A stretch of 64,000 nt of DNA. Source: an uncultured bacterium. GTDB lineage: Bacteria; Bdellovibrionota_C; UBA2361; CALJRW01. The notes beneath the pieces were generated by a model, which was given only the letters and a program-made list of their open reading frames with translations, was not told the origin of the DNA and did no database searches. The translations under genes were made by a program, and so were the position numbers. Positions 1 through 64,000 of the stretch are shown in pieces. The stretch spans positions 1,335-65,334 of the forward strand of contig CALJRW010000050.1 in the NCBI GenBank assembly GCA_937976335.1. The letters are read 5' to 3'. Within the stretch, counting starts at the first letter, position 1. Each line of letters starts with the position of its first letter.

Positions 1-104
1 CATTTAAAATAGTAATTAATTTATTAACTTCCCCTTCACTTAAATCATGCATTATTGGCTCTTCACAGGCACAAAAAAACAAAATTATTAGAATTAATAC
101 TAAT

Positions 105-836
105 CTATGCATGACTTACCAACTCTTCAAAATCATCGCTTTCAAAATAAAAATTCTTAATCTTATTTATTGCATCTTTATGAATTCTTGAAATCCAAGA
201 TTTTGAAATATCCATTTTTTCAAGTATTTCCTTAAAAGATTTGTCCTCAAAATAATATGAATTAATTACTTCTTTCTCCCTTTCATCTAAAACTGTTTCA
301 ACAATTTTTTTAAGTGATTTTCTCTTTTCTATTGCTTGCAACTTTAATTCAGGACTATTTTCCTTGTCTTGTATTGATTCCACTTCATCGGCAACATCTT
401 CCGTACTTAATTTAAAAACTAAAGCTCCTTTTGCCATATATTCCAAAACTTTTGTAAGTTCTTCAGCATCTGTATCTTTTGATTCTTGAACAACTTCTTC
501 ACCAAAGTCTTGAACTGCTTTAAACATTTTAGCAGCTTTGTAACCGGATCTTCCTAAATCGCTTCGACCTCTTAGGTGATCGATAATGGCTCCCCTTATT
601 CTTAAATACGCAAAACTCTTAAATGGAACTTTAGACTTAGGATCGTATTTTTCAGAAGCCTCTATAAGTCCAATATAGGCCTCCTGAAACATATCTTCCA
701 TATAAGATGCAGGAATATCGAAACTCTTAACTACAGAATGTGCTATTGATTCTGCATATTTATAGTGCTCCTCTACTATTGATATCTCTCTATTATCTGA
801 TTCCATCTCTATTTGCTCTCTTAAGACTGACCTCAT
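105..836 (-). CDS. fliA: RNA polymerase sigma factor, FliA/WhiG (sigma-28) family
   Basis: 243 aa. Sigma-70 region 2 (YIGLIEASEKYDP...FKSFAYLRIRGAIIDHLR) and region 4 HTH (EREKEVINSYYFEDKSFKEILEKMDISKSWISRIHKDAINKI) match the FliA pattern. Confidence 0.7.
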   Translation of the reverse strand: MRSVLREQIEMESDNREISIVEEHYKYAESIAHSVVKSFDIPASYMEDMFQEAYIGLIEASEKYDPKSKVPFKSFAYLRIRGAIIDHLRGRSDLGRSGYKAAKMFKAVQDFGEEVVQESKDTDAEELTKVLEYMAKGALVFKLSTEDVADEVESIQDKENSPELKLQAIEKRKSLKKIVETVLDEREKEVINSYYFEDKSFKEILEKMDISKSWISRIHKDAINKIKNFYFESDDFEELVSHA

Positions 837-968
837 TTGACCCTTTTTCCTTTGCTTTCACTTATACTTTCGACAAAAGGGCTAAATAGTTTCCTACTTT
901 TTACTAATTATTGAAAAATATTAAGAATAAATCTATAACACTAGAGTTTAAAATAATGGAGACTCCTT

Positions 969-1946
969 ATGCCCTTCCCCTACACACGACTAAGAAGACT
1001 AAGAAACTCAAGTAAAATTAGAGATTTAGTACAAGAAACTAGGCTAACTCCTAATGACTTTATGGCGCCTTTATTTGTCGTAAGTGGGCAAAACGTTAGA
1101 AAAGAGATTAGCTCCCTTCCAGGGCAATTTCATGAAAGCGTAGAAAACATAGTAGAACATGCAAAAAAAATAAGAGATTTAGGAATTCCTTCCGTTCTCT
1201 TATTCGGTTTACCTGATGATAAAGATCCTGTTGGAAGTTCAGCAATGAAAGATGATGGGGTTATACAAAGAGCGACCGAACAAATTAAAAAAGAAATTCC
1301 AGAATTATTATTAACAACAGATCTGTGTTTTTGCGAATATACATCACACGGTCACTGCGGAATTGTGACTGAAGATGGAAAGTTAGATAATGATGCAAGT
1401 TTAAAAATTGTTGTAGAACAGACTTTATCACACGCAAGAGCAGGTGCTGATATTATCGCGCCAAGCGGAATGCTAGATGGTTGTATTGCATCAATGCGTC
1501 AAGGTTTAGATGAAAATAATTTTGAGGATGTAACACTTATGGCCTACGCTGCTAAGTTTGCCTCTTCATATTATGGCCCATTTAGAGAAGCCGTTAATTC
1601 TGCGCCAGAATTTGGTGATAGAAAAACTTATCAAATGAATCCTGCAAATAGACGTGAAGCGCTTCGAGAGGTTGAAGAAGATATTAATGAAGGTGCTGAT
1701 ATTGTAATGGTAAAACCAGCCCTTAGTTTTTTAGATATTATACGAGAAGTTAAAGATTCTTTTTTACACCCTGTTGCGTGTTATAACGTAAGTGGTGAAT
1801 ATGCAATGGTTAAAGCTGCGGGTCTTAAAGGTTGGATTGATGAAGAAAAAGTTATGATGGAAATGCTTCTTAGTATGAAAAGGGCTGGGTCGGATATTAT
1901 TATTACTTATTTTGCGGAAGATGCTTCTAGGTCACTTTATTCTTAA
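969..1946 (+). CDS. hemB: Porphobilinogen synthase (delta-aminolevulinate dehydratase)
   Basis: 325 aa. Cys-rich metal site DLCFCEYTSHGHCG, Schiff-base lysine context MVKPAL, and ALAD-like overall length and order. Confidence 0.9.
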   Translation: MPFPYTRLRRLRNSSKIRDLVQETRLTPNDFMAPLFVVSGQNVRKEISSLPGQFHESVENIVEHAKKIRDLGIPSVLLFGLPDDKDPVGSSAMKDDGVIQRATEQIKKEIPELLLTTDLCFCEYTSHGHCGIVTEDGKLDNDASLKIVVEQTLSHARAGADIIAPSGMLDGCIASMRQGLDENNFEDVTLMAYAAKFASSYYGPFREAVNSAPEFGDRKTYQMNPANRREALREVEEDINEGADIVMVKPALSFLDIIREVKDSFLHPVACYNVSGEYAMVKAAGLKGWIDEEKVMMEMLLSMKRAGSDIIITYFAEDASRSLYS

Positions 1947-2051
1947 GAAACCTATTGTCCGAACTAATACCTCAAGTAAAATAATTTCAACTGACTATCA
2001 GAAAAATTAAAGTTGAACTTCATCCAAAAGGGCTAATTATAACATTTTTAC

Positions 2052-3413
2052 TTAATCTCCTTCAAATAAATCTATCGCCATAATTCTAGCTTCAGAATGA
2101 TCAACTATAGGCTGAGGATATCCGTCAATTTTTACAGATTTCTCTGCTATTTTGTGAAGAATCTTTGAATCAACATCTTCTAACTCAGGAACCCACTTCT
2201 TTACATAAATACACTCTAAATCAAACTTTTTTTGCTGAGTCCAAGGATTAAATATTCGAAAATATGGCTGAGCATCACACCCTGTGCTTGCAGCCCATTG
2301 CCAGTTTCCATTATTAACTGCTGGATCGTAATCTAGTAATTTTTGTGCAAAATATTTCTCACCCCATTGCCAATTAATGTGTAAATCTTTAACTAAAAAA
2401 GAAGCTACAATCATTCGAACTCTATTATGCATAAATCCAGTTGAATTTAACTCTCTCATTCCTGCATCAACAATTGGAAAACCAGTTTTTCCCTCACACC
2501 AGACTTTAAATTTAGTTTTATTATTCTCCCAGTCTATTTTTTCATACTTTGGGTTAAAAGCTTTTCTAAAAACATGAGGAAAATGAAAAGCAATGTGAGT
2601 AAAAAAATCTCGCCAGTAAAGTTCGTTAATTAGTATATGATCAACTCCTAATTTTGCTTTTACCTGCTTATATACTTCTCTAACAGAAACTGTTCCAAAT
2701 TTATTATGTGCTGATAAGCCTGTAGTTCCTTTAATTGCTGGAAAATCGCGCTCTTCTTTATAATTAATTTTATTTTTAAGAGCTTTTAATATTTTAATTG
2801 CTTCGAACCTACCGCCTCTTACATATAAATCTTTATTAGTATTTTTTAGAATTTTATCTTTATAGTCTAGATCTGATGTTTTTATTTTGCTTGTGTAGAA
2901 GTTATTTCCAGCTAATTTGGAAGGTTTAGACACAGGTAAAGTCCTACACTTTTTCATAAAAGGAGTATAAACTGTATATGGTGTGCCTTTTCCACTAAAA
3001 ACTGTTCCTGGAACTGTTAAAAGTAGGTCGTCATATGAAAAAAACTCTACCCCTTTATCTTTACAAACAGTTTCAATTTTTTTATCCCTCTTAATGCTAA
3101 AAGGAGTATAATCTTTATTTAGAAAAACCGCGTTAATTGATTCTTTTTTGATTAGATCATTAACTACATCTTCAGCTACTCCATTAAAATAATATAATTT
3201 AGCTTTTTGTAATTTTAATTGTTCTTCTAGGTCATCCAAAGATTCAAGCATGAATTGCACACAGTTATCACTTCTATATGAATTTTTTATTAACTGCCTT
3301 TTATCAAATATAAAAATTGGTATAACTTTATTGGAATTCTTTAAAGCTTCATTTAGTGCTGTATTATCATGAATTCTTAAGTCACGCCTAAATATAAAAA
3401 GTGATTTTTTCAT
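2052..3413 (-). CDS. phr: Deoxyribodipyrimidine photolyase / cryptochrome family
   Basis: 453 aa. N-terminal IFRRDLRIHDNTAL, FAD-binding region TGFPIVDAGMRELNSTGFMHNRVRMIVASFL, and GNWQWAASTG. Confidence 0.9.
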   Translation of the reverse strand: MKKSLFIFRRDLRIHDNTALNEALKNSNKVIPIFIFDKRQLIKNSYRSDNCVQFMLESLDDLEEQLKLQKAKLYYFNGVAEDVVNDLIKKESINAVFLNKDYTPFSIKRDKKIETVCKDKGVEFFSYDDLLLTVPGTVFSGKGTPYTVYTPFMKKCRTLPVSKPSKLAGNNFYTSKIKTSDLDYKDKILKNTNKDLYVRGGRFEAIKILKALKNKINYKEERDFPAIKGTTGLSAHNKFGTVSVREVYKQVKAKLGVDHILINELYWRDFFTHIAFHFPHVFRKAFNPKYEKIDWENNKTKFKVWCEGKTGFPIVDAGMRELNSTGFMHNRVRMIVASFLVKDLHINWQWGEKYFAQKLLDYDPAVNNGNWQWAASTGCDAQPYFRIFNPWTQQKKFDLECIYVKKWVPELEDVDSKILHKIAEKSVKIDGYPQPIVDHSEARIMAIDLFEGD

Positions 3414-3571
3414 AAAAAATAAGCAAAAATACGTAATATAAATGAATTTAAACTAAGACTGTAATATTTACATACGATAACTAAGTAAAAAAACTGTATA
3501 CATTAATGATTTTTATTACAATAACCTGTATAGTATTAAAAAATACTTACAGGGACTTATAGGGAGAGGTT

Positions 3572-5077
3572 ATGAATTTTAAGACATTATTATTTACATT
3601 TTGTATATTATTTTCTAGCAACATAATTGCACAACAATGTAATGATGGAATTGATAACGATTTTGATGGCTTTTATGATTTTTTAAATATCAGCGATCCA
3701 GCAAATGATAATTTCAGTGAAACATTTCATTTTCAAGGACATGGTCCTTATGGCGGTCCAAATCGTCTTCATACAGCTCTCAATAATGCAGGGGTGTTTG
3801 TAATTGATAGAGCTGGACAGAACTCAAATCAAATAACTAATGCTGTGCTTTGCGATATTGGAAACTTTAATAATCCAAATATCCCTTTCTATAGGACTAC
3901 AGTTTATAATGTATGTAGATCTTTAGGTTATGCGACTGTTGCTTCTGTAAATTGTAAATCATTTACTTCTCCAAGCAATAATGAAATTGCTCAATGGCAA
4001 CATAACGCTAGTCAAAGAATTGGAGATGGTGCCTTCTATAACTACAATGCAGGTTCATCATCAGTAGCCAATTACTTTGTTTTAAGAATTACTTGTCAAG
4101 GAGAACTCAGAGGATGTGCGGATGGAATAGATAACAACAATAATGGTTTAATCGATTTAGAAGACCCAGGTTGTATAAACGGAAATGATAGTAATGAAAA
4201 TTTTCACGATCCAAGTTGTACTGGACCAAATGATATTGAAAGTACAGGATGTAACGACAATGTCGACAATGATGGTGATACTTTAGTTGATAGATTAGAT
4301 CCTGGATGTTGGGATAATATAAACGATCCAACTTCTTACAATCCAAATTCTCAAGGCAATGAAAATCGTGCTACAACGCAATGCGCTAATGGAATAGATG
4401 ATGACGGAAATGGCTTAGTCGACTTAGCTGATCCTGGATGTCTCAATGCGTCAGATAATGCTGAAAGTGGTGGAGTCAATCCTGGTAACGGTGGTGGGAA
4501 CACAATTATTCCAGACTGTGCAAATGGAAGAGACGATGATGGAGATGGTTTAGTAGACCTAGCTGATCCGGGATGTGTTAATTCTGTTGATAGTAGTGAA
4601 AGTGGTGATGGTGGTGTTTTTATTTCAAGCTGCACAAATGTAAATACTTCCGGTGTAACATCTATTTTGCTAAGTTCAATACAAAAAGATCATGCCTTAA
4701 ATCAATATGCTCCTCTTGCTCCTTTTATAAATGACCTAAGGGATGAAGATAGAACAGTTGCAAAAAATAGAAGAAAATCTGCTAAGCGTAGAGATGCTGC
4801 AATACTTAATAGATTAAATGAGATGATTTCTGGAAGTAGCGTTACAGTATGCCCTGCAAATCAATGCCAAATGGTTGATAGATCTACTGATATTCAAAAA
4901 ATGAGAAAGTGGATTACAAAAATTTATAAAGCTGCGAAAAGACTTGCTAACTTAAGATATCAATTAGGACATATTGGTCTTCGTGCTAGGAATAAAGTTA
5001 AGAAAAAAGCTATAATTCTGCGTGATGAAAGAATAAATGCACTGGAGGCCTTGCCGACTTCATTTTGTTCTGGGTGA
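3572..5077 (+). CDS. Secreted protein with tandem Cys/Asp-rich (C-x-DG-x-D-N/D-x-x-G-x-x-D-x-x-DPGC) putative calcium-binding repeats
   Basis: N-terminal signal peptide (LLFTFCILFSSNIIAQQ). At least five repeats, including CADGIDNNNNGLIDLEDPGC and CANGIDDDGNGLVDLADPGC, with about 60-nt DNA periodicity between 4100 and 4580. Basic C-terminal tail. Confidence 0.6.
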   Translation: MNFKTLLFTFCILFSSNIIAQQCNDGIDNDFDGFYDFLNISDPANDNFSETFHFQGHGPYGGPNRLHTALNNAGVFVIDRAGQNSNQITNAVLCDIGNFNNPNIPFYRTTVYNVCRSLGYATVASVNCKSFTSPSNNEIAQWQHNASQRIGDGAFYNYNAGSSSVANYFVLRITCQGELRGCADGIDNNNNGLIDLEDPGCINGNDSNENFHDPSCTGPNDIESTGCNDNVDNDGDTLVDRLDPGCWDNINDPTSYNPNSQGNENRATTQCANGIDDDGNGLVDLADPGCLNASDNAESGGVNPGNGGGNTIIPDCANGRDDDGDGLVDLADPGCVNSVDSSESGDGGVFISSCTNVNTSGVTSILLSSIQKDHALNQYAPLAPFINDLRDEDRTVAKNRRKSAKRRDAAILNRLNEMISGSSVTVCPANQCQMVDRSTDIQKMRKWITKIYKAAKRLANLRYQLGHIGLRARNKVKKKAIILRDERINALEALPTSFCSG

Positions 5078-5101
5078 TATTTTACTATAGATTTAAACTT
5101 T

Positions 5102-5132
5102 GAAACACAGAATTAAAATTAATTCTGTGTTT
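5102..5132 (+). terminator. Perfect 14-bp stem / 3-nt loop hairpin 24 nt after the stop of the repeat-protein gene
   Basis: gaaacacagaatta-aaa-taattctgtgtttc. The downstream tract is only partly T-rich. Confidence 0.5.
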
Positions 5133-5207
5133 CTGCGCTTCTGTGCTTAGATAAAAAAAGAGTGAATAATATTGATTTCTAAACCTCACTGTACTGTGTT
5201 CTTAATC

Positions 5208-5280
5208 TCTTAAAACTATTATAGTTGTCCCTCCCTTCTTCGCCATGGCTTCGGAGGACAAGCCGGGGATATAGAAAGGC
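5208..5280. repeat. GC-rich structured intergenic repeat, copy A (near-identical to 51138-51208)
   Basis: aactattatagTTGTCCCTCCcttcttcGCCATGGCttcGGAGGACAAgccggggatatagaaagg. Stem TTGTCC(C)TCC/GGAGGACAA encloses the palindrome GCCATGGC. Confidence 0.8.
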
Positions 5281-5318
5281 TTTCATAAATTTTCATTTTC
5301 ATTCACTATACTTAAGAT

Positions 5319-5714
5319 ATGAAGATAAGCAGCCATATAGTAAAAATTTTATTCCTAATAATTCTATTCACCTCATCTTGTTCTCCAAACAGATTATACA
5401 GCCCAAAACCTTTCGCAATAACAAAATCGACAAATCAAGATAAAGTTAAACTAGCAATTTTAGAAGTTCTAAATAAAAGAAAGTGGAAAGTGAAAAAGGA
5501 ATTACTTGAATTTATAGAAGCTAAAAGGCGGGATAAACAATATAATGCAACTATTAGAATTCATTTTGATAGAAGACAGGTTAGGATTCGATATTTTGAT
5601 AGTGAAAATTTAAACTATATTTTTGAAGATAAAGTTAGAAAAATTCATCCTAAATATAATAAATGGATAAAAGTGCTTGAAAAGGATTTGCTTAGAACTT
5701 TGAAGGATGTTTAA
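5319..5714 (+). CDS. Small lipoprotein, unknown function
   Basis: 131 aa. Signal plus lipobox (ILFTSSC), then Lys/Arg-rich. Confidence 0.5.
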   Translation: MKISSHIVKILFLIILFTSSCSPNRLYSPKPFAITKSTNQDKVKLAILEVLNKRKWKVKKELLEFIEAKRRDKQYNATIRIHFDRRQVRIRYFDSENLNYIFEDKVRKIHPKYNKWIKVLEKDLLRTLKDV

Positions 5715-5724
5715 TTAACCTGAA

Positions 5725-6087
5725 TTAAACCTTCTCCCAAGCAGATTCTATTATTTCAGTTTCTCCACAAAAAACACATTGTTTTCTTCTAGGATTAATT
5801 TTCCGACCACAACTGTTACATAATTTTGATTTATCTTTTTTTCCATCAAGCTTTCCATCTCTTATGTCAATTTCTTCAACTTTGTTTAATAACATTGTTT
5901 CGCTGATATTTGAAGAATCTCTCAAAAGCTCCCACATTGCTTCAGAGATTAAAGATAATTGATCAATTCTTTCTTCTAAATCAGCTTTGCTCCTTCTGTT
6001 TTCTTTGTTTCCTAACAAAGTATCTGCAGATCTATCTTCTAAATTTCTTATTTGACGTTGCTGAATTAAATTCCAAATCCAAGACAT
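5725..6087 (-). CDS. Hypothetical protein with C-terminal zinc-ribbon (CxxC...CxxC)
   Basis: 120 aa, CNSCGRKINPRRKQCVFCG. Last gene of a minus-strand operon (suhB-like, cinA-C, epimerase). Confidence 0.45.
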   Translation of the reverse strand: MSWIWNLIQQRQIRNLEDRSADTLLGNKENRRSKADLEERIDQLSLISEAMWELLRDSSNISETMLLNKVEEIDIRDGKLDGKKDKSKLCNSCGRKINPRRKQCVFCGETEIIESAWEKV

Positions 6088-6088
6088 A

Positions 6089-7033
6089 TCAAATCTCCCG
6101 ATGCCAATCCCAAAAATTACTCAAACCTTGAGCGAGTGAAGTTTTAGGATTATAATTTAGTAATTCCTTGGCCTTTTCAATATTTGCATAGGTTTGAAAT
6201 GGCTCGGTTTTTGGTGCTTCAACGTTTTTTGTTCTTAATTTATTGCCTGATAGCTTTTCCATTATTTCAATAAAATCAATTAAAGAATGAGGCTCTCCCC
6301 TACCAAGATTAATAATTTCATAGCTTTGGTTTTTTTCAAATGCTGCTATAACTCCACTTACGATATCGTCAATATATGTCCAATCTCTTCTTAACTTACC
6401 AGAATCAAAAAGAGTGATTAAGGAATCATTCTTAAAAGCTTCAGCAATAATAAAAGGCATCATATCAGGTCTGCCTTGCGGGCCATAAACATTAAAAAAT
6501 CTAAGAGCTGTGAAATTTAAACCAAAGCTATTATGATAAGAATACCCCATAACTTCTCCAGCTTTTTTACTTGCTGGATAGGGTGCTAAAGGCTTGTCAG
6601 TTGATTCATGCTCAAAAAATGGCACATTTTCTCTTTGACCATAAACTGAACTAGTAGATGCGAAAACAAAATTTTTTACATCTAAGTCTTTTGATATCTC
6701 AAGCATATTGCTAGTTCCAACAATATTATTTTGCACATATTTTAAAGGTTCATGAATTGACCTTCTAACATTTCCAAGCGCAGCCAAGTGAATTACTTTT
6801 TCAGGTTGATATTTTTTTAAAATTTCAGAAGTTTCTGAGAAATTAGAAATATCTTTTTCTTCTAATGTGAAAGATTGATATTCTTCTAGTATTTTTATGT
6901 TCGCTTTTTTTCTTGTTAGATCGTAATTATCATTAAAATTATCAATCACTAAAACTTCATGCTTTAAATCAAGTAATTTCTTTGAAACATGACTTCCTAT
7001 AAACCCTGCTCCGCCTGTTACTAATACTTTCAT
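6089..7033 (-). CDS. NAD-dependent sugar epimerase/dehydratase (SDR family)
   Basis: VLVTGGAGFIGSHV Rossmann motif and YPASK catalytic YxxxK. Confidence 0.85.
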   Translation of the reverse strand: MKVLVTGGAGFIGSHVSKKLLDLKHEVLVIDNFNDNYDLTRKKANIKILEEYQSFTLEEKDISNFSETSEILKKYQPEKVIHLAALGNVRRSIHEPLKYVQNNIVGTSNMLEISKDLDVKNFVFASTSSVYGQRENVPFFEHESTDKPLAPYPASKKAGEVMGYSYHNSFGLNFTALRFFNVYGPQGRPDMMPFIIAEAFKNDSLITLFDSGKLRRDWTYIDDIVSGVIAAFEKNQSYEIINLGRGEPHSLIDFIEIMEKLSGNKLRTKNVEAPKTEPFQTYANIEKAKELLNYNPKTSLAQGLSNFWDWHREI

Positions 7034-7548
7034 TCAAAACTCCAGAACTCTACATAATTTTTATTATTGGGTTTTTCTAAAATATAGTTTTCTATTAATT
7101 GCAGTACACTCTGCATAGTTTTTTCTCTTACTTCTTTTCTATTACCATCAAACAAATACTTAAATACTACATTTTGCTTTTTAGAACAAAAACCAATAAA
7201 AACTGTCCCAATAGGCTTTTCTTCTGTACCCCCATCAGGCCCAGCAATGCCAGTTACTGAAATAGAAATATCAGCTTTTGTTTCTAACTCTACTCCTTCT
7301 GCCATTTCTCTTGCTACTTCTTTACTTACAGCACCAAAGTTATTAAGCGTATCTATATTAACATTTAGCATACTTATTTTTAGTTCATTAGAATATGTTA
7401 CGTAAGAACCTAAAAAATATTTAGATGAGCCAGCAATATCAGTGAGAATTTTTGAAATTAAGCCACCTGTGCAACTTTCAGCTAAAGATATGGTCAAATG
7501 AGATTTTTTTAAAATAGAGTAAAACTCTGCTAAATCTTCCTTACTCAT
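7030..7548 (-). CDS. CinA C-terminal domain protein (nicotinamide-nucleotide amidohydrolase PncC-like)
   Basis: 172 aa, LAESCTGGL motif and CinA-C-like length. Confidence 0.75.
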   Translation of the reverse strand: MSKEDLAEFYSILKKSHLTISLAESCTGGLISKILTDIAGSSKYFLGSYVTYSNELKISMLNVNIDTLNNFGAVSKEVAREMAEGVELETKADISISVTGIAGPDGGTEEKPIGTVFIGFCSKKQNVVFKYLFDGNRKEVREKTMQSVLQLIENYILEKPNNKNYVEFWSFE

Positions 7549-8323
7549 GATTTGCTATAATGCTTAGAACTTCATCATGTACTAAACCATTCGATGCTAC
7601 GTAGTACTCATTTTTCATTGAAGGCTGATTAAATAATATCTCATTTCCATTTTCATCTGTAACTTTACCTCCTGCTTCTAAAATAAAGCATGTCGGAGCA
7701 AGTAGATCCCATTCTTTATGATGAACAAGCTTAATTACAGCACAATCAAGCTCCCCTCTTGCTACATTCATTAAAGCTAAACCTGAATCTTGCATAGTCT
7801 CCCACTCAATACCTACGTCATACCTCGGAGCATTTCTTCTAAAAGCTTTTTTACTTACTAATTTTTGGTTCTCAGAAACCTTTATTGCCTTTCCATCAAA
7901 AAGAGCCCCTTCTCCTACTTTAGCATAACCTTCTAATTCTAAAGCTGGAAAATAAACCAAACCAAAACTTGGCTTACAGTCTACGGATAAACCAATAAGT
8001 ATTGAAAAATCGTCTTTACCTTCAACAAAGCTACGTGTTCCATCTAAAGGATCAATTAACCAAACTTTATCAAAATCATTAATATCTTTTGGAATTTCAG
8101 CCTCTTCACTAACAAAACCATAATCTGGAAAAACCTTACTTACTACTTCCTCTATAATTCTATTTGATTCAAAATCAGCATTAGTTACTAAGCTTCCATC
8201 AGCTTTCTTTTGAACGTTTATTTTTCCTTCATTTTCTTTCTTGCCTGGCCAAGTGGATCTTAGAAATTCACCTGCTTTAAGCATTGCATCTCTTACTTCT
8301 TTTTCATTGTTATTTAGTGCCAT
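7541..8323 (-). CDS. Inositol monophosphatase family protein (SuhB/CysQ-like)
   Basis: WLIDPLDGT metal-binding motif, 260 aa. Confidence 0.8.
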   Translation of the reverse strand: MALNNNEKEVRDAMLKAGEFLRSTWPGKKENEGKINVQKKADGSLVTNADFESNRIIEEVVSKVFPDYGFVSEEAEIPKDINDFDKVWLIDPLDGTRSFVEGKDDFSILIGLSVDCKPSFGLVYFPALELEGYAKVGEGALFDGKAIKVSENQKLVSKKAFRRNAPRYDVGIEWETMQDSGLALMNVARGELDCAVIKLVHHKEWDLLAPTCFILEAGGKVTDENGNEILFNQPSMKNEYYVASNGLVHDEVLSIIANHE

Positions 8324-8363
8324 TAAGTTATATTGGTAACATTCAAATAGGAATATAACCAGT

Positions 8364-8684
8364 ATGAGTAAAAACTTCTTTGATAAATGCTACAATTTAA
8401 TCTCAAAAATACCCAAGGGAAAAGTTACAACCTACAAGGAGGTAGCTACTGCTTTAAATTCTAAAGGTTATAGAGCCGTTGGGAATGCTATGAATAAAAA
8501 TCCTAATGCGCCTATTGTTCCCTGTCATAGAGTTGTTGCAAGTACTGGTAAGATTGGTGGTTATGCTTTTGGAACTAAAAAGAAAATTGAACTACTCAGG
8601 AAAGAAGGTATAAAAATAGAAGAAGGCAGAATTCAAGATTTAAAAAAATACCTTGTTTCATCGAAAGAATTAAAGAGAAGGTAA
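8364..8684 (+). CDS. Methylated-DNA-[protein]-cysteine S-methyltransferase, DNA-binding/active-site domain only
   Basis: 106 aa. PCHRVV active-site Cys motif, no N-terminal domain. Confidence 0.8.
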   Translation: MSKNFFDKCYNLISKIPKGKVTTYKEVATALNSKGYRAVGNAMNKNPNAPIVPCHRVVASTGKIGGYAFGTKKKIELLRKEGIKIEEGRIQDLKKYLVSSKELKRR

Positions 8685-8697
8685 GCTATTGATAATA

Positions 8698-9993
8698 TTA
8701 CCAAAAAATAATTTTTTCTGGTTTTATCATTCTTCTGAGAGCTCCAATTAAGTACATAGAACCACATATTAAGATTGGAATATCTTTATTATCTTCTAAC
8801 GATCTTATAAAGCCACTATAATCCTTATCCCAAACGAAACTTCTTATATCAAAACTCGATATATAATCTTCATAATCTTTTATCTTTAATTTTCTATGAC
8901 TATCTGGACTTAAAATATGCCAAGCTCTAGCCTTAGGAATTAACGTAGTAATCATTTCTTTCCAATTCTTAGTTTCTAGGGCCCCAAAAGCTACTTCAAT
9001 TTTCGAATCATACTTATTATTGACATAATTACTTAAGGCTTTAATCCCTCCTATATTATGAGCGCAATCGAGTATAACTCTCCTACCCTTATAATTAAAC
9101 TCTTCTATTCTTCCTGGCCAAAAAAATTTATTTAATCCAGTATTAATTTTTTCTTTACTGATACCTAGATAACAAGCAACTGCAATGGATAAAGCAATAT
9201 TTTTTACTTGGTGTATGCCTTTTAAAGGAGGGGTAAATTCTAATAAATCCTTACCTTCCCAAGAAAATAAAGCCTTACCTTTATCACTTATCATTTGAAT
9301 TTTAAAATCACGATTAAGAACGAATGCTGAAGAATTCTTAGCCTTTGCAACGTCAAGAATAACCTTTAAAGCTTCATTAGAGACTTCTCCAACAAAAACA
9401 GGCACTCCTTCTTTAATAATCCCTGCTTTTTCGAAAGCAATTTTCTCTAAGGTATTGCCTAAGATATGAGTATGGTCGTAAGAGATGGAAGTGATGATAG
9501 AAGCTTCAGGTTTAGTTAAAACATTAGTCGCATCAAGTCGACCTCCCAAACCTACTTCAAAAACTCCCCAATCGAGATCTTTAAAAGCTAAGAAAGCTAT
9601 AACAGCCATTGTTTCCCAATAACTTAATTTTACGTTAGCTAATTCTACATGTTTTTTAACAACTAAAGCCAATTTGTCTAACTCTGTATCAGAAATAGAT
9701 TTTCCATTTATAACAAATCTTTCATTCACCTCTTGTAAATTAGGAGATACGTTAAAACCAATATTTTTAGATATTTCAGAAAGAATACTAGCAATACTTA
9801 CTAAAACGGAACCTTTGCCATTAGTTCCTGCGATATGAATAGATTTTGGTTTGTCTTGAGGGTTATCTAGATCTTTAACAATCTTAGATATAACTTCTAA
9901 GTTGAAATCTCCCTTTCCTCCCCAAAGAGCTAGTGAATTGATATAATCAAAACCTTTGCCAATCTTATTTTTAAACGAATCTATCTGTCCCAC
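8698..9993 (-). CDS. folC: Folylpolyglutamate synthase / dihydrofolate synthase
   Basis: 431 aa. HIAGTNGKGS P-loop of the Mur ligase family and FolC-like architecture. The predicted GTG start lies inside palindrome 1. Confidence 0.8.
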   Translation of the reverse strand: MGQIDSFKNKIGKGFDYINSLALWGGKGDFNLEVISKIVKDLDNPQDKPKSIHIAGTNGKGSVLVSIASILSEISKNIGFNVSPNLQEVNERFVINGKSISDTELDKLALVVKKHVELANVKLSYWETMAVIAFLAFKDLDWGVFEVGLGGRLDATNVLTKPEASIITSISYDHTHILGNTLEKIAFEKAGIIKEGVPVFVGEVSNEALKVILDVAKAKNSSAFVLNRDFKIQMISDKGKALFSWEGKDLLEFTPPLKGIHQVKNIALSIAVACYLGISKEKINTGLNKFFWPGRIEEFNYKGRRVILDCAHNIGGIKALSNYVNNKYDSKIEVAFGALETKNWKEMITTLIPKARAWHILSPDSHRKLKIKDYEDYISSFDIRSFVWDKDYSGFIRSLEDNKDIPILICGSMYLIGALRRMIKPEKIIFW

Positions 9994-10053
9994 AGTGGGA
10001 CATCTTATACTAAATCACGATATATGAAAAATTTCCTGTCCCACCGTGGGACA
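9986..10053. promoter_or_regulatory. Two 17-bp perfect palindromes (candidate parS centromere sites) flanking an iteron-like ATCACGATAT
   Basis: TGTCCCACAGTGGGACA (9986-10002) and TGTCCCACCGTGGGACA (10037-10053), immediately 3' of parB. Confidence 0.5.
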
Positions 10054-10101
10054 CTTAAGCTGTAGGATAGGTGATTTGAAACTTAAAAAAGCATCAAATC
10101 A

Positions 10102-10971
10102 TCAAGATAGAAAAGCTCTAAAAATTGCCTGTAAATCTGTTTCTGAGTAGAAATCTACAGTTATTTTTCCCTTCTCATTATTCTTAGAGGAACGAACTAA
10201 ATTTACTTTTAAACCGAGAGCTTTTTGCATTTCATCAATTAGCCTTACATCCTCAGGACTTTTAGCTTTTTGTTTGTTTTTTGCTTTACCTGAACTCTTC
10301 TTTGTTTTCTTTGGACCTAAAGCTTCAATCTCAGTTCTAGTTAAATTATCTATACTAGCTAAAAGCTCACTTCTACGTTTAGGATCTGAAATCTTAGATA
10401 GAGCAAGAATTTTAGACTCGGGTGCTCCCTGTCTTAAAGCATTAAGTAAATCATCAGGTAAATCCAAAAGATCTAAGCTTCTTTGAACTGAGCTCTTAGA
10501 AATGCCTAAACGTCTTGCAATTTCTCTTATAGATAAATCATACGCAGCTTTTAGTGCATCAATTGCATGCGACTTTTCTAAAGAAGTAAGGTTTTGTCTC
10601 TGAATATTTTCAACTAGCTGTATGGCTAAAGTTCTAGCGCCACCATCATCATCAGCAGTATCAACGATTGCAGGCACTGCGCTTAAACCAGCAATTTTAG
10701 AAGCCCTAAATCTTCTCTCGCCGGATACTAAGTTATACTTACCGGGAGTTTTTCCAGGTCTAACCAAAAGAGGAGCAAGAACGCCGTATTCTTTGATTGA
10801 ACTTGCTAACTCATTTAAAGCAGAATCTTCAAAGTATACTCTTGGCTGATTAGTATCTCTTACGATTGCCGCAATAGGAATTTGTCTATAAGGAATACCA
10901 GAGCCTTGTCTCTCTACTATAGTTGGTCCGGTCGATAGTGGGTCTTTTGCTAATCCAAACTTTCTAGCCAT
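10102..10971 (-). CDS. parB: ParB/Spo0J partition protein
   Basis: LVSGERRFRAS ParB box, HTH region SIREIARRLGISKSSVQRSL, 8-nt overlap with parA. Confidence 0.9.
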   Translation of the reverse strand: MARKFGLAKDPLSTGPTIVERQGSGIPYRQIPIAAIVRDTNQPRVYFEDSALNELASSIKEYGVLAPLLVRPGKTPGKYNLVSGERRFRASKIAGLSAVPAIVDTADDDGGARTLAIQLVENIQRQNLTSLEKSHAIDALKAAYDLSIREIARRLGISKSSVQRSLDLLDLPDDLLNALRQGAPESKILALSKISDPKRRSELLASIDNLTRTEIEALGPKKTKKSSGKAKNKQKAKSPEDVRLIDEMQKALGLKVNLVRSSKNNEKGKITVDFYSETDLQAIFRAFLS

Positions 10972-11752
10972 TTAAAATCTCCTCTGCTATTGCACCATAA
11001 TCCTCAGCACCTGAAGACTTTGGAGCATACTCAAAGATAGTTTGCCCCTTAGAAGGTGCTTCAGCAAGTGAAACATTACTACGAATTACACTATCAAAAA
11101 CTAGTTCACCAAAATATGATCTAATAGTTTCTGAAACAGCCCTAGCTAAACGCTTTCTCGCATCGTGCATACATATAAGAACTCCTCCAACTTCAAGTTC
11201 TTGGTTATAAACCCCTCTTACTTGATCAATGGTATCAAGTAACTGTCTTACGCCGTGTAGAGCAAGATACTCGCTCTGAACTGGAATTATCACCTTATTG
11301 CATGCAGCAAGAGCATTTAAGGTTAAAAGACCAAGAGTGGGAGGGCAGTCGATTAGAACTACATCATATTTGTCAGAAATTTTGCTTAAGCTTTTCTTTA
11401 AGAGTAATTCTCTTCCCACAGCGCCACCTAGTTCTAAGTCAGCTGCACTTAACAATAAGCTAGAAGGGGCAACATAAAGATTTTTAGATCTCTCAATAAT
11501 TACTTCATCAACCGTTTTAGTACCTTTTAGAACATCATAAATAGTAAATTCTGGAACAGGTCTTGTTAATTCTGGGTTCTCAGGATTCTCTTCTCCTGAA
11601 AGACCTAAATGTGTAGTTAGATTACTTTGAGCATCTATATCTACAAGTAGGACTTTTTTTCCTTTATTAGCTAAAGCTGAGCCTATATTTACAGTGCTAG
11701 TAGTTTTGCCAACACCACCTTTTTGATTTAAAATACTAATTATTACAGACAT
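10964..11752 (-). CDS. parA: ParA/Soj partition ATPase
   Basis: Deviant Walker A NQKGGVGKTT, 262 aa. Confidence 0.9.
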   Translation of the reverse strand: MSVIISILNQKGGVGKTTSTVNIGSALANKGKKVLLVDIDAQSNLTTHLGLSGEENPENPELTRPVPEFTIYDVLKGTKTVDEVIIERSKNLYVAPSSLLLSAADLELGGAVGRELLLKKSLSKISDKYDVVLIDCPPTLGLLTLNALAACNKVIIPVQSEYLALHGVRQLLDTIDQVRGVYNQELEVGGVLICMHDARKRLARAVSETIRSYFGELVFDSVIRSNVSLAEAPSKGQTIFEYAPKSSGAEDYGAIAEEILNG

Positions 11753-12169
11753 TTAGTTTTAAGCTCCCCTTAGATGAATTACCTAGATAACATAAGTTAT
11801 CGTGATCTTCCATAAAAATACAACAATTCTTTTCATTCTTAAATAAAAAACTACATATCAGATCACGATTGACGAATTTGCATATCGTGTATTGATATTA
11901 ATTATTATACATAGTGAAACGAAATAAGCTTATATAGTGCATGGAAGTTAGTATTCACGTGTAACGAAATTAGCAATATCGTGACTCAAATTAAGGTTAA
12001 ACGTGCTCTGAAGTTAGAACTCTCGTGATTAGAAATAAGTTATATCGTGAAACAACATAAAAAAAGTTAGATAAACTTCTGAAATTAGCTTGATATTTGT
12101 AAGCTTACTAAATAACAATATAACTTATTTAACTTTGTTAAACTACAAAGGTTGGTTTAGAATAAATTT
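11753..12169. other. Putative iteron-type replication origin (oriV-like): iteron array plus AT-rich region between divergent parA and rep
   Basis: Six or more copies of core (A)TCGTGA in both orientations: AAGTTATCGTGATC 11794, GATCACGATTG 11861, CATATCGTGT 11881, AATATCGTGAC 11965, CTCTCGTGATT 12020, AAGTTATATCGTGAAAC 12037. The companion motifs GAAGTTAG and ACGAAAT(T)AGC are also repeated. AT-rich stretch 12054-12169. Confidence 0.6.
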
Positions 12170-13690
12170 ATGAGTAATTCCGAAAGTTCAAATAATATTA
12201 GAACTTCAAAACATGCAGGTATTCAAATTTCTCGAGATGAAATGAATCTTGCTGAATTTCCTATTACGGTACTTTCAACTAGAAGTAATCCAAATATTAA
12301 AACTCTTGAGTTTAGTGATAACATTATTGGGAAAAACGGAAAAGAAACAAAGCGTTCTTGGATAATTACAGGAGCTGATAAATTTGGCCTTCCTACATCT
12401 TCAGATGATGAAGTTTTACTAGGTCTTTTAAAGCTTTCTGTTGATGAAGGTTTAAATGAACCAAAAATTTATTTTACTCGTTATGAGTTATTAAAAATAC
12501 TTCGCTGGACTACTGAAGGACGAAGCTACAAACGTTTGCAAAATGCTCTGGATAGGTTAAGTGGGGTCAGGATTAAGGCCACTAATGCCTTTTATGACAA
12601 TGAATCTAAATCTCATAGTACTAAAAACTTTGGCTTAATTGATGCCTATGAGATTAATGATGGAAGAGATGCTGGAGTTAAACCTAGCTTCTTTATTTGG
12701 AGTGACGAACTATTTAAATCCTTTAAGAGTGGATTTATTAAAAAGCTAGATTTAGATTATTTTCTAAGGCTTAGGAGTGCCGTTTCTAAAAGATTATACA
12801 GATATCTTGATAAACATTTTTGGTACAAGTCTAAAATAAAAATAAATTTGTTCATACTAGCGCACGAAAAAATAGGCGTCTCCAGAAATTACAAGTATGC
12901 AAGTGCTCTAAGACAACAACTAGATCCGGCAATTGAAGAATTAATTGCTTCAGGTTTTATTTCTGAATGTGAATATGTAGGAAAAGGTAAGGGAACTGAA
13001 GTAATTTTTTATTCTGGAAATGCTCGTCCAAGAGTTTTGGATAAAGGGAAAAAAACTAATAATCAAGAAACTCCTAAAAAAAATACCCAAATTAGTATTA
13101 ACTTATCAAAAAAACCATTAAAATTTGACGACTCCGAATCAAACAAAAAAATGAACTTAAGAGACTCGCTCTTATCTAAATTACGAAATAGAGGGTTAAA
13201 AGAAAAACAAGCTGAAGCACTGCTTCCAGATAATCAAAATACATTGGAAAGAATTGATAAAATTATTGTTTATTTTGATAATCTTGTAAGAAATGATTCC
13301 GTAAGAATTTCAAGAAGTCCTGTTGGATTTTTATATAGAGCTGTTGAAAAGCCTCATGAATTTGTTTTGCCTGATGAAGCAATGAGTTCAAAAACTAAGC
13401 GCTCAAGTGTAGTTATTAGTAAGGAATCTGATCAATCAAAACATAGAAAGGAATATGAAAAAGATAGAGCGAAACAGATAGTAAATATAAAAAGAGAAAT
13501 AGAAGCTAATATGCTGTTACAAATTAGATCTGAAACTGAGAAAGGCTTAGTGCAGTTCAAAGAAAAAATTCCAAGAGAGCAATATGAAGCTTCAATAGAA
13601 CACCGAGTTGATGAACACTTAGCAAAGCTTTTTGCTATTCCTACATTTGAAGAATGGAGTAGGGGTGAAGAATGGAGTAGGGGAGAGTAG
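12170..13690 (+). CDS. Plasmid-type replication initiator protein (RepA-like)
   Basis: 506 aa immediately downstream of the iteron array. The N-terminal RDEMNLAEFPITVLS is reminiscent of the 'replication initiator protein A' family. The C-terminus ends in the tandem EEWSRGE repeat. Call rests on position and weak recall. Confidence 0.5.
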   Translation: MSNSESSNNIRTSKHAGIQISRDEMNLAEFPITVLSTRSNPNIKTLEFSDNIIGKNGKETKRSWIITGADKFGLPTSSDDEVLLGLLKLSVDEGLNEPKIYFTRYELLKILRWTTEGRSYKRLQNALDRLSGVRIKATNAFYDNESKSHSTKNFGLIDAYEINDGRDAGVKPSFFIWSDELFKSFKSGFIKKLDLDYFLRLRSAVSKRLYRYLDKHFWYKSKIKINLFILAHEKIGVSRNYKYASALRQQLDPAIEELIASGFISECEYVGKGKGTEVIFYSGNARPRVLDKGKKTNNQETPKKNTQISINLSKKPLKFDDSESNKKMNLRDSLLSKLRNRGLKEKQAEALLPDNQNTLERIDKIIVYFDNLVRNDSVRISRSPVGFLYRAVEKPHEFVLPDEAMSSKTKRSSVVISKESDQSKHRKEYEKDRAKQIVNIKREIEANMLLQIRSETEKGLVQFKEKIPREQYEASIEHRVDEHLAKLFAIPTFEEWSRGEEWSRGE

Positions 13691-13715
13691 CTTTTTCGTA
13701 ACGCTTATTTTTTCA

Positions 13716-13725
13716 AATTCAGGTT
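13716..13725 (+). repeat. AATTCAGGTT intergenic motif, copy 1 (26 nt after rep stop)
   Basis: Exact 10-mer. Other copies at 20375-20384 (+), 48404-48413 (+), 52660-52669 (+), 5717-5726 (-) and 14383-14392 (-), plus a degenerate copy AATTCAGATT at 16887-16896. Confidence 0.7.
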
Positions 13726-13759
13726 TAGAGCATGTAAATTTAAATGCTAGGAAGTAGCC

Positions 13760-14389
13760 ATGACAAAGGAAATAGAGAATTGGGTTAGCAAACTTTTAAT
13801 CTCACCTGGGCAAAGTACACTTGGAGTTTGTGGATTTGGTGGAACCGGTAAATCTACGGTTATGCGTGATTTAAGTGCAAAATTTCGAGATTCTTGCGTT
13901 GTTTTTGAAACAGACTGGTACATGACTCATAGCAGTAAAGAAAGGAGGGAGGGGATAGCTCGCGCCATAGAGAGCAATATAGAACATGAATTAAATTTTT
14001 GGAGCTCCCCAATTAATTGGTACGATTGGCAAGAATTAACAAATGATTTGTCAGAACTAATGGCTGAAGGCCAACTTTTGAGACAAGGTTTCTGGCGTTC
14101 ATCAACAGGGGAAAAGGATTTATCCATATCTCTTTCATTAAAAGCAAATGCTGTTATTTTAGTCGATGGTATATATTTGCTTCACGATCCAATAAGAAGC
14201 TTGTTAGATGCAGTAATAATGCTCGAAGTTGATGTAGAAGAAGCCTTGGCTAGGTCTATAGCTCGGGATAAACATCGTAGTCCGCCATCCCGTCAAGAGT
14301 TTAAGAAGCAAGTAGCATATTCTCATGATATTCCTTATTTCGAAAAATGGAGAAGTTCTATAGATGAAATAGTTATGTTTGAAACCTGA
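13760..14389 (+). CDS. P-loop kinase, uridine kinase/phosphoribulokinase family
   Basis: GFGGTGKST Walker A, and ILVDGIY...LLDAVIMLEVDVEEALARSIARD matching the udk/PRK pattern. Confidence 0.6.
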   Translation: MTKEIENWVSKLLISPGQSTLGVCGFGGTGKSTVMRDLSAKFRDSCVVFETDWYMTHSSKERREGIARAIESNIEHELNFWSSPINWYDWQELTNDLSELMAEGQLLRQGFWRSSTGEKDLSISLSLKANAVILVDGIYLLHDPIRSLLDAVIMLEVDVEEALARSIARDKHRSPPSRQEFKKQVAYSHDIPYFEKWRSSIDEIVMFET

Positions 14390-14406
14390 ATTATGAAAAA
14401 TGTCTA

Positions 14407-15579
14407 TTATTCAGAAATTACTTTTTGAGGTAATTTAAACTCTTCAAAATCGACATCAAGTTTATTTCTAAGAGTCTTAAAACTCAAAAAATCTAAAGCA
14501 CCTACTATAGTTATAGCTTTTCCTTCTCTTCCAGCTCTACCGGTTCTCCCAGTTCTGTGCACATAGCTATCAAAGGCATCAGGAACGCCAACGTTGATTA
14601 CTAAGTCAATTTTTGGGATATCAATTCCACGCGCAGCAATGTCAGTTGCAATTAAGTATTTGAGATCTCCTGCTCTAATTTTGCTCATTATTTTAGTTCG
14701 TTGGTTTTGATTTAAATCAGAGTTAATTTTCAAAGCATCATAATTTTTGCGACGTAAATAAACTTCAATAAGCTCTGTTTCAGATTTTCTGTTACAAAAA
14801 ATAATAGCTGATTCAGGTTTTACTGTATCAAGAATGGAGCAAACTGCGAGTGGTTTATCAGTTACTTGTCCCCCTACATTTGTGTATAAGTGTTCAATTT
14901 GAGGAGGTTTTTCTTCAAATGTACTCGCAGTTATTTGAATGGGTTCTTTAAGATATTTTTCTCCTAGCATTACTACTCTTGGCGATACTGTAGCTGAAAC
15001 AAATAGTCCTTGAGTGTGTTTTGGGATTTCTTTAATAATTGATTCAACATCTTGAGATAAACCCATCGAAAACATTTCATCTGCTTCATCTAAGACAAAA
15101 ACTTCACAATCTCTAACATCAAGTGTTTTTTTCTTAAGGAAATCGAGCATACGGCCAGGTGTGCCTACAACAATTCTTGGATCGTTTTTTAATCCACTTT
15201 CTTGTTTACCGTAAGGCATACCACCAATAATTAGTACAGGCTTAAGATCTTCTTTAAGACTACTTAAAACATCTGCTATCTGAATAGCAAGCTCCCTAGT
15301 AGGTGTTATAACAACTCCAAAAGTATAATTTACTTTTTCTTTTTTAGCGACTTGGTTCATTATTTCAATAAGCGGTAGGCCAAAAGCTAAGGTTTTGCCA
15401 CTTCCGGTACTAGCTTGAACTATCAAATCTTTTCCTTTGAGTGTTGGAGGAATACTTAGTGTTTGTACAATTGTAGCTTTTTTAAATCCAAGATTTTTCA
15501 CTGTATTTAAAAGTTCTTTGTCTTTTAGAAGCTTTGAAAATTCAAGAAGCTTATGTTCGTTTGTTTTGTTAGTTGTCAT
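14407..15579 (-). CDS. DEAD-box ATP-dependent RNA helicase
   Basis: Q motif region, ASTGSGKT, DEAD, SAT and HRTGRTGRAG motifs. Confidence 0.9.
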   Translation of the reverse strand: MTTNKTNEHKLLEFSKLLKDKELLNTVKNLGFKKATIVQTLSIPPTLKGKDLIVQASTGSGKTLAFGLPLIEIMNQVAKKEKVNYTFGVVITPTRELAIQIADVLSSLKEDLKPVLIIGGMPYGKQESGLKNDPRIVVGTPGRMLDFLKKKTLDVRDCEVFVLDEADEMFSMGLSQDVESIIKEIPKHTQGLFVSATVSPRVVMLGEKYLKEPIQITASTFEEKPPQIEHLYTNVGGQVTDKPLAVCSILDTVKPESAIIFCNRKSETELIEVYLRRKNYDALKINSDLNQNQRTKIMSKIRAGDLKYLIATDIAARGIDIPKIDLVINVGVPDAFDSYVHRTGRTGRAGREGKAITIVGALDFLSFKTLRNKLDVDFEEFKLPQKVISE

Positions 15580-15867
15580 ATAAAGGGTTTGTTAAATAGT
15601 AAAATTTTGAAAATATTTTCAATATAAATCTGCTATACTTCTCGACATTTGGTTTAACCATTTTTTTCTTGAACTTTATGCATAGCATAAATTCATATTT
15701 ATTCGTTCGATCAGTATATGTGTTTATTTGGGCAAAAAATGGCTTCACATTGATTACTTAAGGCTTGCAACATAAACTTATAGTAGCTTAATAATTTTCT
15801 TCATGCATTAGACATTTTTTATATTTAAGTAGCAAATTTAGAGTTTCTTCGGCCCTTTTATGTATTT

Positions 15868-16848
15868 TTAAACTTTCACAGATCTCAATTTCAAAAACTT
15901 CTTCTGATTTCGAATAAAAATCCAAATTCCAGGAATTCCAACAACTAAGTATTGAATAATATGTTGCGTAATAACCATAGGCAGTGCAATTTCTTGAAAT
16001 ACACCATCTTCTATAAGAACTTTTGAAGTTACTGCTTCAATAACACCTATTCCACCAGGTGCAGCTGGAATGAGAGAGCTAAAGTTTACAGCAACCATAA
16101 ATAGGGCTGTTCTAGAAAAGTTAAACTCAACACCAAAAGCATAAAGAATTGCAATATATACGCAAATTTCAGTTGCCCATACTGCTAAAGACCACAGAAA
16201 TAGAATAGGAGCCCTCTTTCTTGTTCCTACTGGGCTAATTCCTTCGATAAATAGTTCCAATCTATCTAAGATATAGAGAAGATATTTATTTTTAAATCTT
16301 TCACTTATTTTTCTAAGTATTTTAAAAATAGAGTTTTTTTTGAAAATCACTAAAAATACAAGAAGTCCAGCCACAAAAAAAAGTAAGGCAACCCAATAGA
16401 GAGCAGAGGAGGTAGAACCTAAATTTTTAGTTCCTAAAAAAGCTAAAAATAAAAGACTGATTGTTATACCATCTGCTAATCTTTCAGTAGCAATTGTTGC
16501 AAGTACTGTAGTTCTTTTTTCTCCAGTAACTTTTGAGCCAGCATGCGCTCTTGCAATTTCTCCGGCCTTGGCAGGGAGTAAATTGTTCATAAAGAAACCA
16601 AAGAAAGTGATTTTAGTGCTATCTCCAACACTAATATTTTTATTTGGAAAGAGCTGAACCCATCTAAAAGATCGAATTAGGTAAGAAAGAACAGTTAAAA
16701 GTATAGCAAAAATTACAAAGTGCGGTTTTGCTGATTTAATATATTCCCAAGCTTTATCCCAATCTAGTCCTTCGAAAGCAAGAAAAAGAGCAAGAAATGT
16801 AATTATCCATGGGAGGATATATTTTAGAAAATTTGTAAGATTTTTCAA
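15868..16848 (-). CDS. Polytopic membrane protein (possibly UPF0104 / lysylphosphatidylglycerol-synthase TM-domain family)
   Basis: 326 aa with about eight predicted TM helices. Family assignment is tentative. Confidence 0.35.
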   Translation of the reverse strand: MKNLTNFLKYILPWIITFLALFLAFEGLDWDKAWEYIKSAKPHFVIFAILLTVLSYLIRSFRWVQLFPNKNISVGDSTKITFFGFFMNNLLPAKAGEIARAHAGSKVTGEKRTTVLATIATERLADGITISLLFLAFLGTKNLGSTSSALYWVALLFFVAGLLVFLVIFKKNSIFKILRKISERFKNKYLLYILDRLELFIEGISPVGTRKRAPILFLWSLAVWATEICVYIAILYAFGVEFNFSRTALFMVAVNFSSLIPAAPGGIGVIEAVTSKVLIEDGVFQEIALPMVITQHIIQYLVVGIPGIWIFIRNQKKFLKLRSVKV

Positions 16849-16997
16849 TTTATCTAAATATTCATTAAAATGTTAGGTTTTACCAAAATTCAGATTATAA
16901 GTATTACTTAAAGTTTAAGAGTCTTCAAGTCTGGGGTTTGAGGAGAACAATAATACAAAAAATTTTTTAGGGAAATTCTCTTTGGATATAAAGTGTT

Positions 16998-17636
16998 TTA
17001 AGTAATAAAAGCAAAAATAATCATAAAAACAAACATCAAACCAATACAACTACCAATAACAGAAGCAGCAAAAGGCAGACTTTTATTTTTCGCAATACCT
17101 GTCATCCAAGGTATTGCAATATAAAAAAGATAAAATCCGTAACAGGCGGCTCCGAAGTTTAATAATCTAAACAGGAAGTTAGGGAATAAGTTTAAAATTC
17201 CAGCTAGGATTCCAGGCGTTGCACAGTATCCATAATATTGTATAGCAGTGTTTAATTCAATAGATCCAGCAAATTTACTAGTAAAGAACTTTATTACATG
17301 TCCACCAATAAATAATGAAATAACTAATATTACGTAATTAATTATACAACTCCAGAAGCCTATAAAAATATCAGAGCCAGTAAAAAGAGCAGAAATAAAA
17401 AAAGTAATACTAGGAACTGCGGCAATAAAAAGCCAGTAGTTTAAAAGAAAATCTTTAACATTTGAAGATTTTTTAATCTCTTCATAAGTTTCTTTTGGGT
17501 TTGTAATAAAGTTAAAAGCTTTTAAAAAGGCTGGATATATTTTATATATAAAATCTCTCTCATCTTCTTGTCTGAGTCTTTCTTGTATGACATTTTTTTG
17601 GTTAGTATTTCGTAAATTGTGTTTATTTCTATCCAT
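16998..17636 (-). CDS. Membrane protein (possibly Yip1-domain family)
   Basis: 212 aa. Hydrophilic N-terminus plus five TM helices. Confidence 0.3.
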   Translation of the reverse strand: MDRNKHNLRNTNQKNVIQERLRQEDERDFIYKIYPAFLKAFNFITNPKETYEEIKKSSNVKDFLLNYWLFIAAVPSITFFISALFTGSDIFIGFWSCIINYVILVISLFIGGHVIKFFTSKFAGSIELNTAIQYYGYCATPGILAGILNLFPNFLFRLLNFGAACYGFYLFYIAIPWMTGIAKNKSLPFAASVIGSCIGLMFVFMIIFAFIT

Positions 17637-17945
17637 TGACCTGAATAATAAAAGCTAGCCTTTATTCAATCAAGTGCTAATATGAAAAAGCTCTAATTTA
17701 TTAAGAGCATTTAGTTTTTATGATCATAAGACTTAAGCCCATGATATACAGCAAAAGCAACAATCAAAGCATGTAGCGAAGAGTAGATAAAACCTCGCCA
17801 GTTATCTGAAAAGTATGCAACCCAAGAGAGTCTTAGAATAATAACTAAAAGAAGTATAGTAATTACATTTCTTAGTCTATTTTGAAATACCATAAGACAG
17901 CCAAAAATAGAGTTTATTTTAAACTCTATTGAAGATTTTTAACTT

Positions 17946-18272
17946 CTATCTTAGTAAAGCGAGTCTTTCTTGAACATTCTCAGGGTTTTTTTCATAAGAT
18001 CTGAGGGTTTGTTGAAGTTCAATTGGATCTAAATCTAAATGTAAGCACACCCACGCAAAGCTAAACGCTTTTTTAGGTTTTAACTTACCAAATAGCCATT
18101 GTCTTGCACTTCTTACAATGTGTCTTTCACAATGTGCAGTTCCAAAAGCATCACATATTGCGCGTGATAAAACTGCAGCAAGTAAATTCCTTTCGGGTTT
18201 GACTGCCGATTGTGATTCTTGTCCTTCATCGTTATCTGAATTAAATCTGCCTAAAGCTGACGCGTTACTCAT
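17946..18272 (-). CDS. Hypothetical protein, locally elevated GC
   Basis: 108 aa, no recognised motif. Composition differs from neighbours. Followed by a 610-nt AT-rich non-coding stretch. Confidence 0.4.
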   Translation of the reverse strand: MSNASALGRFNSDNDEGQESQSAVKPERNLLAAVLSRAICDAFGTAHCERHIVRSARQWLFGKLKPKKAFSFAWVCLHLDLDPIELQQTLRSYEKNPENVQERLALLR

Positions 18273-18884
18273 TTGTTACATCTCCCTTATGTAATTAAAT
18301 TAATTTTTTTATATCTTAATAACAAACTAGTGGTGGGTTTATTATCAAGAAGGTTACAAGTGTGTGGTGGCATAAAATTGGTGTTGTGGTAACAAGCTAA
18401 ATCATTCAAAATGTTTTTATTACTTCTCATGCTATGGTTATTTTTATGGTTATTTTGAGAAGATAGTTTAATCATATTTATTTAGTTCTACTTCTAAATT
18501 AATTAGTATGTAAATTAATAGCTTGTATTTCTTAAAACATTATTTATCTAACAGATTTTAATCTGAAAGAAGCAAGTTAAAACCTACAGAGTTTAAAAAA
18601 GAGTTAAAAAAAGTTTAATTAAGTAAAAATATAAAAATTAAACCTATATCACAGCTTTTAACTACTTAAAGTACGGTCGTCAAGAGAATTAAGCATTTAA
18701 AAGCATTTTAAGGTATAAAGTAGCTAATTTATTACAAATTACTTAAAGTTGTTTTATCTGATAAAACATAAGGCGCGATTAATAAAACAGAAGATTCTAA
18801 TCTTTCTATGTAGGTATTTGACTTTGTTATATTTTTAATTTAATTTCTATCTTTAAAATTTAAAGCTAAATTTAGATAAAAATT

Positions 18885-19448
18885 ATGACAAATCAAAGAA
18901 AATTATTTGTAAGCAACATTGATTTTGAGGTTAATGAAACCACTCTTAAGGATATGTTTGGAGAGCACGGAACCCCATTAAGTGTAGTAATTGCCGTAGA
19001 TAAAGAAACAAAACGTTCTAAAGGTTTTGCTTTTGTTGAAATGTCTTCTGAAGACGAAGCAAAGAAAGCTGTAGAAGCTCTTAACGATTCTAAAGTTAAT
19101 GGTCGTTCAATGAAAGTAACCTATGATAAGGGAAGTGGTGGTCAAACAAAAAGTTTTTCTGGAGGCCCAAACAAGAGAGGTGGTCACGGTGGAAAAAAGC
19201 AAAGAGAAATGCTTCCTCCAATTCAACGTATTCAGTTATTTAGAAAGAAAACTAAATCAGATCCATTTACTAGCGATCCTAAACGAACTACAGATTATCG
19301 TGATGTAGCTTTTCTCGCTCAGTATTTAAGTGAAACTGGAAAAATTCAATCGAGAAAACATACAGGGCTTAGTGCATTTCATCAAAGAAAAATTACTAAA
19401 GCGATAAAACGTGCTCAAAGTCTAGGTTTAATGCCATATAGTCGATAA
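18885..19448 (+). CDS. rpsR: RRM (RNA-recognition motif) domain fused to 30S ribosomal protein bS18
   Basis: N-terminus: RNP-1-like KGFAFVEM and RNP-2-like LFVSNI. Gly-rich linker. C-terminus DYRDVAFLAQYLSETGKIQSRKHTGLSAFHQRKITKAIKRAQSLGLMPY aligns to the bS18 core DYKD..L..FI.E.GKI.P.R.TG..AK.QR.L..AIKRAR.L.LLPY. Confidence 0.75.
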   Translation: MTNQRKLFVSNIDFEVNETTLKDMFGEHGTPLSVVIAVDKETKRSKGFAFVEMSSEDEAKKAVEALNDSKVNGRSMKVTYDKGSGGQTKSFSGGPNKRGGHGGKKQREMLPPIQRIQLFRKKTKSDPFTSDPKRTTDYRDVAFLAQYLSETGKIQSRKHTGLSAFHQRKITKAIKRAQSLGLMPYSR

Positions 19449-19454
19449 GGCTAA

Positions 19455-20360
19455 ATGTCTAACATTCATGTTCAAACTCCTTTAATTGAGACTCTGTCTC
19501 TAGGTAGAGATTTAGCTTCTCGAGTATGGTTAAAGTTAGAAAATACTCAGCCAAGTGGTTCATTTAAAGCTAGAGGAATTGGATACGCTTGTAGTGAATA
19601 TAAATCAAAAGGTGCCAAAGGTTTTATTTCTTCTTCAGGTGGAAACGCAGGCCTTGCGGTAGCTCTTTCAGGTAGGATGTTAAATATTCCAGTTCTAGTT
19701 TATGCTCCGGAGAGCACGACTCAGCAAGCAAGAAAATTAATTATTAATCAAGGTGCAGAACTAGTAATTCATGGTGAAACTTGGTTAGAAGCTCATACTA
19801 AAGCTTTAGAAAATATAACAGATGATTATGTCTACATTCATCCTTTTGACAATCCGTTACTCTGGACTGGCCATTCAACTATCATTGATGAAATTAAATC
19901 TTCAAATGTAGTGCCAGACGCAATTTTATTGTCCGTTGGTGGAGGTGGATTGTTATGTGGAGTACTAGAGGGTTTAACTAGAAACAACTTAGAAAGTACA
20001 AAAGTTATAGCTATAGAAACTAAAGGAGCAGACTCTCTTAATCAATCTCTTAAGTCTAAAAAATTAATTGAGTTAGAAAAAATAACTTCAATCGCTACTT
20101 CCTTAGGAGCAAAAAAAATTTCAGAAAAAGCTTATGAACTCGCAGTTAAAAATGATGTTAGAAGTATTGTCGTTAGTGATAATGATGCCATTAGGGCTTG
20201 TAGAGATTTCTTGGATGAACATAGAATGCTTGTTGAACCAGCCTGTGGGGCAACAATTAGCGCCTTAAAGGTTGATAGAGATTATCTTAAGCAATTTAAA
20301 AATATTGTTGTTATTGTTTGTGGTGGGGTTACGTACAGGGTTGAGGACCTAGTTTTTTAA
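19455..20360 (+). CDS. PLP-dependent L-serine/L-threonine dehydratase (fold type II)
   Basis: SFKARG PLP-lysine motif, GGGG glycine loop, 301 aa. Confidence 0.8.
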   Translation: MSNIHVQTPLIETLSLGRDLASRVWLKLENTQPSGSFKARGIGYACSEYKSKGAKGFISSSGGNAGLAVALSGRMLNIPVLVYAPESTTQQARKLIINQGAELVIHGETWLEAHTKALENITDDYVYIHPFDNPLLWTGHSTIIDEIKSSNVVPDAILLSVGGGGLLCGVLEGLTRNNLESTKVIAIETKGADSLNQSLKSKKLIELEKITSIATSLGAKKISEKAYELAVKNDVRSIVVSDNDAIRACRDFLDEHRMLVEPACGATISALKVDRDYLKQFKNIVVIVCGGVTYRVEDLVF

Positions 20361-20385
20361 TAAGTCTTATCCAAAATTCAGGTTT

Positions 20386-20432
20386 AAAAGCTCTTTTTCG
20401 GAAATTACTTTTTGGACTTTCTATAGATGTTA
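20386..20432. repeat. 46-nt intergenic repeat (second copy at 51211-51256, one mismatch)
   Basis: aaaagctctttttcggaaattactttttggactttctatagatgtt. Confidence 0.85.
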
Positions 20433-20463
20433 ACGTAAAAATAGTAAAAGAAAAGCAAATTTT

Positions 20464-20949
20464 TTAATTAACTTCTTTCAAAAACTCCAAAACCTCTTTC
20501 GAATGAGTCAGAGGTTTAACTTTTCCAAAAACTTTAACAATCTTCCGCTTACCATCTAAAACAAAAGTAACTCGTTTAATTCCATTAAAAGTCTTACCCA
20601 TAAATTTCTTTTCACCATAAACTCCATATTTTTCAGAAATTTTAAAATCAGTATCTGAAAGCATTAATTCTTTTAAGTTATTTTTTCCGCAAAACTTAGT
20701 TTTAGATTTTTCATCACCACCAGAAATACCAATTACTTTTGCATTGAGTTTTTCATATTTTTTAATATCTTTAGAAAAATTTCTAGCTTCTATTGTGCAT
20801 CCCGGGGTATTGTCTCTAGGATAGAAAAAGAGAATTATGTACTCTTCTTCAAAGTCTTTAAGTGCATGAAGTTCGCCATCTTTATCTTTTAATTTAAAAG
20901 CAGGTGCTTTCTTTCCTTCGACTAACATATTAATATTCCTTTTTGTCAA
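20464..20949 (-). CDS. bcp: Peroxiredoxin (Bcp/thiol peroxidase, AhpC-TSA family)
   Basis: PRDNTPGCTIE peroxidatic Cys motif. Confidence 0.8.
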   Translation of the reverse strand: MTKRNINMLVEGKKAPAFKLKDKDGELHALKDFEEEYIILFFYPRDNTPGCTIEARNFSKDIKKYEKLNAKVIGISGGDEKSKTKFCGKNNLKELMLSDTDFKISEKYGVYGEKKFMGKTFNGIKRVTFVLDGKRKIVKVFGKVKPLTHSKEVLEFLKEVN

Positions 20950-20961
20950 AATTAAATAGAA

Positions 20962-21654
20962 TTATTCTTTATTATCACTGCTCCAAGGAGAATCTCCAGG
21001 AACATGAAAAACTTCCTGATTGCCCTTAATTGTTGCTTCAATATCAAAAGCATCTGAAAGTTGATTTAAAACTTCAGTAATTCTTGTTCCACTACTTTCG
21101 ACAAGTTCAGCAGCTTTAATTTGTTCAGGTGTTGCAGCATCACTAGTTTTCATTAAATATGCAGCACCTAAAACTGCTCCTAAGGGATTATTGATTTCAT
21201 GCTTTAGAGTAGACACAAGAGTTTTAATAGTATCCATCTTGATTTTCTCTTGAGTAATTTTAGCTAAGTTTTGACTTAAAACATTTCTTTCAACAATTCC
21301 TTTAACAAGTGGTTGGAACAAAGGTTGAGAAATTTGAGTTTTTTGAACAAAATAATTAGCGCCCGCAAGCACTGCCGAGCCAGGAATTTCGGGAGCAACA
21401 TCAGAGCTCATTGAAATAACTGCATGATCTTTAAAAATTCCTTCGGCAATTAGTTCTTTCCCTCTTCCATCAGGTAAGTGTTCGTCAATAAAAACAACGT
21501 CAAAAGCAATTTGTGAATTAGATTTAAAGTGATTCCTAACACTAGTTAAATCTGAAAAAGTAGTAAATTCAGCCTTGTTCATAAAAACAGAAAGTCTTTT
21601 TTGAAGAATTTTTTTAAATCCTTCATCATCATCAATTATTAGAATTTTTATCAT
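20962..21654 (-). CDS. Response-regulator receiver domain fused to HisKA dimerisation/phosphoacceptor domain, no ATPase domain
   Basis: REC: ILIIDDDE...DVVFIDEHLPDG. HisKA H-box: TLKHEINNPLGAV. The ORF ends about 70 aa later with no HATPase_c. Confidence 0.7.
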   Translation of the reverse strand: MIKILIIDDDEGFKKILQKRLSVFMNKAEFTTFSDLTSVRNHFKSNSQIAFDVVFIDEHLPDGRGKELIAEGIFKDHAVISMSSDVAPEIPGSAVLAGANYFVQKTQISQPLFQPLVKGIVERNVLSQNLAKITQEKIKMDTIKTLVSTLKHEINNPLGAVLGAAYLMKTSDAATPEQIKAAELVESSGTRITEVLNQLSDAFDIEATIKGNQEVFHVPGDSPWSSDNKE

Positions 21655-21666
21655 TTTAATAGCTTT

Positions 21667-23451
21667 TTAAGAATTTTTGTTTGCTTTTTTAAGCTCACTA
21701 TAGCTTTCTGCGTTGCTAAGATCCAGCTCCTGATGTGCAACTAATTCAGCATATAAGCCTGTTTCAGAAATTAAGGTTTCGTGATTACCATTTTGTACAA
21801 TTTCTCCATTATTTACTACCAACACCTGATTCGCATTTTTAATCGTTGAAAGCCTATGAGCAATGACTAAAACAGTTCTAGCACTCATTAATCTTGAAAG
21901 TGCCTCTTGAATCAGATTTTCATTTTCACTGTCTAGCGAAGCAGTAGCTTCATCAAGTACTAAAATTCTAGGATTTCTAAGAATTGCTCTTGCTATAGCA
22001 ATTCTTTGTTTTTGGCCAGAGCTTAGTTGTGTGCCACGCTCTCCACAAACAGTTTCAAAGCCGTCTGGGAGAGAATAAATGAAGTCGAGAATATTTGCTT
22101 GATTACAAACTTTCTCTAACTCTCCCATAGTTGCGTTTGATTTTCCGTACAACAAGTTTTCTTTTATACTTGAGGAAAACAAAATTGGTTCTTGGGGGAC
22201 GTAGGCAACTTGTTCGTAAAGTTCAGTTTTATTTAAACTTTTAAGATTAGTTTGTCCAAGTTTTATGACTCCCTTATTAGGTTCATAGAAACCTAATAAA
22301 AGTTTAGCTATAGTGCTTTTTCCAGAACCAGAAGGACCTACTAGGGCCGTTGTTGTTCCAGATTGCATATCAAAGCCAATATTTTTTAAAACTGGAACAT
22401 CATCTCTGTTAGGATAGCTAAAGGAAACATCTTGAAATCTTACAAAGCCAAAGTTTAGCTCAAGTTGCTCCGAAGGTTTTTCTTCTTGACTAACTCCAAA
22501 GAATTCGTAAACTCTCTCTAGAGCACCAAGTGCTTGAACAATTTCAATATAGTTATTTACCAGTAGTGGAAAGGATACGCCAACTATCATTCCGTAAAGA
22601 ATAAATGCAGTTAGGTCTCCGTACGCAAGTTGTGAATTGGATACTAGTGAAAATCCATAAAGGCATAAACAAATTAGAAAAGTATAAAGAGCAAAACTCA
22701 CTAATGAAGAAAATACAGCACTAATTTTAGCTCGTTTTTTAGTAATATGAAAAATATTCCAAGCTGCTTTAGCAAATCTTTCAGTTTCATAACTTTCTTT
22801 ATTGTGCACTGTAACTACCGCTTTTTGAGAAAAGGTTTCTTCTGCAATAGTAGATGCTAAGCCAAGAGAGGCTTGAATCTCTTTTGAATGTTTTCTTAGT
22901 TTTTTAATAAAAAATGAGCCGAGTAAAACTAAGACAGGAATAAAAATTGCAGCGCTAATAGCTAATTTTGTAGATAAAAAAGACATTAAAATTAAGCCAA
23001 AAATAACTTGAATTCCATGTCTAAAAACTACTGAAAGTCTAAAGGAAACAGCATCTTGAATTTTAGCACAATCTGAGTTCACTCTAGAAACTAAATCACC
23101 AGTGTGATTTTTATCAAAAAAACTAATATCTTTTGCAATTAAATTTTCAAAAAGTTCTTTTCTTAAATTAGCAACAGTTTTACTGCCAAGAATTGCGAAA
23201 TAATATGAACGTAAGTATGAAAAAAGACCTTGAAAAATAAAAAGTCCAATTAAAAAAAGGGCAGTAATCATTGGAGCTTTAAAGAGATAGTAGTTATAAT
23301 CTGAATTTATAAAATACCTGATAAGTGCTGGAATAGTGAGATTAGCAATGTTCCCACCAACTAAACCGAGAAAGCCTAAAAAGAAAATTTTTTTGTCAAC
23401 AAGAGCAAGTTTAACTAATTGCAAAAAAGTAACTTTTTTCTTTGTTTTCAT
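21667..23451 (-). CDS. ABC exporter, fused permease/ATP-binding (MsbA-like)
   Basis: Six TM N-terminal domain, Walker A GPSGSGKST, signature LSSGQKQR, Walker B ILVLDEATASLD. Confidence 0.9.
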   Translation of the reverse strand: MKTKKKVTFLQLVKLALVDKKIFFLGFLGLVGGNIANLTIPALIRYFINSDYNYYLFKAPMITALFLIGLFIFQGLFSYLRSYYFAILGSKTVANLRKELFENLIAKDISFFDKNHTGDLVSRVNSDCAKIQDAVSFRLSVVFRHGIQVIFGLILMSFLSTKLAISAAIFIPVLVLLGSFFIKKLRKHSKEIQASLGLASTIAEETFSQKAVVTVHNKESYETERFAKAAWNIFHITKKRAKISAVFSSLVSFALYTFLICLCLYGFSLVSNSQLAYGDLTAFILYGMIVGVSFPLLVNNYIEIVQALGALERVYEFFGVSQEEKPSEQLELNFGFVRFQDVSFSYPNRDDVPVLKNIGFDMQSGTTTALVGPSGSGKSTIAKLLLGFYEPNKGVIKLGQTNLKSLNKTELYEQVAYVPQEPILFSSSIKENLLYGKSNATMGELEKVCNQANILDFIYSLPDGFETVCGERGTQLSSGQKQRIAIARAILRNPRILVLDEATASLDSENENLIQEALSRLMSARTVLVIAHRLSTIKNANQVLVVNNGEIVQNGNHETLISETGLYAELVAHQELDLSNAESYSELKKANKNS

Positions 23452-24041
23452 AAGTACTTCCTAACATCAATAGTCTGCATTCCTGCATTTTTTGCCCCTT
23501 TAAGTCCTGCATCAGAATCTTCAAAGACAAGGCAGCTACTAGCTTCGACATTAATTCTATTTGCTGCTTCTAGAAAAATTTCAGGGTCAGGCTTTCCTTT
23601 AACATTGTCACTTGCAGTAACAATTGCATTGAATTTGTCAAAGATGTTAATGGCCTTAAGTGTAGCTTCTGCATTTGAAAATACAGCTCCTGTAGCTATG
23701 GCTAAAGGAAGTTTAGTGTAGTAGAAATCAACAATTTCAACGGTAGGGATAATTGCTTGTGTTTTACTAAGACTGGCTTCCGTTCTTTTTTCTTTTTCTT
23801 CTCCTATAACTTTAGGATCTAAATTTGTACCAAGTTTATCATTTAATATGTTTACTAATTCTCTATTTGGGACTCCTGCAAAGTCATGTATTAGCTCAGC
23901 ATTTAATGCAACTTCATTTTCAGCAAAAATTTCTTTCCAAACTTCAGCATGCATGTTCATAGAGTTAACTAATGTTCCATCAAGGTCAAAAATTAAGCCT
24001 TTAATGCTATTGGGGATTAAATTAAAGAAAGGATTAGTCAT
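23448..24041 (-). CDS. HAD-superfamily hydrolase (beta-phosphoglucomutase-like subfamily IA)
   Basis: Motif I LIFDLDGTL. C-terminal FEDSDAGLKGAKNAGM. Confidence 0.8.
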   Translation of the reverse strand: MTNPFFNLIPNSIKGLIFDLDGTLVNSMNMHAEVWKEIFAENEVALNAELIHDFAGVPNRELVNILNDKLGTNLDPKVIGEEKEKRTEASLSKTQAIIPTVEIVDFYYTKLPLAIATGAVFSNAEATLKAINIFDKFNAIVTASDNVKGKPDPEIFLEAANRINVEASSCLVFEDSDAGLKGAKNAGMQTIDVRKYL

Positions 24042-25144
24042 ATTGTTTCAACCTTTCTAACTTTATTATCTAAAAGAAGAGATAACCAACGTAAGTCTTT
24101 GTTATTTTCAAGTAAAATTTTAATAATCATTGTTAGAGGAACCGACATAAGTGCACCTCCTGGCCCCCAAACCCATCCCCAAAAAATCAGTGAAAGAAGT
24201 ACAACAAGAGGGGATAGGCCAAGTTGTCTTCCCATAAATATTGGTTCAATAAAATTACTGATAAGAATATTAACTACTAAATAACCTATGGCTATTGTGA
24301 TAGCACCGCTTGGGCCATGAGTTAGGGTAGCCAATAAAATTGCAGGCACTGAAGCAACAGTTGATCCTACAAATGGTATATAGTTTAAAAGAAAGGCAAT
24401 AAAACCCCATAGAATATAAAAATCTAAACCCATTAGATATGTCCAAGAACCCACGAGTAATCCTGTCAGAAGAGAGGTTGAAGTTTTAATAGCAAGGTAA
24501 CGTTGTACATCAGCGCATGTGTTCTGAAAACGATTGAAGTCAATCTTATCACCCAATGCAAAATTTAATTTAGTACTAAACTCAGCTGCTTCTAAAAGCA
24601 TAAATATCATTAAAATGATTACAATAAATGTACTTGAAAGTGTACTAGCAAGGCTTTTAAAAAATGAACTAACGTATTCAAGTATTGAGTTTGGAGAAAA
24701 TATGCTTATATCAACAAGTTCAACATTCTCAAATCCTTTCGCTCTAATCCAATTATTAGTTTGTCGAGTAAGTTCATCAAAACGCATCTTGTAGTCAGGA
24801 AGAGTTTGAGAAAATTCATTAACAGACTTACTTAAAATTACTCCAGTTCCTAAAATTGCGCCTAAAACAATAGAAGCGATAATTAACACTGCAATCCATG
24901 TAGGTATTTTTATCTTTTTAAGAAATGTTAAAGGAACAAACCCTAAGATACTAAGAAAGATAGCAAATAAGAATGGCACGCAAATTGATTTAGCTGATTT
25001 TAGGCCAGCAATGATAACTACAAGGGAGGCTAGTAAAAAAACTAATCTAGAGCTTAAATTTTTCTTAACAATCTTTGTTTCCACAAGTTCTATTGTTGCC
25101 TTAAATACTTGATTTTGCAATGTTAGTTTGCTCAAAATTGTCAA
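24038..25144 (-). CDS. AI-2E family (PerM/UPF0118) transporter
   Basis: 368 aa polytopic membrane protein with AI-2E-like topology and length. Moderate confidence. Confidence 0.5.
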   Translation of the reverse strand: MTILSKLTLQNQVFKATIELVETKIVKKNLSSRLVFLLASLVVIIAGLKSAKSICVPFLFAIFLSILGFVPLTFLKKIKIPTWIAVLIIASIVLGAILGTGVILSKSVNEFSQTLPDYKMRFDELTRQTNNWIRAKGFENVELVDISIFSPNSILEYVSSFFKSLASTLSSTFIVIILMIFMLLEAAEFSTKLNFALGDKIDFNRFQNTCADVQRYLAIKTSTSLLTGLLVGSWTYLMGLDFYILWGFIAFLLNYIPFVGSTVASVPAILLATLTHGPSGAITIAIGYLVVNILISNFIEPIFMGRQLGLSPLVVLLSLIFWGWVWGPGGALMSVPLTMIIKILLENNKDLRWLSLLLDNKVRKVETI

Positions 25145-25291
25145 TTTTATGAAAAAATAGCTAAATTATAGAGAGCGAACTGAGGTTTGTCGTCAGTCTT
25201 TGCTAGGTGTCGTGAAGAAGAAAGGTTTTATGTTAATTTCTAAAGGTTCAATATCGATAAATAGATATAGCTAATGAGCAAGAATTATTAA

Positions 25292-26791
25292 GTGAATTCA
25301 AAAGTAAAAGTAAAAGAAAAATTCCAAATATCAACAATATTTTATCTAGCTATAGTGTTGTTTGTTTCCTATTTTACTTACTTTAGAGGATACGAATATC
25401 CTAATAAATTATTCTGGGATGAAAATTATCATATAGCTTCTGCCTATAAATATCTCGATAATACTTTTTTTATGGAAATGCACCCTCCGCTTGGAAAGCT
25501 TTTTATTGCCTTAGGTGAGAAAATTTATCATCCAAATGATAATTTAGATTTAAGTTCGGTTAAATACAAAAGTAAAATAAAGATAATACCAAAGAAATTT
25601 TCTTTTAAAGGCTTAAGGTTTTTTCCTGCTCTTTTTGCTTTTTTAAGTGCAGGCTTGTTTTTTATACTCACTTATTTATTGATTGGAAATGCGCATTTAA
25701 GTTTTTTATTTTCATTTTTTTATCTCTTGGATAATGCCCTAATAGTACACTCAAGGGGAGCGATGTTAGATGGCATGCAAATATTTTTTATTTTACTTTC
25801 CTTAGTTTACTTTACATATCTATTTAGTTTGAAAAAACAAAAAAGTGTTACTCAGTACTTTTTAATTGGCTTTTTAATTAGTATCGCAGCTTCAATTAAA
25901 GCGACGTCTTTAATTTTGTTAATATGCCCGTTTTTTATGTTTTGCAGTGATTTTACAAATTTCAAAGAAAATCATGGTTTTATTAGTAGAAGTTTTTATA
26001 CTGAATTATCTTTGAAAATTCTTACATTTTTCAGTGGTTTTTTGTTAATTATCCTTTTTTCATATTTCATTCATTACAGTGTTGCTTCTGAAGTTAGAGA
26101 TGGAAAAACTTATAAAGTAAGTAAAAAGTTTTTAGAACTTGTTGAAACAAAACAAGTTGCTAAAATATTAAATCTACCAATTACTATAAAAGAGAGTGTG
26201 AAATATTTTCTAAATTATCAGAAAGGTGTGCCAACTCTTAAACCTGGGTCTGAGTTTGAAAATGGCTCTCATCCAATATTTTGGCCTTTTGGTAAAAAAG
26301 CAATTAATTATCGATGGGAAAAAGTTTCACAACAAAAAATCAAATATCTAATGCTTCAAATTAATCCAATTGTTTGGTCCTGTGGATTTATAGGTTTGTT
26401 ACTCAGTTTTGTAATTTTTATAGGTCATTTTGTGTTTAATATTCATTGGGAGTGTAGAAAAACTTTTTCTTTTATTTCTTATTTCTTTATCTCATATGTT
26501 TGTTACATGGTAGTAATGCTAAGAATAGATAGAGTGATGTATTTATATCACTATTTTATTCCTTTACTTTTTAGTTTGTTTTTATTCTTTTTGTCTCTTA
26601 AGATGCTTTTTTTAAATTCTTGGAAGAGATATGATAGAGTGCTGTATTTTTCTATTACAACTCTACTGATTTCAACTCTGATTTGTTATTGGTATTTTTC
26701 GCCTATGACTTATTACAAGCCTATTAATATAGCAGAATTTATGTCAAGAAATTGGTTTGATATTTGGCAATATAGGATTATTTATTATTAG
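25292..26791 (+). CDS. PMT-family (GT39) dolichyl/polyprenyl-phosphate-mannose protein O-mannosyltransferase-like
   Basis: FMEMHPPLGKL motif in the first loop, polytopic, 499 aa, GTG start. Confidence 0.65.
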   Translation: MNSKVKVKEKFQISTIFYLAIVLFVSYFTYFRGYEYPNKLFWDENYHIASAYKYLDNTFFMEMHPPLGKLFIALGEKIYHPNDNLDLSSVKYKSKIKIIPKKFSFKGLRFFPALFAFLSAGLFFILTYLLIGNAHLSFLFSFFYLLDNALIVHSRGAMLDGMQIFFILLSLVYFTYLFSLKKQKSVTQYFLIGFLISIAASIKATSLILLICPFFMFCSDFTNFKENHGFISRSFYTELSLKILTFFSGFLLIILFSYFIHYSVASEVRDGKTYKVSKKFLELVETKQVAKILNLPITIKESVKYFLNYQKGVPTLKPGSEFENGSHPIFWPFGKKAINYRWEKVSQQKIKYLMLQINPIVWSCGFIGLLLSFVIFIGHFVFNIHWECRKTFSFISYFFISYVCYMVVMLRIDRVMYLYHYFIPLLFSLFLFFLSLKMLFLNSWKRYDRVLYFSITTLLISTLICYWYFSPMTYYKPINIAEFMSRNWFDIWQYRIIYY

Positions 26792-26792
26792 T

Positions 26793-27350
26793 ATGAGAGG
26801 ACAAAAAATATTTTTAGCATTCTCTTGTTTAACTTTGTTTTTTACGATCTTAAATGTTATCAAGTTGCCAGAAAAAAATATAATTGATGCTAAATTTTTT
26901 AAGTATTCAAAACTTCCTTTATTAACAAATAAAAATAAAAATTCCAAAAAAACTCTTGACTATTCATATCCTAATATTAATTTTCCTTTAGCTCAACTTC
27001 TTCAACATCAAAACTTAAAAATTGTTCCTATAAAAGAAAATTTTAGGGCTGAATTTACAGGTGATGTTAGAGTTTTAAAAGACACAGAAATAGAAATAAT
27101 AGTTAAGTCAGATGATGGATTTCGTTTTATCATAGATAAAAAAGTAATTATTCAAGATCCAAATTTACGAAAATTTATAGAGGTTGAAAAAAAGTTTAAA
27201 TTAACTGAAGGCAGTCATAAGTATATGATAGACTATTTTCAAGCTAAGGGAGATGCTGGGTTGATTATTAGATATAAAGCTAAAAATCAAAAAAAATATT
27301 CTTATTGGGGAGATTCTTCGGGGTATTTATTGTTTAATAATGGGAAATAG
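26793..27350 (+). CDS. PA14-domain protein with N-terminal TM anchor
   Basis: GDVRVLKDTEIEIIVKSDDGFRFIIDKKVI...GDAGLIIRYKA fits the PA14 pattern. Start trimmed to the internal Met just after the PMT stop. Confidence 0.5.
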   Translation: MRGQKIFLAFSCLTLFFTILNVIKLPEKNIIDAKFFKYSKLPLLTNKNKNSKKTLDYSYPNINFPLAQLLQHQNLKIVPIKENFRAEFTGDVRVLKDTEIEIIVKSDDGFRFIIDKKVIIQDPNLRKFIEVEKKFKLTEGSHKYMIDYFQAKGDAGLIIRYKAKNQKKYSYWGDSSGYLLFNNGK

Positions 27351-27353
27351 TAA

Positions 27354-28256
27354 ATGAAAATTGTTATAACGCAACCTCTTGGTTTTTCAGAAAAGCAGAT
27401 TGTTTCTTTGAGTGAACTAGGAGAAGTAACAAGCTATGATAACGTTTGTGTTGATACAGATGATTGGCTTGAGAGGGTGAAGGGAGCAAATGTAATTTGT
27501 TCTAATATAGCAGGCTTAAATGATGCTTGGTCTTTTCTTAAAAATACTTACCTAACTATTCCCTTCGTTGGGTACTCATTTATGGATGTTGAAATTCTAA
27601 AAAAGAATTCAGTTCTTTGCTCTAATAGTCCAGGATGCAATCAAATTGCCGTTACTGAATGGATTATTGCAATGCTTATTAATTACTGTAGAGAAATTCC
27701 AACCTTTATTAAGACAAGAAAAATTACTAAGTCTAAACCGATTATTACTAATAGTATTTATGGAAAGTCTGTATGCATATTAGGCAAAGGCAATATAGGA
27801 ACTCGAGTGGGAAAAGCGCTTGTAGCTTTAGGTTTGAAGGTGAGTTATTTTCAGAGAGGAGATAACCTTGGTTCTAAAGTAAGTAATGTAGATATTTTAA
27901 TCGATTGTTTGAGTTATAACGAAAGTACGAAAAAGTTTTACAATAAAGATTTTTTTAAACTAGTTAAAGAAGGTGTGGTATTTGTGTCTGTTAGTCGAAC
28001 TGAGACTCAAGACTTTGAAGCAATTTTTAAAAATTTAGAAACAGGAAAAATTAAACACTATATTACGGATAATGGAAGTGCAGTTGTTTTTGATGAAGTA
28101 GATAGTACGTATTTATCTTTAATTGAAAATCAAAATATTACAATTACACCGCATGTTGCTGCGTACTCGGATGTAACAATTAGTGTTTCAACCCAAATAT
28201 GTTTTGAAAACATAAGAGCTTATATTTCTGGTCAGCCCATAAATTTGATTTACTAA
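27354..28256 (+). CDS. D-isomer-specific 2-hydroxyacid dehydrogenase family, NAD-binding
   Basis: ILGKGNIGTRVGKAL Rossmann motif and catalytic-domain layout. Confidence 0.7.
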   Translation: MKIVITQPLGFSEKQIVSLSELGEVTSYDNVCVDTDDWLERVKGANVICSNIAGLNDAWSFLKNTYLTIPFVGYSFMDVEILKKNSVLCSNSPGCNQIAVTEWIIAMLINYCREIPTFIKTRKITKSKPIITNSIYGKSVCILGKGNIGTRVGKALVALGLKVSYFQRGDNLGSKVSNVDILIDCLSYNESTKKFYNKDFFKLVKEGVVFVSVSRTETQDFEAIFKNLETGKIKHYITDNGSAVVFDEVDSTYLSLIENQNITITPHVAAYSDVTISVSTQICFENIRAYISGQPINLIY

Positions 28257-28424
28257 TTGAGTTATTTTTTTAGTGCTTCTACTTGTAATGGTTTTACTTT
28301 AATTTTTAAACACTTGACTCTTGAAACCCCTAAAACTCCCAGTTCTAACAAGAAAAACACTACAAGTTAACTAAATTGAAACATGTAATTGACTAAGCCC
28401 CATATCCAGCTATTCTAGTAGTTA

Positions 28425-30575
28425 ATGATAAAATATGAACTACTTATAGTAGGTGCTGGCCCTGCAGGAATTTCGGCTGCTATCAATGCTGCACACAATA
28501 ATATTTCCCATCTACTAATTGATAAAAATGAAATAGCTAGTTCGATTAAAAATTACTTTCCTGGCAAAATCATATCTGACGACAACTTTCTTCCTACTTT
28601 AGGTCCGCTCAAATTTAAGGAGAGCACTAAAGAAGAAATGCTTACATATTTATTATCTAAGATTGAAGAGTATAAAGTTAATTTTTCAAAAGATGAATTT
28701 GTAAGTTTTAGAGAAGCTGATGAAGGAAATTTTGAAATAAAACTTCAGTCTGAAAAAATTATAGTTAAGAAAATTATCTTTGCTTCTGGTTTTGAGAAAA
28801 AAGAAAATAGCGATAATTTTGTTAAAAATTCTCTAGAAAATCTCGATGAATATCATGATTTAGATATAATAATAATTGGTAATAATGATTGCGCTATTGA
28901 GGCATCTTTAGAGTTATGTAGAAGTAACCGAATTTATCTTTTAAATCCTTTCAATAAATTTTATTCAATTTCAAAAATCAATGAAGATAATTTACTAAAA
29001 GCAATTTCTCAAAATAAAATAAAGAGCTATAATTTTGCTAAGACTATTGAAATCTTAGATAGTTCGCTCACATTTCAAACAGAAAATGGATTAAGGAAAG
29101 TAGAATTTGATGAAATATTTTCTTATTCAGAAGGGGAGATAAACCCTAACGTAGTATTAAATGACCTATCATTAGAATTAGAAAAAGGATTCAGTACGAA
29201 TATATCTAATATTTACATGATAGGCTCTTTAACTGGTTTTTTATCTATAAAACATGCTTATTTACAGGGATTCTTAGTTATAGAGGAACTTTTAGAGCAT
29301 AGGTCCGCATTTAGTTATTCGCAGTTTTTAGCTGACTATATAAAAGAGTATGGAACTATAGATGAGCTTAAAAAAGCTTCTAAGTTTTTTACTTATTTAA
29401 ACTTTTCAGAATTATTTTCTTTATTACTTGAATCAAAATTTAGCTTAAAACAAAAAGATGAAGTAATTTTTCAACAGGGAGATAGCGTTGATTCAGTATA
29501 TATAATTTTAAGTGGTTTAGTTAGTTTTGATAATTTAGATTTTATCCTTAATGAAAGTAATATCTTTGGTGAACTTAATTTATTGAATTCAATGCCTAGA
29601 ACAGAAACAGCAAGAATGAGGGAAGCAGGAATTTTACTCGAAATACCTAGAAAGACATTGCTAAAAAATTATAATAATTCAAGTTTAGTGTATTTTATTA
29701 ATCAATCTTATCTTGCAAATTTTTCAATGTGCGTATTTGATATAAATAGCGAAGATTATAATAGTTTGTTTGAATATCTAGATGATTTTGAAGTAAGAGA
29801 ATATGTGAAAAACGATGCTATATTGATAAAAGATAGTTACGTTTTTCTTCAATCTGGATTAATTGAGATAAGAGGTATGCAAGATATTCAAAGACAAAAT
29901 ATCTCTTATTATTTTCAGTATAATAAATTGTTAAATACGATTGAGAATGAGAATCAGAAATTTCAAATTTTAGCTAATAAATATACGAGAACTTTAGAGG
30001 TTAAGAAAAAAGATCTAAAAAATTACATAGATAATAATAAAAAATTAAGTATTGATAATGAAAACTTAAATGTTGCAAAAGCATTAGTCATTGATGCAGA
30101 AAATTGTATAGCTTGTTCAATGTGTGAAAAAGCTTGTTCTGAAACGCATGATGGTAATTCTTGGTTAAGTTTTTCTTCTGGAATGAAGATAGATAATCAG
30201 CTATTAATTACCTCATGTTTGCTTTGTAAGAATCCATTATGTATGAGCGATTGCCCAACAAATGCAATACACAGAAAGTCCAACGGTCGTATTTATATTA
30301 CTGATAACTGTGTCAATTGTGGTAATTGTGTTAGTAATTGTCCATATGACGTAATACAGAGTGATGAATCTTCTATAGGTACAACTTATGTTCCAAATTC
30401 GAATTCATGGCAGGCTAGAGTTAAAAAACTTTTTGGCTTTAAACAAAATCAAAAAAATAATAGAGTATTTAATTGTGATTTATGTGAAGAGTTATTAAAT
30501 GAACCTCCTTGTGTGAATTCATGTCCCACTGGAGCAATTAAGCGAGTTCATTCTTCTCTTTTGGAGATATTGTAA
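28425..30575 (+). CDS. Fusion protein: FAD/NAD(P)-binding oxidoreductase + cyclic-nucleotide-binding domain + two 2x[4Fe-4S] ferredoxin domains
   Basis: LLIVGAGPAGISAAINAA dinucleotide-binding fold. CAP-type cNMP domain IFGELNLLNSMPRTETARMREAGILLEI. Four Cys clusters: CIACSMCEKAC, CLLCKNPLCMSDCP, CVNCGNCVSNCP, CDLCEELLNEPPCVNSCP. Confidence 0.75.
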   Translation: MIKYELLIVGAGPAGISAAINAAHNNISHLLIDKNEIASSIKNYFPGKIISDDNFLPTLGPLKFKESTKEEMLTYLLSKIEEYKVNFSKDEFVSFREADEGNFEIKLQSEKIIVKKIIFASGFEKKENSDNFVKNSLENLDEYHDLDIIIIGNNDCAIEASLELCRSNRIYLLNPFNKFYSISKINEDNLLKAISQNKIKSYNFAKTIEILDSSLTFQTENGLRKVEFDEIFSYSEGEINPNVVLNDLSLELEKGFSTNISNIYMIGSLTGFLSIKHAYLQGFLVIEELLEHRSAFSYSQFLADYIKEYGTIDELKKASKFFTYLNFSELFSLLLESKFSLKQKDEVIFQQGDSVDSVYIILSGLVSFDNLDFILNESNIFGELNLLNSMPRTETARMREAGILLEIPRKTLLKNYNNSSLVYFINQSYLANFSMCVFDINSEDYNSLFEYLDDFEVREYVKNDAILIKDSYVFLQSGLIEIRGMQDIQRQNISYYFQYNKLLNTIENENQKFQILANKYTRTLEVKKKDLKNYIDNNKKLSIDNENLNVAKALVIDAENCIACSMCEKACSETHDGNSWLSFSSGMKIDNQLLITSCLLCKNPLCMSDCPTNAIHRKSNGRIYITDNCVNCGNCVSNCPYDVIQSDESSIGTTYVPNSNSWQARVKKLFGFKQNQKNNRVFNCDLCEELLNEPPCVNSCPTGAIKRVHSSLLEIL

Positions 30576-30576
30576 G

Positions 30577-31389
30577 TTGAATAAGGAAACTTTTTTTAAT
30601 CATAAGAGATATTTTTATCTAAAAGTTTTTTTTCTTTTATATATTTTTTGTTTAATCTTTTTTTGTATTGAAAGCAGTGTAAATTCAAAAACTTTTTCTA
30701 GCATAATTAATCAGATTTTAGGTGTAATTTCTTTTGTTGCATATTGTTATTTGTTATATTTTGGACTTGTAAAACGAAAGTATAAAAGTTTTAAAAAGCC
30801 AATTAAAGAAACTCTTTCAATACATATCTGGTTAGGTGTTTTTTTAATTTTTATAGTCCCTCTTCATTCAGGTTTTTCAAATCTTGGGAATAATTTACAC
30901 AGTTATTCCTATTATATGCTAGTCATAGTAGTATTAACTGGAATATGGGGATGTATTAATTATTCAAGAATGTCATCTGACTTAAGTACCTATGATTCAA
31001 GTTTGACTGAGCTAATTAATCAAATAGAGATACTTAATATTGATATTAAAAAAGAATTAACAGATAAGACAGAAAAGTTTCATAAATTAAAAAATAATTT
31101 TGATTTGAATTTAGAATACAGCTTCTTGAAATTGTTTTTAAAAAGAAATTTATCAATTTTAGATACTCAATCAGCAGCAAGTGCAGTTTTAGATTTAGAG
31201 CCTGAAGAAAGAAATCAAGCTATGAAAGTTATTAGTAGAATTGGGAAAAAAAGAGAGCTACAAATAATGCTTCAAGAAAAAATTAAAAATAATGGTTGGC
31301 TTAAAATTTGGTTATATTTTCATGTGCCTGCATCTTTTGTTGGACTGATTTTAATTCTTTTACATGTTTTTTATATACTAATTTATTAA
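30577..31389 (+). CDS. Polytopic membrane protein, unknown (conserved His in TM helices)
   Basis: 270 aa, four to five TM helices. His residues in TM segments (IHIWLGVF...VPLHSG, LLHVFYIL). Sits between the Fe-S flavoprotein and the multiheme cytochrome. Confidence 0.5.
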   Translation: MNKETFFNHKRYFYLKVFFLLYIFCLIFFCIESSVNSKTFSSIINQILGVISFVAYCYLLYFGLVKRKYKSFKKPIKETLSIHIWLGVFLIFIVPLHSGFSNLGNNLHSYSYYMLVIVVLTGIWGCINYSRMSSDLSTYDSSLTELINQIEILNIDIKKELTDKTEKFHKLKNNFDLNLEYSFLKLFLKRNLSILDTQSAASAVLDLEPEERNQAMKVISRIGKKRELQIMLQEKIKNNGWLKIWLYFHVPASFVGLILILLHVFYILIY

Positions 31390-31390
31390 T

Positions 31391-32923
31391 ATGAAGATAG
31401 TTTACGTTTGTGAAAAGATAGAAGTTGGTGGTCATGTAGAGGAAAGTTCACAAGAATTTGGTCTAGGGGAGCTTATAGTTGGAAGGGGAGGAGATTCTAA
31501 ATTAGTGTTTAAAGATCCATCTCTGTCTCTTGAGCATGCGAAGTTTATACTTTCTAATTCAAGCTTAATTGTTGAAGATTTAAGTAATTCTGCAGGTGTT
31601 TATGTAAATGATTCTTATGAACTTAAGAAAACTTTAAATGAACAAGATATAGTTAAAATTGGCTCAAAAGAATTTTTAATAAAGAAAGAAAATGATTCGT
31701 GGATTTTAAAAGAGACTGTGAATGTTAATGCTGATGAAACTCGAAAAGAAGTTGTTGGAAAAATAGTTGAAGAACTTAATATTTTAAAAAAATCTCCAAA
31801 TATATTATTTTTTAGTTTAATTGCTGGATTAATTACCTTAATTCTATTTTTACTTCTTCCATATTTTGGTTTTAATAAGGCCTTTATTAGCCCTGGCAAG
31901 ATATCGAATGCTCATATAGCTTTTGAAAAAGATTGTGTTAAATGTCATTCAAGTTCTTTTTCCAATGTTAAAAATTCAGATTGTAATGCTTGTCATAAAA
32001 ATAATGAACATCATAATAATTTAACTAAGCTTGTTAATTTAGACAAAAAACTAGATAGAGATTGTGTTGAATGCCATTCCGAACATAAGGGCAAAAATAC
32101 TCATAAATACGAAGATTCAAGTACTTGTATAAATTGCCATTCAAATTCTTCAAATTTAAATGTTGATGATTCTTTACGGGAAGTTAGTAATCTTTTAACT
32201 CACCCTGAATTTAAAACAGATAAAGATTTTATAAAGCATATTAAATTTAATCATCAGTTACACTTTGCAAAAAACTTCGAAATGGAAAATTGTCAAACTT
32301 GTCATGACTTTAGTAAGAAAGTGGAAAAAAGTGTAAGCTATGTTGAAAACTGTAGCTCTTGCCATGCATTAAATTTTGATGAGCGTCTACCAAACTTAGT
32401 TACTCCTCATGTAGAACCAAATTTAGTTTTTAATTTTATGTATTCTGAATATGCTAAGTTATATCTAAATGAAAAGCCTTCAGCAAAGAGTGATTTTGAT
32501 CTTAGTAAAAAACCTGGATATTCAAAAAAAGTTTACTCTAATTTAGATGAAAGAAAATTTGCAAAAGACGTTATTTTAGCAGAAGCCCGTTATTCAGAAC
32601 AATCTCTTTTTGAAGGTGGTGAATGTGCTAAATGTCATAATGTATCAAAGCTTTCTAATGTTGATCTAAATTCTTTAACAAGTATTTATCAAGTCATTAA
32701 TTTATCAAAGAAAAAACTTTCATATAATACACATTCTTTTTCTCACAAAAAACATTTATCTGTATCATGTAAAAATTGCCACGGAGATGTAGCTAGTTCG
32801 AAAGATTTAAAAACGTTAACACAGCCAAGTATTAAAAATTGTTTAGAATGTCATTCGGATAGTGGGAGTGATGGGAAGATAGAGACTCAGTGTGTTGATT
32901 GTCATTATTATCACGGGGAGTAG
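31391..32923 (+). CDS. FHA domain - single TM - multiheme (about 10 CxxCH) cytochrome c
   Basis: FHA: LIVGRGGDSKLVFKDPSLSLEHAKF...NSAGVYVNDS. TM: ILFFSLIAGLITLILFLLL. Ten CxxCH motifs: CVKCH, CNACH, CVECH, CINCH, CQTCH, CSSCH, CAKCH, CKNCH, CLECH, CVDCH. Confidence 0.8.
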   Translation: MKIVYVCEKIEVGGHVEESSQEFGLGELIVGRGGDSKLVFKDPSLSLEHAKFILSNSSLIVEDLSNSAGVYVNDSYELKKTLNEQDIVKIGSKEFLIKKENDSWILKETVNVNADETRKEVVGKIVEELNILKKSPNILFFSLIAGLITLILFLLLPYFGFNKAFISPGKISNAHIAFEKDCVKCHSSSFSNVKNSDCNACHKNNEHHNNLTKLVNLDKKLDRDCVECHSEHKGKNTHKYEDSSTCINCHSNSSNLNVDDSLREVSNLLTHPEFKTDKDFIKHIKFNHQLHFAKNFEMENCQTCHDFSKKVEKSVSYVENCSSCHALNFDERLPNLVTPHVEPNLVFNFMYSEYAKLYLNEKPSAKSDFDLSKKPGYSKKVYSNLDERKFAKDVILAEARYSEQSLFEGGECAKCHNVSKLSNVDLNSLTSIYQVINLSKKKLSYNTHSFSHKKHLSVSCKNCHGDVASSKDLKTLTQPSIKNCLECHSDSGSDGKIETQCVDCHYYHGE

Positions 32924-32925
32924 CT

Positions 32926-32985
32926 ATAGATATCCCTCGACTCGGCTGAGATCGCCGGAGGTCGGGGGTATAGAAAGAACGGCTA
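32926..32985. repeat. GC-rich hairpin element, divergent relative of repeats A/B
   Basis: atagatatCCCTCGACTCGGCtgagatCGCCGGAGGTCGGGGGtatagaaag. Shares CCCTC...GGAGG.C...GGGG(A/G)TATAGAAAG with A/B. Confidence 0.6.
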
Positions 32986-33112
32986 CAAGCACTCAGTGTT
33001 TAGGCTCCTGTAACTTGATTTGTTGTGACTGTAAGTTATCATTTTCATGAAGATTGTCTTGAGGTTTTACCAAATCTTATCTTAAGAGTTTAAAGTATGA
33101 TAATGTCTCATA

Positions 33113-33463
33113 ATGCTAGATGATCGACAGGAAATAGAGTTGGGAGAGACAAGAGAATTGTCGCGAAAGCCTCATTCATTTCATGATATCGATATTGTTG
33201 CGGTACGTGGACGACTCAATCTTGAACTTTCAGCAGACTATACTGTTGCTAAAGTACGAGGCCACAACGCCTATTTCTTATTGGAGAATCCAAATGGTCT
33301 ACCGAGAGGTGGCCGGTATGATTCACTTGCGGAGATCCAGCAGTTTTCGAATGTTTCTTTTCTAGAAGAAACTACACCTGCCTTTCAAGATGCATATTTT
33401 CTTAATATTAATCGGGAGCTTTTGAATTCTTTGGGTATTACCACAACCCCATCTGATAATTGA
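33113..33463 (+). CDS. Hypothetical protein (possible antitoxin partner of the downstream PIN gene)
   Basis: 116 aa, elevated GC, no recognised motif. Its stop lies beside the PIN-domain N-terminus. Confidence 0.35.
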   Translation: MLDDRQEIELGETRELSRKPHSFHDIDIVAVRGRLNLELSADYTVAKVRGHNAYFLLENPNGLPRGGRYDSLAEIQQFSNVSFLEETTPAFQDAYFLNINRELLNSLGITTTPSDN

Positions 33464-33821
33464 CTCTTCAGCTTGGATAGCTTTCTTTTTTGGTAGCAAA
33501 AATGCAAGACATTTTAATAAAGTTATAAGTAATACTGAGTATATTTTAGTGCCGACAATTTGCATATACGAAGTATTTAAAAAAATTTTAAGTGTCAGTA
33601 ATGAAAGTGACGCCATTTCTGCTGTTGCTCAAATGAAAAAAGGACAAGTTTTGGAATTAACTTTTGATATTTCTTTGTTAGCTGCAAAAATCAGTTATCA
33701 AAAAAAACTAGCTATGGCGGACAGTATTATATTTGCAAGTGCTAATGCTTATGATGCTATAATTTGGACGCAAGATAAAAATTTTGAAGGCTTAGAAAAC
33801 GTTAATTATTATAGTGTTTGA
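33453..33821 (+). CDS. PIN-domain protein (VapC-like toxin) with no canonical start codon
   Basis: Frame-0 translation (L)IIDSSAWIAFF...EYILVPTICIYEV...ADSIIFASANAYDAIIWTQDKNF carries the PIN acidic residues. No in-frame ATG/GTG/TTG after the stop at 33423-33425. Candidate CTG at 33453; the six-frame track begins at the internal GTG 33549. Confidence 0.55.
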   Translation: MIIDSSAWIAFFFGSKNARHFNKVISNTEYILVPTICIYEVFKKILSVSNESDAISAVAQMKKGQVLELTFDISLLAAKISYQKKLAMADSIIFASANAYDAIIWTQDKNFEGLENVNYYSV

Positions 33822-33876
33822 AGTATTCTCTATGCGATACTTTGTAACTCGGGGTTTCCGTGGTTCAATCATAGCT

Positions 33877-34353
33877 TCACTTAGGAAACTTCTTAGACTT
33901 AAGATCAACCATAGCTGACCAAATTTCCTTAAAAATAGAATCTTTACCTTTTTTATTACTTAAAATTGAAGGTGTTTCATAAATTGATTTTAAATCAGGT
34001 GCCGTATAAATTTCGTCTTTTCTTGATTCACAAATTGGAATGTGAGCGGTTTCAATAATATACTGTGCTTCAGGAGCTTGGTAGTTAGTTACTCTCCAAA
34101 ACGCATATCTTGCGCAAGCTGTAGCAAAGGAGCAGCTTAGTACAAATCTTCCGGTTTCTTTATTAGGGCTCAAATCAAATTTAACGTCTACATCATTAAC
34201 TAGAAAAAAATTTGCTTCTAATGCAGAGAGCCACTCTTTTCTAGCCCTAAAAGCTGAAAGCTCATCATTGTAGAGACCAAATAGGGTTAAGTTTTCCTGA
34301 TCGAAGCAAACTCCTTCAGGTAGTGTATTTAGCGATATATCTAGTGTATTCAT
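33877..34353 (-). CDS. Hypothetical protein
   Basis: 158 aa, no recognised motif. Confidence 0.4.
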   Translation of the reverse strand: MNTLDISLNTLPEGVCFDQENLTLFGLYNDELSAFRARKEWLSALEANFFLVNDVDVKFDLSPNKETGRFVLSCSFATACARYAFWRVTNYQAPEAQYIIETAHIPICESRKDEIYTAPDLKSIYETPSILSNKKGKDSIFKEIWSAMVDLKSKKFPK

Positions 34354-34783
34354 TTATTATCCTATTACCCCCACCTTCGAAAATTGTGGTAGATATTTAA
34401 GTTTTAGAAAGCCCTAAGAGTTTTCCTTGCTTATGCTGTTATTTATCTAATTCGTCTGATATGCTAAAAGTCTTAACAGTAAAAAAAACTAGTAACATAT
34501 TGAAATTACTAGATGTTATAAAAAATATTCAGGCACATTGGGTTTTTCCTGATGTAACTTGTGCAAAAGAAATTATTTTGGCCTTTTAGCTAGATAAATA
34601 ATAGAGCGCTTTTGCCTTAATTTTGTGCTCAATGCTTCAGGAAACTGAAAACTTTCTGAAGTCCACTGGAGGGAAGTTAGGAAAAACCCTTCGAAAATAT
34701 GCGCTAAAGTAAATTTAAGCTTTAGATCATTAGAAGAGCACAATGTCAGAGGGTATTTTCGATTTTTAAAGGAAATTTAAGTC

Positions 34784-35587
34784 ATGAGAGATGGAGATAG
34801 TAGAGATAGTAGAGGAAGAAGCGGTCGACGTGGAGATGGGCGCGATAATGGTCGTGGAGATAACCGAGGAAGAGGTGGAAGAAGAAATGGCGGCCGAAAT
34901 GGTAGGGGCCGTGGTGGAGATAACAGAGGTCGCGGTGGTAGAGGCGGATATAGAGGTCGTTCAAACCATAGAAGGCAAGATCCAAGGGCAGCATCTAGGA
35001 GTGGAAATAGAAGAGAGAGGATAGCTGTAGAGAGTGGGTATTTAGTTCTTATTGATCAGTTCATGCTTGCGAATAAACAATTTTCAGACAAAGTTCTTGA
35101 GGTGATAGATGAAGAACCTAATGAAAAAAATGCTATAATTAAATCTTATGGTGGAACGGTTGTGGAGTTGGAACCTGGCACATATAGGATTGATAGAGAT
35201 CCATATGCGTATACAATAGTAATTCATGCAGATGGTGAAAGAGTCGATTCTAAAGAAGCAGTAGATGAAGCTGGTGAAAAAAATGTAGGTAGTGTTTATG
35301 TAGACACACGTTGTCTTGCAATGTTTGATAGAGAATTACTTGATGATAGTGCACTTTTAGATAAATACAGAAGCTTATGGGCTTCAGGTGATGAAAAAGC
35401 GTGTAGAGATCTTCTAAGAGATAACGGTGGAGCTGTTAGATATGGCTTTAGTAGATATGGTGATGAACTAGGAGTTTATTCATTAGAAGATCAAGATGTA
35501 GTTTGTCTTTGGCCTGATGTAGCGGAAGCTAAAAAAGAGGCTGAATCATCAGAAAAATCTGAGGAAGTGGCTCAAGCAGCAGAGTAA
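34784..35587 (+). CDS. Protein with about 90-aa N-terminal Arg/Gly-rich (RGG-box-like) low-complexity region and acidic globular C-terminal domain
   Basis: RGRGGRRNGGRNGRGRGGDNRGRGGRGGYRGR, then a roughly 170-aa unknown domain and an EKSEEVAQAAE tail. Confidence 0.55.
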   Translation: MRDGDSRDSRGRSGRRGDGRDNGRGDNRGRGGRRNGGRNGRGRGGDNRGRGGRGGYRGRSNHRRQDPRAASRSGNRRERIAVESGYLVLIDQFMLANKQFSDKVLEVIDEEPNEKNAIIKSYGGTVVELEPGTYRIDRDPYAYTIVIHADGERVDSKEAVDEAGEKNVGSVYVDTRCLAMFDRELLDDSALLDKYRSLWASGDEKACRDLLRDNGGAVRYGFSRYGDELGVYSLEDQDVVCLWPDVAEAKKEAESSEKSEEVAQAAE

Positions 35588-35710
35588 TTGTTTTAAGTAA
35601 AACTCAATTTGATTACATAGGCTATTAATCACGTTGTTATTTTGCTTATTCTTTTTTTAGGTTAAGGCTAGTAGTAAATTTAGTCTAAAATAACTTGAGC
35701 TAGTTAAGCA

Positions 35711-36490
35711 GTGGGTTACCCTATGGTTCTAAAATATTTACTAGAAAAAATAGAATCAAGGCTTACATTCAGGCCGTATAAAAAAAAATGGAAAGAAAGC
35801 GATGAATCAAATTATCAAGAATTTTCTGTCTTAGATAAATATGAGAATAATATACATTTAAGATTTTACGATCTAAAAACTAAAGATGTGTTAATCTTTT
35901 CTCATGGAAATGAATCGAATATTTCTCAATTAGATCATAAATGTGATTTTTTTAGAAAAATAGGTTTATCTTTTATAACATATGATTACCCAGGTTATGG
36001 AAAAAGTTCAGGTGTGCCTTCTGAACAAAAATTATTCTCAAGTCATGAAGCAGTTATAAAATTTGTAAATAGTGAGTTAGGTTTTGATCTTGAAAAAAAT
36101 ATTATTATTTTTGGTCAATCATTGGGAGGTGCCGTTACTTGTGATTTTGCTTCAAAGCAAAAAGTAAAAGCAGTAATATTAGAATCTACTTTTACTTCCA
36201 CTCACGATATGTCGAAAGTCGTTCTGAAAGGTTTGCCTGTATATCTTTTTATTAGCAATAAATTTGTCAATATAGAAAAAGTTGGAAAAATTAATAGTCC
36301 TCTACTTTTTGCTCATGGAACTTTAGACAATCTTACTCCTTTTTCTTTTGCCAAGAGATTATTGGCTAAATCTAGGAAAGAAACCTCATTTCTATTTGAG
36401 ATTGAAGGTGGTGACCATTGGAATCAAATAGAAAAAGGTGGAGAGAATTATGTAAATGCAGTTAGAGAATTTTTATCTAAAATTGAATAA
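35711..36490 (+). CDS. Alpha/beta-hydrolase fold protein
   Basis: GQSLGG nucleophile elbow. Asp/His further down (HGTLDN...GGDHW). Confidence 0.7.
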   Translation: MGYPMVLKYLLEKIESRLTFRPYKKKWKESDESNYQEFSVLDKYENNIHLRFYDLKTKDVLIFSHGNESNISQLDHKCDFFRKIGLSFITYDYPGYGKSSGVPSEQKLFSSHEAVIKFVNSELGFDLEKNIIIFGQSLGGAVTCDFASKQKVKAVILESTFTSTHDMSKVVLKGLPVYLFISNKFVNIEKVGKINSPLLFAHGTLDNLTPFSFAKRLLAKSRKETSFLFEIEGGDHWNQIEKGGENYVNAVREFLSKIE

Positions 36491-37191
36491 TGATATCTGA
36501 GAAAAATATAATTAAGAAATTTAATTTTGATAAATTTTATTTTTCACTTGCCAGTTCTTCTGATATTCTAAATTTTGATTTATCTACTGAAGAACAAGTT
36601 ATTTTAGCGAAATTTAAATCTGAAAAAAAGAAAATTGAATTTTCCTTAGGAAGAACTGTTGCTAAATCTGTTCTTAACGAGCTATTGCCTGAAAAATCAC
36701 ATTCACTTTTGCCACGTGATTCGGGGGAAGTTATATGGCCAGTTAATTATTGTGGATCTATTTCGCATTGTAATTTGTATAGAGAAGGCGAAAAGCAAAA
36801 ACAATTAATTGCAATTTCGCTAGTTTGTAAAACTGAAGAATTTACCTCTGTTGGTGTTGATATAGAACATATTGAAAGGAAATTAAGTAATGGTATGTTT
36901 CAAAAAATTGCATGCGAATCAGAGATTAAATCCTTTTCAAGAGAACCTGATGCTGCCTTAAAAATTTTTTGCGCTAAAGAAGCTATTTATAAAGCCTTAT
37001 TTCCAAAAGTAAATACTTATATAGGCTTTTTGGATGTTATTCTTGAACCGAGCAGTAAAAAAAATATATATAAGGCAACCTTAGTTAAAGATTTTAATAC
37101 TTATTATAGCCAAGGCTTTAATTTTGAAGTACATATAATGAAGCACCAAGAATTAATGCTAGCTTTTCTTGGATTTCCTAAAAAAGGGTAA
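36490..37191 (+). CDS. 4'-phosphopantetheinyl transferase (Sfp/EntD type)
   Basis: GVDIEHIER and FCAKEAIYKA PPTase motifs. Confidence 0.75.
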   Translation: MISEKNIIKKFNFDKFYFSLASSSDILNFDLSTEEQVILAKFKSEKKKIEFSLGRTVAKSVLNELLPEKSHSLLPRDSGEVIWPVNYCGSISHCNLYREGEKQKQLIAISLVCKTEEFTSVGVDIEHIERKLSNGMFQKIACESEIKSFSREPDAALKIFCAKEAIYKALFPKVNTYIGFLDVILEPSSKKNIYKATLVKDFNTYYSQGFNFEVHIMKHQELMLAFLGFPKKG

Positions 37192-37194
37192 TAT

Positions 37195-38016
37195 ATGAAT
37201 CACTTATTTGAAAAAATTCAAGAATCAGATTTTTTTACTCGTATTGTACTTCACTATGGTTTAAAAGGCTTAGGGGCAATTTTTGTTTTAATCTTTTTTT
37301 GGATATTTGCAGGTTGGGCAAGTTCAATTGCAAAAAAAACACTTTCAAAAACTAAAGTTGATAAAACTCTAGCCATTTTCTTCTCTACTGCTCTTAGATG
37401 GTTGATTTTACTTTTTGCAATTTTTACTTGTTTTGGTTTTTTTGGAATTAATACAACTAGTTTTGCAACGATATTAGGAGCGGGTGGTTTAGCTTTTGGC
37501 TTAGCATTCCAAGGAGCTCTTTCAAATGTTGCAGCTGGTTTTATGCTTTTATTATTTCGTCCGTTCAAGATAGGGGATGTAGTTAATTTAGATGGTTTTC
37601 TTGGTAAGGTTGGAGAGATAGATTTATTTACAACCTCTATTAACACTTTAGATAATCGAAGAATCATAATACCGAATGGTAAAATTTTTGGTTCGACAAT
37701 TGAAAATGTAACTTTTCACAGCAAAAGAAGAGTGGATATTACGATAGGAGTTTCATATTCTTCTGACATAGAAGAAACCCGAGAAGTATTATGGGAGGCA
37801 GTCAATAATTTAGATAAGGTGCTAGAAGCACCAGCTCCTGAGATTTTTTTAGCAAAACTTAATGATTACTCTGTTGATTGGGAAATTAGGGCATGGTGTT
37901 TATCTACAAACTGGATTGCCTTAAGGCAAGATATAAATAAAGCTGTAAAAGAAAGTTTAGACAAGAACTCAATTGAAATTCCGTTTCCTAGGATGGATGT
38001 TTCAAGTTTGGGTTAG
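37195..38016 (+). CDS. Small-conductance mechanosensitive channel (MscS family)
   Basis: Three TM helices and the conserved pore-helix region GAGGLAFGLAFQGALSNVAAGFMLLLFRPFKIGD. Confidence 0.85.
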   Translation: MNHLFEKIQESDFFTRIVLHYGLKGLGAIFVLIFFWIFAGWASSIAKKTLSKTKVDKTLAIFFSTALRWLILLFAIFTCFGFFGINTTSFATILGAGGLAFGLAFQGALSNVAAGFMLLLFRPFKIGDVVNLDGFLGKVGEIDLFTTSINTLDNRRIIIPNGKIFGSTIENVTFHSKRRVDITIGVSYSSDIEETREVLWEAVNNLDKVLEAPAPEIFLAKLNDYSVDWEIRAWCLSTNWIALRQDINKAVKESLDKNSIEIPFPRMDVSSLG

Positions 38017-38034
38017 ATATTTAGGATAAATTGT

Positions 38035-38610
38035 ATGACATGTAAAATCATAGCCTTTGCAGGAAGCACGAGAGAACAATCTTACAATAAGATGTTAGTA
38101 AAGATTGCGTTAGAAGGAGCAGAAAAAGCTGGTGCTAATGTTCAATTTGTAGACTTAAGAGATTATCCAATGCCTTTCTATGATGAAGATCTAGAAGGAA
38201 AGGAAGGAATACCTAAGAAAGCAAAAGAATTTAAAGAAATACTAAAAGCAAGTGATGGATTTCTTATTGCAAGTCCTGAATATAACAGCATGTTTTCTGG
38301 AGTATTAAAGAATGCAATTGACTGGGCTTCACGACCTGAGCCAGATGAAGGAAGACTTGTAGCATTTTCTGGCAAGTTTGCTGGAATTATGAGTGCCACT
38401 CCTGGTTCCCTTGGTGGAATTAGAGGGCTACCTGTTCTTAGGACGTTGTTAAATAACATTGGTGTTAATGTAGTTACTAGTCAGTATGCATTATCAAGTG
38501 CACACAAATCTTTTGATGAGTCAGGGAACTTAACTGACGCTAAAAAAGCCCAAACTATAAGAAGTATTGGGGAAGAAGTTGTTAAGTATGCAAATGCTTT
38601 AAAATTATAA
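38035..38610 (+). CDS. NAD(P)H-dependent FMN reductase (flavodoxin-like fold)
   Basis: IIAFAGSTREQSYN and SPEYNSMFSGVLKNAIDW motifs. Confidence 0.8.
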   Translation: MTCKIIAFAGSTREQSYNKMLVKIALEGAEKAGANVQFVDLRDYPMPFYDEDLEGKEGIPKKAKEFKEILKASDGFLIASPEYNSMFSGVLKNAIDWASRPEPDEGRLVAFSGKFAGIMSATPGSLGGIRGLPVLRTLLNNIGVNVVTSQYALSSAHKSFDESGNLTDAKKAQTIRSIGEEVVKYANALKL

Positions 38611-38676
38611 ATGATGTTAAGCTTTAGTATTTCCTAATTGCTGAGGCTTATATTTTATCGTTAAATATTACAAAGA

Positions 38677-40152
38677 ATGAAGGAAAAGTTAATAAAGTTT
38701 TATGAGCATCTAAAAGAACTCAATGCGCTTTACGGTACAAGTGCGCTTTTAGGTTGGGATAAATCAACTTACATGCCTAAAGGTGGTAGCAGTCATAGAG
38801 CCTATCAAATGTCTGTTTTATCGCAAATTATTCATAATAAATCTTTAGATAAAATTTTTGTAACTAATGTAGATAGTCTTTATGATAGTATTGATGAATT
38901 ATCTGATATTGATGCAGTAAATGTACGAGAAACAAAGCGAACTATTGATCAGGCTAGAAAACTTCCTGAAAAATTTGTAGTTCAGTTTAGTGAACTAAGA
39001 GAACTTTCTTCTTTTGAATGGGAAAAAGCTCGTCCTGGAAATGATTTTAAATCTATGATTCCTCATCTTGAAAAGTTAGTAGAGATGTCGAGACAAAAAG
39101 CTGAGTATCTTGGATATGAAGATTGCCCTTATGATGCTTTACATGATTTATATGAACCTGGCGCAACATATAAAAATACACGAGACATTTTAGTTCCTTG
39201 TGGAAAAGAATTGACTAGCCTAATTATGTCAATGAAAGATAAATATTCTTATTCTCAGAAACCTGTACCTCTTTCTTCTGATACTCAGTATAAACTATGT
39301 TGGGAACTTGCTAAGGATATCGGATATTTAGAATTCTCAGGGAGACTTGATAGTACAACTCATCCATATATGACTACTATTGGTCGTAATGATTCGAGAA
39401 TTCTCACTAACTATAGAGAAGATAATTTTCTATATTCAGTTTTTTGTACCATTCACGAAACTGGTCATGCTTTGTATAGTTTAGGTTATAAGGAAGAGCA
39501 TTTTGGGACTCCTATGGCAGCAGGGATTTCTTTAGGTATTCACGAAAGTCAGTCGAGGCTTTGGGAAAATCAAGTTGCGAGAAGTAAGGCTTATTCTGAG
39601 TATTTTTATAGAAAGCTAGAAAAATTTCATCCAGAACAAGCTAAAAAAATTAATACAGAAGAATTATGGTTAATGTGTAACAATGTAAAACCAGGTTTAA
39701 TTAGGACGGAAGCGGATGAAGTTACTTATACACTGCATATAATTGTTAGAATGATCATTGAAGCTGAGTTAATTGAAGGAGATATTGAAGTTATAGATCT
39801 GCCTAAACGTTGGGGAGATTTGTATGAAGAGTATCTAGGTGTAAAACCAAAGGACGATAAAGATGGGGTGATGCAAGATGTGCATTGGCAAACAGGATCT
39901 TTCGGGTATTTCCCGACATATGCTCTTGGAAACTTATATGCTGCTATGATGTATGAACAGGCTTTAGTAGATCTGCCTAGATTAGAAGTTGGTTTTGTAG
40001 ATGGAAATTTTGAACCTCTACTTAAATGGTTGAGAGTTAATGTTCATCAGCATGGAAAAAGGTATACAGGACGTGAACTTATTAAAAATATTACTGGAAA
40101 AGAGCTAGATTATAAACCTTTTATAACTTATTTGAAGAATAAATTCTCATGA
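38677..40152 (+). CDS. Carboxypeptidase Taq (M32) metallopeptidase
   Basis: HETGHALY HExxH motif, 491 aa. Confidence 0.8.
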   Translation: MKEKLIKFYEHLKELNALYGTSALLGWDKSTYMPKGGSSHRAYQMSVLSQIIHNKSLDKIFVTNVDSLYDSIDELSDIDAVNVRETKRTIDQARKLPEKFVVQFSELRELSSFEWEKARPGNDFKSMIPHLEKLVEMSRQKAEYLGYEDCPYDALHDLYEPGATYKNTRDILVPCGKELTSLIMSMKDKYSYSQKPVPLSSDTQYKLCWELAKDIGYLEFSGRLDSTTHPYMTTIGRNDSRILTNYREDNFLYSVFCTIHETGHALYSLGYKEEHFGTPMAAGISLGIHESQSRLWENQVARSKAYSEYFYRKLEKFHPEQAKKINTEELWLMCNNVKPGLIRTEADEVTYTLHIIVRMIIEAELIEGDIEVIDLPKRWGDLYEEYLGVKPKDDKDGVMQDVHWQTGSFGYFPTYALGNLYAAMMYEQALVDLPRLEVGFVDGNFEPLLKWLRVNVHQHGKRYTGRELIKNITGKELDYKPFITYLKNKFS

Positions 40153-40586
40153 AAAAAATTATTTTTTTATGCACTGCAAACTCATGTAGAAGTCAAATGG
40201 CGGAGGGTTTTGCAAAAAAGTATTTTCCAAACCTCTCAGTTTTTTCAGCTGGAACTAAACCAAGCACTGTAAATCATTATGCAATAGGTGTGATGCAAGA
40301 AGTAGGAATCGACCTATCTTCGAATACTTCCAAATCTATTCTTTCTCTTAAAGATATTACGTTTGACGTAGCAATTACGGTTTGTAATAACGCAAAAGAA
40401 AATTGCCCAGTACTTCCTGGTGTTAAGATAGTCCACAAAAGCTTCAGAGATCCCCCTGAACTAGCCGCCTCTTTTGAAAAGGAGGAAGATAAAATTAATT
40501 GTTTCAGAGAAGTGCGAGATGAAATAGAACATTTCATTAAAAACGATTTAGAGCCTTATCTAAACAGTTTCTCAGAGAGTTCGTGA
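40149..40586 (+). CDS. Low-molecular-weight phosphotyrosine phosphatase family / ArsC-type arsenate reductase
   Basis: CTANSCRSQMAE CX5R P-loop. Start overlaps the upstream stop (ATGA). Confidence 0.75.
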   Translation: MKKIIFLCTANSCRSQMAEGFAKKYFPNLSVFSAGTKPSTVNHYAIGVMQEVGIDLSSNTSKSILSLKDITFDVAITVCNNAKENCPVLPGVKIVHKSFRDPPELAASFEKEEDKINCFREVRDEIEHFIKNDLEPYLNSFSESS

Positions 40587-41004
40587 AAATAAGATAAATT
40601 AAAATGATTTCAAATCTAGAAAAATAATCAAAGGTATCAATTGTTTATTGTTAAATAAGAATACTATTTTTCTAAAAATAGCATAAAAAATATATTTTAA
40701 ATGAAAAAATAAGAATTTTGAAAACAAAATTGTCCTTAAATTGAAGTTGATTATAAAAAGCATTAAATTATAAAGCCTTGAGAACAATAGATAAGTTAAG
40801 TAAAATTTAAAGATTTTAAATCTTATTTTTAAAATTAATGACCACGAACTCTCTGAGAGAACGGGCTAAGAACGGGCTAAGGTTTCCCTAAGACATTGAT
40901 TGAGATAAGTATAGCTTAACATGCTGTATTCATTAAAGAAACTATAGCAGCAGCACTTGATTTGTTACATTCAAAAGATTAGATTAATCAAACAGTAGAA
41001 TCTT

Positions 41005-41523
41005 ATGTTTAAACAACTTCTTACCTTCATACTTTTATTTATTAACTGGATAATTTTCTCAGGGAAATTTGATTTATTTCATATAGCTATTGGTCTGATT
41101 GCTGCATTGATTGTAAGCCTTTTATCAGGGCATTTTGTTTTTGATTCGCCAAACAGAAAAGTAAAAGATTATTTAAGAACAGCTATAAAAATGCCGTTTT
41201 ACATTGTTTGGCTATTTTGGAATATCCTAAAATCAAACTTTTATGTAATTTATCTTGCGTTTCATCCAAATATGAAAAAAATCATCTCTCCTAGATTATT
41301 ACAAATTAAAACTAATGATTTAAAAGATGAATTTTCAAGATACGTTTTTGCTCAATCTGTTACACTAACTCCTGGAACAGTAACTGTTCTTGCTGAAAGC
41401 GATGTATTTACTATTCACGCAATTAGCGATTATGCCGCTGAATCTTTGCCTAATCCATTAGAGAGTAAAGTTAAAAATACTTTCGAACCAATTGCAATAA
41501 ATAATTTAGAGGAAAATGTATGA
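41005..41523 (+). CDS. Mrp/Mnh cation:proton antiporter subunit E-like
   Basis: 172 aa. First gene of the operon, MnhE-like size and topology. Confidence 0.5.
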   Translation: MFKQLLTFILLFINWIIFSGKFDLFHIAIGLIAALIVSLLSGHFVFDSPNRKVKDYLRTAIKMPFYIVWLFWNILKSNFYVIYLAFHPNMKKIISPRLLQIKTNDLKDEFSRYVFAQSVTLTPGTVTVLAESDVFTIHAISDYAAESLPNPLESKVKNTFEPIAINNLEENV

Positions 41524-41804
41524 TTAGTTTTTTTATAGCAATTTGTATTGCTCTTTTACTTATGATGTTTGGTGTGCTTTATAGAATTTATGTTGGTCCG
41601 ACCCCAATTGATAGAATGATAGCAGTGAATATTATCGGCGCTAAAACAACAACTTTAATTGTTTTAGTTGGTTTTATTTTTGAACAAGAAGATCTCTATG
41701 TTGATTTATCGCTTGCGTATGCAATGCTTAATTTTATTGCATCAATTGCAGCTTCGAATTTTATAAAACGTAGAGGTGCTAAAAATTTATGGATGGTTGG
41801 ATAA
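41520..41804 (+). CDS. Mrp/Mnh antiporter subunit F-like
   Basis: 94 aa, three TM helices. Confidence 0.5.
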   Translation: MISFFIAICIALLLMMFGVLYRIYVGPTPIDRMIAVNIIGAKTTTLIVLVGFIFEQEDLYVDLSLAYAMLNFIASIAASNFIKRRGAKNLWMVG

Positions 41805-42151
41805 TGATTGAACTAATAGTTAAAATTTTACTTATTTCTGGTACTTTCTTTTTTCTCGGAACAGTTGTTGGTTTAATTAGATTCCCAGACTTTTTTACAA
41901 GAGTACACGCGGCGTCGAAAGGAGATACTCTATCTTCAATTATGCTTCTCTCTGGACTTGCTATATATAATTTAAGTGAAAATAGTTTTGATTCTTTGCT
42001 GGTAAGCTTAAAAATAGTTTTAATTATAGCATTTGTTTTTATTGCTAGTCCTGCCGCAGCACATTCACTTACTGAAGCTGGCTTTCTAGCTGGATATAGA
42101 CCTTGGACTAATGACTTAGTAGATGAGAAAGAAAAAGAGGAAGAAAAATAA
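41789..42151 (+). CDS. Mrp/Mnh antiporter subunit G-like
   Basis: 120 aa, three TM helices. Confidence 0.5.
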   Translation: MDGWIMIELIVKILLISGTFFFLGTVVGLIRFPDFFTRVHAASKGDTLSSIMLLSGLAIYNLSENSFDSLLVSLKIVLIIAFVFIASPAAAHSLTEAGFLAGYRPWTNDLVDEKEKEEEK

Positions 42152-42397
42152 ATGTTAGCTTTGTTAAATTTTGTACTCTTACTTTTGTTAATTTTGACTG
42201 CAATTCTTGCAATTCACGTTAAGGATAATTTAACAGCAGTTTTTACACTTTCAGCATATAGTTTTCTAATTTGTCTTGTATATGCAGAACTTGGTGCTCC
42301 GGATGTAGCCTTTACTGAAGCAACAGTAGGAGCTGGTGTCAGTACGGTTTTATTTGTCGCTGCAATTTTGCACACTACTAAAAGGAGTTCTGATTAA
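42152..42397 (+). CDS. Small membrane protein (MnhB N-terminal-like)
   Basis: 81 aa, two to three TM helices. Confidence 0.35.
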   Translation: MLALLNFVLLLLLILTAILAIHVKDNLTAVFTLSAYSFLICLVYAELGAPDVAFTEATVGAGVSTVLFVAAILHTTKRSSD

Positions 42398-43137
42398 TGT
42401 TTAAAGTTTCTAGATTATTAGTAATTTTACTACTACTAATATTTGGTTTTTTTCTAGTTAGTGGTATTGGAGAATTGCCTCTTTTTGGAAACCCCTCAAA
42501 CCCTGTTCATAAACAAGCTGGAAATTATTATTTAGAACATGCTGAAATTGAAATGGAATCGCCTAATGTTGTAACTGCAGTTTTGGCAGATTATAGAGCA
42601 GTTGATACCTTACTTGAAACGACAGTTGTATTACTAGCTGGTTTTGCAGTGATGTTAGTACTATTTTCAACTGGAAATATTTCTAAGTTTGAAGAGGTTG
42701 TTAACTCTAGTTATATTCTTAAAATAAGTACAAAGCTTTTAATTCCTCCTGTTCAACTTTTTGCCCTATACGTTCTAGCACATGGTCACCATAGTCCAGG
42801 AGGAGGTTTTCAGTGTGGAGTTATCTTAGGTTCTTCCTTAATACTGCAAGCTTTAGTCTTTGGAGTCAAAGAAACTCTTAATAAATATCCGCCTAAGCGC
42901 ATCATTAATGTCGCTATTTTTGGAGTTTTGATCTTTTATAGCATAGGCTTAATCTGTTTTATTCAAGGAGGAAATTTTTTAGATTATTCTCAACTTCAAA
43001 GTATTTTATCTACGACAGAATCACACACGCGGTCTTTAGGAATATTATTTGTAGAAATAGGAGTATCTCTTACTGTTATGTCTGTAATTTATTTAATGTA
43101 TATATTCTTAATTACCAAAGGTGAAGTCAATAATTAG
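42397..43137 (+). CDS. Mrp/Mnh antiporter subunit B-like membrane protein
   Basis: 246 aa polytopic. Confidence 0.45.
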   Translation: MFKVSRLLVILLLLIFGFFLVSGIGELPLFGNPSNPVHKQAGNYYLEHAEIEMESPNVVTAVLADYRAVDTLLETTVVLLAGFAVMLVLFSTGNISKFEEVVNSSYILKISTKLLIPPVQLFALYVLAHGHHSPGGGFQCGVILGSSLILQALVFGVKETLNKYPPKRIINVAIFGVLIFYSIGLICFIQGGNFLDYSQLQSILSTTESHTRSLGILFVEIGVSLTVMSVIYLMYIFLITKGEVNN

Positions 43138-43139
43138 TT

Positions 43140-43535
43140 ATGAAATCTTTTTTTAAAAATATAATTTTAGGTCAATTTAACTATCTTGCTGCTGTGGCTT
43201 TAATTTTAATAGGTCTATACGCAGTTACTTATAAAAGATCTTTTTTAAAAAAAATTATTGGATTAACAATTTTTCAAACAGCAATAATTTTATTTTTTAT
43301 ATCAATTGGTTATAAAGTAGGAGCTTCTGCTCCAGTAATTCCTCATGGAAAAGGTCATGAATTTCAAAATTTTTTATTCCAAAATCCCTTACCTCAAGTT
43401 CTTATGCTTACAGCAATAGTTGTTGGAGTTGCGGTTACAGGTTTAGCTTTAGCCTTGCTTGAAAAAATTTATGATGAATATGGTTCAATTGAAGAAAATG
43501 AAATTCTTGAGCAGTTAAGGAAAGATGATGCCTGA
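43140..43535 (+). CDS. Mrp subunit C (NuoK-like)
   Basis: 131 aa, three TM helices. Confidence 0.5.
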   Translation: MKSFFKNIILGQFNYLAAVALILIGLYAVTYKRSFLKKIIGLTIFQTAIILFFISIGYKVGASAPVIPHGKGHEFQNFLFQNPLPQVLMLTAIVVGVAVTGLALALLEKIYDEYGSIEENEILEQLRKDDA

Positions 43536-44961
43536 AAGAATTTCAATTTTAATTATTTTAATTCCTTTTATAGGGGCGCTGTTATTTCCATTGCTGAAAC
43601 ATAACATTGCTAAATATTTATCTTTAATTGTTTCAATGTTAATACTTTTTTTAGCAATTTTTATATTTTCTAATATCCTTAATAATAATCCCTTTGAATA
43701 CAATCTTGGTGGATGGAAAAGAGATGTTGGTGTTGCCTTTTGGTTCAATAAATTTAATCTCATTTTTTGTATAGTCCTATCTTCGATTTATTTGTTAACA
43801 CAGATTTTTTTCATTCCTCATTATCACATCATATATGGTAAAAAACTCACTAAGTTTCTTTCTCTTCAAGCTTTATTTTTTATGAGTTGCTTCGGTCTTA
43901 TTTTGACTGCAGATATTTTTAATTTATATGTTTTTTTAGAAATAAGTGCTTTATCCAGTTATGCATTAATTGCTCTTGGTAAAGGGCGAGCTTATGTTGC
44001 AAGTCTTAGATACTTAATTTTAGGAAGCGTTGGGGCATCGCTATATCTTCTTGGTGTTGGTTTTTTGTTTGCTAAATTTGGTACTTTAAATATTTTTGAA
44101 TTGCAAAGCATTGTTCAAAATCAAGTGCTAGGACGTTCGACTTTTGTTTCCCTTGTATTAATTATTCTTGGCTTACTTCTTAAAATGGGACAGTTTCCTT
44201 TCTATATTTGGCTGCCAGAAGCTTATGAACATTCACCAACAAGCGTTTCTACTTTTATGGCACCTATTTCAACTAAAGTTTCTGCATTCTTACTTTTTAA
44301 AGTGCTTCTAGGTGTTTTTTCTATCTCTCAAATCAAGAACCTTTTACCTGAAAGCACTTTTTTTGTACATTTAGCAACTGTATCTATTTTTTATTTTGGC
44401 GCTATCTCTATTCGACAAAACTGTTTAAAAAAAATGTTACTATGTGTTTTATTAGCTGAAATATCATACCTTACTGGCAGTTTTTGGATTCTATCTAAAT
44501 CAAGTTTAAGTGCATTTTCATTTCATATAATCTCTGATTCTTTAATGATTTTTGCAGGATTTGTATGTATTGCTGCAATTGAGTATTTAAATAAATCAAG
44601 CCAATTTAAAGATCTAAAAGGTATTGGTAGAAAGATGCCTTTTACAACAATGTGCTTTATCTTAGCTCTATTAAGTCTTATTGGATTGCCGCCAATGTGT
44701 GGTTTTTTTAGTAAATTTTATATTATTTTAGGTGCATTTAAAGAGCAACATTTTCTATTTGGAGCCTCTCTTCTATTTTCTAGTTTGATGTTAGTTATTG
44801 CTACTTATAAATTAATTCCAATTTTGTTTTTTGAAGATTATAAAAAAATAGCAAGTTCACGTGATGTTCCCTTAAGAATGAAATTTGTTTTAGCATGTTC
44901 TATTTTAAGTTTATTTTTTGTAGGGATTTTTTCTGGTAGTTTAATGAAATTAATAAGTTAA
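43525..44961 (+). CDS. Mrp subunit D / NuoN-M-like proton-pumping subunit
   Basis: 478 aa, about 14 TM helices, NuoL/M/N-type. Confidence 0.65.
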   Translation: MMPERISILIILIPFIGALLFPLLKHNIAKYLSLIVSMLILFLAIFIFSNILNNNPFEYNLGGWKRDVGVAFWFNKFNLIFCIVLSSIYLLTQIFFIPHYHIIYGKKLTKFLSLQALFFMSCFGLILTADIFNLYVFLEISALSSYALIALGKGRAYVASLRYLILGSVGASLYLLGVGFLFAKFGTLNIFELQSIVQNQVLGRSTFVSLVLIILGLLLKMGQFPFYIWLPEAYEHSPTSVSTFMAPISTKVSAFLLFKVLLGVFSISQIKNLLPESTFFVHLATVSIFYFGAISIRQNCLKKMLLCVLLAEISYLTGSFWILSKSSLSAFSFHIISDSLMIFAGFVCIAAIEYLNKSSQFKDLKGIGRKMPFTTMCFILALLSLIGLPPMCGFFSKFYIILGAFKEQHFLFGASLLFSSLMLVIATYKLIPILFFEDYKKIASSRDVPLRMKFVLACSILSLFFVGIFSGSLMKLIS

Positions 44962-44966
44962 AATTT

Positions 44967-46391
44967 ATGTTTTGTGTGTACTATATCTTAATTCCTTTAA
45001 TTGTATTTTTACTTACTTTTGTAATGTTAAAAGTTAAATATAGTGGTGCATTTTTTAACATTGTTGGATCTTTATCATTAATTTTTCTTTTGTTTTCTTC
45101 TCAGTTCAAATTATCCACTATTTCAATTATAGAGTTTTTGCCAAATGCTTCTTTGGCTTTTGCTACATCTAATTTTTCATTTATTTTTGCTACTTTAGTT
45201 GCGTTCTTGTGGTTCGTTACAGTTATATACTCAATGGGTTATTTAAGAACTTTAGATGACAAAAAGGAAAATAAATTTTTCATGTTTTTTGCAATTTCTA
45301 TATTTTCTGCTTTAGGTGTTGCATTTTCTTCTAATTTATTCACTATGTATCTTTTTTATGAGTTGCTAACAATTTCAACTTTTCCTTTAGTTTCTCACTA
45401 TCAAGATAGTCAAGCTGTAAGCTCTGGAAGAAAATATGTTCTATTTATTTTAGGAAGTTCTATATGTCTTTTGCTTCCAGCACTTATTTTGCTTTATTCT
45501 TTCACGGGAACACTTGAGTTTGATCAAGCTCAGCTAGTTGCAAATAATGTTCCAAGGCAAATGTTTTTAATAATTGTCCTAATGTTTTTATTTGGTTTTG
45601 CTAAATCTGCCTTAATGCCATTTCATTTTTGGCTTCCTGGTGCAATGGTGGCGCCAACTCCAGTAAGTGCCTTATTACATGCAGTTGCGGTGGTGAAAGT
45701 AGGTGTATTTTGTCTTTATAAGGTTTTTTATCATACCTTAGGTTTTGAGAATTTCTATCATCTTCCATATTTCAAGAACGTACTAATTATCATTTCATCT
45801 GTTACAGTAATTTTATCTTCTATTATTGCAATCAATCAAGATGGTTTAAAAAAACGTCTTGCCTATTCAACAATAAGTCAATTGGGCTATATTATCTTAG
45901 GTATAGTACTTTTTTCACAAACAGCTCTCCTCGGTGCTTCTCTTCATATTGTCAGTCATGCTTTTTCTAAAATTACTTTATTTTTTTGCGCGGGAGCAAT
46001 CTATGTCGTAACGCATAAAAAGTATATTAGTGAATTGAAAGGTTTAGGATACAAAATGCCAATTACTTTTTCTTGTTTTTTAATTGGATCTTTAGGAATC
46101 ATAGGTTTCCCTTTTACTGGAGGATTTATTAGTAAATGGCAACTTTTAAAGGGAAGTCTAGAAGCTGGTCAGCCTTTAGTATTTTGTATTTTTTTGCTTG
46201 GCTCTTTTATTGCGGCACTTTATCTCTTGCCTGTGATTTTTACTGCTTATCAAAAAAATCCTAACTTTGAGGAAGCATCGATTTCAGAAGCTCCTATTTA
46301 TTGTCTTATACCAATAATAATTACAGCTTCAATGAGTATTATGATATTTTTTTGTAACGATTTTTTAATTGAGGTTCTTCGTGTCAAATAA
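44967..46391 (+). CDS. Second Mrp D-like / NuoM-like subunit
   Basis: 474 aa. WLPGAMVAPTPVSALLHA... conserved NuoL/M/N region. Confidence 0.7.
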   Translation: MFCVYYILIPLIVFLLTFVMLKVKYSGAFFNIVGSLSLIFLLFSSQFKLSTISIIEFLPNASLAFATSNFSFIFATLVAFLWFVTVIYSMGYLRTLDDKKENKFFMFFAISIFSALGVAFSSNLFTMYLFYELLTISTFPLVSHYQDSQAVSSGRKYVLFILGSSICLLLPALILLYSFTGTLEFDQAQLVANNVPRQMFLIIVLMFLFGFAKSALMPFHFWLPGAMVAPTPVSALLHAVAVVKVGVFCLYKVFYHTLGFENFYHLPYFKNVLIIISSVTVILSSIIAINQDGLKKRLAYSTISQLGYIILGIVLFSQTALLGASLHIVSHAFSKITLFFCAGAIYVVTHKKYISELKGLGYKMPITFSCFLIGSLGIIGFPFTGGFISKWQLLKGSLEAGQPLVFCIFLLGSFIAALYLLPVIFTAYQKNPNFEEASISEAPIYCLIPIIITASMSIMIFFCNDFLIEVLRVK

Positions 46392-46617
46392 ACTTTTTAA
46401 GAGCAAACAAACTATCAAAGTAATATGGTTTTTTCTAATCTTTTTTTGTGTATTAAGTTTTTTTCTTCTACCAAAATTAGATGAAATACATTTTGCTGTA
46501 GAGTCCATTTTTTGCTTTTATGGACTTTTTGGTTTTTTTGCTTTTATTTTTATTGTGCTTGTTGCAAAACACTTAATTCGACCAATTGTTGAAAGAAAGG
46601 AGGATTATTATGATTAG
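46369..46617 (+). CDS. Small hydrophobic protein within the mrp operon
   Basis: 82 aa, two TM helices. Confidence 0.3.
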   Translation: MRFFVSNKLFKSKQTIKVIWFFLIFFCVLSFFLLPKLDEIHFAVESIFCFYGLFGFFAFIFIVLVAKHLIRPIVERKEDYYD

Positions 46618-48262
46618 TTTTCCTCCATTCTTGTTATTATTTTTTGGAGCATTCTTAGTATTTTTCATTAAATCAAAAATTTTAAAAATTGTAGCTGTAG
46701 CTATTCCTATTATTAGTTTAATAAATTTTCTATTTCTAGATTTGTCTTACTCACATGAATTTGTTTTTTTAGGACAAAATCTCAAGTTAGTTTCTATTGA
46801 TGGTCTAAGTTATCTATTTATAGTCTTATTTCATGTAATTACAATATTAGGAATTATTTATAGCCTACATTTAGATAAGCCAATTTATTATTTTGCAGGC
46901 TTATTTTACTCAGCTTCTGCCATTGCTGTAGTTTGTGCAGGAGATATGCTTAGTATGTTTTTTTTCTGGGAACTACTATCTATTGGAGCAATCCCTTTTA
47001 TATATCTTGGTAGTTTTAAAAGTTCTGAAAAGTCTGCTTTTAGATATTTAATTTATCATGTTATTGGAGGTCTAGTTTTACTTTCTGGTATTTTCGTTCA
47101 TTACATTGAGTTTCAATCATTTGCTTACAAAGTCCTAACACTTAATTGTTTAAGTTCATGGCTTATTTTTATAGGTTTAGGAGTAAATGTTGGTTTTCCT
47201 TTTCTCCACACTTGGATAATTGATTCGTATCCTAAAGCTACTATTCCTGGGATAATTTTTTTAAGTGCATTTACTACTAAAACTGCAGTTTACGCCTTTT
47301 GTCGTCTTTTCCCAGGTTGCGAGCTACTTGTTTTGCTAGGTGCTGTAATGACAATCTTTCCCATTTTTTATGCTGTTTTAGAAAATGATTTAAGAAAGGT
47401 ACTGTCTTACAGTCTTATTAATCAAGTTGGTTTTATGCTAGTTGGAATTGGTATTGGTACAGGCTTATCTCTTGCAGGTGCTATAAGCCATGTTGTCGCA
47501 GATGTGTTTTTCAAATCTCTTTTATTTATGTCTGTTGGTGCGGTGATGTATAGAACGGGTAAGTATCGAGCTACTGATTTAGGAGGTTTATACAAATCAA
47601 TGCCTATAACTTGTGTGTTTTGTCTAATAGGCGCTTTGAGTATCTCAGGCCTTCCTTTTTTCTCGGCTTTTGTTACAAAGTCAATGATTATTTCTTCAGC
47701 TGCAAATGAACATAATATATTAATATGGTTAATACTTCTTTTTGCTTCAGCAGGTGTTTTGGAACATGCAGGAATTAAAATTCCATTTTTCACATTTTTC
47801 TCTCATGACTCAGGTTTACGCACTAAGGAAGCGCCAATACATATGTTAATTCCAATGGGCATATTGTCTTTAATATCTATTTTGATAGGCTGCTTTCCTC
47901 AATCATTTTATGCTTTGATTCCTTTTGATTTTGCCTATAAACCTTTTACATATTCACATTTTTTTGCCCAAATGCAACTCCTTTCATTTGCAGTGTTAGC
48001 TTTTGCATTTTTAGTTGCTTATAAAATTTATCCTGAAGAAAAAGAGTCTACTAATTTAGATGTTGACGTGTTTTATAGAAAGTTTTTTTCTCTTATATCA
48101 AAAGTTGTGAAAAGAGTTGATTCTATCTGTAGTGCTGTAAGTTCTAATCTTGCTAGTGAGATTAGTAAAATCAACCTTCATTTACCTCGTATTCCTAGCG
48201 ATATTGGTGTCGGTTTAGTACTATCACTCATTACTTTTGCTCTTTTTCTGTTTTTTAATTAA
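46586..48262 (+). CDS. Third NuoL/MrpA-like antiporter subunit
   Basis: 558 aa polytopic, NuoL/M/N-type core. Confidence 0.6.
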   Translation: MLKERRIIMISFPPFLLLFFGAFLVFFIKSKILKIVAVAIPIISLINFLFLDLSYSHEFVFLGQNLKLVSIDGLSYLFIVLFHVITILGIIYSLHLDKPIYYFAGLFYSASAIAVVCAGDMLSMFFFWELLSIGAIPFIYLGSFKSSEKSAFRYLIYHVIGGLVLLSGIFVHYIEFQSFAYKVLTLNCLSSWLIFIGLGVNVGFPFLHTWIIDSYPKATIPGIIFLSAFTTKTAVYAFCRLFPGCELLVLLGAVMTIFPIFYAVLENDLRKVLSYSLINQVGFMLVGIGIGTGLSLAGAISHVVADVFFKSLLFMSVGAVMYRTGKYRATDLGGLYKSMPITCVFCLIGALSISGLPFFSAFVTKSMIISSAANEHNILIWLILLFASAGVLEHAGIKIPFFTFFSHDSGLRTKEAPIHMLIPMGILSLISILIGCFPQSFYALIPFDFAYKPFTYSHFFAQMQLLSFAVLAFAFLVAYKIYPEEKESTNLDVDVFYRKFFSLISKVVKRVDSICSAVSSNLASEISKINLHLPRIPSDIGVGLVLSLITFALFLFFN

Positions 48263-48441
48263 GAAATTCTTTTTAGGACACACTATATTCCCCTTTACTT
48301 TAGTTTAGACTTTGATTAGATTTAAACTTGAATAATGGATAAGAGAGCTACTACTAAAGCTAAACTAAAAATTTTTATCTTAGATTTTTTATGTATGCTT
48401 CTTAATTCAGGTTTTAAGAAAATGTAATTTATGGAGTAAAT

Positions 48442-49458
48442 ATGCCAGTTCCTAATTCTAAAAAATATAAGGAAATTTTAAAAAATTGTAGAGAGAAAAA
48501 ATATGCCCTACCAGCAATAAACGTTAGTAGTATGGTAACTGCTAATGCTGCTTTAGCTGCTTTTGCAGAAACAAAATCTGATGGCATTATACAATTCTCA
48601 TTGGGAGCAGGAAAATTTGCTAGTGGTAGTGCTGTTAATTCTTCTGTTTTAGGTGCTGTTACACTTGCAGAGCACATTCATAGAGTTTCAAAAGATCTTG
48701 GCATTTATGTGGCTTTACATACAGATCATTGTCAAGCACATGATATTCAATTTGTAAAAGATTTATTAGATGAAAGTAAATTAAGATTGGAAAAAGAAGG
48801 TCAAACTCTTTTTAACGGTCATATGTTTGATGGTTCTGCTCTTCCTCTAAAAGAGAATATTGAAATTGCCGTGCCGCTTTTAAAAAGCTGTGGTGAATTA
48901 GGAATCATTCTTGAAGTTGAAGCTGGTGTTGTAGGTGGTGAAGAAGAAGGTGCTGCAACAACTGATGATGTAAGTAAGTTGTATACATCTCCTGAAGATA
49001 TGCTTTATGTAGCAGAACAACTTTTTCCACTTGAGGCAGATTTTATGTTTGCAGCAACATTTGGTAATGTTCATGGAATTTATAAACCTGGAAATGTTAA
49101 ACTTGATCCTAGTATATTAAAAGTAGGACAAGAGGCTGTTAGAGAAAAATTTAGCGGAAATGATTTCAATTTAGTCTTTCATGGTGGTTCAGGTACGCCT
49201 GTAGAACAAATTAGAGAAACTTTAGATTATGGAATAGTAAAGATGAATGTTGATACTGCAACACAGTTTGCTTTTAGTCATCCTATTGCAAAACATATGA
49301 ATGAGAATTTTGATAAAGTTATTGATGCTTCTGGTGATGGTAGTAAAAAATTATACGATCCTAGATCGTATATGAAAAAAGCAGAAGCAAATATGAAAGA
49401 TAGAGTTATTCAGGCATTGGAAGATCTACAATGTCTTGGAAAAACAATTTTTAATTAA
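48442..49458 (+). CDS. fba: Fructose-bisphosphate aldolase, class II
   Basis: N-terminal ALPAINVSSM and His-rich metal sites (HTDHC, HGGSG). Confidence 0.85.
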   Translation: MPVPNSKKYKEILKNCREKKYALPAINVSSMVTANAALAAFAETKSDGIIQFSLGAGKFASGSAVNSSVLGAVTLAEHIHRVSKDLGIYVALHTDHCQAHDIQFVKDLLDESKLRLEKEGQTLFNGHMFDGSALPLKENIEIAVPLLKSCGELGIILEVEAGVVGGEEEGAATTDDVSKLYTSPEDMLYVAEQLFPLEADFMFAATFGNVHGIYKPGNVKLDPSILKVGQEAVREKFSGNDFNLVFHGGSGTPVEQIRETLDYGIVKMNVDTATQFAFSHPIAKHMNENFDKVIDASGDGSKKLYDPRSYMKKAEANMKDRVIQALEDLQCLGKTIFN

Positions 49459-49483
49459 TTTAATAATATAAAAGGAGAAAAAA

Positions 49484-49702
49484 ATGAGCGATAGAATAGA
49501 TGAAGGAGCAATAAAGATTATAGAACTAGTTGGTATTTCTAAAACTAGTTTTGAAGATGCAGTTCAACAAGCAGTAGCTAAAGCTTGTAAAAGTGTTGAT
49601 CATGTAACTGGAGTTGAAGTTAAGCATTACTCGGGAAAAGTAAGTTCAGGAAAAGTTTCTGAATTTCACGCAAACGTAAAAGTTGCATTTACTGTAAAAT
49701 AA
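49484..49702 (+). CDS. Dodecin family flavin-binding protein
   Basis: 72 aa, IELVGISKTSFEDAVQQAV...ANVKVAFTV. Confidence 0.7.
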   Translation: MSDRIDEGAIKIIELVGISKTSFEDAVQQAVAKACKSVDHVTGVEVKHYSGKVSSGKVSEFHANVKVAFTVK

Positions 49703-49807
49703 CTTTTACAGAAACCTCCTGAAATTACATAAGCCTTAGAAACTTTATGTTTTAAGAAAAAGATTTTTTTAACTATATAGTTTCTAGGCACTCTGTAGTT
49801 TTAGGAG

Positions 49808-50491
49808 GTGTACAACACTCTTGCCTCAAAAATGATCTATGTAACCGTAAAATGTGCAATTACACTTGATGGTTATTTAGATGATAGTTCGGATAATCCC
49901 CTACAAATTTCAAGTCAAAGTGACTTTGAGCATCTCGATCTTCTCCGCTCTCAATCTGATGCAATTTTAATTGGTGCAGAAACTTTTAGAAGAGATAACC
50001 CTAATTTACTAATTAAAAGTTCTAAACTACTAGATCAAAGAATTAAGTCTGGATTTTCAAAATATCCAATTAAAATAGTACTAACTAACTCAGGAAATCT
50101 CAATTTTAAAAATAATTTCTTTACTAATGGGGATGTGAAAAAATTAATAATTTGTAATGAGATTATTAAAAATGAGATTCTTTCTCAAATAGATAAAAAT
50201 ACAGATGTATTAAGCTATAAAGAAAATTTTTTTGAACTTATGAATAGTATAGAAGAATATGGAATAAAAAAATTACTAATTCAGGGAGGAGCTAAGGTAA
50301 TCAATTTATTTTTAGAACATGGCATGATTGATGAACTATGGTTGACTATCTCAAATGACATTTTAGGACAGACTGGCAAATCGCGTTTATTTGAATTTTT
50401 AGATAAAAATAAAAGAAATATGAATCTAAAATCATCTAAACAAATTGATAATCAAATAATCTTAAATTATGTTTTTTCTGATGCAAAGTAG
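49808..50491 (+). CDS. RibD C-terminal-domain reductase (DHFR-like fold)
   Basis: YVTVKCAITLDGYLDD N-terminal motif of the RibD_C family. Confidence 0.65.
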   Translation: MYNTLASKMIYVTVKCAITLDGYLDDSSDNPLQISSQSDFEHLDLLRSQSDAILIGAETFRRDNPNLLIKSSKLLDQRIKSGFSKYPIKIVLTNSGNLNFKNNFFTNGDVKKLIICNEIIKNEILSQIDKNTDVLSYKENFFELMNSIEEYGIKKLLIQGGAKVINLFLEHGMIDELWLTISNDILGQTGKSRLFEFLDKNKRNMNLKSSKQIDNQIILNYVFSDAK

Positions 50492-50933
50492 TTACAAAAA
50501 AGAATATATGGATTTAGCTTTTGATCTTTCTAGAAAATCGCCAAAAGTAAAAGAAGCTTTTTCAGTGGGCGCAGTCATTGTGAATGCTAGCAATCAAATA
50601 GTAGCAACTGCTTATAGCAGGGAGACTGGTGAATACGATCACGCAGAAGAAATAGCCTTATTAAAGGCAAAAAGGGCTAAGGTAAATCTTAATAATTGCA
50701 TTCTTTACTGCACTTTAGAGCCTTGTGCGGTTAGAAAGTCTAAAGATAAGTCGTGTTCTGAACATATAATAGAATCTGGTATTTCTACTATTTTTGTAGG
50801 AGCTAGAGAACCTAATTTATTTGTTAAGCAGTACGGAATAGAAAAACTAAGAGAATCAGTAGTTTCTGTAGTGATAGTAGAGGGATATCAAGCTTTATTT
50901 GAAGAAGTTAATGCAGAATTACTCAAGATCTGA
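50469..50933 (+). CDS. CMP/dCMP-type zinc deaminase (RibD deaminase-like)
   Basis: HAEEIAL...TLEPCAVRKSKDKSC zinc motif (H-x-E...PC-x-n-C). Overlaps and follows the reductase, so this looks like a split ribD. Confidence 0.65.
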   Translation: MFFLMQSSYKKEYMDLAFDLSRKSPKVKEAFSVGAVIVNASNQIVATAYSRETGEYDHAEEIALLKAKRAKVNLNNCILYCTLEPCAVRKSKDKSCSEHIIESGISTIFVGAREPNLFVKQYGIEKLRESVVSVVIVEGYQALFEEVNAELLKI

Positions 50934-51137
50934 GTTTTATTGTTATAATTATGGTAAATTTTACTATAAATTAAGTGCTTATTTAAAAATTCAATTGGTG
51001 TTATAAAGGTTTCAATAAAATATGTCGTATATATAGTTATAGCAAAAAGTAATTTCCGAATAATTCTTTCTTGCAAACCTTTCCCACTTCGCTAAAGCTA
51101 TGTGGGACTAATCGGTTTCCTTGTAAGGTATTTATTT

Positions 51138-51208
51138 TGGCATAACTATTTGTTGTCCCTCCCTCCTTCGCCATGGCTTCGGAGGACAAGCCGGGGATAT
51201 AGAAAGTC
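51138..51208. repeat. GC-rich structured intergenic repeat, copy B
   Basis: Matches copy A at about 55 of 57 positions. Confidence 0.8.
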
Positions 51209-51251
51209 AAAAAAGCTCTTTTTCGGAAATTACTTTTTCGACTTTCTATAG
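51197..51251. promoter_or_regulatory. Roughly 18-bp-stem hairpin 28 nt upstream of the pilin start codon, built from the end of repeat B and the 46-nt repeat
   Basis: ATATAGAAAGTCAAAAAAG ...17-nt loop... CTTTTTCGACTTTCTATAG (17 of 19 complementary). Confidence 0.5.
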
Positions 51252-51279
51252 ATGTTGGGAATATTTAGGAAATTAAAAG

Positions 51280-51759
51280 ATGAAACAAAGAGGATTTACT
51301 TTAATTGAGCTATTATGTGTTGTCGTGATTATTGGAATTTTAGCTCAAATATCTATTTTTTCTATCCAAGAGTATAGGTTAAGAGCTTATAATACTTCAG
51401 CAGAAGTAGTTAATAGAGATTTAATTGTAGCTGGAAATGCGCTTCTTGGTGATATGGGAGATCAAGGTTTAGGTATAACGTATTCTGCTGTTAACAATGT
51501 TTTAAATGGATCTACTACAACAGGAGGAAGCTATACTGGAAATTCTACTATCGCTAGTATAGTTCCAGGAATACAAGGAGATGAAAATCTTTACTGGTCT
51601 TTATTTCTTAGAAATGCAGATACTCATTTAATTCAAATTTATACTCATGACTGCCGTGCAGATATTGAGAATAATTATTTCTCATATGTTGAAGATGGCG
51701 AATTAGCTAATAGAACAGTTTCAACTTCTAACGTTGCTTGGGGATGTCCTGCAGCATAA
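51280..51759 (+). CDS. Type IV pilin / pseudopilin-like protein
   Basis: Prepilin leader plus N-methylation site: MKQRGFTLIELLCVVVIIGIL. Confidence 0.8.
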   Translation: MKQRGFTLIELLCVVVIIGILAQISIFSIQEYRLRAYNTSAEVVNRDLIVAGNALLGDMGDQGLGITYSAVNNVLNGSTTTGGSYTGNSTIASIVPGIQGDENLYWSLFLRNADTHLIQIYTHDCRADIENNYFSYVEDGELANRTVSTSNVAWGCPAA

Positions 51760-51760
51760 A

Positions 51761-52597
51761 TTATGATTTTTTAGGCGTAAGTTTAAAGTTAAATTTGTAC
51801 TTTAAACTATATTCATTTTTATCTTTAAAATTTAGAAAGTAGCTATCTTTAATTTCTTCCACTTCGCCAGATTTAATTAATCCAGTTCCAGTACATAAGT
51901 TTTTTTTGCATGCTAAAGTAATTTCAGAGTCTGCAATAAGTCTTCTTCTTTGATTGCTCTCTTTTATAAAAACTCGAGCTTTTCCGGTTAAAACTCCACT
52001 TGAGTTTGTAAGATCTTCTGTTTCAGTTTCAGCTTTATCCTTATCATCTTTTTTTACAAAATTTAGTATGATATCCTCTTTTGATTTAAGATATGAGAGA
52101 ATTTTCTTAGTTGCTATAGTTTTGTTAGCTCGTCCAAGTGAATCTGTTCCTGAATTTATTGATCGTCTTTTATCTTCTAATGTAATGTACATGCTCCACA
52201 AGTTGCCATTATATTCAAACATACTAAGTGTTCCAGATAGGGAAGCAACCGAAATTGGGCTCTGCCACTCTTTTAGAGAATCTCTGATTTCATCTTTAGT
52301 TCTAACTTTTATTTTTTTACCTGTTCGTTTTTCAAGTTTTTCTGCTTCAATTTGTTCTTCAATAAAAATTTGTTCAACAATTTCATCTAAGCTCATAGTT
52401 GTTAGTAAATAACCAACATCTTTTTCTTTTGCTACATATTCAGGTACTACCTTGTAACCCTTAACTTCCATCTTATTTTGCTTAGAAAATAAAGCAGAGA
52501 ACACTCCTAATTGATATAAAACTGATAGAAGAAGAGATGCTATCGCTATTGTCGCCAATAGTGGAGCTTTAGATTTTTCTTTTTTTCTTTTTGCCAT
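51761..52597 (-). CDS. Membrane-anchored hypothetical protein
   Basis: 278 aa. N-terminal TM APLLATIAIASLLLSVLYQLGVF. Confidence 0.4.
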   Translation of the reverse strand: MAKRKKEKSKAPLLATIAIASLLLSVLYQLGVFSALFSKQNKMEVKGYKVVPEYVAKEKDVGYLLTTMSLDEIVEQIFIEEQIEAEKLEKRTGKKIKVRTKDEIRDSLKEWQSPISVASLSGTLSMFEYNGNLWSMYITLEDKRRSINSGTDSLGRANKTIATKKILSYLKSKEDIILNFVKKDDKDKAETETEDLTNSSGVLTGKARVFIKESNQRRRLIADSEITLACKKNLCTGTGLIKSGEVEEIKDSYFLNFKDKNEYSLKYKFNFKLTPKKS

Positions 52598-52690
52598 ATT
52601 TAGGGATGATAATAGTTTTGAACTAAGAAAACTAGTGTAAAAGAAGTCAAGTTATACAAAATTCAGGTTTGTAAGTTATTGATTTTAGGA

Positions 52691-52735
52691 TAACTATTAG
52701 TTCTTACTCCAGGGACATAGAAAGTCCCTAGCTTA
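52691..52735. repeat. Truncated relative of the A/B/C repeat family
   Basis: taactattagttcttactCCAGGGACATAGAAAGTCCCTAgc. Shares the AACTATT..GTT 5' end and the ATAGAAAGTC 3' end. Confidence 0.45.
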
Positions 52736-52761
52736 GGAGCTTTTAAAGAAAACTTAAATTA

Positions 52762-54141
52762 TCAAATTTCATATCTTTCTAGGTACTTAGGCATAAAAGT
52801 ATCCCAATTATTCTCTTTTTTCAAAGTTTTAGCAAAGCTTTCAGCGCTGTCTTTTTCTCCATGTACAACAGCAACTTTTCCAGGATTACCTGAGCATTCT
52901 TTAGTCCATCTTAGTAGTTCACTTTTATCAGCATGAGCACTTAATCCACTAAGTGTTTCAATTTGTGCCTTGATAGGAATCTCATCACCAAATAATCGTA
53001 ATTTTTCGGCACCGCTTTGTATCCAATCTCCTCTACCTCCCTTTGGTTGGTAGCCAACAAAGAGAACAGTATTTCTTTCACTATCAATGCGATGATACAG
53101 ATGATGTAAAATTCTTCCACCCATTAACATACCACTAGCCGAAATTAGTATCATTGGTTCATGAACATTATTTAGTTTTTTTGATGCGGCAACATCTTTA
53201 ATTAATGCTAATTTTGAAGTTGAGAAAGGGTTGTTTCCAGCATGAAGAATATCAAGAGCATTCTTATCATACTCTTGAACATGTTTTTTATAAATTTCGG
53301 TTGCATCTGTAGCCATTGGGCTATCTAAAATTACTGGAATATCAGGAATAAGATTTTTTTCTTTAAGTTCTCTAATGAAGTAAAGGAGAAGTTGAGCTCT
53401 ACCCACTGCAAAGCTTGGTATTACTACAGCTCCTTTTCTTTTGGTAGTTTCGTTAATGATAGTAGCAAGCTTTGTAGAAACATCATAATCTTTATGTTCT
53501 CTATCTCCATATGTTGATTCAATTAAGAGCAAATCTCCAAAATCAACAGGTTTTGGATCGAGCAGAATTGGAATGGAATATCTTCCTATATCTCCAGAAA
53601 AAACAATTTTTTTCCCATCAATTTTAAGTTCAATTGAAGCTGCTCCTAGGATGTGACCCATATGTCTCCATTTCGCTGTTACGCCTGGAGCAATGTCAAT
53701 CTCTGTATCATAAGAAACTGCTGAAAGAAGGTTCAGGCTTTTTTGAGCATCTTTTTGAGTAAAAAGTGGCAGTGGTGGAATGTGTCTAGATTTTTTCTTT
53801 CTTTTTCTATACTCAGCTTCTTGTTCTTGGAGATAGCCCATATCAGGCAGTAAAATTTTAAGTAAATCTAGTGTTGCTTCAGTACAAAAAGCTGGGCAAT
53901 CTAATCCAAGGGTATGATATCTTGGAAAAAGTCCAGAATGATCTATATGAGCATGAGTAAAAAGAACAGCATCAACATTTTCTAATTTAAAGTCAGGGTC
54001 CTTCCAATTTTTTTCACGCCATTCTCTTGGCCCTTGAAATACACCACAATCCACAAGGATAGACTTATTCCCAGATTGAACAAGATATTTTGAGCCAGTA
54101 ACCGTTCCAGCGGCTCCTAAGAATGTTACAGATACAGTCAT
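52762..54141 (-). CDS. MBL-fold / beta-CASP RNA-metabolising hydrolase (RNase J-like)
   Basis: HAHIDHSG metallo-beta-lactamase motif and beta-CASP-like C-terminal region, 459 aa. Confidence 0.75.
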   Translation of the reverse strand: MTVSVTFLGAAGTVTGSKYLVQSGNKSILVDCGVFQGPREWREKNWKDPDFKLENVDAVLFTHAHIDHSGLFPRYHTLGLDCPAFCTEATLDLLKILLPDMGYLQEQEAEYRKRKKKSRHIPPLPLFTQKDAQKSLNLLSAVSYDTEIDIAPGVTAKWRHMGHILGAASIELKIDGKKIVFSGDIGRYSIPILLDPKPVDFGDLLLIESTYGDREHKDYDVSTKLATIINETTKRKGAVVIPSFAVGRAQLLLYFIRELKEKNLIPDIPVILDSPMATDATEIYKKHVQEYDKNALDILHAGNNPFSTSKLALIKDVAASKKLNNVHEPMILISASGMLMGGRILHHLYHRIDSERNTVLFVGYQPKGGRGDWIQSGAEKLRLFGDEIPIKAQIETLSGLSAHADKSELLRWTKECSGNPGKVAVVHGEKDSAESFAKTLKKENNWDTFMPKYLERYEI

Positions 54142-54151
54142 TCCATATAGA

Positions 54152-55168
54152 CTAGGTTGCAGGAGCTACTTGGTCAATAGATTTTTTCTCAGTATGTGAA
54201 TTTACATCTAACCATTGAGCAATTACCTTTTCTACTTCTACTAGTGTATTTGTTTGCATTAAATCTGAACGCAATTCGGAAGCGCCTCTAAAATCACTCA
54301 CATAAATTTTATAAAATTTCTTAAGTATTTTAAAAGGTTTTTTATTAGCCCAAACTTTTTCATGTAAGCGAGAGTGCTTTAAAAGTAAAGATAGTCTTAT
54401 TTTGGGATCTAAATTTACAAAAAAATTTTCATCTGTATTTTTGTTAAAAATAAAAGGGTCTTTAAAAACTCCTCTTCCTATCATTAATCCGTCAACATTA
54501 GAAAAACTAGCTTTAGAATATCCATCTTCTAAGCTTATTATATCACCATTTCCAATAATTAAAGTTTCTGGGCTAATTTCTTTTCTGAGGTTAACTATTT
54601 TTTTTATTTCATCCCATTCTGCAGGAACTTTTGACATTTGCTTAGAGGTTCTTGCATGAAATGTGAGTACCGGTAGTTTTAACTCAAGTAAAAAACTTGC
54701 CCATTTTTCAGTGACTTTTTTCTTAAAACCAATTCTAGTTTTTACAGATACAGGTAATCCTTCAGCTCCTTCTATTGCAGCAACTACTAGTTCTTTAGCA
54801 AGGGCAGGATTATCAATCAATGCAGAACAGCATCCGTTCTTTACAATTTTTTGAACAGGACAACCCATATTAATGTCTATGCCATTAAATCCTTGTTCTT
54901 TTAACATTTTTGCAGCTTTGTAGTAATTACTTGGATTGTTACCCCAGATTTGTGCAACAAGTGGTCTTTCAACTTCTGTATAAAGAAGGCGTTTGCTTAC
55001 TGCGAGCCTTCCTTCTGAGCATAAACCATCAGCACTAGTAAATTCAGTTACAAAAATATCAGGTCTTCCACAGTCTGCAATTATTCTACGAAAAACAGTA
55101 TCAGTAACATCCTCCATAGGTGCTAAAACCGTAAAAGGTTTTTCTAAGTTATGCCAAAATGTGTTCAT
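54152..55168 (-). CDS. tRNA-dihydrouridine synthase
   Basis: LAPMEDVTDTVFR FMN-binding N-terminus and Dus-like TIM barrel. Start moved to the internal Met to remove a 38-nt overlap with thrS; the track gives 55210. Confidence 0.8.
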   Translation of the reverse strand: MNTFWHNLEKPFTVLAPMEDVTDTVFRRIIADCGRPDIFVTEFTSADGLCSEGRLAVSKRLLYTEVERPLVAQIWGNNPSNYYKAAKMLKEQGFNGIDINMGCPVQKIVKNGCCSALIDNPALAKELVVAAIEGAEGLPVSVKTRIGFKKKVTEKWASFLLELKLPVLTFHARTSKQMSKVPAEWDEIKKIVNLRKEISPETLIIGNGDIISLEDGYSKASFSNVDGLMIGRGVFKDPFIFNKNTDENFFVNLDPKIRLSLLLKHSRLHEKVWANKKPFKILKKFYKIYVSDFRGASELRSDLMQTNTLVEVEKVIAQWLDVNSHTEKKSIDQVAPAT

Positions 55169-55172
55169 GAGT

Positions 55173-57101
55173 CTATACTGCTTCTTTAAGGGTAGTTTTT
55201 TCTTCAACATAAGCTTTAAATTCGCTTATTGATTTCAATTCTAAGTTATCTCCACTTCTTAGTCTAATAGTAATTTCCTTATTTTCGCATTCTTTGTCGC
55301 CAAGAATTAGCATAAACGGTATTTTCTGTTTTTGAGCAGTTCTAACTCTGTAGCTTAAAGTATTGCTACTAACATCTTTTTGGACTCTAAATCCAATATT
55401 TTTAAGTTCATTTAATACTTTTTCCGCATACTCATGATGAGTTTCAGCAATAGGAAGAACCATAATTTGAGTTGGCGCGAGCCAAACAGGAAAAATTCCA
55501 GCAGTGTGTTCAATTAAGATAGCAAAGAAGCGCTCCATTGAGCCTAGTAATGCTCTATGAATCATATACGGTCTATGTTCTTTTCCATCATCACCGATAT
55601 ATTTAAGATCGAATCTAACAGGTAAGTTAAAGTCAAACTGAATTGTACTAAGTTGCCATTCACGTTTTAGAGAATCTGTAATGCAAATATCAATTTTTGG
55701 ACCATAGAATGCGCCATCACCAGCATTTAATGAGTAGCTAATACCACTTCTTTTTAATGCAGCTTCTAGAGCTGCCTCAGCAGCTTCCCATTTACTATCA
55801 TCACCTACAGATTTTTCCGGCCTCGTACTTAGGTATAAATGAAAATCACTTAAACCAAAGTCTCTAAGCAGCGATAAACTAAAATCAAGAACTTTATCTA
55901 TTTCTTCAGGCATTTGATCTGGACGACAAAAAAGGTGCGCGTCATCTTGAGTGAATCCCCTTACTCTAGTTAATCCATGAAGGGTGCCGCTTCTTTCAAA
56001 TCTATAGACAGTTCCCCATTCAGCAAATCTAAGAGGTAGATCTTTGTAAGATCTAAGATTACTTCCATAGATGTTGCAGTGAAAAGGACAGTTCATTGGT
56101 TTTAAATAATACTTATGTCCATCCATTTCTAGTGGTGGAAACATGCCATCTTCATAAAACTGTAAATGACCACTTGTTTCCCAAAGTGTTGATTTTCCGA
56201 TATGTGGTGAATAAACAATGTCGTATCCAGAATCAAGATGTTTTTTTCTGCAATGTTCTTCAACTAAGTTTCTAATAAATCCACCCTTTTGATGCCAAAG
56301 AACAAGGCCTCCACCGATAGTATCGGGATTAATACTATATAAATCGAGTTCTTTACCAAGTTTTCTATGATCTCTTTTTTTTGCTTCTTCAAGAATTGCT
56401 AAATGTGATTTTAGATCGTCTTTATTTAAAAAAGCAGTTCCGTAAATTCTTTGAAGCATTTTTTTATTTTCATCCCCTCTCCAATAAGCCCCAGCAACGG
56501 ATAAAAGCTTGAAGTTTCTTACAAGTTTAGTTGAAGGAATATGAGGGCCACGACAAAGATCTATAAAGTCTCCATCTTTATAGAATGTAATACTTTCACC
56601 TTTAGATTTTATTTCTTCTAAAAGTTCTAATTTGTATGGCTCATTTTGTTCAGCAAGCATTTTTTTAGCTTCTTCATAGTTGACATCAATTCTTTCAAAA
56701 GAGTGATTTTCTTTAATAATTTTTTTCATCTCCTTTGTGATATTTTTGAGATCTTCAGGAGTGAAAGGTTCCTTAACGTCAAAGTCATAGTAAAAACCAT
56801 CTTCGATTGCCGGACCTATTGCTAATTTTGCTTCAGGATAAAGTCTTTTAACAGCTTGAGCTAAAATATGAGAAAAACTGTGTCTATAAAAATACTTTGC
56901 ATTTTCTGAATCAGAACTCAGTTCTATAATTTTAATTTCACCTGTTTCTGTTATCGGTGAATTTAAGTCTAATTGAGCGCCATTTAGGGTAATACCTATT
57001 GTATTGTCAGTACTAGCTCCATTTAAAAGTTCACAAACCTTTGTGCCTTTTTGTATAATTTTGTTCTCTCCATTTGGTAATTTTATGTCTATAGTGCTCA
57101 T
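55173..57101 (-). CDS. thrS: Threonine--tRNA ligase
   Basis: TGS N-terminus and class II core motifs (FRFERSG..., HRAL). 642 aa. Confidence 0.9.
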   Translation of the reverse strand: MSTIDIKLPNGENKIIQKGTKVCELLNGASTDNTIGITLNGAQLDLNSPITETGEIKIIELSSDSENAKYFYRHSFSHILAQAVKRLYPEAKLAIGPAIEDGFYYDFDVKEPFTPEDLKNITKEMKKIIKENHSFERIDVNYEEAKKMLAEQNEPYKLELLEEIKSKGESITFYKDGDFIDLCRGPHIPSTKLVRNFKLLSVAGAYWRGDENKKMLQRIYGTAFLNKDDLKSHLAILEEAKKRDHRKLGKELDLYSINPDTIGGGLVLWHQKGGFIRNLVEEHCRKKHLDSGYDIVYSPHIGKSTLWETSGHLQFYEDGMFPPLEMDGHKYYLKPMNCPFHCNIYGSNLRSYKDLPLRFAEWGTVYRFERSGTLHGLTRVRGFTQDDAHLFCRPDQMPEEIDKVLDFSLSLLRDFGLSDFHLYLSTRPEKSVGDDSKWEAAEAALEAALKRSGISYSLNAGDGAFYGPKIDICITDSLKREWQLSTIQFDFNLPVRFDLKYIGDDGKEHRPYMIHRALLGSMERFFAILIEHTAGIFPVWLAPTQIMVLPIAETHHEYAEKVLNELKNIGFRVQKDVSSNTLSYRVRTAQKQKIPFMLILGDKECENKEITIRLRSGDNLELKSISEFKAYVEEKTTLKEAV

Positions 57102-57209
57102 AGATACTTATTATAGTCTTTTCTATAATTATTTCAATATCATAAAAGAAAATTTGCTGTATATGGGATTGTAGAATAGATTTAGTGATAGAAACTTTTT
57201 GGTATAATT

Positions 57210-58049
57210 ATGAAACAAATTTTTAAAATATTTTTCCTGGCTTGTTTTCTTTTTCAGTCTTGTGGAGGAAGTGGCAGTGATGGCGATAGCGCATCTGATA
57301 GAACTGCTGAAGCCTGTGGTATATTAGGCTTACCTACAAAGGTAATTAATGGTCAAGCTTGTGGAAATCCAGCAATATCTCCAATAGTTAGAGTAGGTGT
57401 AGTGATAGATCATACATTAGGAGCTTTAGCTATTCCCGTTTGTACTGGATCTTTAATCACTGGAGATGATGTTTTAACAGCTGCGCATTGTTTTTTTCAA
57501 TCTGAGGTTGATGGCTTTCCTATAATTGGGTATGGAATTTTATTAGGTGCGCCTGGAAATGTCGATTTTATTGAAGCCCAAGATATTGAAATTGATCCTG
57601 GCTTACATCAAGGCAATGAAAGACTTTTTAATGATACTGCAATTATGAGGCTTGCGAGAAATCCTGGAGCGTCGCCCCTTCCAGTTTTGTTAAGTTCCGA
57701 GCCAACAGTTGATCAAGCTGGTTTTGTATATGGATATGGAATTACAGAAACCGGAGTTGATTCTCAAGCTGACTTTGTAGATCTTGAAGCAGGAGCAATG
57801 ACTATTAGAAATGTAACGCCAAATCATATATTCGTTGCGTTTAACGGTGATGGAGTTAATGTTTGTTTTGGAGATTCAGGAGGTCCAATCGTAGTAGATA
57901 ATGGAAATGGTCCTGGAATAGTTGGTGTTGTTTCTCAAGGTACTGACTTAGGTTGTAGGTCAGGAGACGTTACAACTTTTACTAACGTACAACAAACTGG
58001 AACAATGACTTGGTTAACTTCAGAAGTTTCTGATTTAGCTGTTAGATGA
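57210..58049 (+). CDS. Secreted trypsin-like (S1) serine protease
   Basis: Signal peptide with Cys (likely lipoprotein). LTAAHC His motif. GDSGGP Ser motif. Confidence 0.85.
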   Translation: MKQIFKIFFLACFLFQSCGGSGSDGDSASDRTAEACGILGLPTKVINGQACGNPAISPIVRVGVVIDHTLGALAIPVCTGSLITGDDVLTAAHCFFQSEVDGFPIIGYGILLGAPGNVDFIEAQDIEIDPGLHQGNERLFNDTAIMRLARNPGASPLPVLLSSEPTVDQAGFVYGYGITETGVDSQADFVDLEAGAMTIRNVTPNHIFVAFNGDGVNVCFGDSGGPIVVDNGNGPGIVGVVSQGTDLGCRSGDVTTFTNVQQTGTMTWLTSEVSDLAVR

Positions 58050-59165
58050 AGCAGTTGAACTTAAAGGTAAAAGGCAAATTAAACTAATAATAGTTGTATA
58101 CCAAACAAGTTCATCATAAGATCTAGTTGATGCTGCTATGTAACCAATTAAGTTAAGTAAAACTAAGAAAGCCAAAATCATTTTTATTCTGGTTTTATTT
58201 AGTGACTTTTCTGAAACAATAAAAGAAAGTAAATAAATAATAGAAGGTAACATAGCAAGTTGGTCGGCAGGCCAGCCGTATGGTGAAGTTAGCTGAGATA
58301 AAGGAATAACAGCAATAGTTATCGCTCTAGTCATTTGTTCATTTAAATTTTTACAAAGTAATTTTAAGCAAATAGGGACACAAATAAACATAGGAAGAAA
58401 CCTAAGAAATTTATATTGAAATCCAAAAACTTCCATAAGAAAACTACCAATAGTAGTAGTTTTAAAATAAACTGGTGGAGATTTCATGGCTTCGATATAC
58501 CAAGTCCACCCATCTGGTGCTATTAACAAAGAGGCAATAAATAAAACAGTTCCTCCAAATATAAATCCTAATATTGGCTTAAAATTTTTAATTTTTATAT
58601 CGCTTAGAAATGAGAAGAGATAGAGCAAGTAAAATGAATGAGGTTTAATTAAAGATATAGAAAGTAAACAACCCGCAAGAAAGTATTGCTTATTATCACG
58701 GAAGAGTAAGTAAGAGGTAGCTGCAAAGAGCAAGATAAAGCCGATTTGAGCCATATGTAACAAAGCCCAAAAAGGAGGGAACGCAAATAATATCATAGAG
58801 AGATACAGAAAATATTCTTTATAGCTTTTGCCAATATATTTTTTGACTAAAAAGTAAGCACAAACAACGTAAGTCAATATTGCAAGTAAGGTCCATAAAT
58901 TTTCAATAAGGTTATAATTTGAAAAAAATTTTAATGGATAAATTAGAGGAAAAATAAATGGAGGATTCCACATCCTGATAACATCATCAAAGTTTCTAAC
59001 GCTATATTGTAATGTTTCAAGGTTTTCTTTTTTGTATGGATTTAGACTTGTATCTAGTACTTTAGAGGAAGACCAGTATTGGATAAAGTCGTATTTAGGG
59101 AAGGTGAGTTGGGTTGTAGTAGTGATTGTTAAAAGGAGTATGATTAGTAGGTGTTTTTTATTCAT
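58035..59165 (-). CDS. Polytopic membrane protein (possibly glycosyltransferase, GT87/DUF2029-like)
   Basis: 376 aa, about ten TM helices. Sits in the glycan cluster. Confidence 0.35.
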   Translation of the reverse strand: MNKKHLLIILLLTITTTTQLTFPKYDFIQYWSSSKVLDTSLNPYKKENLETLQYSVRNFDDVIRMWNPPFIFPLIYPLKFFSNYNLIENLWTLLAILTYVVCAYFLVKKYIGKSYKEYFLYLSMILFAFPPFWALLHMAQIGFILLFAATSYLLFRDNKQYFLAGCLLSISLIKPHSFYLLYLFSFLSDIKIKNFKPILGFIFGGTVLFIASLLIAPDGWTWYIEAMKSPPVYFKTTTIGSFLMEVFGFQYKFLRFLPMFICVPICLKLLCKNLNEQMTRAITIAVIPLSQLTSPYGWPADQLAMLPSIIYLLSFIVSEKSLNKTRIKMILAFLVLLNLIGYIAASTRSYDELVWYTTIISLICLLPLSSTASSNS

Positions 59166-59241
59166 TTATTTTGAATTAAAAGTTTTCATGTTGAAGCTCG
59201 AAAAATTAGAAAAAAATTAATGGTGATATTATAGTTTTTTG

Positions 59242-59844
59242 CTAAAGCTTAACACCGACCATACCAATAAATAAACTATAAAAATAAACAAAGTTTTCAA
59301 TAACTTTTATTTTGCCAGAATTCTCCATGGCCTTGACTAGCTCACCTTTTGAAAAAGGCCTCCCAATCCATTCTCTCCATTTACTAGATGGCGTTAAATA
59401 ATAAGAAAAAAGTGGCCCATAAAGAAAAGGGACACCAACAAAAACATATCCACCTGGTTTAGTGAGTTCAATCATTGCATTAATTGCAGAACTCGGACTT
59501 GCAAAATGTTCTACTGAGGAGCTACTCCAAACTAAATCAAATGATTCTTTTTCTAATGGTGCTTTAAAAAGGTCACCTAATACAAAGTCAGTATTATTTT
59601 TTACTTGGTTAGAGTGTTGATACATGCTTTTGTCTATATCTAGTCCTAAACTGTAAGCTACATTGTCATATTTTTTAAATACAGAAGCTCCATATCCACT
59701 TCCACAGGCTGCTTCTAAAACCTTTGAATCACTTACATCTGATAAGCATGAGTCATAAATACGATCTATTAGTTTTTCATTTAAAGAAAATTTAAACTTT
59801 TGATAAATTTTTGTTGTTTCGCAGTATTCTAAAATTTTAGCCAT
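59242..59844 (-). CDS. Class I SAM-dependent methyltransferase
   Basis: Motif I LEAACGSGYG. Confidence 0.7.
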   Translation of the reverse strand: MAKILEYCETTKIYQKFKFSLNEKLIDRIYDSCLSDVSDSKVLEAACGSGYGASVFKKYDNVAYSLGLDIDKSMYQHSNQVKNNTDFVLGDLFKAPLEKESFDLVWSSSSVEHFASPSSAINAMIELTKPGGYVFVGVPFLYGPLFSYYLTPSSKWREWIGRPFSKGELVKAMENSGKIKVIENFVYFYSLFIGMVGVKL

Positions 59845-60631
59845 GATCTTTTCTCGCTATAAAGAAAAATGAAGTTCCAATAGGAAGTTTGACAAAGTTT
59901 AGAAGAAATAACTCTAGTTTACAAATTAAAGATAAAAGATAATTAATAGGTTTAGCAGATAATTCTAGATCTATAGGATCAGATTCACCAAACTTTTGAG
60001 TGCTATTAGGAGGATGAACTAGTTTCCAAAGACTCATAATAGGAAAAAGCAAAAAGAATAAAAAAGTGCTATGAATAATTTGTAATCTATTTTCTTTTGT
60101 TAAGATTGATATTTGTTTTTTAGAAAAACGCCTTGCAGCTCCAACAATTCTATCATGCCTACTATATAGACACTGAAAGGCAGTTGTAATTATATAGGCT
60201 TTACCAGATGATTTTAGAATTCTTGAAATTTCGCTTAGAAGTAAGCTGGGTTTAATGCTCTCTACTTCTAATACATCTATACAAAAAATAATATCAATTG
60301 AATTGTCTTTAAGTGGAAGATAATTTCCATCTCCTTGCAAGAGATTTTTACATCCACGCTTAGTTGAAAAATTGAGAGCTTCTTTTGAGTATTCTAAGCC
60401 AATAAGATTTATATTATTATTAGACAATTTTTCTAATAAATTTCCTGTACCACATCCAATGTCGAGTACAGTTAATTTAGTGCTTTCTTTTTGTATTAAA
60501 TTTTTAAAGTTTGATAATAAGACATTATTAATAAACTCATACCACCAATGCTGTTTTTCTATATTGTACATTCTCTCCCATTGGGAAGAGAGTTTATTAT
60601 TCTTCATAGATATCAGGATTGTTTGGGTCAA
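59837..60631 (-). CDS. Class I SAM-dependent methyltransferase
   Basis: Motif I VLDIGCGTGN. Confidence 0.75.
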   Translation of the reverse strand: MTQTILISMKNNKLSSQWERMYNIEKQHWWYEFINNVLLSNFKNLIQKESTKLTVLDIGCGTGNLLEKLSNNNINLIGLEYSKEALNFSTKRGCKNLLQGDGNYLPLKDNSIDIIFCIDVLEVESIKPSLLLSEISRILKSSGKAYIITTAFQCLYSRHDRIVGAARRFSKKQISILTKENRLQIIHSTFLFFLLFPIMSLWKLVHPPNSTQKFGESDPIDLELSAKPINYLLSLICKLELFLLNFVKLPIGTSFFFIARKDHG

Positions 60632-60959
60632 ATCTGTAAGATTTTAAAAGTAGAAAAGACGAATTAGAAAGATAGTGAACTTTATGCATTTCATAAGGCA
60701 TAAAAAAAATACCTTCTCCTGAGTTAAGTTCATACTCTATAAAAACATCTTTAAAAGCTTCTTTAATAGAAACTTTAGCTTTGCCTTTTGTTATAAAAAA
60801 AAAGGCTTTACACTCTTTATGATAATGATCTCCCATTTCAGAATTAGTTTTCATTTCCCCATGAATAATTGTTTCCCATGGACCTTCATTTAGAATTTCT
60901 ATAAAGGATCCTCTGTTGTCTTCTCTGATAAAGCTTGGTTTAATTATCCTATCTTCCAT
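60597..60959 (-). CDS. Cupin-fold protein (sugar 3,4-ketoisomerase FdtA / WxcM-C-like)
   Basis: 120-aa cupin (GEMKTNSEMGDHYH...) adjacent to the DegT aminotransferase. Confidence 0.4.
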   Translation of the reverse strand: MEDRIIKPSFIREDNRGSFIEILNEGPWETIIHGEMKTNSEMGDHYHKECKAFFFITKGKAKVSIKEAFKDVFIEYELNSGEGIFFMPYEMHKVHYLSNSSFLLLKSYRFDPNNPDIYEE

Positions 60960-61031
60960 ACTTATCCTTTGACGTATAGTTTACCCTCTAGGGTGCTCGT
61001 TGAAGTTTTTAATTTCCACGCGCATATTCAT

Positions 61032-61748
61032 TTAATTTGAAAGCGATCTGATTATTGATAAAATCTTAATTTTTAATATTCTAATAATATACTTACTTCC
61101 AGTGTAAAGAAAAGAAGAAATATTAGGTAGAGATTTTGAAACTCCTTTTGTTCTATCTCTAAAAGCATAGCCAACCTCTTCAATATTTAGTCCTGCTTTA
61201 TATGCGTCAAATATGAATTCAATAAAATAATCTCCATATCCATAAGGCATGATAGTTATATAGTTAAACACATCTTTTTTTATAGCGACAAAGCCACTAT
61301 CGTAATCTTTAATACCACCACCTAAGACAATATTTGCAAAACTATTTATAATTTTACTACTTAAAGTTCTGATTGGAGCACGGTTATCACTTCCTCCTTT
61401 TGCATATCGAGAACCAACTGCAATATCAGCCTTATCAAGTGTAGCTATTAGTTTAACTAGAGTGTCGACAGGCATTGTCATATCAGCATCCATCCAGCAA
61501 AGAATTTCCCCCGAGCTTTCTATAATTCCTCTGTGAAAGGCAGATGCTAATCCTCTTTTTTTTCTTTCAATTAATACAAGATTTTCATATTGAAGTTTTT
61601 TAACAATTTCAGCTGTTCCATCAGTTGAATTATCATCTACTACGATTACTTCTAAATTTTTAGGTATTTTTTTATACAACTCTTCAATTAAGGGTTGAAT
61701 AAAGTCGCACTCGTTATAAGTGGCAAGAATGACAGATATGTTTTTCAT
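61032..61748 (-). CDS. Family 2 glycosyltransferase (polyprenyl-phosphate sugar synthase-like)
   Basis: VILATYNE and VVDDNSTDGT motifs, and DAD. Confidence 0.8.
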   Translation of the reverse strand: MKNISVILATYNECDFIQPLIEELYKKIPKNLEVIVVDDNSTDGTAEIVKKLQYENLVLIERKKRGLASAFHRGIIESSGEILCWMDADMTMPVDTLVKLIATLDKADIAVGSRYAKGGSDNRAPIRTLSSKIINSFANIVLGGGIKDYDSGFVAIKKDVFNYITIMPYGYGDYFIEFIFDAYKAGLNIEEVGYAFRDRTKGVSKSLPNISSFLYTGSKYIIRILKIKILSIIRSLSN

Positions 61749-62878
61749 TGATTAAAAAAATTAATTATTGTTTTAGTAATATATTTTATCTCTTCCTCTG
61801 TCAAAGAAGCAGACGATGGTAAGCATAGTGAACTATGAGATAGCCAATCACTGATTGGGAAATTTTCAGTGAATTGTGTAGGATAATTTTCTATGATTGG
61901 ATTTGAGTATAGCGGTTGTTTATGTAGTGATTGAAAAGGTAAGCGAGATTCAATGTTATTTGAAGAAAGATAATTTCTTAGTTGTTCACGCATACTTTGA
62001 GATGGGTTTTTAAGTGCAATGACAACATTCCACCAAGAACTTTGTGTCCAGTTATCTTCTTCCTGAAATATAACTTCTTTAAGAGAGCTTAGTTCTTGTT
62101 TATAAAGTTCTGCTATTTTAATTTTTTTACTGACTATTTCATCTGCTTTTTCTACTTGTGCTAAGGCTATAGCAGCTTGAATATTAGATATTCTATAATT
62201 AAGTCCAAATGTTTTATGAATATATCTTCTATCTCCTGGTTCAAATCCATGACTTCTAATCAGTTTAAGTTTATCTGCAAGATCTTTGGAGTTGGTAAGA
62301 ATGATACCTCCTTCGCCCGATGTGAGAGTTTTAGTCGCATAAAAACTGAAACAAGCAACATCACCAAAAGAACCAATCTTTTTTTGCTTATATAGTGTTC
62401 CATGTGCTTGTGCTGCATCTTCTATAATTTTAATATTTTTAGTTTTACAAATTTCTCTTATTTCATTGATGTTACAAGCATGGCCATACATATGAACTAG
62501 AATAATTGCTTTAGTTTTTTCAGTAATTTTTTCTTCTATTAACTTAGCATCTATGCACCAATTTTTTTTATCAACATCTACAAAAACAGGTTTAGCTCCA
62601 GCAAGAATTACCATATTAGAATCAGCTATCAACGTATAGTTTGGAACAATAACTTCATCTCCTGGGCCTATATTAAGAGCGAGCAGTGCCATATGTAAGG
62701 CTACTGTGCCATTTGAACAAGATACTCCATGAGACGAGTCGCAATATTTAGCAAAAGATTCTTCAAATTTTTTAACATACGGTCCGCTAGATGAAATCCA
62801 GCCAGAATTTATACAATCAAGAACATATTTTTCTTCATTTCCATCAAGCAGAGGTAAATTTTGAAAGATTTTTTTCAT
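61745..62878 (-). CDS. DegT/DnrJ/EryC1/StrS family PLP-dependent sugar aminotransferase
   Basis: SFYATKTLTSGEGG (PLP Lys) and overall architecture. Confidence 0.85.
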   Translation of the reverse strand: MKKIFQNLPLLDGNEEKYVLDCINSGWISSSGPYVKKFEESFAKYCDSSHGVSCSNGTVALHMALLALNIGPGDEVIVPNYTLIADSNMVILAGAKPVFVDVDKKNWCIDAKLIEEKITEKTKAIILVHMYGHACNINEIREICKTKNIKIIEDAAQAHGTLYKQKKIGSFGDVACFSFYATKTLTSGEGGIILTNSKDLADKLKLIRSHGFEPGDRRYIHKTFGLNYRISNIQAAIALAQVEKADEIVSKKIKIAELYKQELSSLKEVIFQEEDNWTQSSWWNVVIALKNPSQSMREQLRNYLSSNNIESRLPFQSLHKQPLYSNPIIENYPTQFTENFPISDWLSHSSLCLPSSASLTEEEIKYITKTIINFFNQ

Positions 62879-63985
62879 CTATAACCATCTTAGTTCAAAT
62901 TGGTCATATGTCAATTTATTTGGGTACATACTTTCGATTATATTAAATATCGATATTGGTATTTTAGAGAATGATTTTGTTCTTCTTAATACAATAACAT
63001 TAATATTGAAAGTTTCAATAAGGTCTTTTATTTTTTCTGGCGTATAATTGTCATTAAAAAATTGATAGAGGTCCTTAGTGGGATTTTTTTTATTTGATAA
63101 GAAATAAACCTCTGGAGCATCTGGCATTGCTAAAATATATTCTGATTTACTTAGCTCTCTTATCTTGTTTATTAAGTTTATATATGTTCTGGCACTTTTT
63201 TGAGATACATAAATTTCGCCTTTATTTATTTTGAGTGTAGACCAGTTATCAGGCTTGAGAAGTATTACGCTTGAGCAATTTATTAGGAAAATACCTATAA
63301 ATAAAGCACCTATAATTTTTGTATATATGAGCAAATAAAAGTTAGGTATTAACTTATATATCAATGATAAAGATGAAAAGATAAAGGCACAAGAATAGTA
63401 AAAGTATTCAGGAGTAGCAAAAGGAAATTGAATAAGACTAAACCATAACATCATTGTCATTGAAGAAAATAAAAAGTTTTTATGAAGAGAGGAAAATTTT
63501 TCATACCTTAAGATATATAAACAGTATAAAGTAATAATTGGAACTGAATTTTGTAATAGAAGATAAAATACTTTAGCTAGTGAAATATTATAGAATGATT
63601 TGATAGTTATGAATGATAAAAGAAGAAAAATACTGATTTTAAAAAATTTAGAACGAATATGATTAGAAATTAAAATAAAAGAAACAAGTAAACTTGTTGC
63701 AAAAATTAAGTTTGTATATATGAAATCAAAAGTAGAAAATTTTAGTCTTAAGTTTGGTCTTATGAAAAGTCCAAAAAACAATTTGGAAAGTTTTTCAGCA
63801 TTTGGATATAGAATTATTAAAAAGCAAACAATAGGTAAAAAGAATCCTAAGAGAGTATAAAGCGTGTCTTTAGTCAAAGAAGTTAAAAAAGCTTTAGAAT
63901 TTTCTTTTTCAATATATAGCTGTCTCCAACACATAAACAAGCTCAAAATTAAAAAAGGAAAACTAAAGTGATAAAACTGAGACAC
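62879..63985 (-). CDS. Polytopic membrane protein (glycan-cluster associated; polymerase/transferase candidate)
   Basis: 368 aa, about ten TM helices. Confidence 0.35.
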   Translation of the reverse strand: MSQFYHFSFPFLILSLFMCWRQLYIEKENSKAFLTSLTKDTLYTLLGFFLPIVCFLIILYPNAEKLSKLFFGLFIRPNLRLKFSTFDFIYTNLIFATSLLVSFILISNHIRSKFFKISIFLLLSFITIKSFYNISLAKVFYLLLQNSVPIITLYCLYILRYEKFSSLHKNFLFSSMTMMLWFSLIQFPFATPEYFYYSCAFIFSSLSLIYKLIPNFYLLIYTKIIGALFIGIFLINCSSVILLKPDNWSTLKINKGEIYVSQKSARTYINLINKIRELSKSEYILAMPDAPEVYFLSNKKNPTKDLYQFFNDNYTPEKIKDLIETFNINVIVLRRTKSFSKIPISIFNIIESMYPNKLTYDQFELRWL

Positions 63986-64000
63986 TGTAAAGAAATGAGA

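Follow-up and report, generated by a model that had tools for sequence, protein, structure and literature searches.

What kind of replicon carries a plasmid-style replication and partition module among essential genes? The question is raised by 64,000 nucleotides of DNA from an uncultured bacterium (the window), in which parA and the gene for a 506-aa protein diverge from a 417-bp gap (11753-12169). An earlier note on this DNA had described parBA partition genes, a RepA-like initiator, iterons followed by an AT-rich stretch and, directly 3' of parB, two perfect 17-bp palindromes as plausible parS sites with an iteron-like copy between them, all surrounded by chromosomal housekeeping genes. The coordinates bear out the divergent layout around the gap, NCBIfam matches confirm folC, hemB, fba and thrS as housekeeping neighbours in the window, and each named element passed its test, although the iterons had to be redefined. 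Three scenarios had been offered for the replicon: a chromid, a main chromosome and an integrated plasmid. The first two both stand, whereas the third has become unlikely, given synteny in at least 70 species and a switch of GC skew at the locus.

Within the gap, a tandem array (11913-12066, + strand) comprises about seven direct 22-bp iterons, five of them strong and two, upstream, degenerate. The (T/A)CGTG cores of the strong iterons start at 11957, 11979, 12001, 12023 and 12045, which puts CGTG at 11958, 11980, 12002, 12024 and 12046 with an exact 22-bp period. Three overlapping matches to CGTG-N18-CGTG-N18-CGTG are found, against none in shuffles, and the exact phasing is far more than chance would give. 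The unit is nnTCGTGAnnnGAAnTTAG in the window and TCGTGAAttGAaatAAA as the lineage consensus, and the five to seven phased iterons lie 105-257 nt upstream of rep. The six copies of the core claimed earlier hold for TCGTG, which occurs in the gap five times on the + strand and once on the - strand; of ATCGTGA the gap holds four copies (11799+, 11863-, 11978+, 12044+; 10 in the window against 2.2 expected). The core is present as described; what had been taken for a 7-mer in both orientations is really a direct repeat unit of 22 bp around TCGTG.

The array is accompanied by further elements. One dispersed iteron copy, AAGTTATCGTGA (11794-11805, + strand), adjoins the parA start and is possibly a site for the parAB promoter or a Rep operator. 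Two dispersed cores face each other at 11863-11889: TCACGAT (11863-11869, - orientation) and ATATCGTG (11882-11889, +). Two candidate unwinding regions, each 79% A+T, lie at 11806-11862 and, from the last iteron to rep, at 12050-12169. The latter also contains a promoter-like site, TTGTTA-17-TAGAAT (12135-12163), and a degenerate copy of a 28-nt element, gATTGTTTAACTAACTAAAAgTAAGc, that is kept in 49 origins of the lineage. The stretch 12033-12048 (AAATAAGTTATATCGT), which belongs to the last iteron, is 94% complementary to ACAATATAACTTATTT at 12115-12130, and this inverted repeat (pair I5, 12033-12130) is, by analogy with iteron plasmids, a candidate Rep-dimer operator for autorepression.

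The product of rep (12170-13690, + strand, 506 aa) is an RPA-family initiator, in line with the RepA-like assignment made earlier. In an HMM search against Pfam curated cut-offs it scores 76.9 bits for PF10134 RPA (cut-off 27) and, weakly but above cut-off, 28.2 for PF01051 Rep3_N (22.4) and 23.8 for PF07042 TrfA (22); NCBIfam models gave no match to Rep. The AlphaFold model of Rep is poor over the WH1 region and yielded no significant structural match. Across the clade the N-terminal ~270 aa of Rep hardly vary; the C-terminal half, which is helical, does vary but keeps patches of conservation, SPVGFLYRAV among them. Among annotated genes the nearest to rep are those labelled 'replication initiator protein A' on plasmids, and RPA proteins of Planctomycetes plasmids are 29-33% identical to Rep across 75-86% of the protein. 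RPA-family (PF10134) replicons, such as Planctomycetes plasmids and the megaplasmids of Deinococcus and Thermus, thus share the protein family by HMM. However, compared with plasmid RPA the Rep of this clade forms a distinct, tightly conserved branch, with ~74% identity in the N-terminal domain and, for the best 120 of 822 homologues, identities of 51-59% across most of the protein (two among these 120 reach 68-69% over 59% of it). RPA plasmids are 25-320 kb and patchily distributed, whereas the module here occupies a fixed syntenic site by housekeeping genes on contigs of up to 709 kb.

The distribution of the module bears on whether it is still in use. The rep gene is present in 106 species-representative genomes, all of them uncultured Bdellovibrionota-type MAGs, and the host clade is of the uncultured Bdellovibrionota/Oligoflexia type. 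From these 106 species-level genomes 80 loci were drawn, with ~10 kb to either side of the module per genome. In 72-74 of the 80, and in essentially every one that has enough flank, the succession is folC-parB-parA, iterons, rep. The position of the locus is shared by at least 74 uncultured Bdellovibrionota species and probably by 100 or more. Nearly all of 73 origin gaps (72 relatives and the window) repeat the TCGTG core, its orientation and its spacing of 22 bp (or 44, 66 or 88); iterons and parS are, to judge from such recurrence, under strong constraint. The module and its left flank, with trpS and ispA near the module in relatives, are syntenic in at least 70 species among which Rep identity is 40-59%, and this identical placement points to vertical descent. 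To the right of rep, gene content differs between species.

GC skew changes sign at the same place, a switch that the earlier note had put forward as a check. The cumulative skew of the window, which covers 12 kb of the left side, has its minimum at 11866, inside the gap. In the 72 related loci pooled (~10 kb per side), skew flips at the gap from between -0.08 and -0.15 to between +0.02 and +0.07. After correction for gene strand, a replication term of +0.03 to +0.05 is left on both sides, and genes on the same strand differ in skew by 0.07-0.09 between the two sides. Together with the conservation in relatives, this switch argues for an active, vertically inherited origin rather than an integrated plasmid. 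An integrated plasmid or decaying remnant whose use in replication has ended would fit the plasmid-type family of Rep and the variable genes to the right of it, but it would have to reconcile the identical position and left flank in at least 70 species, the strong constraint on iterons and parS and a sign switch exactly at the gap in both the window and the pooled loci; nor were integrase or other mobile-element genes seen among the conserved neighbours of the module in relatives. That explanation is largely refuted by synteny, constraint and skew, and we regard it as scarcely credible. The region instead combines, on the evidence of skew and synteny, the active bidirectional origin and the centromere of a large replicon that carries housekeeping genes and is passed on vertically.

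The partition proteins of this centromere are of the Soj/Spo0J type by Pfam, NCBIfam and solved-structure relatives. ParA (10964-11752, - strand, 262 aa) is a deviant Walker A ATPase (KGGVGKT) without an N-terminal HTH; it matches Pfam AAA_31 (4e-59) and CbiA, hits Thermus Soj among solved structures at 1e-51 and has a median identity of 71.5% across the 72 related loci. ParB (10102-10971, - strand, 289 aa) has a GERRFRA motif in its N-terminal domain, an HTH and a C-terminal dimerisation domain; it matches Pfam ParB_N (1e-25), HTH_ParB and ParB_C, and TIGR00180 above its NCBIfam cut-off, and its best solved relatives are chromosomal Spo0J/ParB/Noc proteins (~1e-29 to 1e-30). Chromosomal ParABS is therefore the system whose solved proteins most resemble ParA and ParB here, and the likeness extends to the GERRxRA motif and to parS sites that adjoin parB and the origin. 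However, chromosomal ParABS sits by DnaA/oriC, whereas the adjoining origin here is of the Rep/iteron kind. Plasmids and second chromosomes also carry Soj-like ParA (48%) and Spo0J-like ParB (32-42%), a finding that speaks for a chromid. Known chromids usually have clearly plasmid-type partition systems, and the closeness of ParA and ParB to chromosomal Soj and Spo0J, with parS half-sites one base from canonical, is an observation that speaks against a chromid.

The palindrome motif TGTCCCACNGTGGGACA, found 3' of parB, has exactly two matches in the 64 kb, with 0 expected and 0 in 100 shuffles of the window: parS-1 (TGTCCCACAGTGGGACA, 9986-10002), on which the GTG start listed for the folC ORF falls, and parS-2 (TGTCCCACCGTGGGACA, 10037-10053), which lies on the 3' side of parB, 48 nt from its stop codon. 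Across dozens of species these palindromes behave as a conserved parS. In relatives, 115 copies are found in 61 of the 72 loci, one to three per locus, and all but three of them (112) lie just 3' of parB, 1.8-2.5 kb from the origin gap. Because the motif is almost invariant and almost always 3' of parB, it is, as far as its sequence and placement tell, the parS of the lineage, with canonical half-sites and one extra central base. Chromosomal parS is 16 bp (tGTTNCACGTGAAACa, half-site TGTTCCAC); here the site is 17 bp with an unconstrained central base and C at position 4, so that the half-site, TGTCCCAC, differs by one base. The canonical 16-bp site is absent within 10 kb on either side in the 80 loci, where the sole near-match is one chance-like site with two mismatches.

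Could the palindromes simply be intrinsic terminators of the parAB operon and not ParB sites? Read on the - strand (10053-10037), parS-2 does score as a hairpin of terminator type with a T run after it, but parS-1 has no T run, and a stem of 8 bp with a 1-nt loop cannot form, so that the hairpin would be limited to 7 bp with a loop of 3 nt. Moreover, the letters themselves are nearly invariant over ~60 species, beyond what pairing potential would require and without compensatory changes, the half-sites match the canonical parS half-site at all but one base, and the palindrome recurs in one to three copies at each locus. A purely terminating role is thus very improbable. The lineage's parS remains the preferred reading, and a dual role of parS-2 as centromere and terminator is possible.

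What replicon, then, does this origin serve? The interpretation we favour, and consider probable, is an essential chromid or second chromosome beside a DnaA/oriC chromosome, a companion that is assumed. It has the marks of a chromid: a plasmid-type replication system and a large core-gene replicon (the largest module-bearing contigs are 709, 601 and 412 kb) conserved across a taxon. To our knowledge, every natural Rep/iteron origin described on a core-gene replicon belongs to a secondary replicon, and DnaA is near-universal in bacteria. A parS that differs from the 16-bp chromosomal site is also what would be expected if the cell housed a canonical system as well and the two had to stay orthogonal. 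Around the module, a tblastn search with an approximate B. subtilis DnaA query found no DnaA gene in the window or within 10 kb on either side in the 80 loci, and neither oriC nor a second parABS was seen within ~10 kb on each side per genome.

The 73 origin gaps contain no conserved DnaA box. Boxes are not enriched there: all the gaps together hold 1 perfect box, and when one mismatch is allowed the density is 0.29 per kb, where the background has 0.20 per kb. DnaA boxes do occur in many of the iteron replicons that need DnaA from their host, and this lack of enrichment is a further observation against a chromid.

It would fit a different arrangement, in which the module is the origin of the clade's main, possibly only, chromosome, an RPA initiator and iterons having replaced DnaA/oriC beside an ancestral parABS, with dnaA lost or demoted. 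Chromosomal origins usually lie immediately upstream of parA, as this module does, and the Soj/Spo0J-type proteins, the near-canonical parS half-sites, the extreme conservation of Rep (~100 invariant columns in alignment A1), the stably syntenic left flank of ordinary housekeeping genes, the proximity of thrS, trpS and an S18-domain gene and contigs of at least 709 kb all agree with it; chromids in this phylum were not described in the literature searched. Its prior is very low, however, as we know of no natural free-living bacterium with a main chromosome run from a Rep/iteron origin. The 17-bp parS is unlike the near-universal canonical site, essential genes of the thrS type can sit on chromids (Vibrio Chr2 carries thrS), and no contig above 709 kb bears the module in ~320 sampled clade members. 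A main chromosome is therefore unlikely, but its consequences would be large: a free-living clade of at least 106 species-level genomes would replicate its main and possibly only chromosome by means of an RPA-Rep/iteron origin of plasmid descent, a natural and ancient equivalent of 'integrative suppression' in which DnaA is lost or is no longer the initiator.

An intermediate arrangement, a fused or cointegrate chromosome with DnaA/oriC elsewhere and the Rep origin here, both firing or the Rep origin in use, is improbable. The skew switch does imply that the site acted as an origin over evolutionary time, but bacterial replicons seldom have two active origins, the fusion would need to lie far back and to have stayed stable in more than 70 species, and the ~10 kb flanks give no hint of a second origin. 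Fusions of a chromosome with a chromid are on record in nature, for example in PMC8729776.

Taking the chromid as the preferred reading, a close parallel in organisation is Vibrio cholerae Chr2, where an iteron origin, the gene for its initiator and a parAB pair belonging to it stand side by side on a large essential-gene replicon, with clade-wide vertical inheritance, bidirectional replication and a skew switch. The parts differ: the Chr2 initiator RctB belongs to another family than the RPA-family Rep, ori2 has 11/12-mer iterons, 39-mers, Dam sites and a DnaA box in place of a 22-bp period with unenriched DnaA boxes, and ParAB2 is of plasmid type Ia with its own parS2 rather than Soj/Spo0J-type. 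Iteron plasmids such as RK2/TrfA, pPS10/RepA, F/RepE and R6K/pi share the direct repeats of ~22 bp by an AT-rich region and rep, an inverted partial iteron near the rep promoter and the above-cut-off Rep3_N (WH1) and TrfA matches. However, these are small, carry DnaA boxes and need host DnaA in E. coli, whereas here DnaA boxes are not enriched; for Rep, a WH1-WH2 fold is putative.

Family membership and anatomy suggest how such an origin might work. Rep monomers would bind the five to seven direct iterons, which, being two helical turns apart, all lie on one face of the DNA, and would then unwind one of the 79% A+T stretches beside them and bring in the replicative helicase. Dimers of Rep would probably keep their own gene in check through the inverted half-iteron that shortly precedes it. 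Spo0J-type ParB, with its GERRxRA CTP-clamp motif, would load at the two parS sites, and Soj-type ParA would then segregate the origin copies. Rep itself may also reach the centromere. Between parS-1 and parS-2 lies an isolated inverted iteron core (10013-10022, ATCACGATAT on the + strand), the iteron-like copy noticed earlier, which reads as ATCGTGA on the - strand (10015-) and is possibly a Rep site. In 22 of 52 relatives a CACGA core in equal orientation lies ~16-21 nt before the parB-proximal parS, and all 25 matches are in one orientation.

At this locus a Rep/iteron origin shared by a whole clade is fused to a ParABS system of chromosomal type with a 17-bp parS. The ORF map agrees with the divergent arrangement described in the earlier note: parB (10102-10971) and parA (10964-11752) lie on the minus strand, and rep (12170-13690), encoding 506 amino acids, lies on the plus strand across a gap of 417 bp (11753-12169). 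With each GTDB species sampled by a single genome, rep was detected in 106 species-level genomes, and 80 of these were analysed as loci; all 80 are MAGs of uncultured bacteria that bear the labels Bdellovibrionota, Bdellovibrionales, Oligoflexia or Deltaproteobacteria, and freshwater is the source of many. parA is divergent from rep in 72-74 of the 80 loci and is followed by parB (71), folC (52-54), usually ispA (58) and a cysQ-like gene (33). The order folC-parB-parA-rep holds in essentially every locus with enough left flank, while the right flank is variable. The module is fixed in at least 74 species, and probably in more than 100, with more than 800 metagenomic protein clusters.

The housekeeping neighbours named earlier, hemB, folC, fba and thrS, are confirmed by NCBIfam models, as are genes for a cysQ-like phosphatase, pncC, dusB and an Mrp antiporter elsewhere in the window, which has a G+C content of 32%. 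This value made Spirobacillus or Silvanigrella a candidate source, rejected since the hits include no named relative. The window derives from a metagenome contig of 71.7 kb; its exact ThrS and ParA sequences are on record, and an exact look-up of Rep gave no match. tRNA and Rfam scans of the window gave no match either; in the relatives the only finds were tRNA-Pro and tRNA-Ala, in three loci. Genes near the module in relatives include trpS, flagellin paralogues and, as in the window, a gene fusing RRM and S18 domains.

The earlier note had proposed GC skew as a check on origin activity, and a switch is indeed found: the cumulative skew of the window is lowest at 11866, a position within the gap, and climbs from there to about 51.8 kb. 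In 1-kb bins pooled over 72 loci, the mean skew is -0.08 to -0.15 in the 4 kb on the left side of the gap; on its right side the values are +0.02 to +0.07. Because the conserved left genes all lie on the minus strand, coding-strand and replication effects were separated, with rep, parA and parB left out. The mean plus-strand skew to the left was -0.006 for plus-strand genes and -0.099 for minus-strand genes; to the right it was +0.065 and -0.005, respectively. The resulting replication term is +0.03 to +0.05 on each side over the 72 loci and +0.04 to +0.05 for the window alone. This pattern is the signature of bidirectional replication from the gap over evolutionary time. The skew switch at the gap, together with the synteny over related loci, makes an inert integrated plasmid, one of the readings first offered, very unlikely; that the module is a relic is scarcely credible.

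The core ATCGTGA, noticed earlier, has 10 copies in the window against 2.2 expected, four of them in the gap and one between the palindromes; a phased array in the gap had been overlooked. CGTG recurs at 11958, 11980, 12002, 12024 and 12046, an exact 22-bp period, with two degenerate units upstream; the pattern CGTG-N18-CGTG-N18-CGTG has three overlapping matches, against none in shuffled sequence. Tandem Repeats Finder did not detect the iterons, since the units are only about 60-70% alike. The AT-rich stretch noticed earlier has a counterpart on the other flank of the array, and each is 79% A+T. In nearly every related origin gap the TCGTG core occurs 3-10 times, spaced by 22 bp or a multiple (44, 66, 88), and its orientation relative to rep is constant; the lineage consensus is TCGTGAAttGAaatAAA.

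The last iteron (12033-12048) has an inverted counterpart at 12115-12130, 94% complementary, which stands just before a promoter-like site at 12135-12163. Between iterons and rep in 49 origins lies a 28-nt element, gATTGTTTAACTAACTAAAAgTAAGc, also written gATTGTTTAACTAACTAAAA(G/C)TAAGc, which is at least 80% conserved over these 49 distinct origins and lies about 90 nt past the last iteron; its place in the window is 12132-12160. This element may be the rep promoter, an unwinding or loading site, or a site for a host factor. Taken together, the 73 origin gaps are not enriched for DnaA boxes: one perfect box occurs overall, and with one mismatch allowed the density is 0.29 per kb, where the background has 0.20 per kb, so initiation at the Rep origin may proceed without a need for DnaA.

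The suspicion that the 506-aa protein is an initiator is borne out by Pfam, with scores above the curated cut-offs of RPA (76.9 bits against 27), Rep3_N/WH1 (28.2 against 22.4) and TrfA (23.8 against 22). Its top matches in 72,556 plasmid records are ‘replication initiator protein A’ of Planctomycetes plasmids (29-33% identity over 75-86% of the protein), followed by Rubrobacter TrfA and Deinococcus megaplasmid genes. A sequence search of solved structures gave no match to Rep; its AlphaFold2 model is confident only past residue 200, and a Foldseek search with that model gave nothing significant, so it is the HMMs alone that argue for the predicted winged-helix fold. There are 822 Rep homologues, the top 120 being 51-59% identical over most of the protein, except two at 68-69% over 59%. 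Alignment of homologues shows about 100 invariant columns in the N-terminal 270 or so residues, and database annotations of these proteins already read plasmid replication initiator.

ParA is a Soj-type ATPase with a KGGVGKT motif (Thermus Soj match, 1e-51), and ParB is of the Spo0J type, with a GERRFRA motif, an HTH and a C-terminal dimerisation domain. The best solved relatives of ParB are chromosomal Spo0J/ParB/Noc proteins (about 1e-29 to 1e-30), with KorB at 6e-17. Plasmids and second chromosomes also carry similar ParA (48%) and ParB (32-42%) proteins, and ‘chromosomal type’ is therefore a tendency rather than a proof.

The two 17-bp palindromes described 3' of parB were recovered: TGTCCCACNGTGGGACA has exactly two occurrences in the 64 kb of the window (9986-10002 and 10037-10053) and none in 100 shuffles. 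Of 72 related loci, 61 carry it or its 15-bp core (115 copies), with 112 of the copies directly 3' of parB at a distance of 1.8-2.5 kb from the origin gap; in a few distant members the sequence is TGTACCACNGTGGTACA. Compared with the canonical chromosomal parS half-site, TGTTNCAC, the lineage site differs by C at position 4 and by an additional base in the centre. The canonical 16-bp parS is absent from all 80 related loci, and the 15-bp core has no occurrence in the searchable literature. The parB-proximal palindrome can also be scored as a hairpin followed by a T run; it is, however, the sequence that is invariant and not merely the pairing potential, which argues for sites bound by a protein over terminators. 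The longest folC ORF (8698-9993) has its GTG start inside the distal palindrome (9986-9993). The true start is probably further downstream, as ParB binding would otherwise overlap it.

A single inverted iteron core (CACGA, 10013-10022) lies between the two palindromes of the window, and such a core is found in 22 of the 52 parB-folC spacers of relatives, placed 16-21 nt ahead of the parB-proximal parS and in constant orientation. This hints at a candidate Rep-binding site inside the centromere, possibly coupling replication and partition.

Judging from protein family and anatomy, Rep monomers would bind the same-face 22-bp iterons, a flanking AT-rich stretch would be melted and Rep would recruit the replicative helicase. 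Rep dimers may repress rep, an inverted iteron before a promoter-like site being the usual layout for autorepression. ParB would load on the two parS sites and ParA would segregate the origin copies.

The replicon that carries the module is probably a chromid. DnaA is near-universal, and the Rep/iteron origins described so far on core-gene replicons all belong to secondary ones. Orthogonality to a canonical system would call for a non-canonical parS, and about 320 sampled members yielded no module-bearing contig above 709 kb. This size limit also speaks against the module residing on the sole or main chromosome, a placement that we consider rather unlikely even though the Soj/Spo0J-type partition system, with near-canonical half-sites, adjoins the origin, DnaA boxes are not enriched there, Rep is very strongly conserved and the flanking genes are ordinary housekeeping ones whose synteny is stable. 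A fused replicon is more improbable still. No DnaA gene was found in the window or within 10 kb on each side in the 80 loci, which says little about whole genomes.

Rep-bearing contigs reach 709, 412 and 336 kb in the GTDB species scan and 601 kb among the top Rep homologues, and a ParA search gave no contig above 601 kb. In the five longest Rep-bearing contigs (194-709 kb), the module comes within only 7-44 kb of a contig end, which may be the left or the right one; nine other contig ends near rep gave no rRNA. A related ThrS (64% identity) on the 1.87-Mb contig JAXLVP010000002.1 failed as a link of the module to a larger contig, as neither that assembly nor those with the ThrS proteins nearest to it (JAGORF01 and a JGI contig) are among the Rep-bearing ones. 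Two Rep contigs in one MAG (L003 and L059) were rejected as two replicons; the copies are 95% identical, so fragmentation or strain variation is indicated.

Functionally, the module comes closest to Vibrio Chr2, which likewise combines iterons with a dedicated initiator and a parABS of its own, though from different protein families. Plasmid RPA (PF10134) is the closest family to Rep, and chromosomal ParABS is nearest to the partition part, except that its defining 16-bp parS is not seen here. Rep/iteron origins on essential replicons have been described in about 10% of bacteria. No link of Bdellovibrionota/Oligoflexia to chromids, Rep-type origins or dnaA loss, and no work on the lineage parS palindrome in Bdellovibrionota, was found in the searchable literature. 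There is a minority chance that the system is much more unusual, and a chromosomal-type ParABS beside a Rep origin without DnaA-box enrichment makes a natural replacement of DnaA/oriC possible. The conserved iterons, 28-nt element and 17-bp parS form a ready comparative data set. How would the clamp of a Spo0J-type ParB tolerate the half-site spacing altered by the extra central base pair, and does this change create orthogonality to the canonical system?

Several neighbouring genes deserve mention. Directly 3' of rep, 13760-14389(+) encodes a small P-loop NTPase resembling uridine kinase/PRK (5e-10), with weak AAA_22 and NB-ARC matches; it is conserved in none of the 80 related loci. Downstream of thrS-dusB, 52762-54141(-) encodes a beta-CASP metallo-beta-lactamase ribonuclease most like archaeal aCPSF1 and ‘type VII CRISPR Cas14’ models, well under both cut-offs. 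In related loci, rep is commonly followed, at +2 to +6 kb, by flagellin paralogue arrays (43 copies in 25 loci, e.g. 15626-16489 in locus L020) and an MltC-like lytic transglycosylase gene; the left flank repeatedly carries a gene for an ankyrin-repeat protein. The fusion gene at 18885-19448(+) encodes 187 amino acids, with an N-terminal RRM-type RNA-binding domain (NF058537, 1e-24) and a ribosomal protein S18 domain (TIGR00165, 4e-18), and is found near the origin in 13 related genomes (e.g. 13991-14557(-) in locus L070).

Follow-up and report, generated by a model that had tools for sequence, protein, structure and literature searches.

The N-terminus of ribosomal protein bS18 touches mRNA just upstream of the start site. 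[quoted passage not shown] The bS18 N-terminus is also a site of lineage-specific, putatively mRNA-contacting extensions. In the chloroplast protein bS18c, such an extension projects into the platform cavity – though it consists of short heptad repeats and is not a folded domain.

RRMs and other RNA-binding modules are found as components or attachments of several small subunits. The plant mitoribosomal protein mS86 (GRBP6) is bound to the small subunit next to the exit channel for mRNA, becomes more stable with mRNA, and has been proposed to aid mRNA recruitment. Chloroplast cS22 (PSRP2) contains two RRMs that bind rRNA, not mRNA: it is an integral small-subunit component, but it is a protein of its own, located at the foot of the 30S on 16S h6/h10 and well away from bS18. 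In bacteria, bS1 provides a ribosome-attached, flexible module that binds single-stranded RNA over the mRNA exit and captures mRNA leaders. Stand-alone bacterial RRM proteins are known as well, including Acinetobacter baumannii AB-Elavl (PDB 7qzp), which has a Gly-rich tail and binds AU-rich RNA.

Here we describe a gene that encodes bS18 with an RRM on its N-terminus, identified in a 64-kb stretch of DNA (hereafter the window, meaning the whole stretch analyzed). The initial annotation of this DNA had called such a protein unusual, and we found no description of an RRM-S18 fusion in the literature searched. Databases label the fused proteins simply as ‘30S ribosomal protein S18’.

Domain architecture of the fused protein

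The ORF listing and the sequence give a complete ATG-to-TAA open reading frame of 187 aa on the + strand (18885..19448). Residues 7–76 (18903..19112, + strand) form an RRM, identified by Pfam as RRM_1 (PF00076; E 4.8e-21, 74.8 bits versus a cutoff of 20.7). An AF2 model of this domain has the order beta-alpha-beta-beta-alpha-beta with pLDDT > 90, and Foldseek matches it to solved RRMs with a target TM of about 0.9 and an rmsd of about 0.9 Å; the 50 Foldseek matches listed for the fusion model are all RRM structures. Both the RNP-2 motif LFVSNI (residues 7–12; 18903–18920, + strand) and the RNP-1 motif KGFAFVEM (residues 46–53; 19020–19043, + strand) that had initially been recognized are present and invariant in alignment A1, in which L7, F8, N11, G47, F48, A49, and F50 do not vary. 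The conserved aromatics F8, F48, and F50 suggest that the RRM binds single-stranded RNA.

The bS18 core domain spans residues 134–183 (19284..19433, + strand) and matches Ribosomal_S18 (PF01084; E 5.4e-21, 74.9 bits versus a cutoff of 21). The protein scores 65.5 bits against the S18 equivalog TIGR00165 (cutoff 38.75), and phmmer finds bS18 chains from many ribosome structures (E about 1e-11). The AF2 model assigns pLDDT 84–94 to the C-terminal 57 residues, with helices at 141–145, 157–160, and 164–180. The core residues are invariant in A1, and the bS18 signature that had been noted, DY.D...GKI..R..TG.SA..QR...KAIKRA..LGLMPY, is present.

Between these domains lie two further segments. The first is a flexible linker (residues 83–107; 19131..19205, + strand), correctly described at the outset as Gly-rich, which has low pLDDT and corresponds to the gap-rich part of A1. 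Residues 85–104 are disordered in the AF2 model (pLDDT < 50), and the linker varies in sequence and in length (roughly 25–45 residues) across the alignment. The second segment (residues 108–133; 19206..19283, + strand) combines an extension, REmLPPIQRiQLF, with the basic bS18 N-terminal segment FRKKTKSDPF. E108, P111, Q114, R115, F119, K124, D126, F128, and P132 are invariant in A1. The extension is lineage-specific, and it is also present in the unfused orthologue P0122. Residues 3–71 of E. coli S18 align by tblastn to this second segment and the core.

The fusion thus resembles canonical bS18 in that its C-terminal 80 aa make up a complete bS18 with DYKD, GKI, R.TG, QR, and AIKRA motifs; it differs in carrying about 105 extra N-terminal residues (RRM, linker, and LPPIQR motif) and in having AIKRAQ where AIKRAR is usual. 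The RRM and S18 parts are independent domains, and the RNA-binding motifs are intact. With two Pfam domains in one open reading frame and with this arrangement conserved in homologues, the fusion itself, as initially proposed, is genuine.

The RRM is related to those of stand-alone Rbp-type proteins, which likewise have one RRM, about 80 aa long with a KGFAFVEM RNP-1, followed by a Gly-rich stretch, and it is 43–54% identical to stand-alone bacterial RRM proteins, those of cultured Bdellovibrio included. The fusion scores 86.5 bits against NCBIfam NF058537 (‘RNA-binding regulator’), below the cutoff of 100, making it a relative of that family but not a member. Unlike the stand-alone proteins, its RRM is covalently joined to a ribosomal protein, reads LFVSN.DF where they have LYVGNL, and reads V.EDRG where they have V.EAKP after strand beta-4. 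The RRM also matches by sequence two PDB chains of mS86, 9evt_k and 9gyt_k (‘RRM domain-containing protein’ / ‘mS86’).

Genomic context of the S18 gene

The fusion family comprises 303 clusters. Among the homologues listed, identity to the fusion is 52–61% (self excluded), and the named sources are all uncultured MAGs, mostly labeled Bdellovibrionales or Bdellovibrionota. A scan of GTDB species genomes with RRM-derived patterns yielded 10 fused loci of full length among a majority of stand-alone RRM genes; a further 52 fused loci came from metagenomes. MAGs with the fusion include JAGRAO01, CAYPUA01, JAYPVM01, JBIKWQ01, JAGFJO01, CAZKXU01, JAYRHW01, JBIIDM01, CAZWGK01, and GCA_900079655.1. The search for orthologous fusions in related taxa succeeded at more than 60 loci.

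We observed a conserved gene order at the S18 locus across lineages with a GC of 26–61%: enoyl-CoA hydratase (ECH), a 105–109 aa protein, S18, and response-regulator-HisKA (RR-HisKA). In the window, the second of these is a divergent 108-aa gene of unknown function (17946..18272, − strand) that is genetically linked to S18 across the lineage. It adjoins S18 in 11/11 fused genome loci and in 39/52 fused loci from metagenomes (in most of the remaining 13, the sequence upstream is too short to tell), and it also adjoins unfused S18 genes. The 108-aa protein has 438 homologous clusters, of which the 120 listed are 73–100% identical, and matches nothing in Pfam, NCBIfam, or the PDB. Its AF2 model is all-helical and of low confidence (pLDDT 58.7). 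We considered whether it could be a diverged bS6 and rejected this identity, given the all-alpha prediction and the lack of a PF01250 match.

Some relatives encode an S18 without an RRM at the same locus (P0122 in L082/L083 and P0129 in L087). The 105–109 aa partner, ECH, and RR-HisKA genes flank fused and unfused S18 genes alike, which argues for one orthologous rpsR locus in which the RRM is optional. The locus therefore looks like the ordinary rpsR of the lineage with an optional RRM add-on.

Canonical bS18 is encoded in an rpsF-(ssb/priB)-rpsR-rplI operon, whereas the fusion gene lies beside the 108-aa gene. We searched by tblastn with S6, L9, SSB, and S18 of E. coli, B. subtilis, and T. 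thermophilus as probes. Homologues of S6, SSB, and L9 were absent from the window and from within about 10 kb of every fused locus, and a second S18 was not found within 10 kb at any of the more than 60 loci. The same probes detected rpsF-ssb-rpsR(-rplI) in five control loci (L148, L152, L155, L156, and L157) and ssb alone in a sixth control locus from the same scan. The placement of this gene outside the usual operon, claimed in the initial annotation, thus holds in the window and at the fused loci.

That placement, which recurs at every locus examined, could indicate that a normal short rpsR resides in an rpsF operon elsewhere in the genome and that RRM-S18 is a second, specialized copy. S18 paralogues exist in other phyla; in Actinobacteria, for example, zinc-dependent and zinc-independent forms of S18 occur as pairs. 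An accessory paralogue of this kind might enter some of the ribosomes under particular conditions, or might act off the ribosome as an RNA-binding regulator. The initial suggestion of a paralogue is weakened by the conserved single S18 locus: relatives have an unfused S18 with the same N-terminal motif in the same syntenic place, so that this S18 is defined by its locus and not by its RRM. The S18 part moreover scores as a full equivalog and keeps the basic N-terminal segment; the family is comparable in size to that of the neighboring gene (303 versus 438 clusters), as expected for a core gene; and the searches within 10 kb of the fused loci returned one S18 each. We therefore regard a paralogue as unlikely.

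Putative role of the RRM

We propose that the fusion is a genuine, vertically conserved bS18, probably the working copy, to which an RRM has been added through a Gly-rich linker as an mRNA-binding arm at the exit – a proposal that we judge to have about an even chance of being correct. The basic N-terminal segment and the S18 core would join bS6 on the 30S platform as in any bS18, placing the N-terminus at the mRNA exit beside the anti-Shine-Dalgarno tail, bS1, bS6, and bS21. Because the bS18 N-terminus sits there, a tethered RRM would be able to reach the 5′ portion of the emerging mRNA. The RRM could then grip single-stranded RNA through its invariant RNP-1/RNP-2 aromatic surface, and the outcome would be a ribosome with a built-in arm that captures or holds mRNA. 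Within this proposal, four points are our inference: that the protein enters the ribosome, that it is the sole S18, where on the ribosome the RRM sits, and that its ligand is mRNA. The RRM is dispensable in some relatives (P0122 and P0129), which suggests that its role is accessory.

Described systems provide partial parallels for such an arm, and among them mS86 and the N-terminal extension of chloroplast bS18c come nearest. We consider mS86 the closest functional analogy to the fusion and regard the resemblance as convergent, mS86 being a separate protein between uS2m and mS23 that is eukaryotic and organellar. For bS1 we propose the status of a working analogy: it is a distinct polypeptide, made up of OB-fold S1 domains and attached via uS2, with no homology to the RRM arm.

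We also considered whether the RRM compensates for weak SD use. By a rough tally of GGAG/GAGG/AGGA ahead of long ORFs, SD usage was 31% in the window, 37% at fused loci, and 38% at Bdellovibrio loci without the fusion; it was 11% at Bacteroidales/Bacteroides/Bacteroidota loci. Since usage does not differ with or without the fusion, and is no lower at fused loci than at unfused Bdellovibrio loci, the compensation idea is unsupported and we rejected it.

These counts, which give no sign of a need for mRNA recruitment, would fit a ribosomal protein whose RRM acts on rRNA or in assembly, not on mRNA. Such an RRM might dock on a 16S helix or on the 3′ tail; roles of this type include platform stabilizing, chaperoning of central-domain folding during assembly, and anti-SD masking. 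The contacts of the chloroplast cS22 RRMs with 16S h6 and h10 are a precedent, as is the binding of the 16S 3′ tail by Flavobacterium bS18, bS6, and bS21. However, a disordered linker of variable length is more in keeping with a mobile arm than with a module fixed on rRNA, and some relatives have lost the RRM with nothing in its place. An rRNA-directed or assembly function accordingly seems improbable to us.

A further possibility, which we consider far less probable, is autoregulation: the RRM would bind the leader of its own transcript, or that of the 108-aa gene's transcript, and feed back on synthesis. Regulation of this sort would substitute for the S6:S18 leader control that rpsR gave up when it moved out of the rpsF operon. 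Three observations favor it, namely the separation of rpsR from the rpsF leader, the long intergenic spacers upstream of S18 (309–1424 nt across loci), and an AU-rich imperfect hairpin (18817–18897) that encloses the start codon in the window (z = −2.6). The remaining 10 loci, however, do not keep the hairpin (z of −0.9 to +0.95). No Rfam family, the S6:S18 leader included, reached its gathering score anywhere in the window, and a permissive search of 18200–18960 returned only two matches, to unrelated families (E 0.32 and 1.2). Folding of the upstream region was not significant (z-score −0.83). On these grounds – no Rfam family, no significant fold, and a hairpin that is not conserved – we rejected a structured or known RNA leader.

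Promoter-like motifs in the spacer also speak against autoregulation. The spacer in the window is 612 nt long, divergent, and shared with the minus-strand 108-aa gene. A candidate motif, TTGACT-N17-TAATTT (18818..18846, + strand), lies 67 nt upstream of the S18 ATG, and a related pattern, TTGACN-N16-18-TANNNT, occurs 57–128 nt upstream of the ATG in 8/11 fused loci. Six of these eight motifs start between −95 and −45, an interval in which the background rate for such a start is 0.3%. A stricter sigma-70 scan did not call the motif at 18818..18846 and found fewer sites in the region than in shuffles; the promoter proposal therefore derives from the looser cross-locus motif and not from the sigma-70 scan. 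With that basis, 18818..18846 is a putative S18 promoter, which would imply a transcript start near 18853 and a short 5′ UTR of roughly 30–35 nt.

The intergenic regions are conserved by blastn despite a GC of 23–48%, and the conserved block reads as the promoter of the opposite gene. Specifically, the element TTGACGACCGTACTTTAAGTAGTTAAAAGCT (minus-strand reading; 18653..18683, − strand) is promoter-like for the 108-aa gene, and elements of this type were found by regex upstream of that gene in five loci. What had been described as a 610-nt leader is thus better viewed as a spacer shared by two divergent genes, with promoter-like motifs for both, in which the searches turned up neither an Rfam family nor a conserved RNA fold.

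The description of the gene as monocistronic was likewise not borne out. A PLP-dependent serine/threonine dehydratase homologue (19455..20360, + strand; Pfam PALP, E 5e-70; best NCBIfam match serine/threonine dehydratase, below cutoff) begins 6 nt after the S18 stop codon on the same strand. The 6-nt gap contains no terminator-like site, and the one + strand match of the scan sits within the dehydratase gene. The S18 gene is thus probably co-transcribed with the dehydratase gene – in this genome only, as the dehydratase gene is absent from this position at other loci.

Origin and significance of the fusion

The least likely reading, that a frameshift or mis-assembly fused an RRM gene with rpsR, has no supporting point and can be set aside as negligible in probability, being already refuted by the conservation of the fusion: a 100% identical protein is encoded on an independently assembled Logan contig, and the same in-frame RRM_1 + Ribosomal_S18 architecture is present in 120/120 listed homologous clusters and at more than 60 loci that come from unrelated samples and cover a GC range of 26% to 61%.

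Stand-alone bacterial RRM proteins carry Gly/Arg-rich C-terminal tails that resemble the linker of the fusion. Most likely, such a protein with its Gly-rich tail was joined to rpsR, and the RRM was most likely lost afterwards in some branches. In a neighbor-joining tree of RRMs, the fused RRMs of group A form one clade, and the P0126/P0127 RRMs are not placed with them. The motif V.EDR[GS] after strand beta-4, shared by fused RRMs, hints at a single origin.

It is common to regard bacterial ribosomal proteins as near-invariant, and the RRM as a mainly eukaryotic tool. The fusion suggests otherwise on both counts: a broad environmental lineage has an RRM fixed on the bS18 N-terminus. As an addition to the ribosome, it would be independent of, and parallel to, organellar mS86, the bS18c extension, and cS22. 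The analysis also draws attention to a small protein, highly conserved and lacking annotation, that accompanies rpsR.

A more ambitious interpretation, which we hold tentatively and think somewhat doubtful, is that the fusion is the sole bS18 of the whole lineage, that its RRM selects or retains mRNA at the exit, and that the 105–109 aa protein is a new ribosome-associated partner or dedicated regulator. Were all this so, the lineage would have the first ribosome with an RRM among free-living bacteria, in convergence with plant mitoribosomal mS86. If in the ribosome, the fusion would amount to a natural experiment in which an mRNA-binding arm was added to a bacterial 30S, and it would offer a concrete target for the study of SD-independent mRNA recruitment and ribosome heterogeneity.

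An RRM domain joined to ribosomal protein bS18

The fusion gene is an ORF of 187 codons (window 18885..19448, +) that opens with ATG and ends in TAA. Its product contains an RRM_1 domain (residues 7-76, Pfam E 4.8e-21) followed by a Ribosomal_S18 domain (residues 134-183, E 5.4e-21). Judged by sequence, the C-terminal part is a bS18: it scores 65.5 bits with the NCBIfam S18 equivalog TIGR00165 (cutoff 38.75) and matches bS18 chains from many solved ribosomes in the PDB. The N-terminal part carries RNP-2 (LFVSNI, residues 7-12) and RNP-1 (KGFAFVEM, residues 46-53) and matches many RRMs in the PDB, among them those of mitoribosomal mS86 and chloroplast cS22. This part is a true RRM, yet falls under the cutoff for the curated bacterial Rbp family – its top NCBIfam RRM model, NF058537 (a bacterial 'RNA-binding regulator'), reaches 86.5 bits against a cutoff of 100.

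We modeled the protein with AlphaFold2 from a 25-sequence alignment. The RRM was predicted confidently (pLDDT >90, beta-alpha-beta-beta-alpha-beta), as was the S18 core (pLDDT 84-94); between them lie a disordered linker (residues 85-104, pLDDT <50) and a low-confidence stretch (residues 105-130). The model's pTM of 0.43 is expected for two domains that move independently. Foldseek against the PDB upheld the RRM fold (target TM ~0.9); all 50 matches listed were RRMs, so the search gave no superposition on a solved bS18.

Searching 5.8 billion proteins gave 303 matches, and each of the 120 listed contained both Pfam domains within 177-239 aa, at 52-61% identity once the query's own cluster is excepted. 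Named proteins among these 120 are called '30S ribosomal protein S18' and come from Bdellovibrionales, Oligoflexia or Deltaproteobacteria MAGs. Scanning one genome per GTDB species identified 10 full-length fused loci, all in uncultured MAGs (GC 38-59%), and matches in cultured Bdellovibrio that span the RRM part only and represent stand-alone RRM genes. A metagenome scan with S18-derived patterns added 52 fused loci. In the homologue alignment (A1), the RRM and S18 parts are conserved, including the RNP aromatic and S18 signature residues, and the Gly-rich linker differs between homologues in both length and sequence. Ahead of the basic N-terminal segment of bS18 (FKRRKKLDPF, the counterpart of E. 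coli YFRRRKFCRF) stands RE.LPPIQRMQLF, a motif specific to the lineage.

The initial annotation had proposed this fusion, with its RNP motifs, and ORF, Pfam domains and equivalog score all agree with it. An identical protein on an independently assembled contig and the same two domains in homologues together exclude a frameshift or mis-assembly. We are close to certain that this is a genuine, conserved fusion. It also appears as unusual as first supposed: full-text literature searches gave no description of an RRM-bS18 protein, and databases label these proteins plain S18.

A conserved locus with an optional RRM

The gene had been placed outside the usual rpsF-ssb-rpsR-rplI cluster, and this holds. 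Probes for S6, SSB, L9 and S18 (sequences of E. coli, B. subtilis and T. thermophilus) detected none of the first three and no second S18, either across the 64-kb window or up to 10 kb from any fused locus; nor did any appear among the 50 Pfam-annotated window ORFs. The probes work: in the same metagenome scan they recovered rpsF-ssb-rpsR(-rplI) where other lineages carry an unfused S18 (L148, L152, L155, L156, L157). Separately, unrelated canonical-operon (rpsF-ssb-rpsR) S18s at metagenome loci L148-L155 bear Pro-, Gly- and Arg-rich N-terminal extensions of ~50-100 residues ('VTTEN...RPRRPGGKDRF'), so theirs is a further lineage in which the N-terminus of bS18 is elaborated.

Fused genes lie instead in a conserved neighborhood: an enoyl-CoA hydratase and an unassigned 105-109 aa protein upstream, and a response-regulator/HisKA protein, Bcp and an ABC transporter downstream. 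The small protein (17946-18272, -, in the window; homologues at L001-L009, L026, L082/L083, L087, L088, L090 and most of L092-L151) adjoins the fused gene in 11/11 genome loci and 39 of the 52 metagenome loci; for most of the remaining 13 the upstream sequence is too short to judge. It has no match in Pfam, NCBIfam or the PDB and is predicted, at low confidence, to be all-helical (AF2). Its conservation exceeds that of S18 (mean column identity 74%), with C40, C48, H51 and H78 invariant. The gene nearly always lies beside an S18 gene, whether or not an RRM is present; one subgroup has it divergent from S18, and the other has it ~130 nt upstream in the same direction. An exception is L085 (10001-10327, on a 601-kb contig), where the 108-aa gene has no S18 gene within 10 kb. 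An 883-aa flagellin encoded at that locus carries FG-GAP repeats flanked by its Flagellin_N and Flagellin_C domains. The small protein may be a regulator, or a new factor associated with bS18 or the ribosome.

In an exhaustive HMMER search that used just the S18 part as query, the fused family reduces to a few 50%-identity clusters – P0006, P0125 and a subgroup (P0126/P0127) with a GYFRAQPLDL motif – and the short proteins P0121 and P0124 are fused genes called in truncated form. The closest unfused S18s in this search were P0122 and P0129. P0122 (96 aa, LPSIQR motif) occupies the same locus as fused genes, between a 60% identical small protein on its upstream side and the HisKA protein on the other; its upstream spacer of just 143 nt leaves no space for an RRM. 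P0129 (109 aa, YFRAQP motif, Gly/Ser-rich tail) is encoded directly behind the small protein and in the same direction, with lexA-recA and the hydratase ahead of them, and fused P0126 and P0127 are arranged likewise. GYFRAQPLDL replaces LPPIQR in P0123, P0129 (L087 4799-5128), P0126 (L088 10001-10612), P0127, L145, L146 and L151. Unfused members of this subgroup retain long Gly/Arg/Ser-rich (RGG-like) N-terminal tails, suggesting that a disordered, possibly RNA-binding bS18 N-terminal extension is general in the clade even without the RRM.

The RRM is therefore present or absent in both S18 subgroups at a conserved locus, where the small protein and S18 form the stable unit. Such a pattern fits the lineage's ordinary rpsR with an optional RRM add-on. 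The suggestion that the fusion is a paralogue marked by its RRM is hard to reconcile with unfused S18s beside the small protein at the same locus. The fusion is probably not a special paralogue but the bS18 proper of this lineage, and we consider it likely to be the primary ribosomal bS18.

Stand-alone bacterial RRM proteins, including those of cultured Bdellovibrio, are ~100 aa long in the genome scan and have Gly/Arg-rich tails alignable to the fusion linker. The simplest origin would be the joining of a stand-alone RRM gene to the 5' end of rpsR. In a neighbor-joining tree the fused RRMs of group A all form one clade, which the P0126/P0127 RRMs do not join. Fused RRMs share 'V.EDR[GS]' after strand beta-4, where stand-alone proteins have 'V.EAKP', hinting at a single origin; the fusion may have arisen once, with later losses, or twice.

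Intergenic elements and genomic setting

The initial annotation described a 610-nt leader and a monocistronic gene. The 612-nt spacer (18273-18884) is instead a divergent intergenic region; the sequence upstream of the fusion gene matches no Rfam family and folds no better than shuffles. The motif TTGACN-N16-18-TANNNT lies 57-128 nt from the ATG at 8/11 loci (18818-18846 in the window, at -67, not called by a stricter sigma-70 scan). At 6 of these 8 it starts within -95 to -45, where the background rate is 0.3%, which points to a 5' UTR of tens of nt, not hundreds. Around the window start codon is an ~80-nt AU-rich imperfect hairpin (18817-18897, MFE -16.6 kcal/mol, z = -2.6), with no counterpart in the 10 other fused genome loci.

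A block at 18653-18683, read on the minus strand as TTGAC-N-CTTTAAG-N-TAAAAGC, is kept across loci despite GC of 23-48%. It comprises TTGAC-N17-TAAAAGCT with CTTTAAG as conserved spacer; its plus reading is AGCTTTTA[AG]C..CTTAAA..N..GTCAA, with a partial second copy at 18737-18749. The block resembles a promoter of the 108-aa gene and may combine promoter and operator. It also forms an inverted repeat with 18689-18704. Elsewhere its distance upstream of that gene is 79-111 nt; in the window the distance is 411 nt, because of a probable insertion holding a 62-aa ORF (18287-18475, -). Independent annotation (L081) calls this ORF a gene; it is missing from shorter spacers at other loci and contains a perfect 12-nt tandem duplication (TATGGTTATTTT x2, 18433-18456), and its coding status is doubtful.

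Downstream, a PLP-dependent serine/threonine dehydratase homologue (19455-20360, +), at this position in this genome only, begins 6 nt past the fusion-gene stop, and a scan of the gap found no terminator-like site. The window gene is probably bicistronic; the monocistronic description applies to most other genome loci examined, where the downstream gene (such as Bcp or response-regulator/HisKA) is convergent.

Elsewhere, the window contains a plasmid-type replication module (10102-13690) exactly at its cumulative GC-skew minimum: parB (10102-10971, -), parA (10964-11752, -), iteron-like repeats (~11900-12060, 22/44-nt spacing, CGTG core) within a 417-nt spacer, and a 506-aa initiator (12170-13690, +) matching Replication initiator protein A (RPA), Rep3 and TrfA. 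The rest of the contig carries housekeeping genes (e.g. hemB, Mrp antiporter, fructose-bisphosphate aldolase, ribD), and gene orientation flips near 51.7 kb. The parent contig spans just 71.7 kb; it may belong to a chromid or small replicon, or to a chromosome whose origin is of the RepA type.

A possible role at the mRNA exit

In published structures the N-terminus of bS18 lies at the mRNA exit. The SD-antiSD duplex of E. coli initiation complexes is flanked by bS1, uS2, bS21 and bS18; in Flavobacterium a groove of bS6 and bS18 holds the 16S 3' tail; and the N-terminal extension of chloroplast bS18c reaches into the platform cavity, with a proposed mRNA contact. An RRM on a disordered tether (~25-45 residues) off this terminus would sweep the area where the mRNA 5' leader emerges and might serve as a built-in arm that captures or holds mRNA. 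Its RNA-binding face is invariant in A1, and binding to AU-rich RNA is known for a related bacterial RRM that stands alone. Among precedents, plant mitoribosomal mS86 (GRBP6) comes closest, being anchored next to the mRNA exit and more ordered with mRNA present; mS86 chains are among the RRM's PDB sequence matches.

By these analogies we favor an mRNA arm over alternatives in which the RRM docks on rRNA or chaperones assembly, as cS22 provides precedent for, or in which the fusion is autoregulatory. One prediction of the arm failed – SD usage in fused loci is not below that in Bdellovibrio loci lacking the fusion – and we propose action on mRNA at the exit site only tentatively. RRM-bS18 is a lineage-specific domain extension on a universal bacterial ribosomal protein, of interest to ribosome specialists for the extension's location and its convergence with organellar ribosomes.

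Follow-up and report, generated by a model that had tools for sequence, protein, structure and literature searches.

What might a flavoprotein, a small membrane protein and a multiheme cytochrome do together when they are encoded side by side? The question is raised by a locus in the 64-kb stretch of DNA analyzed here (the window), in which three co-directional genes follow one another:

28425..30575, + strand: g1, 716 aa, ATG start; cytoplasmic flavo-Fe-S protein with Pfam and NCBIfam matches
30577..31389, + strand: g2, 270 aa, TTG start; inner-membrane protein with five TM helices, a predicted di-heme cytochrome b
31391..32923, + strand: g3, 510 aa, ATG start; FHA domain, single TM helix and decaheme cytochrome c

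The three open reading frames (ORFs) were found precisely where the original prediction had put them, and the tight spacing it described also held, although each intergenic gap is 1 nt and not about 2 nt. This 1-nt spacing suggests co-translation of g1, g2 and g3. The TTG start of g2 is backed by the N-termini of its orthologs and by a GGAG 11 nt upstream. The gene at 27354-28256, proposed as a source of reductant, is indeed a 2-hydroxyacid dehydrogenase (2-Hacid_dh_C, 83 bits; Pfam). However, it lies 168 nt from g1, is a member of another, overlapping gene set and was never seen beside the trio elsewhere, leaving that role unsupported.

The trio is a conserved unit, and the prediction that its genes belong together is borne out by synteny. 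The g2 family, large and without a Pfam model, has 331 representatives at E<=1e-30, and 140 or more bacterial species genomes contain its loci. Gene order was compared across 80 species-level loci, which cover Bdellovibrionota, Nitrospinota, and the Alpha-, Beta- and Gammaproteobacteria. In 64 of the 70 informative loci (91%) g1 stands upstream of g2 and directly abuts it, while g3 is downstream of g2 in 67 of 68, nearly always with exactly 10 CxxCH motifs. Most loci also encode an outer-membrane set, consisting of a tetraheme cytochrome, a lipoprotein with a lipobox, a likely beta-barrel that has a signal peptide and whose last residue is Y or F (42 of 42 orthologs), and, as the last protein, a second decaheme cytochrome whose ten hemes are combined with a beta-propeller (LVIVD repeats).

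The cytochrome of the module, g3, has three parts:

31466..31690, + strand: g3 residues ~26-100, FHA domain, cytoplasmic, with G31, R32, S46, H49 and N73 present
31802..31870, + strand: g3 residues 138-160, single TM anchor, hydropathy 2.98
31913..32920, + strand: g3 residues 175-510, periplasmic heme domain with ten CxxCH and ten distal His

Where about ten heme sites had been predicted, we counted exactly ten CxxCH motifs between residues 182 and 505, in a region with Pfam cytochrome c7/c3 matches. A six-frame scan of the window for ORFs of 60 aa or longer finds CxxCH in g3 alone, and with ten copies there it is not a chance pattern. Exactly ten non-motif His are conserved in the family (175, 208, 232, 271, 288, 291, 340, 452, 455 and 508), implying, as far as sequence can tell, ten bis-His hemes. 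Weak HmcA and QrcA matches were also found. Attachment of c-type heme takes place in the periplasm only. Because the CxxCH motifs lie past the single TM helix, the FHA domain before it must be cytoplasmic (PF00498 matches residues 29-91 with 37 bits against a cut-off of 20.7; Yop-YscD_cpl, 34.5 bits). The predicted topology thus holds for g3, as it does for g1, which has neither a TM helix nor a signal peptide. The FHA domain may give the cytochrome a handle in the cytoplasm for docking or regulation. The gating by Ser/Thr phosphorylation that was proposed for it is unsupported here. The canonical phosphate-binding Ser, though present in the window g3, is found in only 10 of 71 orthologs. No kinase or phosphatase was detected in a scan of 36 window ORFs that covered every ORF of 250 aa or more except three, and none is recurrent in 93 related loci.

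In the proposed complex g2 would link these hemes to the cytoplasmic side, and the features that bear on this are in two of its helices and the segment preceding the second:

30802..30870, + strand: g2 TM3, residues 76-98, with H83 towards the cytoplasm and H97 towards the periplasm, spacing 14
30967..31308, + strand: g2 residues 131-244, insert on the cytoplasmic side between TM4 and TM5, helices in the AF2 model, charged composition
31309..31383, + strand: g2 TM5, residues 245-269, with W245 and P251, H249 towards the cytoplasm and H263 towards the periplasm, His spacing 14

Five hydrophobic helices are found in g2 (at ~13-35, 43-67, 76-98, 107-130 and 245-269), and positive-inside charge counts place the N-terminus in the cytoplasm with TM3 and TM5 both running from inside to outside. 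Besides the His pairs of TM3 and TM5, His108 stands at the start of TM4. The suggestion that His in the TM helices of g2 ligate heme is strengthened by their conservation in 136 family representatives that are just 17-31% identical to the window protein: 100% for H83 and H97, 98% for H108, and 96% for H249 and H263. Two near-invariant His pairs, each 14 apart, on helices predicted to be parallel are the di-heme-b pattern of NOX and ferric reductases; in NOX2 the pairs, His101/115 and His209/222, likewise lie on TM3 and TM5 and are spaced by 13-14 residues. On this pattern g2 is a predicted di-heme cytochrome b. PF01292 scores 28.5 bits against g2, under its gathering score of 30.1, and is below threshold in 10 of 19 family members, while PF01794 matches one of the 19 (E 0.011). 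The insert varies in length among orthologs and is a candidate docking surface for g1, the FHA domain or both.

On the cytoplasmic side, g1 would supply the electrons, and four regions can be distinguished in it:

28425..29324, + strand: g1 residues 1-300, flavoprotein with two Rossmann domains, like TrxR, TrxR-type FNR and YpdA
29412..29669, + strand: g1 residues ~330-415, first cNMP-binding domain (PF00027)
29742..30029, + strand: g1 residues ~440-535, residual second cNMP-binding domain (by alignment)
30081..30572, + strand: g1 residues 553-716, HydN/HycB/DmsB-type ferredoxin domain with four [4Fe-4S] clusters

The domains originally called in g1 (flavin/NAD(P) oxidoreductase, cyclic-nucleotide-binding, 4Fe-4S) and in g3 (FHA, multiheme cytochrome c) were all upheld by Pfam. 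In g1, Pyr_redox_3 matches residues 7-224 (75 bits), Pyr_redox_2 also matches, and NCBIfam gives YpdA (72 bits); in the PDB, a family member has TrxR, TrxR-type FNR and Bdr as relatives. cNMP_binding matches residues 343-414 at 55 bits (cut-off 27.5). The family has two tandem cNMP domains with both phosphate-binding cassettes conserved, and residues 326-569 of a family member align with the tandem domains of PKG and PKA-R (E down to 2e-19). The Fe-S domain matches several Fer4 families in Pfam and HydN, AegA, DmsB, NrfC and others in NCBIfam, and in the PDB its family counterparts are HycB3, HycB4 and the FHL subunit HycB. Its 16 invariant Cys (C561xxCxxCxxxC571, C598xxCxxxxCxxxC610, C629xxCxxCxxxC639 and C684xxCx8CxxxC700) are all kept in the window g1, where CxxC is confined to this domain.

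The trio probably forms one inner-membrane redox complex for transmembrane electron transfer, with flow most likely out of the cytoplasm into the periplasm, as a NOX-like, cNMP-gated export module; we hold this reading with moderate confidence. The FAD of g1 would accept electrons, in the family from NADPH in the fashion of a TrxR-type ferredoxin-NADP reductase, and pass them along the four [4Fe-4S] clusters. Two b hemes of g2, stacked across the bilayer with H83 and H249 as the putative inner and H97 and H263 as the putative outer ligands, a layout like that of the His pairs on TM3 and TM5 of NOX and ferric reductases, would carry them to the periplasmic wire of ten bis-His c hemes in g3, anchored by its one TM helix. 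In most relatives the wire may extend through the periplasmic tetraheme cytochrome to the outer-membrane lipoprotein, beta-barrel and beta-propeller decaheme. Control could lie with the cNMP domain or domains between the flavin and Fe-S modules, a putative allosteric gate responding to cAMP or cGMP. The membrane potential favors outward movement, as does a donor like NADPH (-320 mV) that feeds bis-His hemes. Heme b binding, the direction of flow, the gating and the subunit contacts are what we infer from domains, topology logic, conservation and synteny, the direct basis of the model. Counting against it are the sub-threshold PF01292 score, the lack of g1 in 6 of 70 loci, the loss of the NADPH motif from the window g1, and outer partners that were not found in the 64 kb.

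The loci that lack g1 bear on a different source of electrons. All six retain g2, g3 and the outer-membrane genes with no replacement cytoplasmic partner near g2-g3, and the FHA domain is kept in the four examined (L027, L045, L060 and L013). Therefore, g2-g3 can use another donor such as quinol, and the FHA domain is not simply a dock for g1. It may be, though we think it unlikely, that g2-g3 is a quinol:cytochrome c (or cytochrome c:quinone) oxidoreductase functionally akin to CymA/NapC, ImcH/CbcL or alternative complex III (ACIII), to which g1 is an accessory, regulated side input. H108, the fifth near-invariant His, and a conserved periplasmic loop in g2 exceed the needs of two bis-His hemes and might make up a quinol site, g3 is weakly similar to ACIII ActA in its C-terminal hemes, and a link to the quinone pool is favored in the Ferrigenium preprint (bioRxiv 10.64898/2026.01.22.701106). 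However, neither g2 nor g3 has a NapC/NirT, NrfD or NarI family match in Pfam or NCBIfam, the 91% of loci with g1 have it abutting g2, and a fusion of flavoprotein and four-cluster ferredoxin appears built for delivering electrons to a membrane partner.

The carriers of the trio raise the question of direction. Fe(II) oxidizers (Gallionellaceae, Ferrigenium), a biocathode Haliea MAG, a Mn-enrichment bin (MnTg04) and Nitrospinota are among them, and the layout resembles Hmc and Tmc, which bring periplasmic electrons inward. Electrons from an extracellular or periplasmic donor such as Fe(II), a cathode or Mn(II) might then pass via the outer-membrane set and g3 to g2, and on to NAD(P)+ or another acceptor at g1. 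We consider such uptake very unlikely, as inward electrons oppose the membrane potential, donors near 0 to +300 mV are far uphill to FAD or NADP+, and g2, with five TM helices only, has no evident ion-coupling machinery. Most carriers are, moreover, ordinary aerobic heterotrophs or predators (Erythrobacter, Sphingomonadales, Tahibacter, Arenicella, Bdellovibrionota). Carriers that can be cultured include Tahibacter aquaticus DSM 21667 and Altererythrobacter lauratis KCTC 52606, as well as isolates of Haliea, Arenicella and Erythrobacter.

Export from NADPH, the favored reading, fits the window copy less well than the family. NAD(P)H was originally predicted as the donor, and across 67 orthologs the motif VGAGDAAIENA...NR..EF.RAK is essentially invariant, in keeping with that prediction for the family; the window g1 instead has GNNDCAIEAS...NP..KFYSISK (G154N, R175P, R181S and K183S), so that by sequence its NADPH motif is lost. 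In addition, a ~22-residue deletion relative to all orthologs takes out its second phosphate-binding cassette, and its AF2 model is poor (pLDDT 56), with low confidence over this remnant. With both sites gone, the donor in the window copy may not be NAD(P)H, and the role of the flavoprotein may be reduced or altered. Of 197 family-conserved columns, the window g1 departs from the consensus at 92, where the median among other members is 2, and it is 29-30% identical to four relatives that share 54-60% among themselves. In contrast, g3 is equally conserved (29-33% versus 29-35% among the relatives) and g2 only slightly lower (26-37% versus 37-42%). By these comparisons the window g1 is a gene-specific outlier, unusually degenerate.

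Such divergence, together with the outer-membrane set, no member of which was found in the 64-kb window, would suit a decaying relic whose partners were lost and whose flavoprotein is drifting to loss of function. We find this the least probable of the readings. The three ORFs are intact and free of frameshifts, the 1-nt spacing is preserved, and the cofactor ligands are all kept, from the FAD motif (GAGPAG, fitting GxGxxG) and the 16 Cys to the five His of g2 and the ten CxxCH and ten distal His of g3. The first phosphate-binding cassette, conserved family-wide, is likewise intact (F381-G-E383 ... R392-T393), and several other genomes, such as Tahibacter aquaticus and Erythrobacter, also have the trio without adjacent outer-membrane genes.

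As only the inner-membrane module is seen in the window, without an NADPH motif, at least this copy could instead be a redox sensor, in which the state of the periplasmic hemes would be relayed by g2 to the Fe-S/flavin/cNMP protein and the FHA domain and thence to cytoplasmic targets. FHA and cNMP-binding are two classic signaling domains in one complex, and in one related locus a CHASE2-cyclase gene adjoins g2-g3. We judge a sensor improbable, if less so than uptake or decay, since no output domain (kinase, GGDEF or DNA-binding) is fused or conserved nearby, and to retain strictly the 16 Cys of the Fe-S clusters, the four His for heme b and all twenty ligands of the c hemes would be very costly for it.

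The architecture, originally thought undescribed, is known from one 2023 paper and two preprints, with function unassigned in each. These report a cluster with a ten-CXXCH 'Forkhead-associated protein' in 27 Gallionellaceae genomes (PMC10734462), the ptdABCDEFG operon proposed in marine Alphaproteobacteria UBA11136 (bioRxiv 10.1101/2023.11.21.568154), and the 'NHC' FHA-nonaheme cluster of Ferrigenium straubiae, expressed in all tested conditions (bioRxiv 10.64898/2026.01.22.701106). Matched by description only, ptdEFG resembles the trio gene for gene: PtdE (cNMP-binding, 4Fe-4S clusters) corresponds to g1, PtdF ('ferric reductase-like' transmembrane) to g2 and PtdG (decaheme) to g3, while PtdD (tetraheme) corresponds to the C554-like gene of relatives (bioRxiv 10.1101/2023.11.21.568154). 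Alpha- and Gammaproteobacteria are shared, but the Nitrospirales of that preprint are not the Nitrospinota found here, and it makes no mention of the FHA domain, tandem cNMP domains or His-pair pattern. The window differs further in lacking ptdA-D-like genes and in its degenerate g1. The NHC and Gallionellaceae clusters, again by description, share with the trio an FHA-cytosolic, membrane-anchored multiheme cytochrome, a five-TM protein and a [4Fe-4S] protein (bioRxiv 10.64898/2026.01.22.701106; PMC10734462). The NHC authors describe nine hemes and no redox motif in the five-TM protein, where five near-invariant His point here to heme b, and in their proposal electrons run inward, from Fe(II) to quinone (bioRxiv 10.64898/2026.01.22.701106). 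New here are the di-heme-b His-pair pattern of g2, the ten conserved distal His of g3 and the tandem cNMP domains of the g1 family.

Among characterized proteins, TrxR-type ferredoxin-NADP+ reductases (PDB 2zbw, 5ygq, 3ab1) resemble g1 in having two Rossmann domains, no redox-active CxxC and, in the family, the GxGxxA and Arg-rich NADPH motif that the window g1 lacks, and HydN, AegA and HycB share its four-cluster ferredoxin module. Compared with these reductases and with polyferredoxin-flavoprotein fusions (AegA/YgfT; HydN/HycB), g1 has another domain order, tandem cNMP domains inserted between flavin and Fe-S, and probable coupling to a membrane cytochrome. Those tandem domains, with both cassettes conserved, recall PKA/PKG regulatory subunits but are embedded in an oxidoreductase without a kinase partner, and the window keeps the first cassette only. 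TmcABCD, HmcABCDEF and DsrMKJOP of sulfate reducers have the same order of periplasmic multiheme cytochrome c, membrane cytochrome b and cytoplasmic Fe-S protein. However, they take electrons inward from H2 or formate and are without flavin, cNMP or FHA modules, while the trio is without an HdrD-type CCG domain and a NarI/HdrE or NrfD match. The NOX, STEAP and MsrQ-Fre systems, in which cytoplasmic NAD(P)H reduces a flavin and then two stacked b hemes that serve an outside acceptor, are like the trio in its proposed overall path. Unlike them, g2 has five TM helices rather than six, plus an insert of 115 residues in the cytoplasm, the dehydrogenase is of the TrxR and not the FNR type and a separate polypeptide with four Fe-S clusters interposed, and the acceptor would be a decaheme wire in place of O2, Fe(III) or MsrP.

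The three genes first predicted to form a transmembrane electron conduit gated by cyclic nucleotides and phospho-signaling were found in the window as open reading frames (ORFs) at exactly the positions proposed:

28425-30575, + strand: g1, 716-aa ORF, flavo-Fe-S protein with a cyclic nucleotide (cNMP)-binding domain
30577-31389, + strand: g2, 270-aa ORF with a TTG start, five-TM protein
31391-32923, + strand: g3, 510-aa ORF, FHA-TM-decaheme cytochrome c

The ORF coordinates leave gaps of 1 nt each between g1 and g2 and between g2 and g3, and the order g1-g2-g3, the single strand and the tight spacing match those of the family. The window proteins that were looked up are singleton clusters, and g3 homologs with the same FHA-multiheme architecture are at most 30% identical. 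On all metagenomic contigs examined these homologs lie behind a g2 homolog, and on all except the locus L013 a gene for a cNMP-Fe-S flavoprotein is found upstream. When one genome of each species was scanned, carriers were confirmed in 140 species, a lower bound since the scan used a single g2 peptide pattern from a 10-sequence alignment, and 80 loci were fetched. The carriers belong to the Bdellovibrionota, Nitrospinota, and Alpha- (Erythrobacter, Altererythrobacter, Sphingomonadales, Rhodospirillaceae), Beta- and Gammaproteobacteria (Tahibacter, Haliea, Arenicella, Arenimonas, Lysobacterales, Woeseiaceae, Steroidobacteraceae), several of them cultured isolates. Co-location of the genes held in an ORF and phmmer survey: where the flank was long enough, g2 had g1 upstream at 64 of 70 loci and g3 downstream at 67 of 68, and the surveyed g3 genes nearly always encode exactly ten CxxCH motifs. 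The nearest relatives of the window trio, at ~30% identity, are in Bdellovibrionota/Oligoflexia and Nitrospinota metagenome-assembled genomes (MAGs). Judged by this synteny, the trio is a real, conserved unit.

The membrane subunit g2 has five hydrophobic helices and His residues at positions 83, 97, 108, 249 and 263. That it would carry His in its TM helices was borne out across the family: among 136 representatives sharing 17-31% identity with window g2, H83 and H97 are invariant while H108, H249 and H263 occur in 96-98%. Window g2 scores 329 bits against the family profile and has all of the family-invariant residues H83, H97, H108, H249, H263, G49, G87, G122 and W245. An exhaustive profile search placed 331 representatives (50% identity clusters) in the family at E<=1e-30 and 2131 at E<=1e-10, and the family has no Pfam model. 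The positive-inside rule places the N-terminus of g2, its TM2-3 loop and a 115-residue insert in the cytoplasm, so TM3 and TM5 both run from inside to outside. On these parallel helices the pairs H83/H97 (TM3) and H249/H263 (TM5) are each 14 residues apart; the first His of each pair (H83, H249) is close to the cytoplasmic side of the membrane and the second (H97, H263) to the periplasmic side. Pairs placed in this way are the textbook arrangement for a membrane-spanning stack of two bis-His b hemes, and NOX and ferric-reductase domains have His pairs on TM3 and TM5. The g2 protein is accordingly predicted to hold two bis-His b hemes. Surplus to these are a fifth near-invariant His, H108 (98%; window 30898-30900), and a conserved, uncharged periplasmic loop at residues 99-106 (consensus LHSGFQFGxNxH), which together could bind a quinol or make contact with the first g3 heme.

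The only window ORF with any CxxCH motif is g3, which has exactly ten, along with an FHA domain (PF00498, 37 bits versus a cut-off of 20.7) and one TM helix at ~138-160. Exactly ten His residues outside the motifs are conserved at >=92%, and with these ten distal ligands ten bis-His hemes are expected in g3. Bis-His hemes are typical of electron wires. The topology proposed originally also stands, since c-type hemes are attached in the periplasm and the sole TM helix follows the FHA domain, placing FHA in the cytoplasm and the CxxCH motifs in the periplasm. The FHA fold residues G31, R32, H49 and N73 are conserved in the family. The canonical contacts R32, S46, H49 and N73 are all present in window g3, which is among only 10 of 71 orthologs to keep the phosphate-binding Ser. 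The domain is retained in the four loci without g1 that were examined (L027, L045, L060 and L013), and it is best viewed as a cytoplasmic handle, for which phospho-dependence is no more than a possibility. Neither a Ser/Thr kinase nor a phosphatase was found among 36 window ORFs scanned (including all but three of those >=250 aa). In four Nitrospinota loci (L015, L021, L023 and L024), the longest-ORF g3 is 900-1020 aa versus ~560 aa and still has ten CxxCH motifs; these calls take the earliest start codon and may be too long. In the same four loci a tetraheme gene follows g3 rather than preceding g1.

Window g1 combines in a single chain a TrxR-like flavoprotein (Pyr_redox_3, 75 bits), a cNMP-binding domain (PF00027, 55 bits) and four Cys4 Fe-S motifs made up of sixteen Cys, with matches to many Fer4 families. 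The FHA, cNMP and Fer4 domains of the original prediction are thus all matched in Pfam. By NCBIfam, the N-terminus comes closest to YpdA and TrxR and the C-terminus to four-cluster ferredoxins such as HydN, AegA, DmsB and NrfC, all at scores far under the equivalog cut-offs. The family flavoprotein is similar to TrxR and TrxR-type ferredoxin-NADP reductases without the CxxC. Its second Rossmann motif (VGAGDAAIENA...NR..EF.RAK) is essentially invariant in 67 of 67 orthologs, two tandem cNMP domains with intact cassettes are similar to those of PKA-R and PKG, and the Fe-S module is similar to HycB and HydN. Outside the Fe-S domain, window g1 has no redox-active CxxC and the family no conserved Cys. 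A thioredoxin reductase was rejected as the identity of g1, given the missing CxxC and a TIGR01292 score of 36 bits against a cut-off of 343. An AlphaFold2 model of g1 built from seven sequences was poor (pLDDT 56, pTM 0.34) and was left out of the fold search and domain geometry.

Window g1 aligns end to end with the 67 orthologs but is only 29-30% identical to four relatives, and it departs from the family at 92 of 197 conserved columns, where other g1 proteins do so at a median of 2 columns and at no more than 9. The motif of TrxR-type ferredoxin-NADP+ reductases (GxGxxA plus Arg residues for the 2'-phosphate) is absent from it, being replaced by GNNDCAIEAS...NP..KFYSISK, and a deletion of ~22 residues has removed the second cNMP cassette. 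The other two subunits compare as follows.

Amino acid identity of the window proteins to four relatives, and of the relatives among themselves
g1: window versus relatives 29-30%; relatives among themselves 54-60%
g2: window versus relatives 26-37%; relatives among themselves 37-42%
g3: window versus relatives 29-33%; relatives among themselves 29-35%

By these identities, the degeneration of the window copy is specific to g1. Retained are the FAD motif, the 16 Cys and the first cNMP cassette of g1 (F381-G-E383 ... R392-T393), together with all g2 and g3 heme ligands. NAD(P)H, originally proposed as the electron donor, suits the family, with the NADPH motif in 67 of 67 g1 orthologs, but is doubtful for the window copy, in which the motif is replaced. 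Window g1 serves as a natural experiment on which parts are indispensable: the Fe-S clusters and the b and c hemes were kept, and the NADPH and second cNMP sites were lost.

Most loci continue past the trio with three further genes:

g4: ~650 aa, lipoprotein with a lipobox and HbpS-like domains
g5: ~600 aa, likely beta-barrel, signal peptide, no Pfam match, Y or F as the last residue in all 42 orthologs
g6: 1100-1300 aa, signal peptide, ten CxxCH motifs and LVIVD beta-propeller repeats

A C-terminal Y or F is a signature of outer-membrane barrels. Many loci also have a tetraheme gene similar to cytochrome c554. Among loci with enough flank the lipoprotein gene is found in 49 of 60 and the decaheme-propeller gene in 44 of 51. 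With the extra genes, the trio reads as a putative inner-membrane module joined to a porin-cytochrome-like outer module. A tblastn search with the proteins of one such locus (L007) found no tetraheme, lipoprotein, barrel or decaheme-propeller gene in the 64-kb window; they could lie elsewhere in the genome, and a bare trio also occurs in a minority of other genomes.

Six loci lack g1 upstream of g2 (L027, L033, L045, L058, L060 and L064), coming from Arenimonas, Alpha- and Betaproteobacteria, and one gammaproteobacterial MAG. No obvious replacement for g1 was found in the six, the neighbors being response regulators, histidine kinases and unrelated genes. Three of them (L027, L045 and L060) retain g2-g3 and the outer-membrane genes; the others are short or have only g2-g3 with the tetraheme gene visible. 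As g2-g3 are kept in loci without g1, these two subunits may have a quinol-linked mode. When the ORFs of 93 loci were clustered, no kinase, phosphatase or cyclase recurred near the trio, the recurring neighbors being lineage-local housekeeping genes only. At L013, which lacks g1, a CHASE2-adenylate/guanylate cyclase gene (4698-6959, - strand) lies divergently, directly upstream of g2, a possible link of the system to cNMP signaling.

Other genes surround the trio in the window:

10102-10971, - strand: ParB
10964-11752, - strand: ParA
12170-13690, + strand: RepA-type replication initiator (PF10134 and Rep3_N)
25292-28256, + strand: GT39/PMT-type glycosyltransferase (499 aa), PA14-domain protein (197 aa) and 2-hydroxyacid dehydrogenase (300 aa)
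33113-33821, + strand: directly after g3, two ORFs of 116 aa and then 90 aa, the second with a weak PIN-domain match
34784-35587, + strand: 267-aa ORF without a Pfam match

The genes at 25292-28256 overlap or nearly abut, as a separate operon upstream of g1. The dehydrogenase among them had been put forward as a reductant source; it is not conserved beside the trio in other genomes, and all three genes were rejected as parts of the system since their adjacency to the trio is not conserved. The 116-aa and 90-aa ORFs may be a toxin-antitoxin pair. The first ~75 residues of the 267-aa ORF are Arg/Gly/Asp-rich and of low complexity (RGG/RGD repeats), in a stretch with a GC content of 0.354 versus ~0.27-0.30 nearby. 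The 71.7-kb contig, with ParB, ParA and RepA-type genes grouped at 10102-13690, may be a chromid or plasmid-type replicon; it also encodes the housekeeping proteins ALAD, ThrRS, a class II aldolase and an Mrp antiporter. There are no Rfam matches in the window, and a promoter/terminator scan gave no usable signal, with 28 promoter-like sites versus 31.6 expected in DNA this rich in AT.

The best-supported reading of the trio is a three-subunit transmembrane electron conduit, in which electrons would pass from the flavin to four [4Fe-4S] clusters, two b hemes and then ten c hemes. Given the membrane potential and the expected redox potentials, outward flow from cytoplasm to periplasm would be the favored direction. 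Electron import to NAD(P)+ was rejected as the main model on energetics, as transfer from periplasmic c hemes to FAD/NADP+ would be uphill on both counts and no coupling device is apparent. The position of the cNMP domains between the flavin and Fe-S modules suggests that they may gate electron flow allosterically. More tentatively, the trio could be a NOX-like NADPH:periplasmic-cytochrome oxidoreductase built on a new di-heme b family, a respiratory entry switched on or off by cAMP/cGMP that bypasses the quinone pool and supplies a porin-cytochrome conduit across the envelope, in bacteria that are mostly aerobic, the window copy being a minimized variant with its NADPH input swapped or lost.

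To our knowledge, the known routes by which cytoplasmic metabolism supplies electrons to multiheme cytochromes of the periplasm or the cell exterior in Gram-negative bacteria pass via the quinone pool (CymA, ImcH, CbcL). If the model holds, the trio would link cytoplasmic reductant directly to multiheme wires without quinones, with a second messenger in control. Its hosts include lineages not thought to be electroactive, such as Sphingomonadales, Erythrobacter, Tahibacter, Arenicella, Bdellovibrionota and Nitrospinota. Others are Fe(II) oxidizers and bacteria of oxygen-deficient zones; in these hosts, two groups have pointed it out as a cluster that is expressed. For the five-TM subunit, the di-heme b prediction offers a concrete hypothesis.

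The cluster is not first noticed here, and the architecture, originally taken as undescribed, appears in a 2023 pangenome and two preprints. A ten-CXXCH "Forkhead-associated protein" was found in 27 genomes in the Gallionellaceae pangenome (PMC10734462), and ptdABCDEFG was named in a 2024 preprint (bioRxiv 10.1101/2023.11.21.568154), of which D-G match the cluster by description only, the preprint supplements having no matching terms. In the Ferrigenium "NHC", a five-TM and a [4Fe-4S] protein accompany the FHA-nonaheme; the 2026 preprint describing it calls FHA-multiheme fusions unreported and describes the TM protein as without a redox motif (bioRxiv 10.64898/2026.01.22.701106). None of the three reports assigns a function, and no experimental work was found in the literature searched. 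As far as we found, no earlier report assigns two b hemes to the membrane subunit, proposes ten bis-His hemes or recognizes the cNMP domains as a tandem; the same goes for the extent of the family and for the g1-specific degeneration.

Among known systems, the ferric-reductase superfamily (NOX, STEAP, MsrQ) resembles g2 in its two His pairs on parallel TM3 and TM5 with a spacing of 13-14 residues; however, g2 falls outside PF01794 and the six-TM core. Similarly, g2 does not score above gathering for PF01292 (prokaryotic cytochrome b561/Ni-hydrogenase cytochrome b). The NapC/NirT/CymA quinol dehydrogenases have a tetraheme domain and an N-terminal anchor, whereas g3 has ten hemes, a cytoplasmic domain ahead of its anchor and no NapC/NirT match in Pfam or NCBIfam. 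Unlike the Tmc, Hmc and Dsr complexes, the trio proteins have no CCG, NarI or NrfD match, and their weak similarities to HmcA, HmcB, DsrO and QrcA are far under the cut-offs. The logic of the trio is a variant of that of transmembrane redox complexes, NOX-like and Tmc-like, with unusual signaling inserts.
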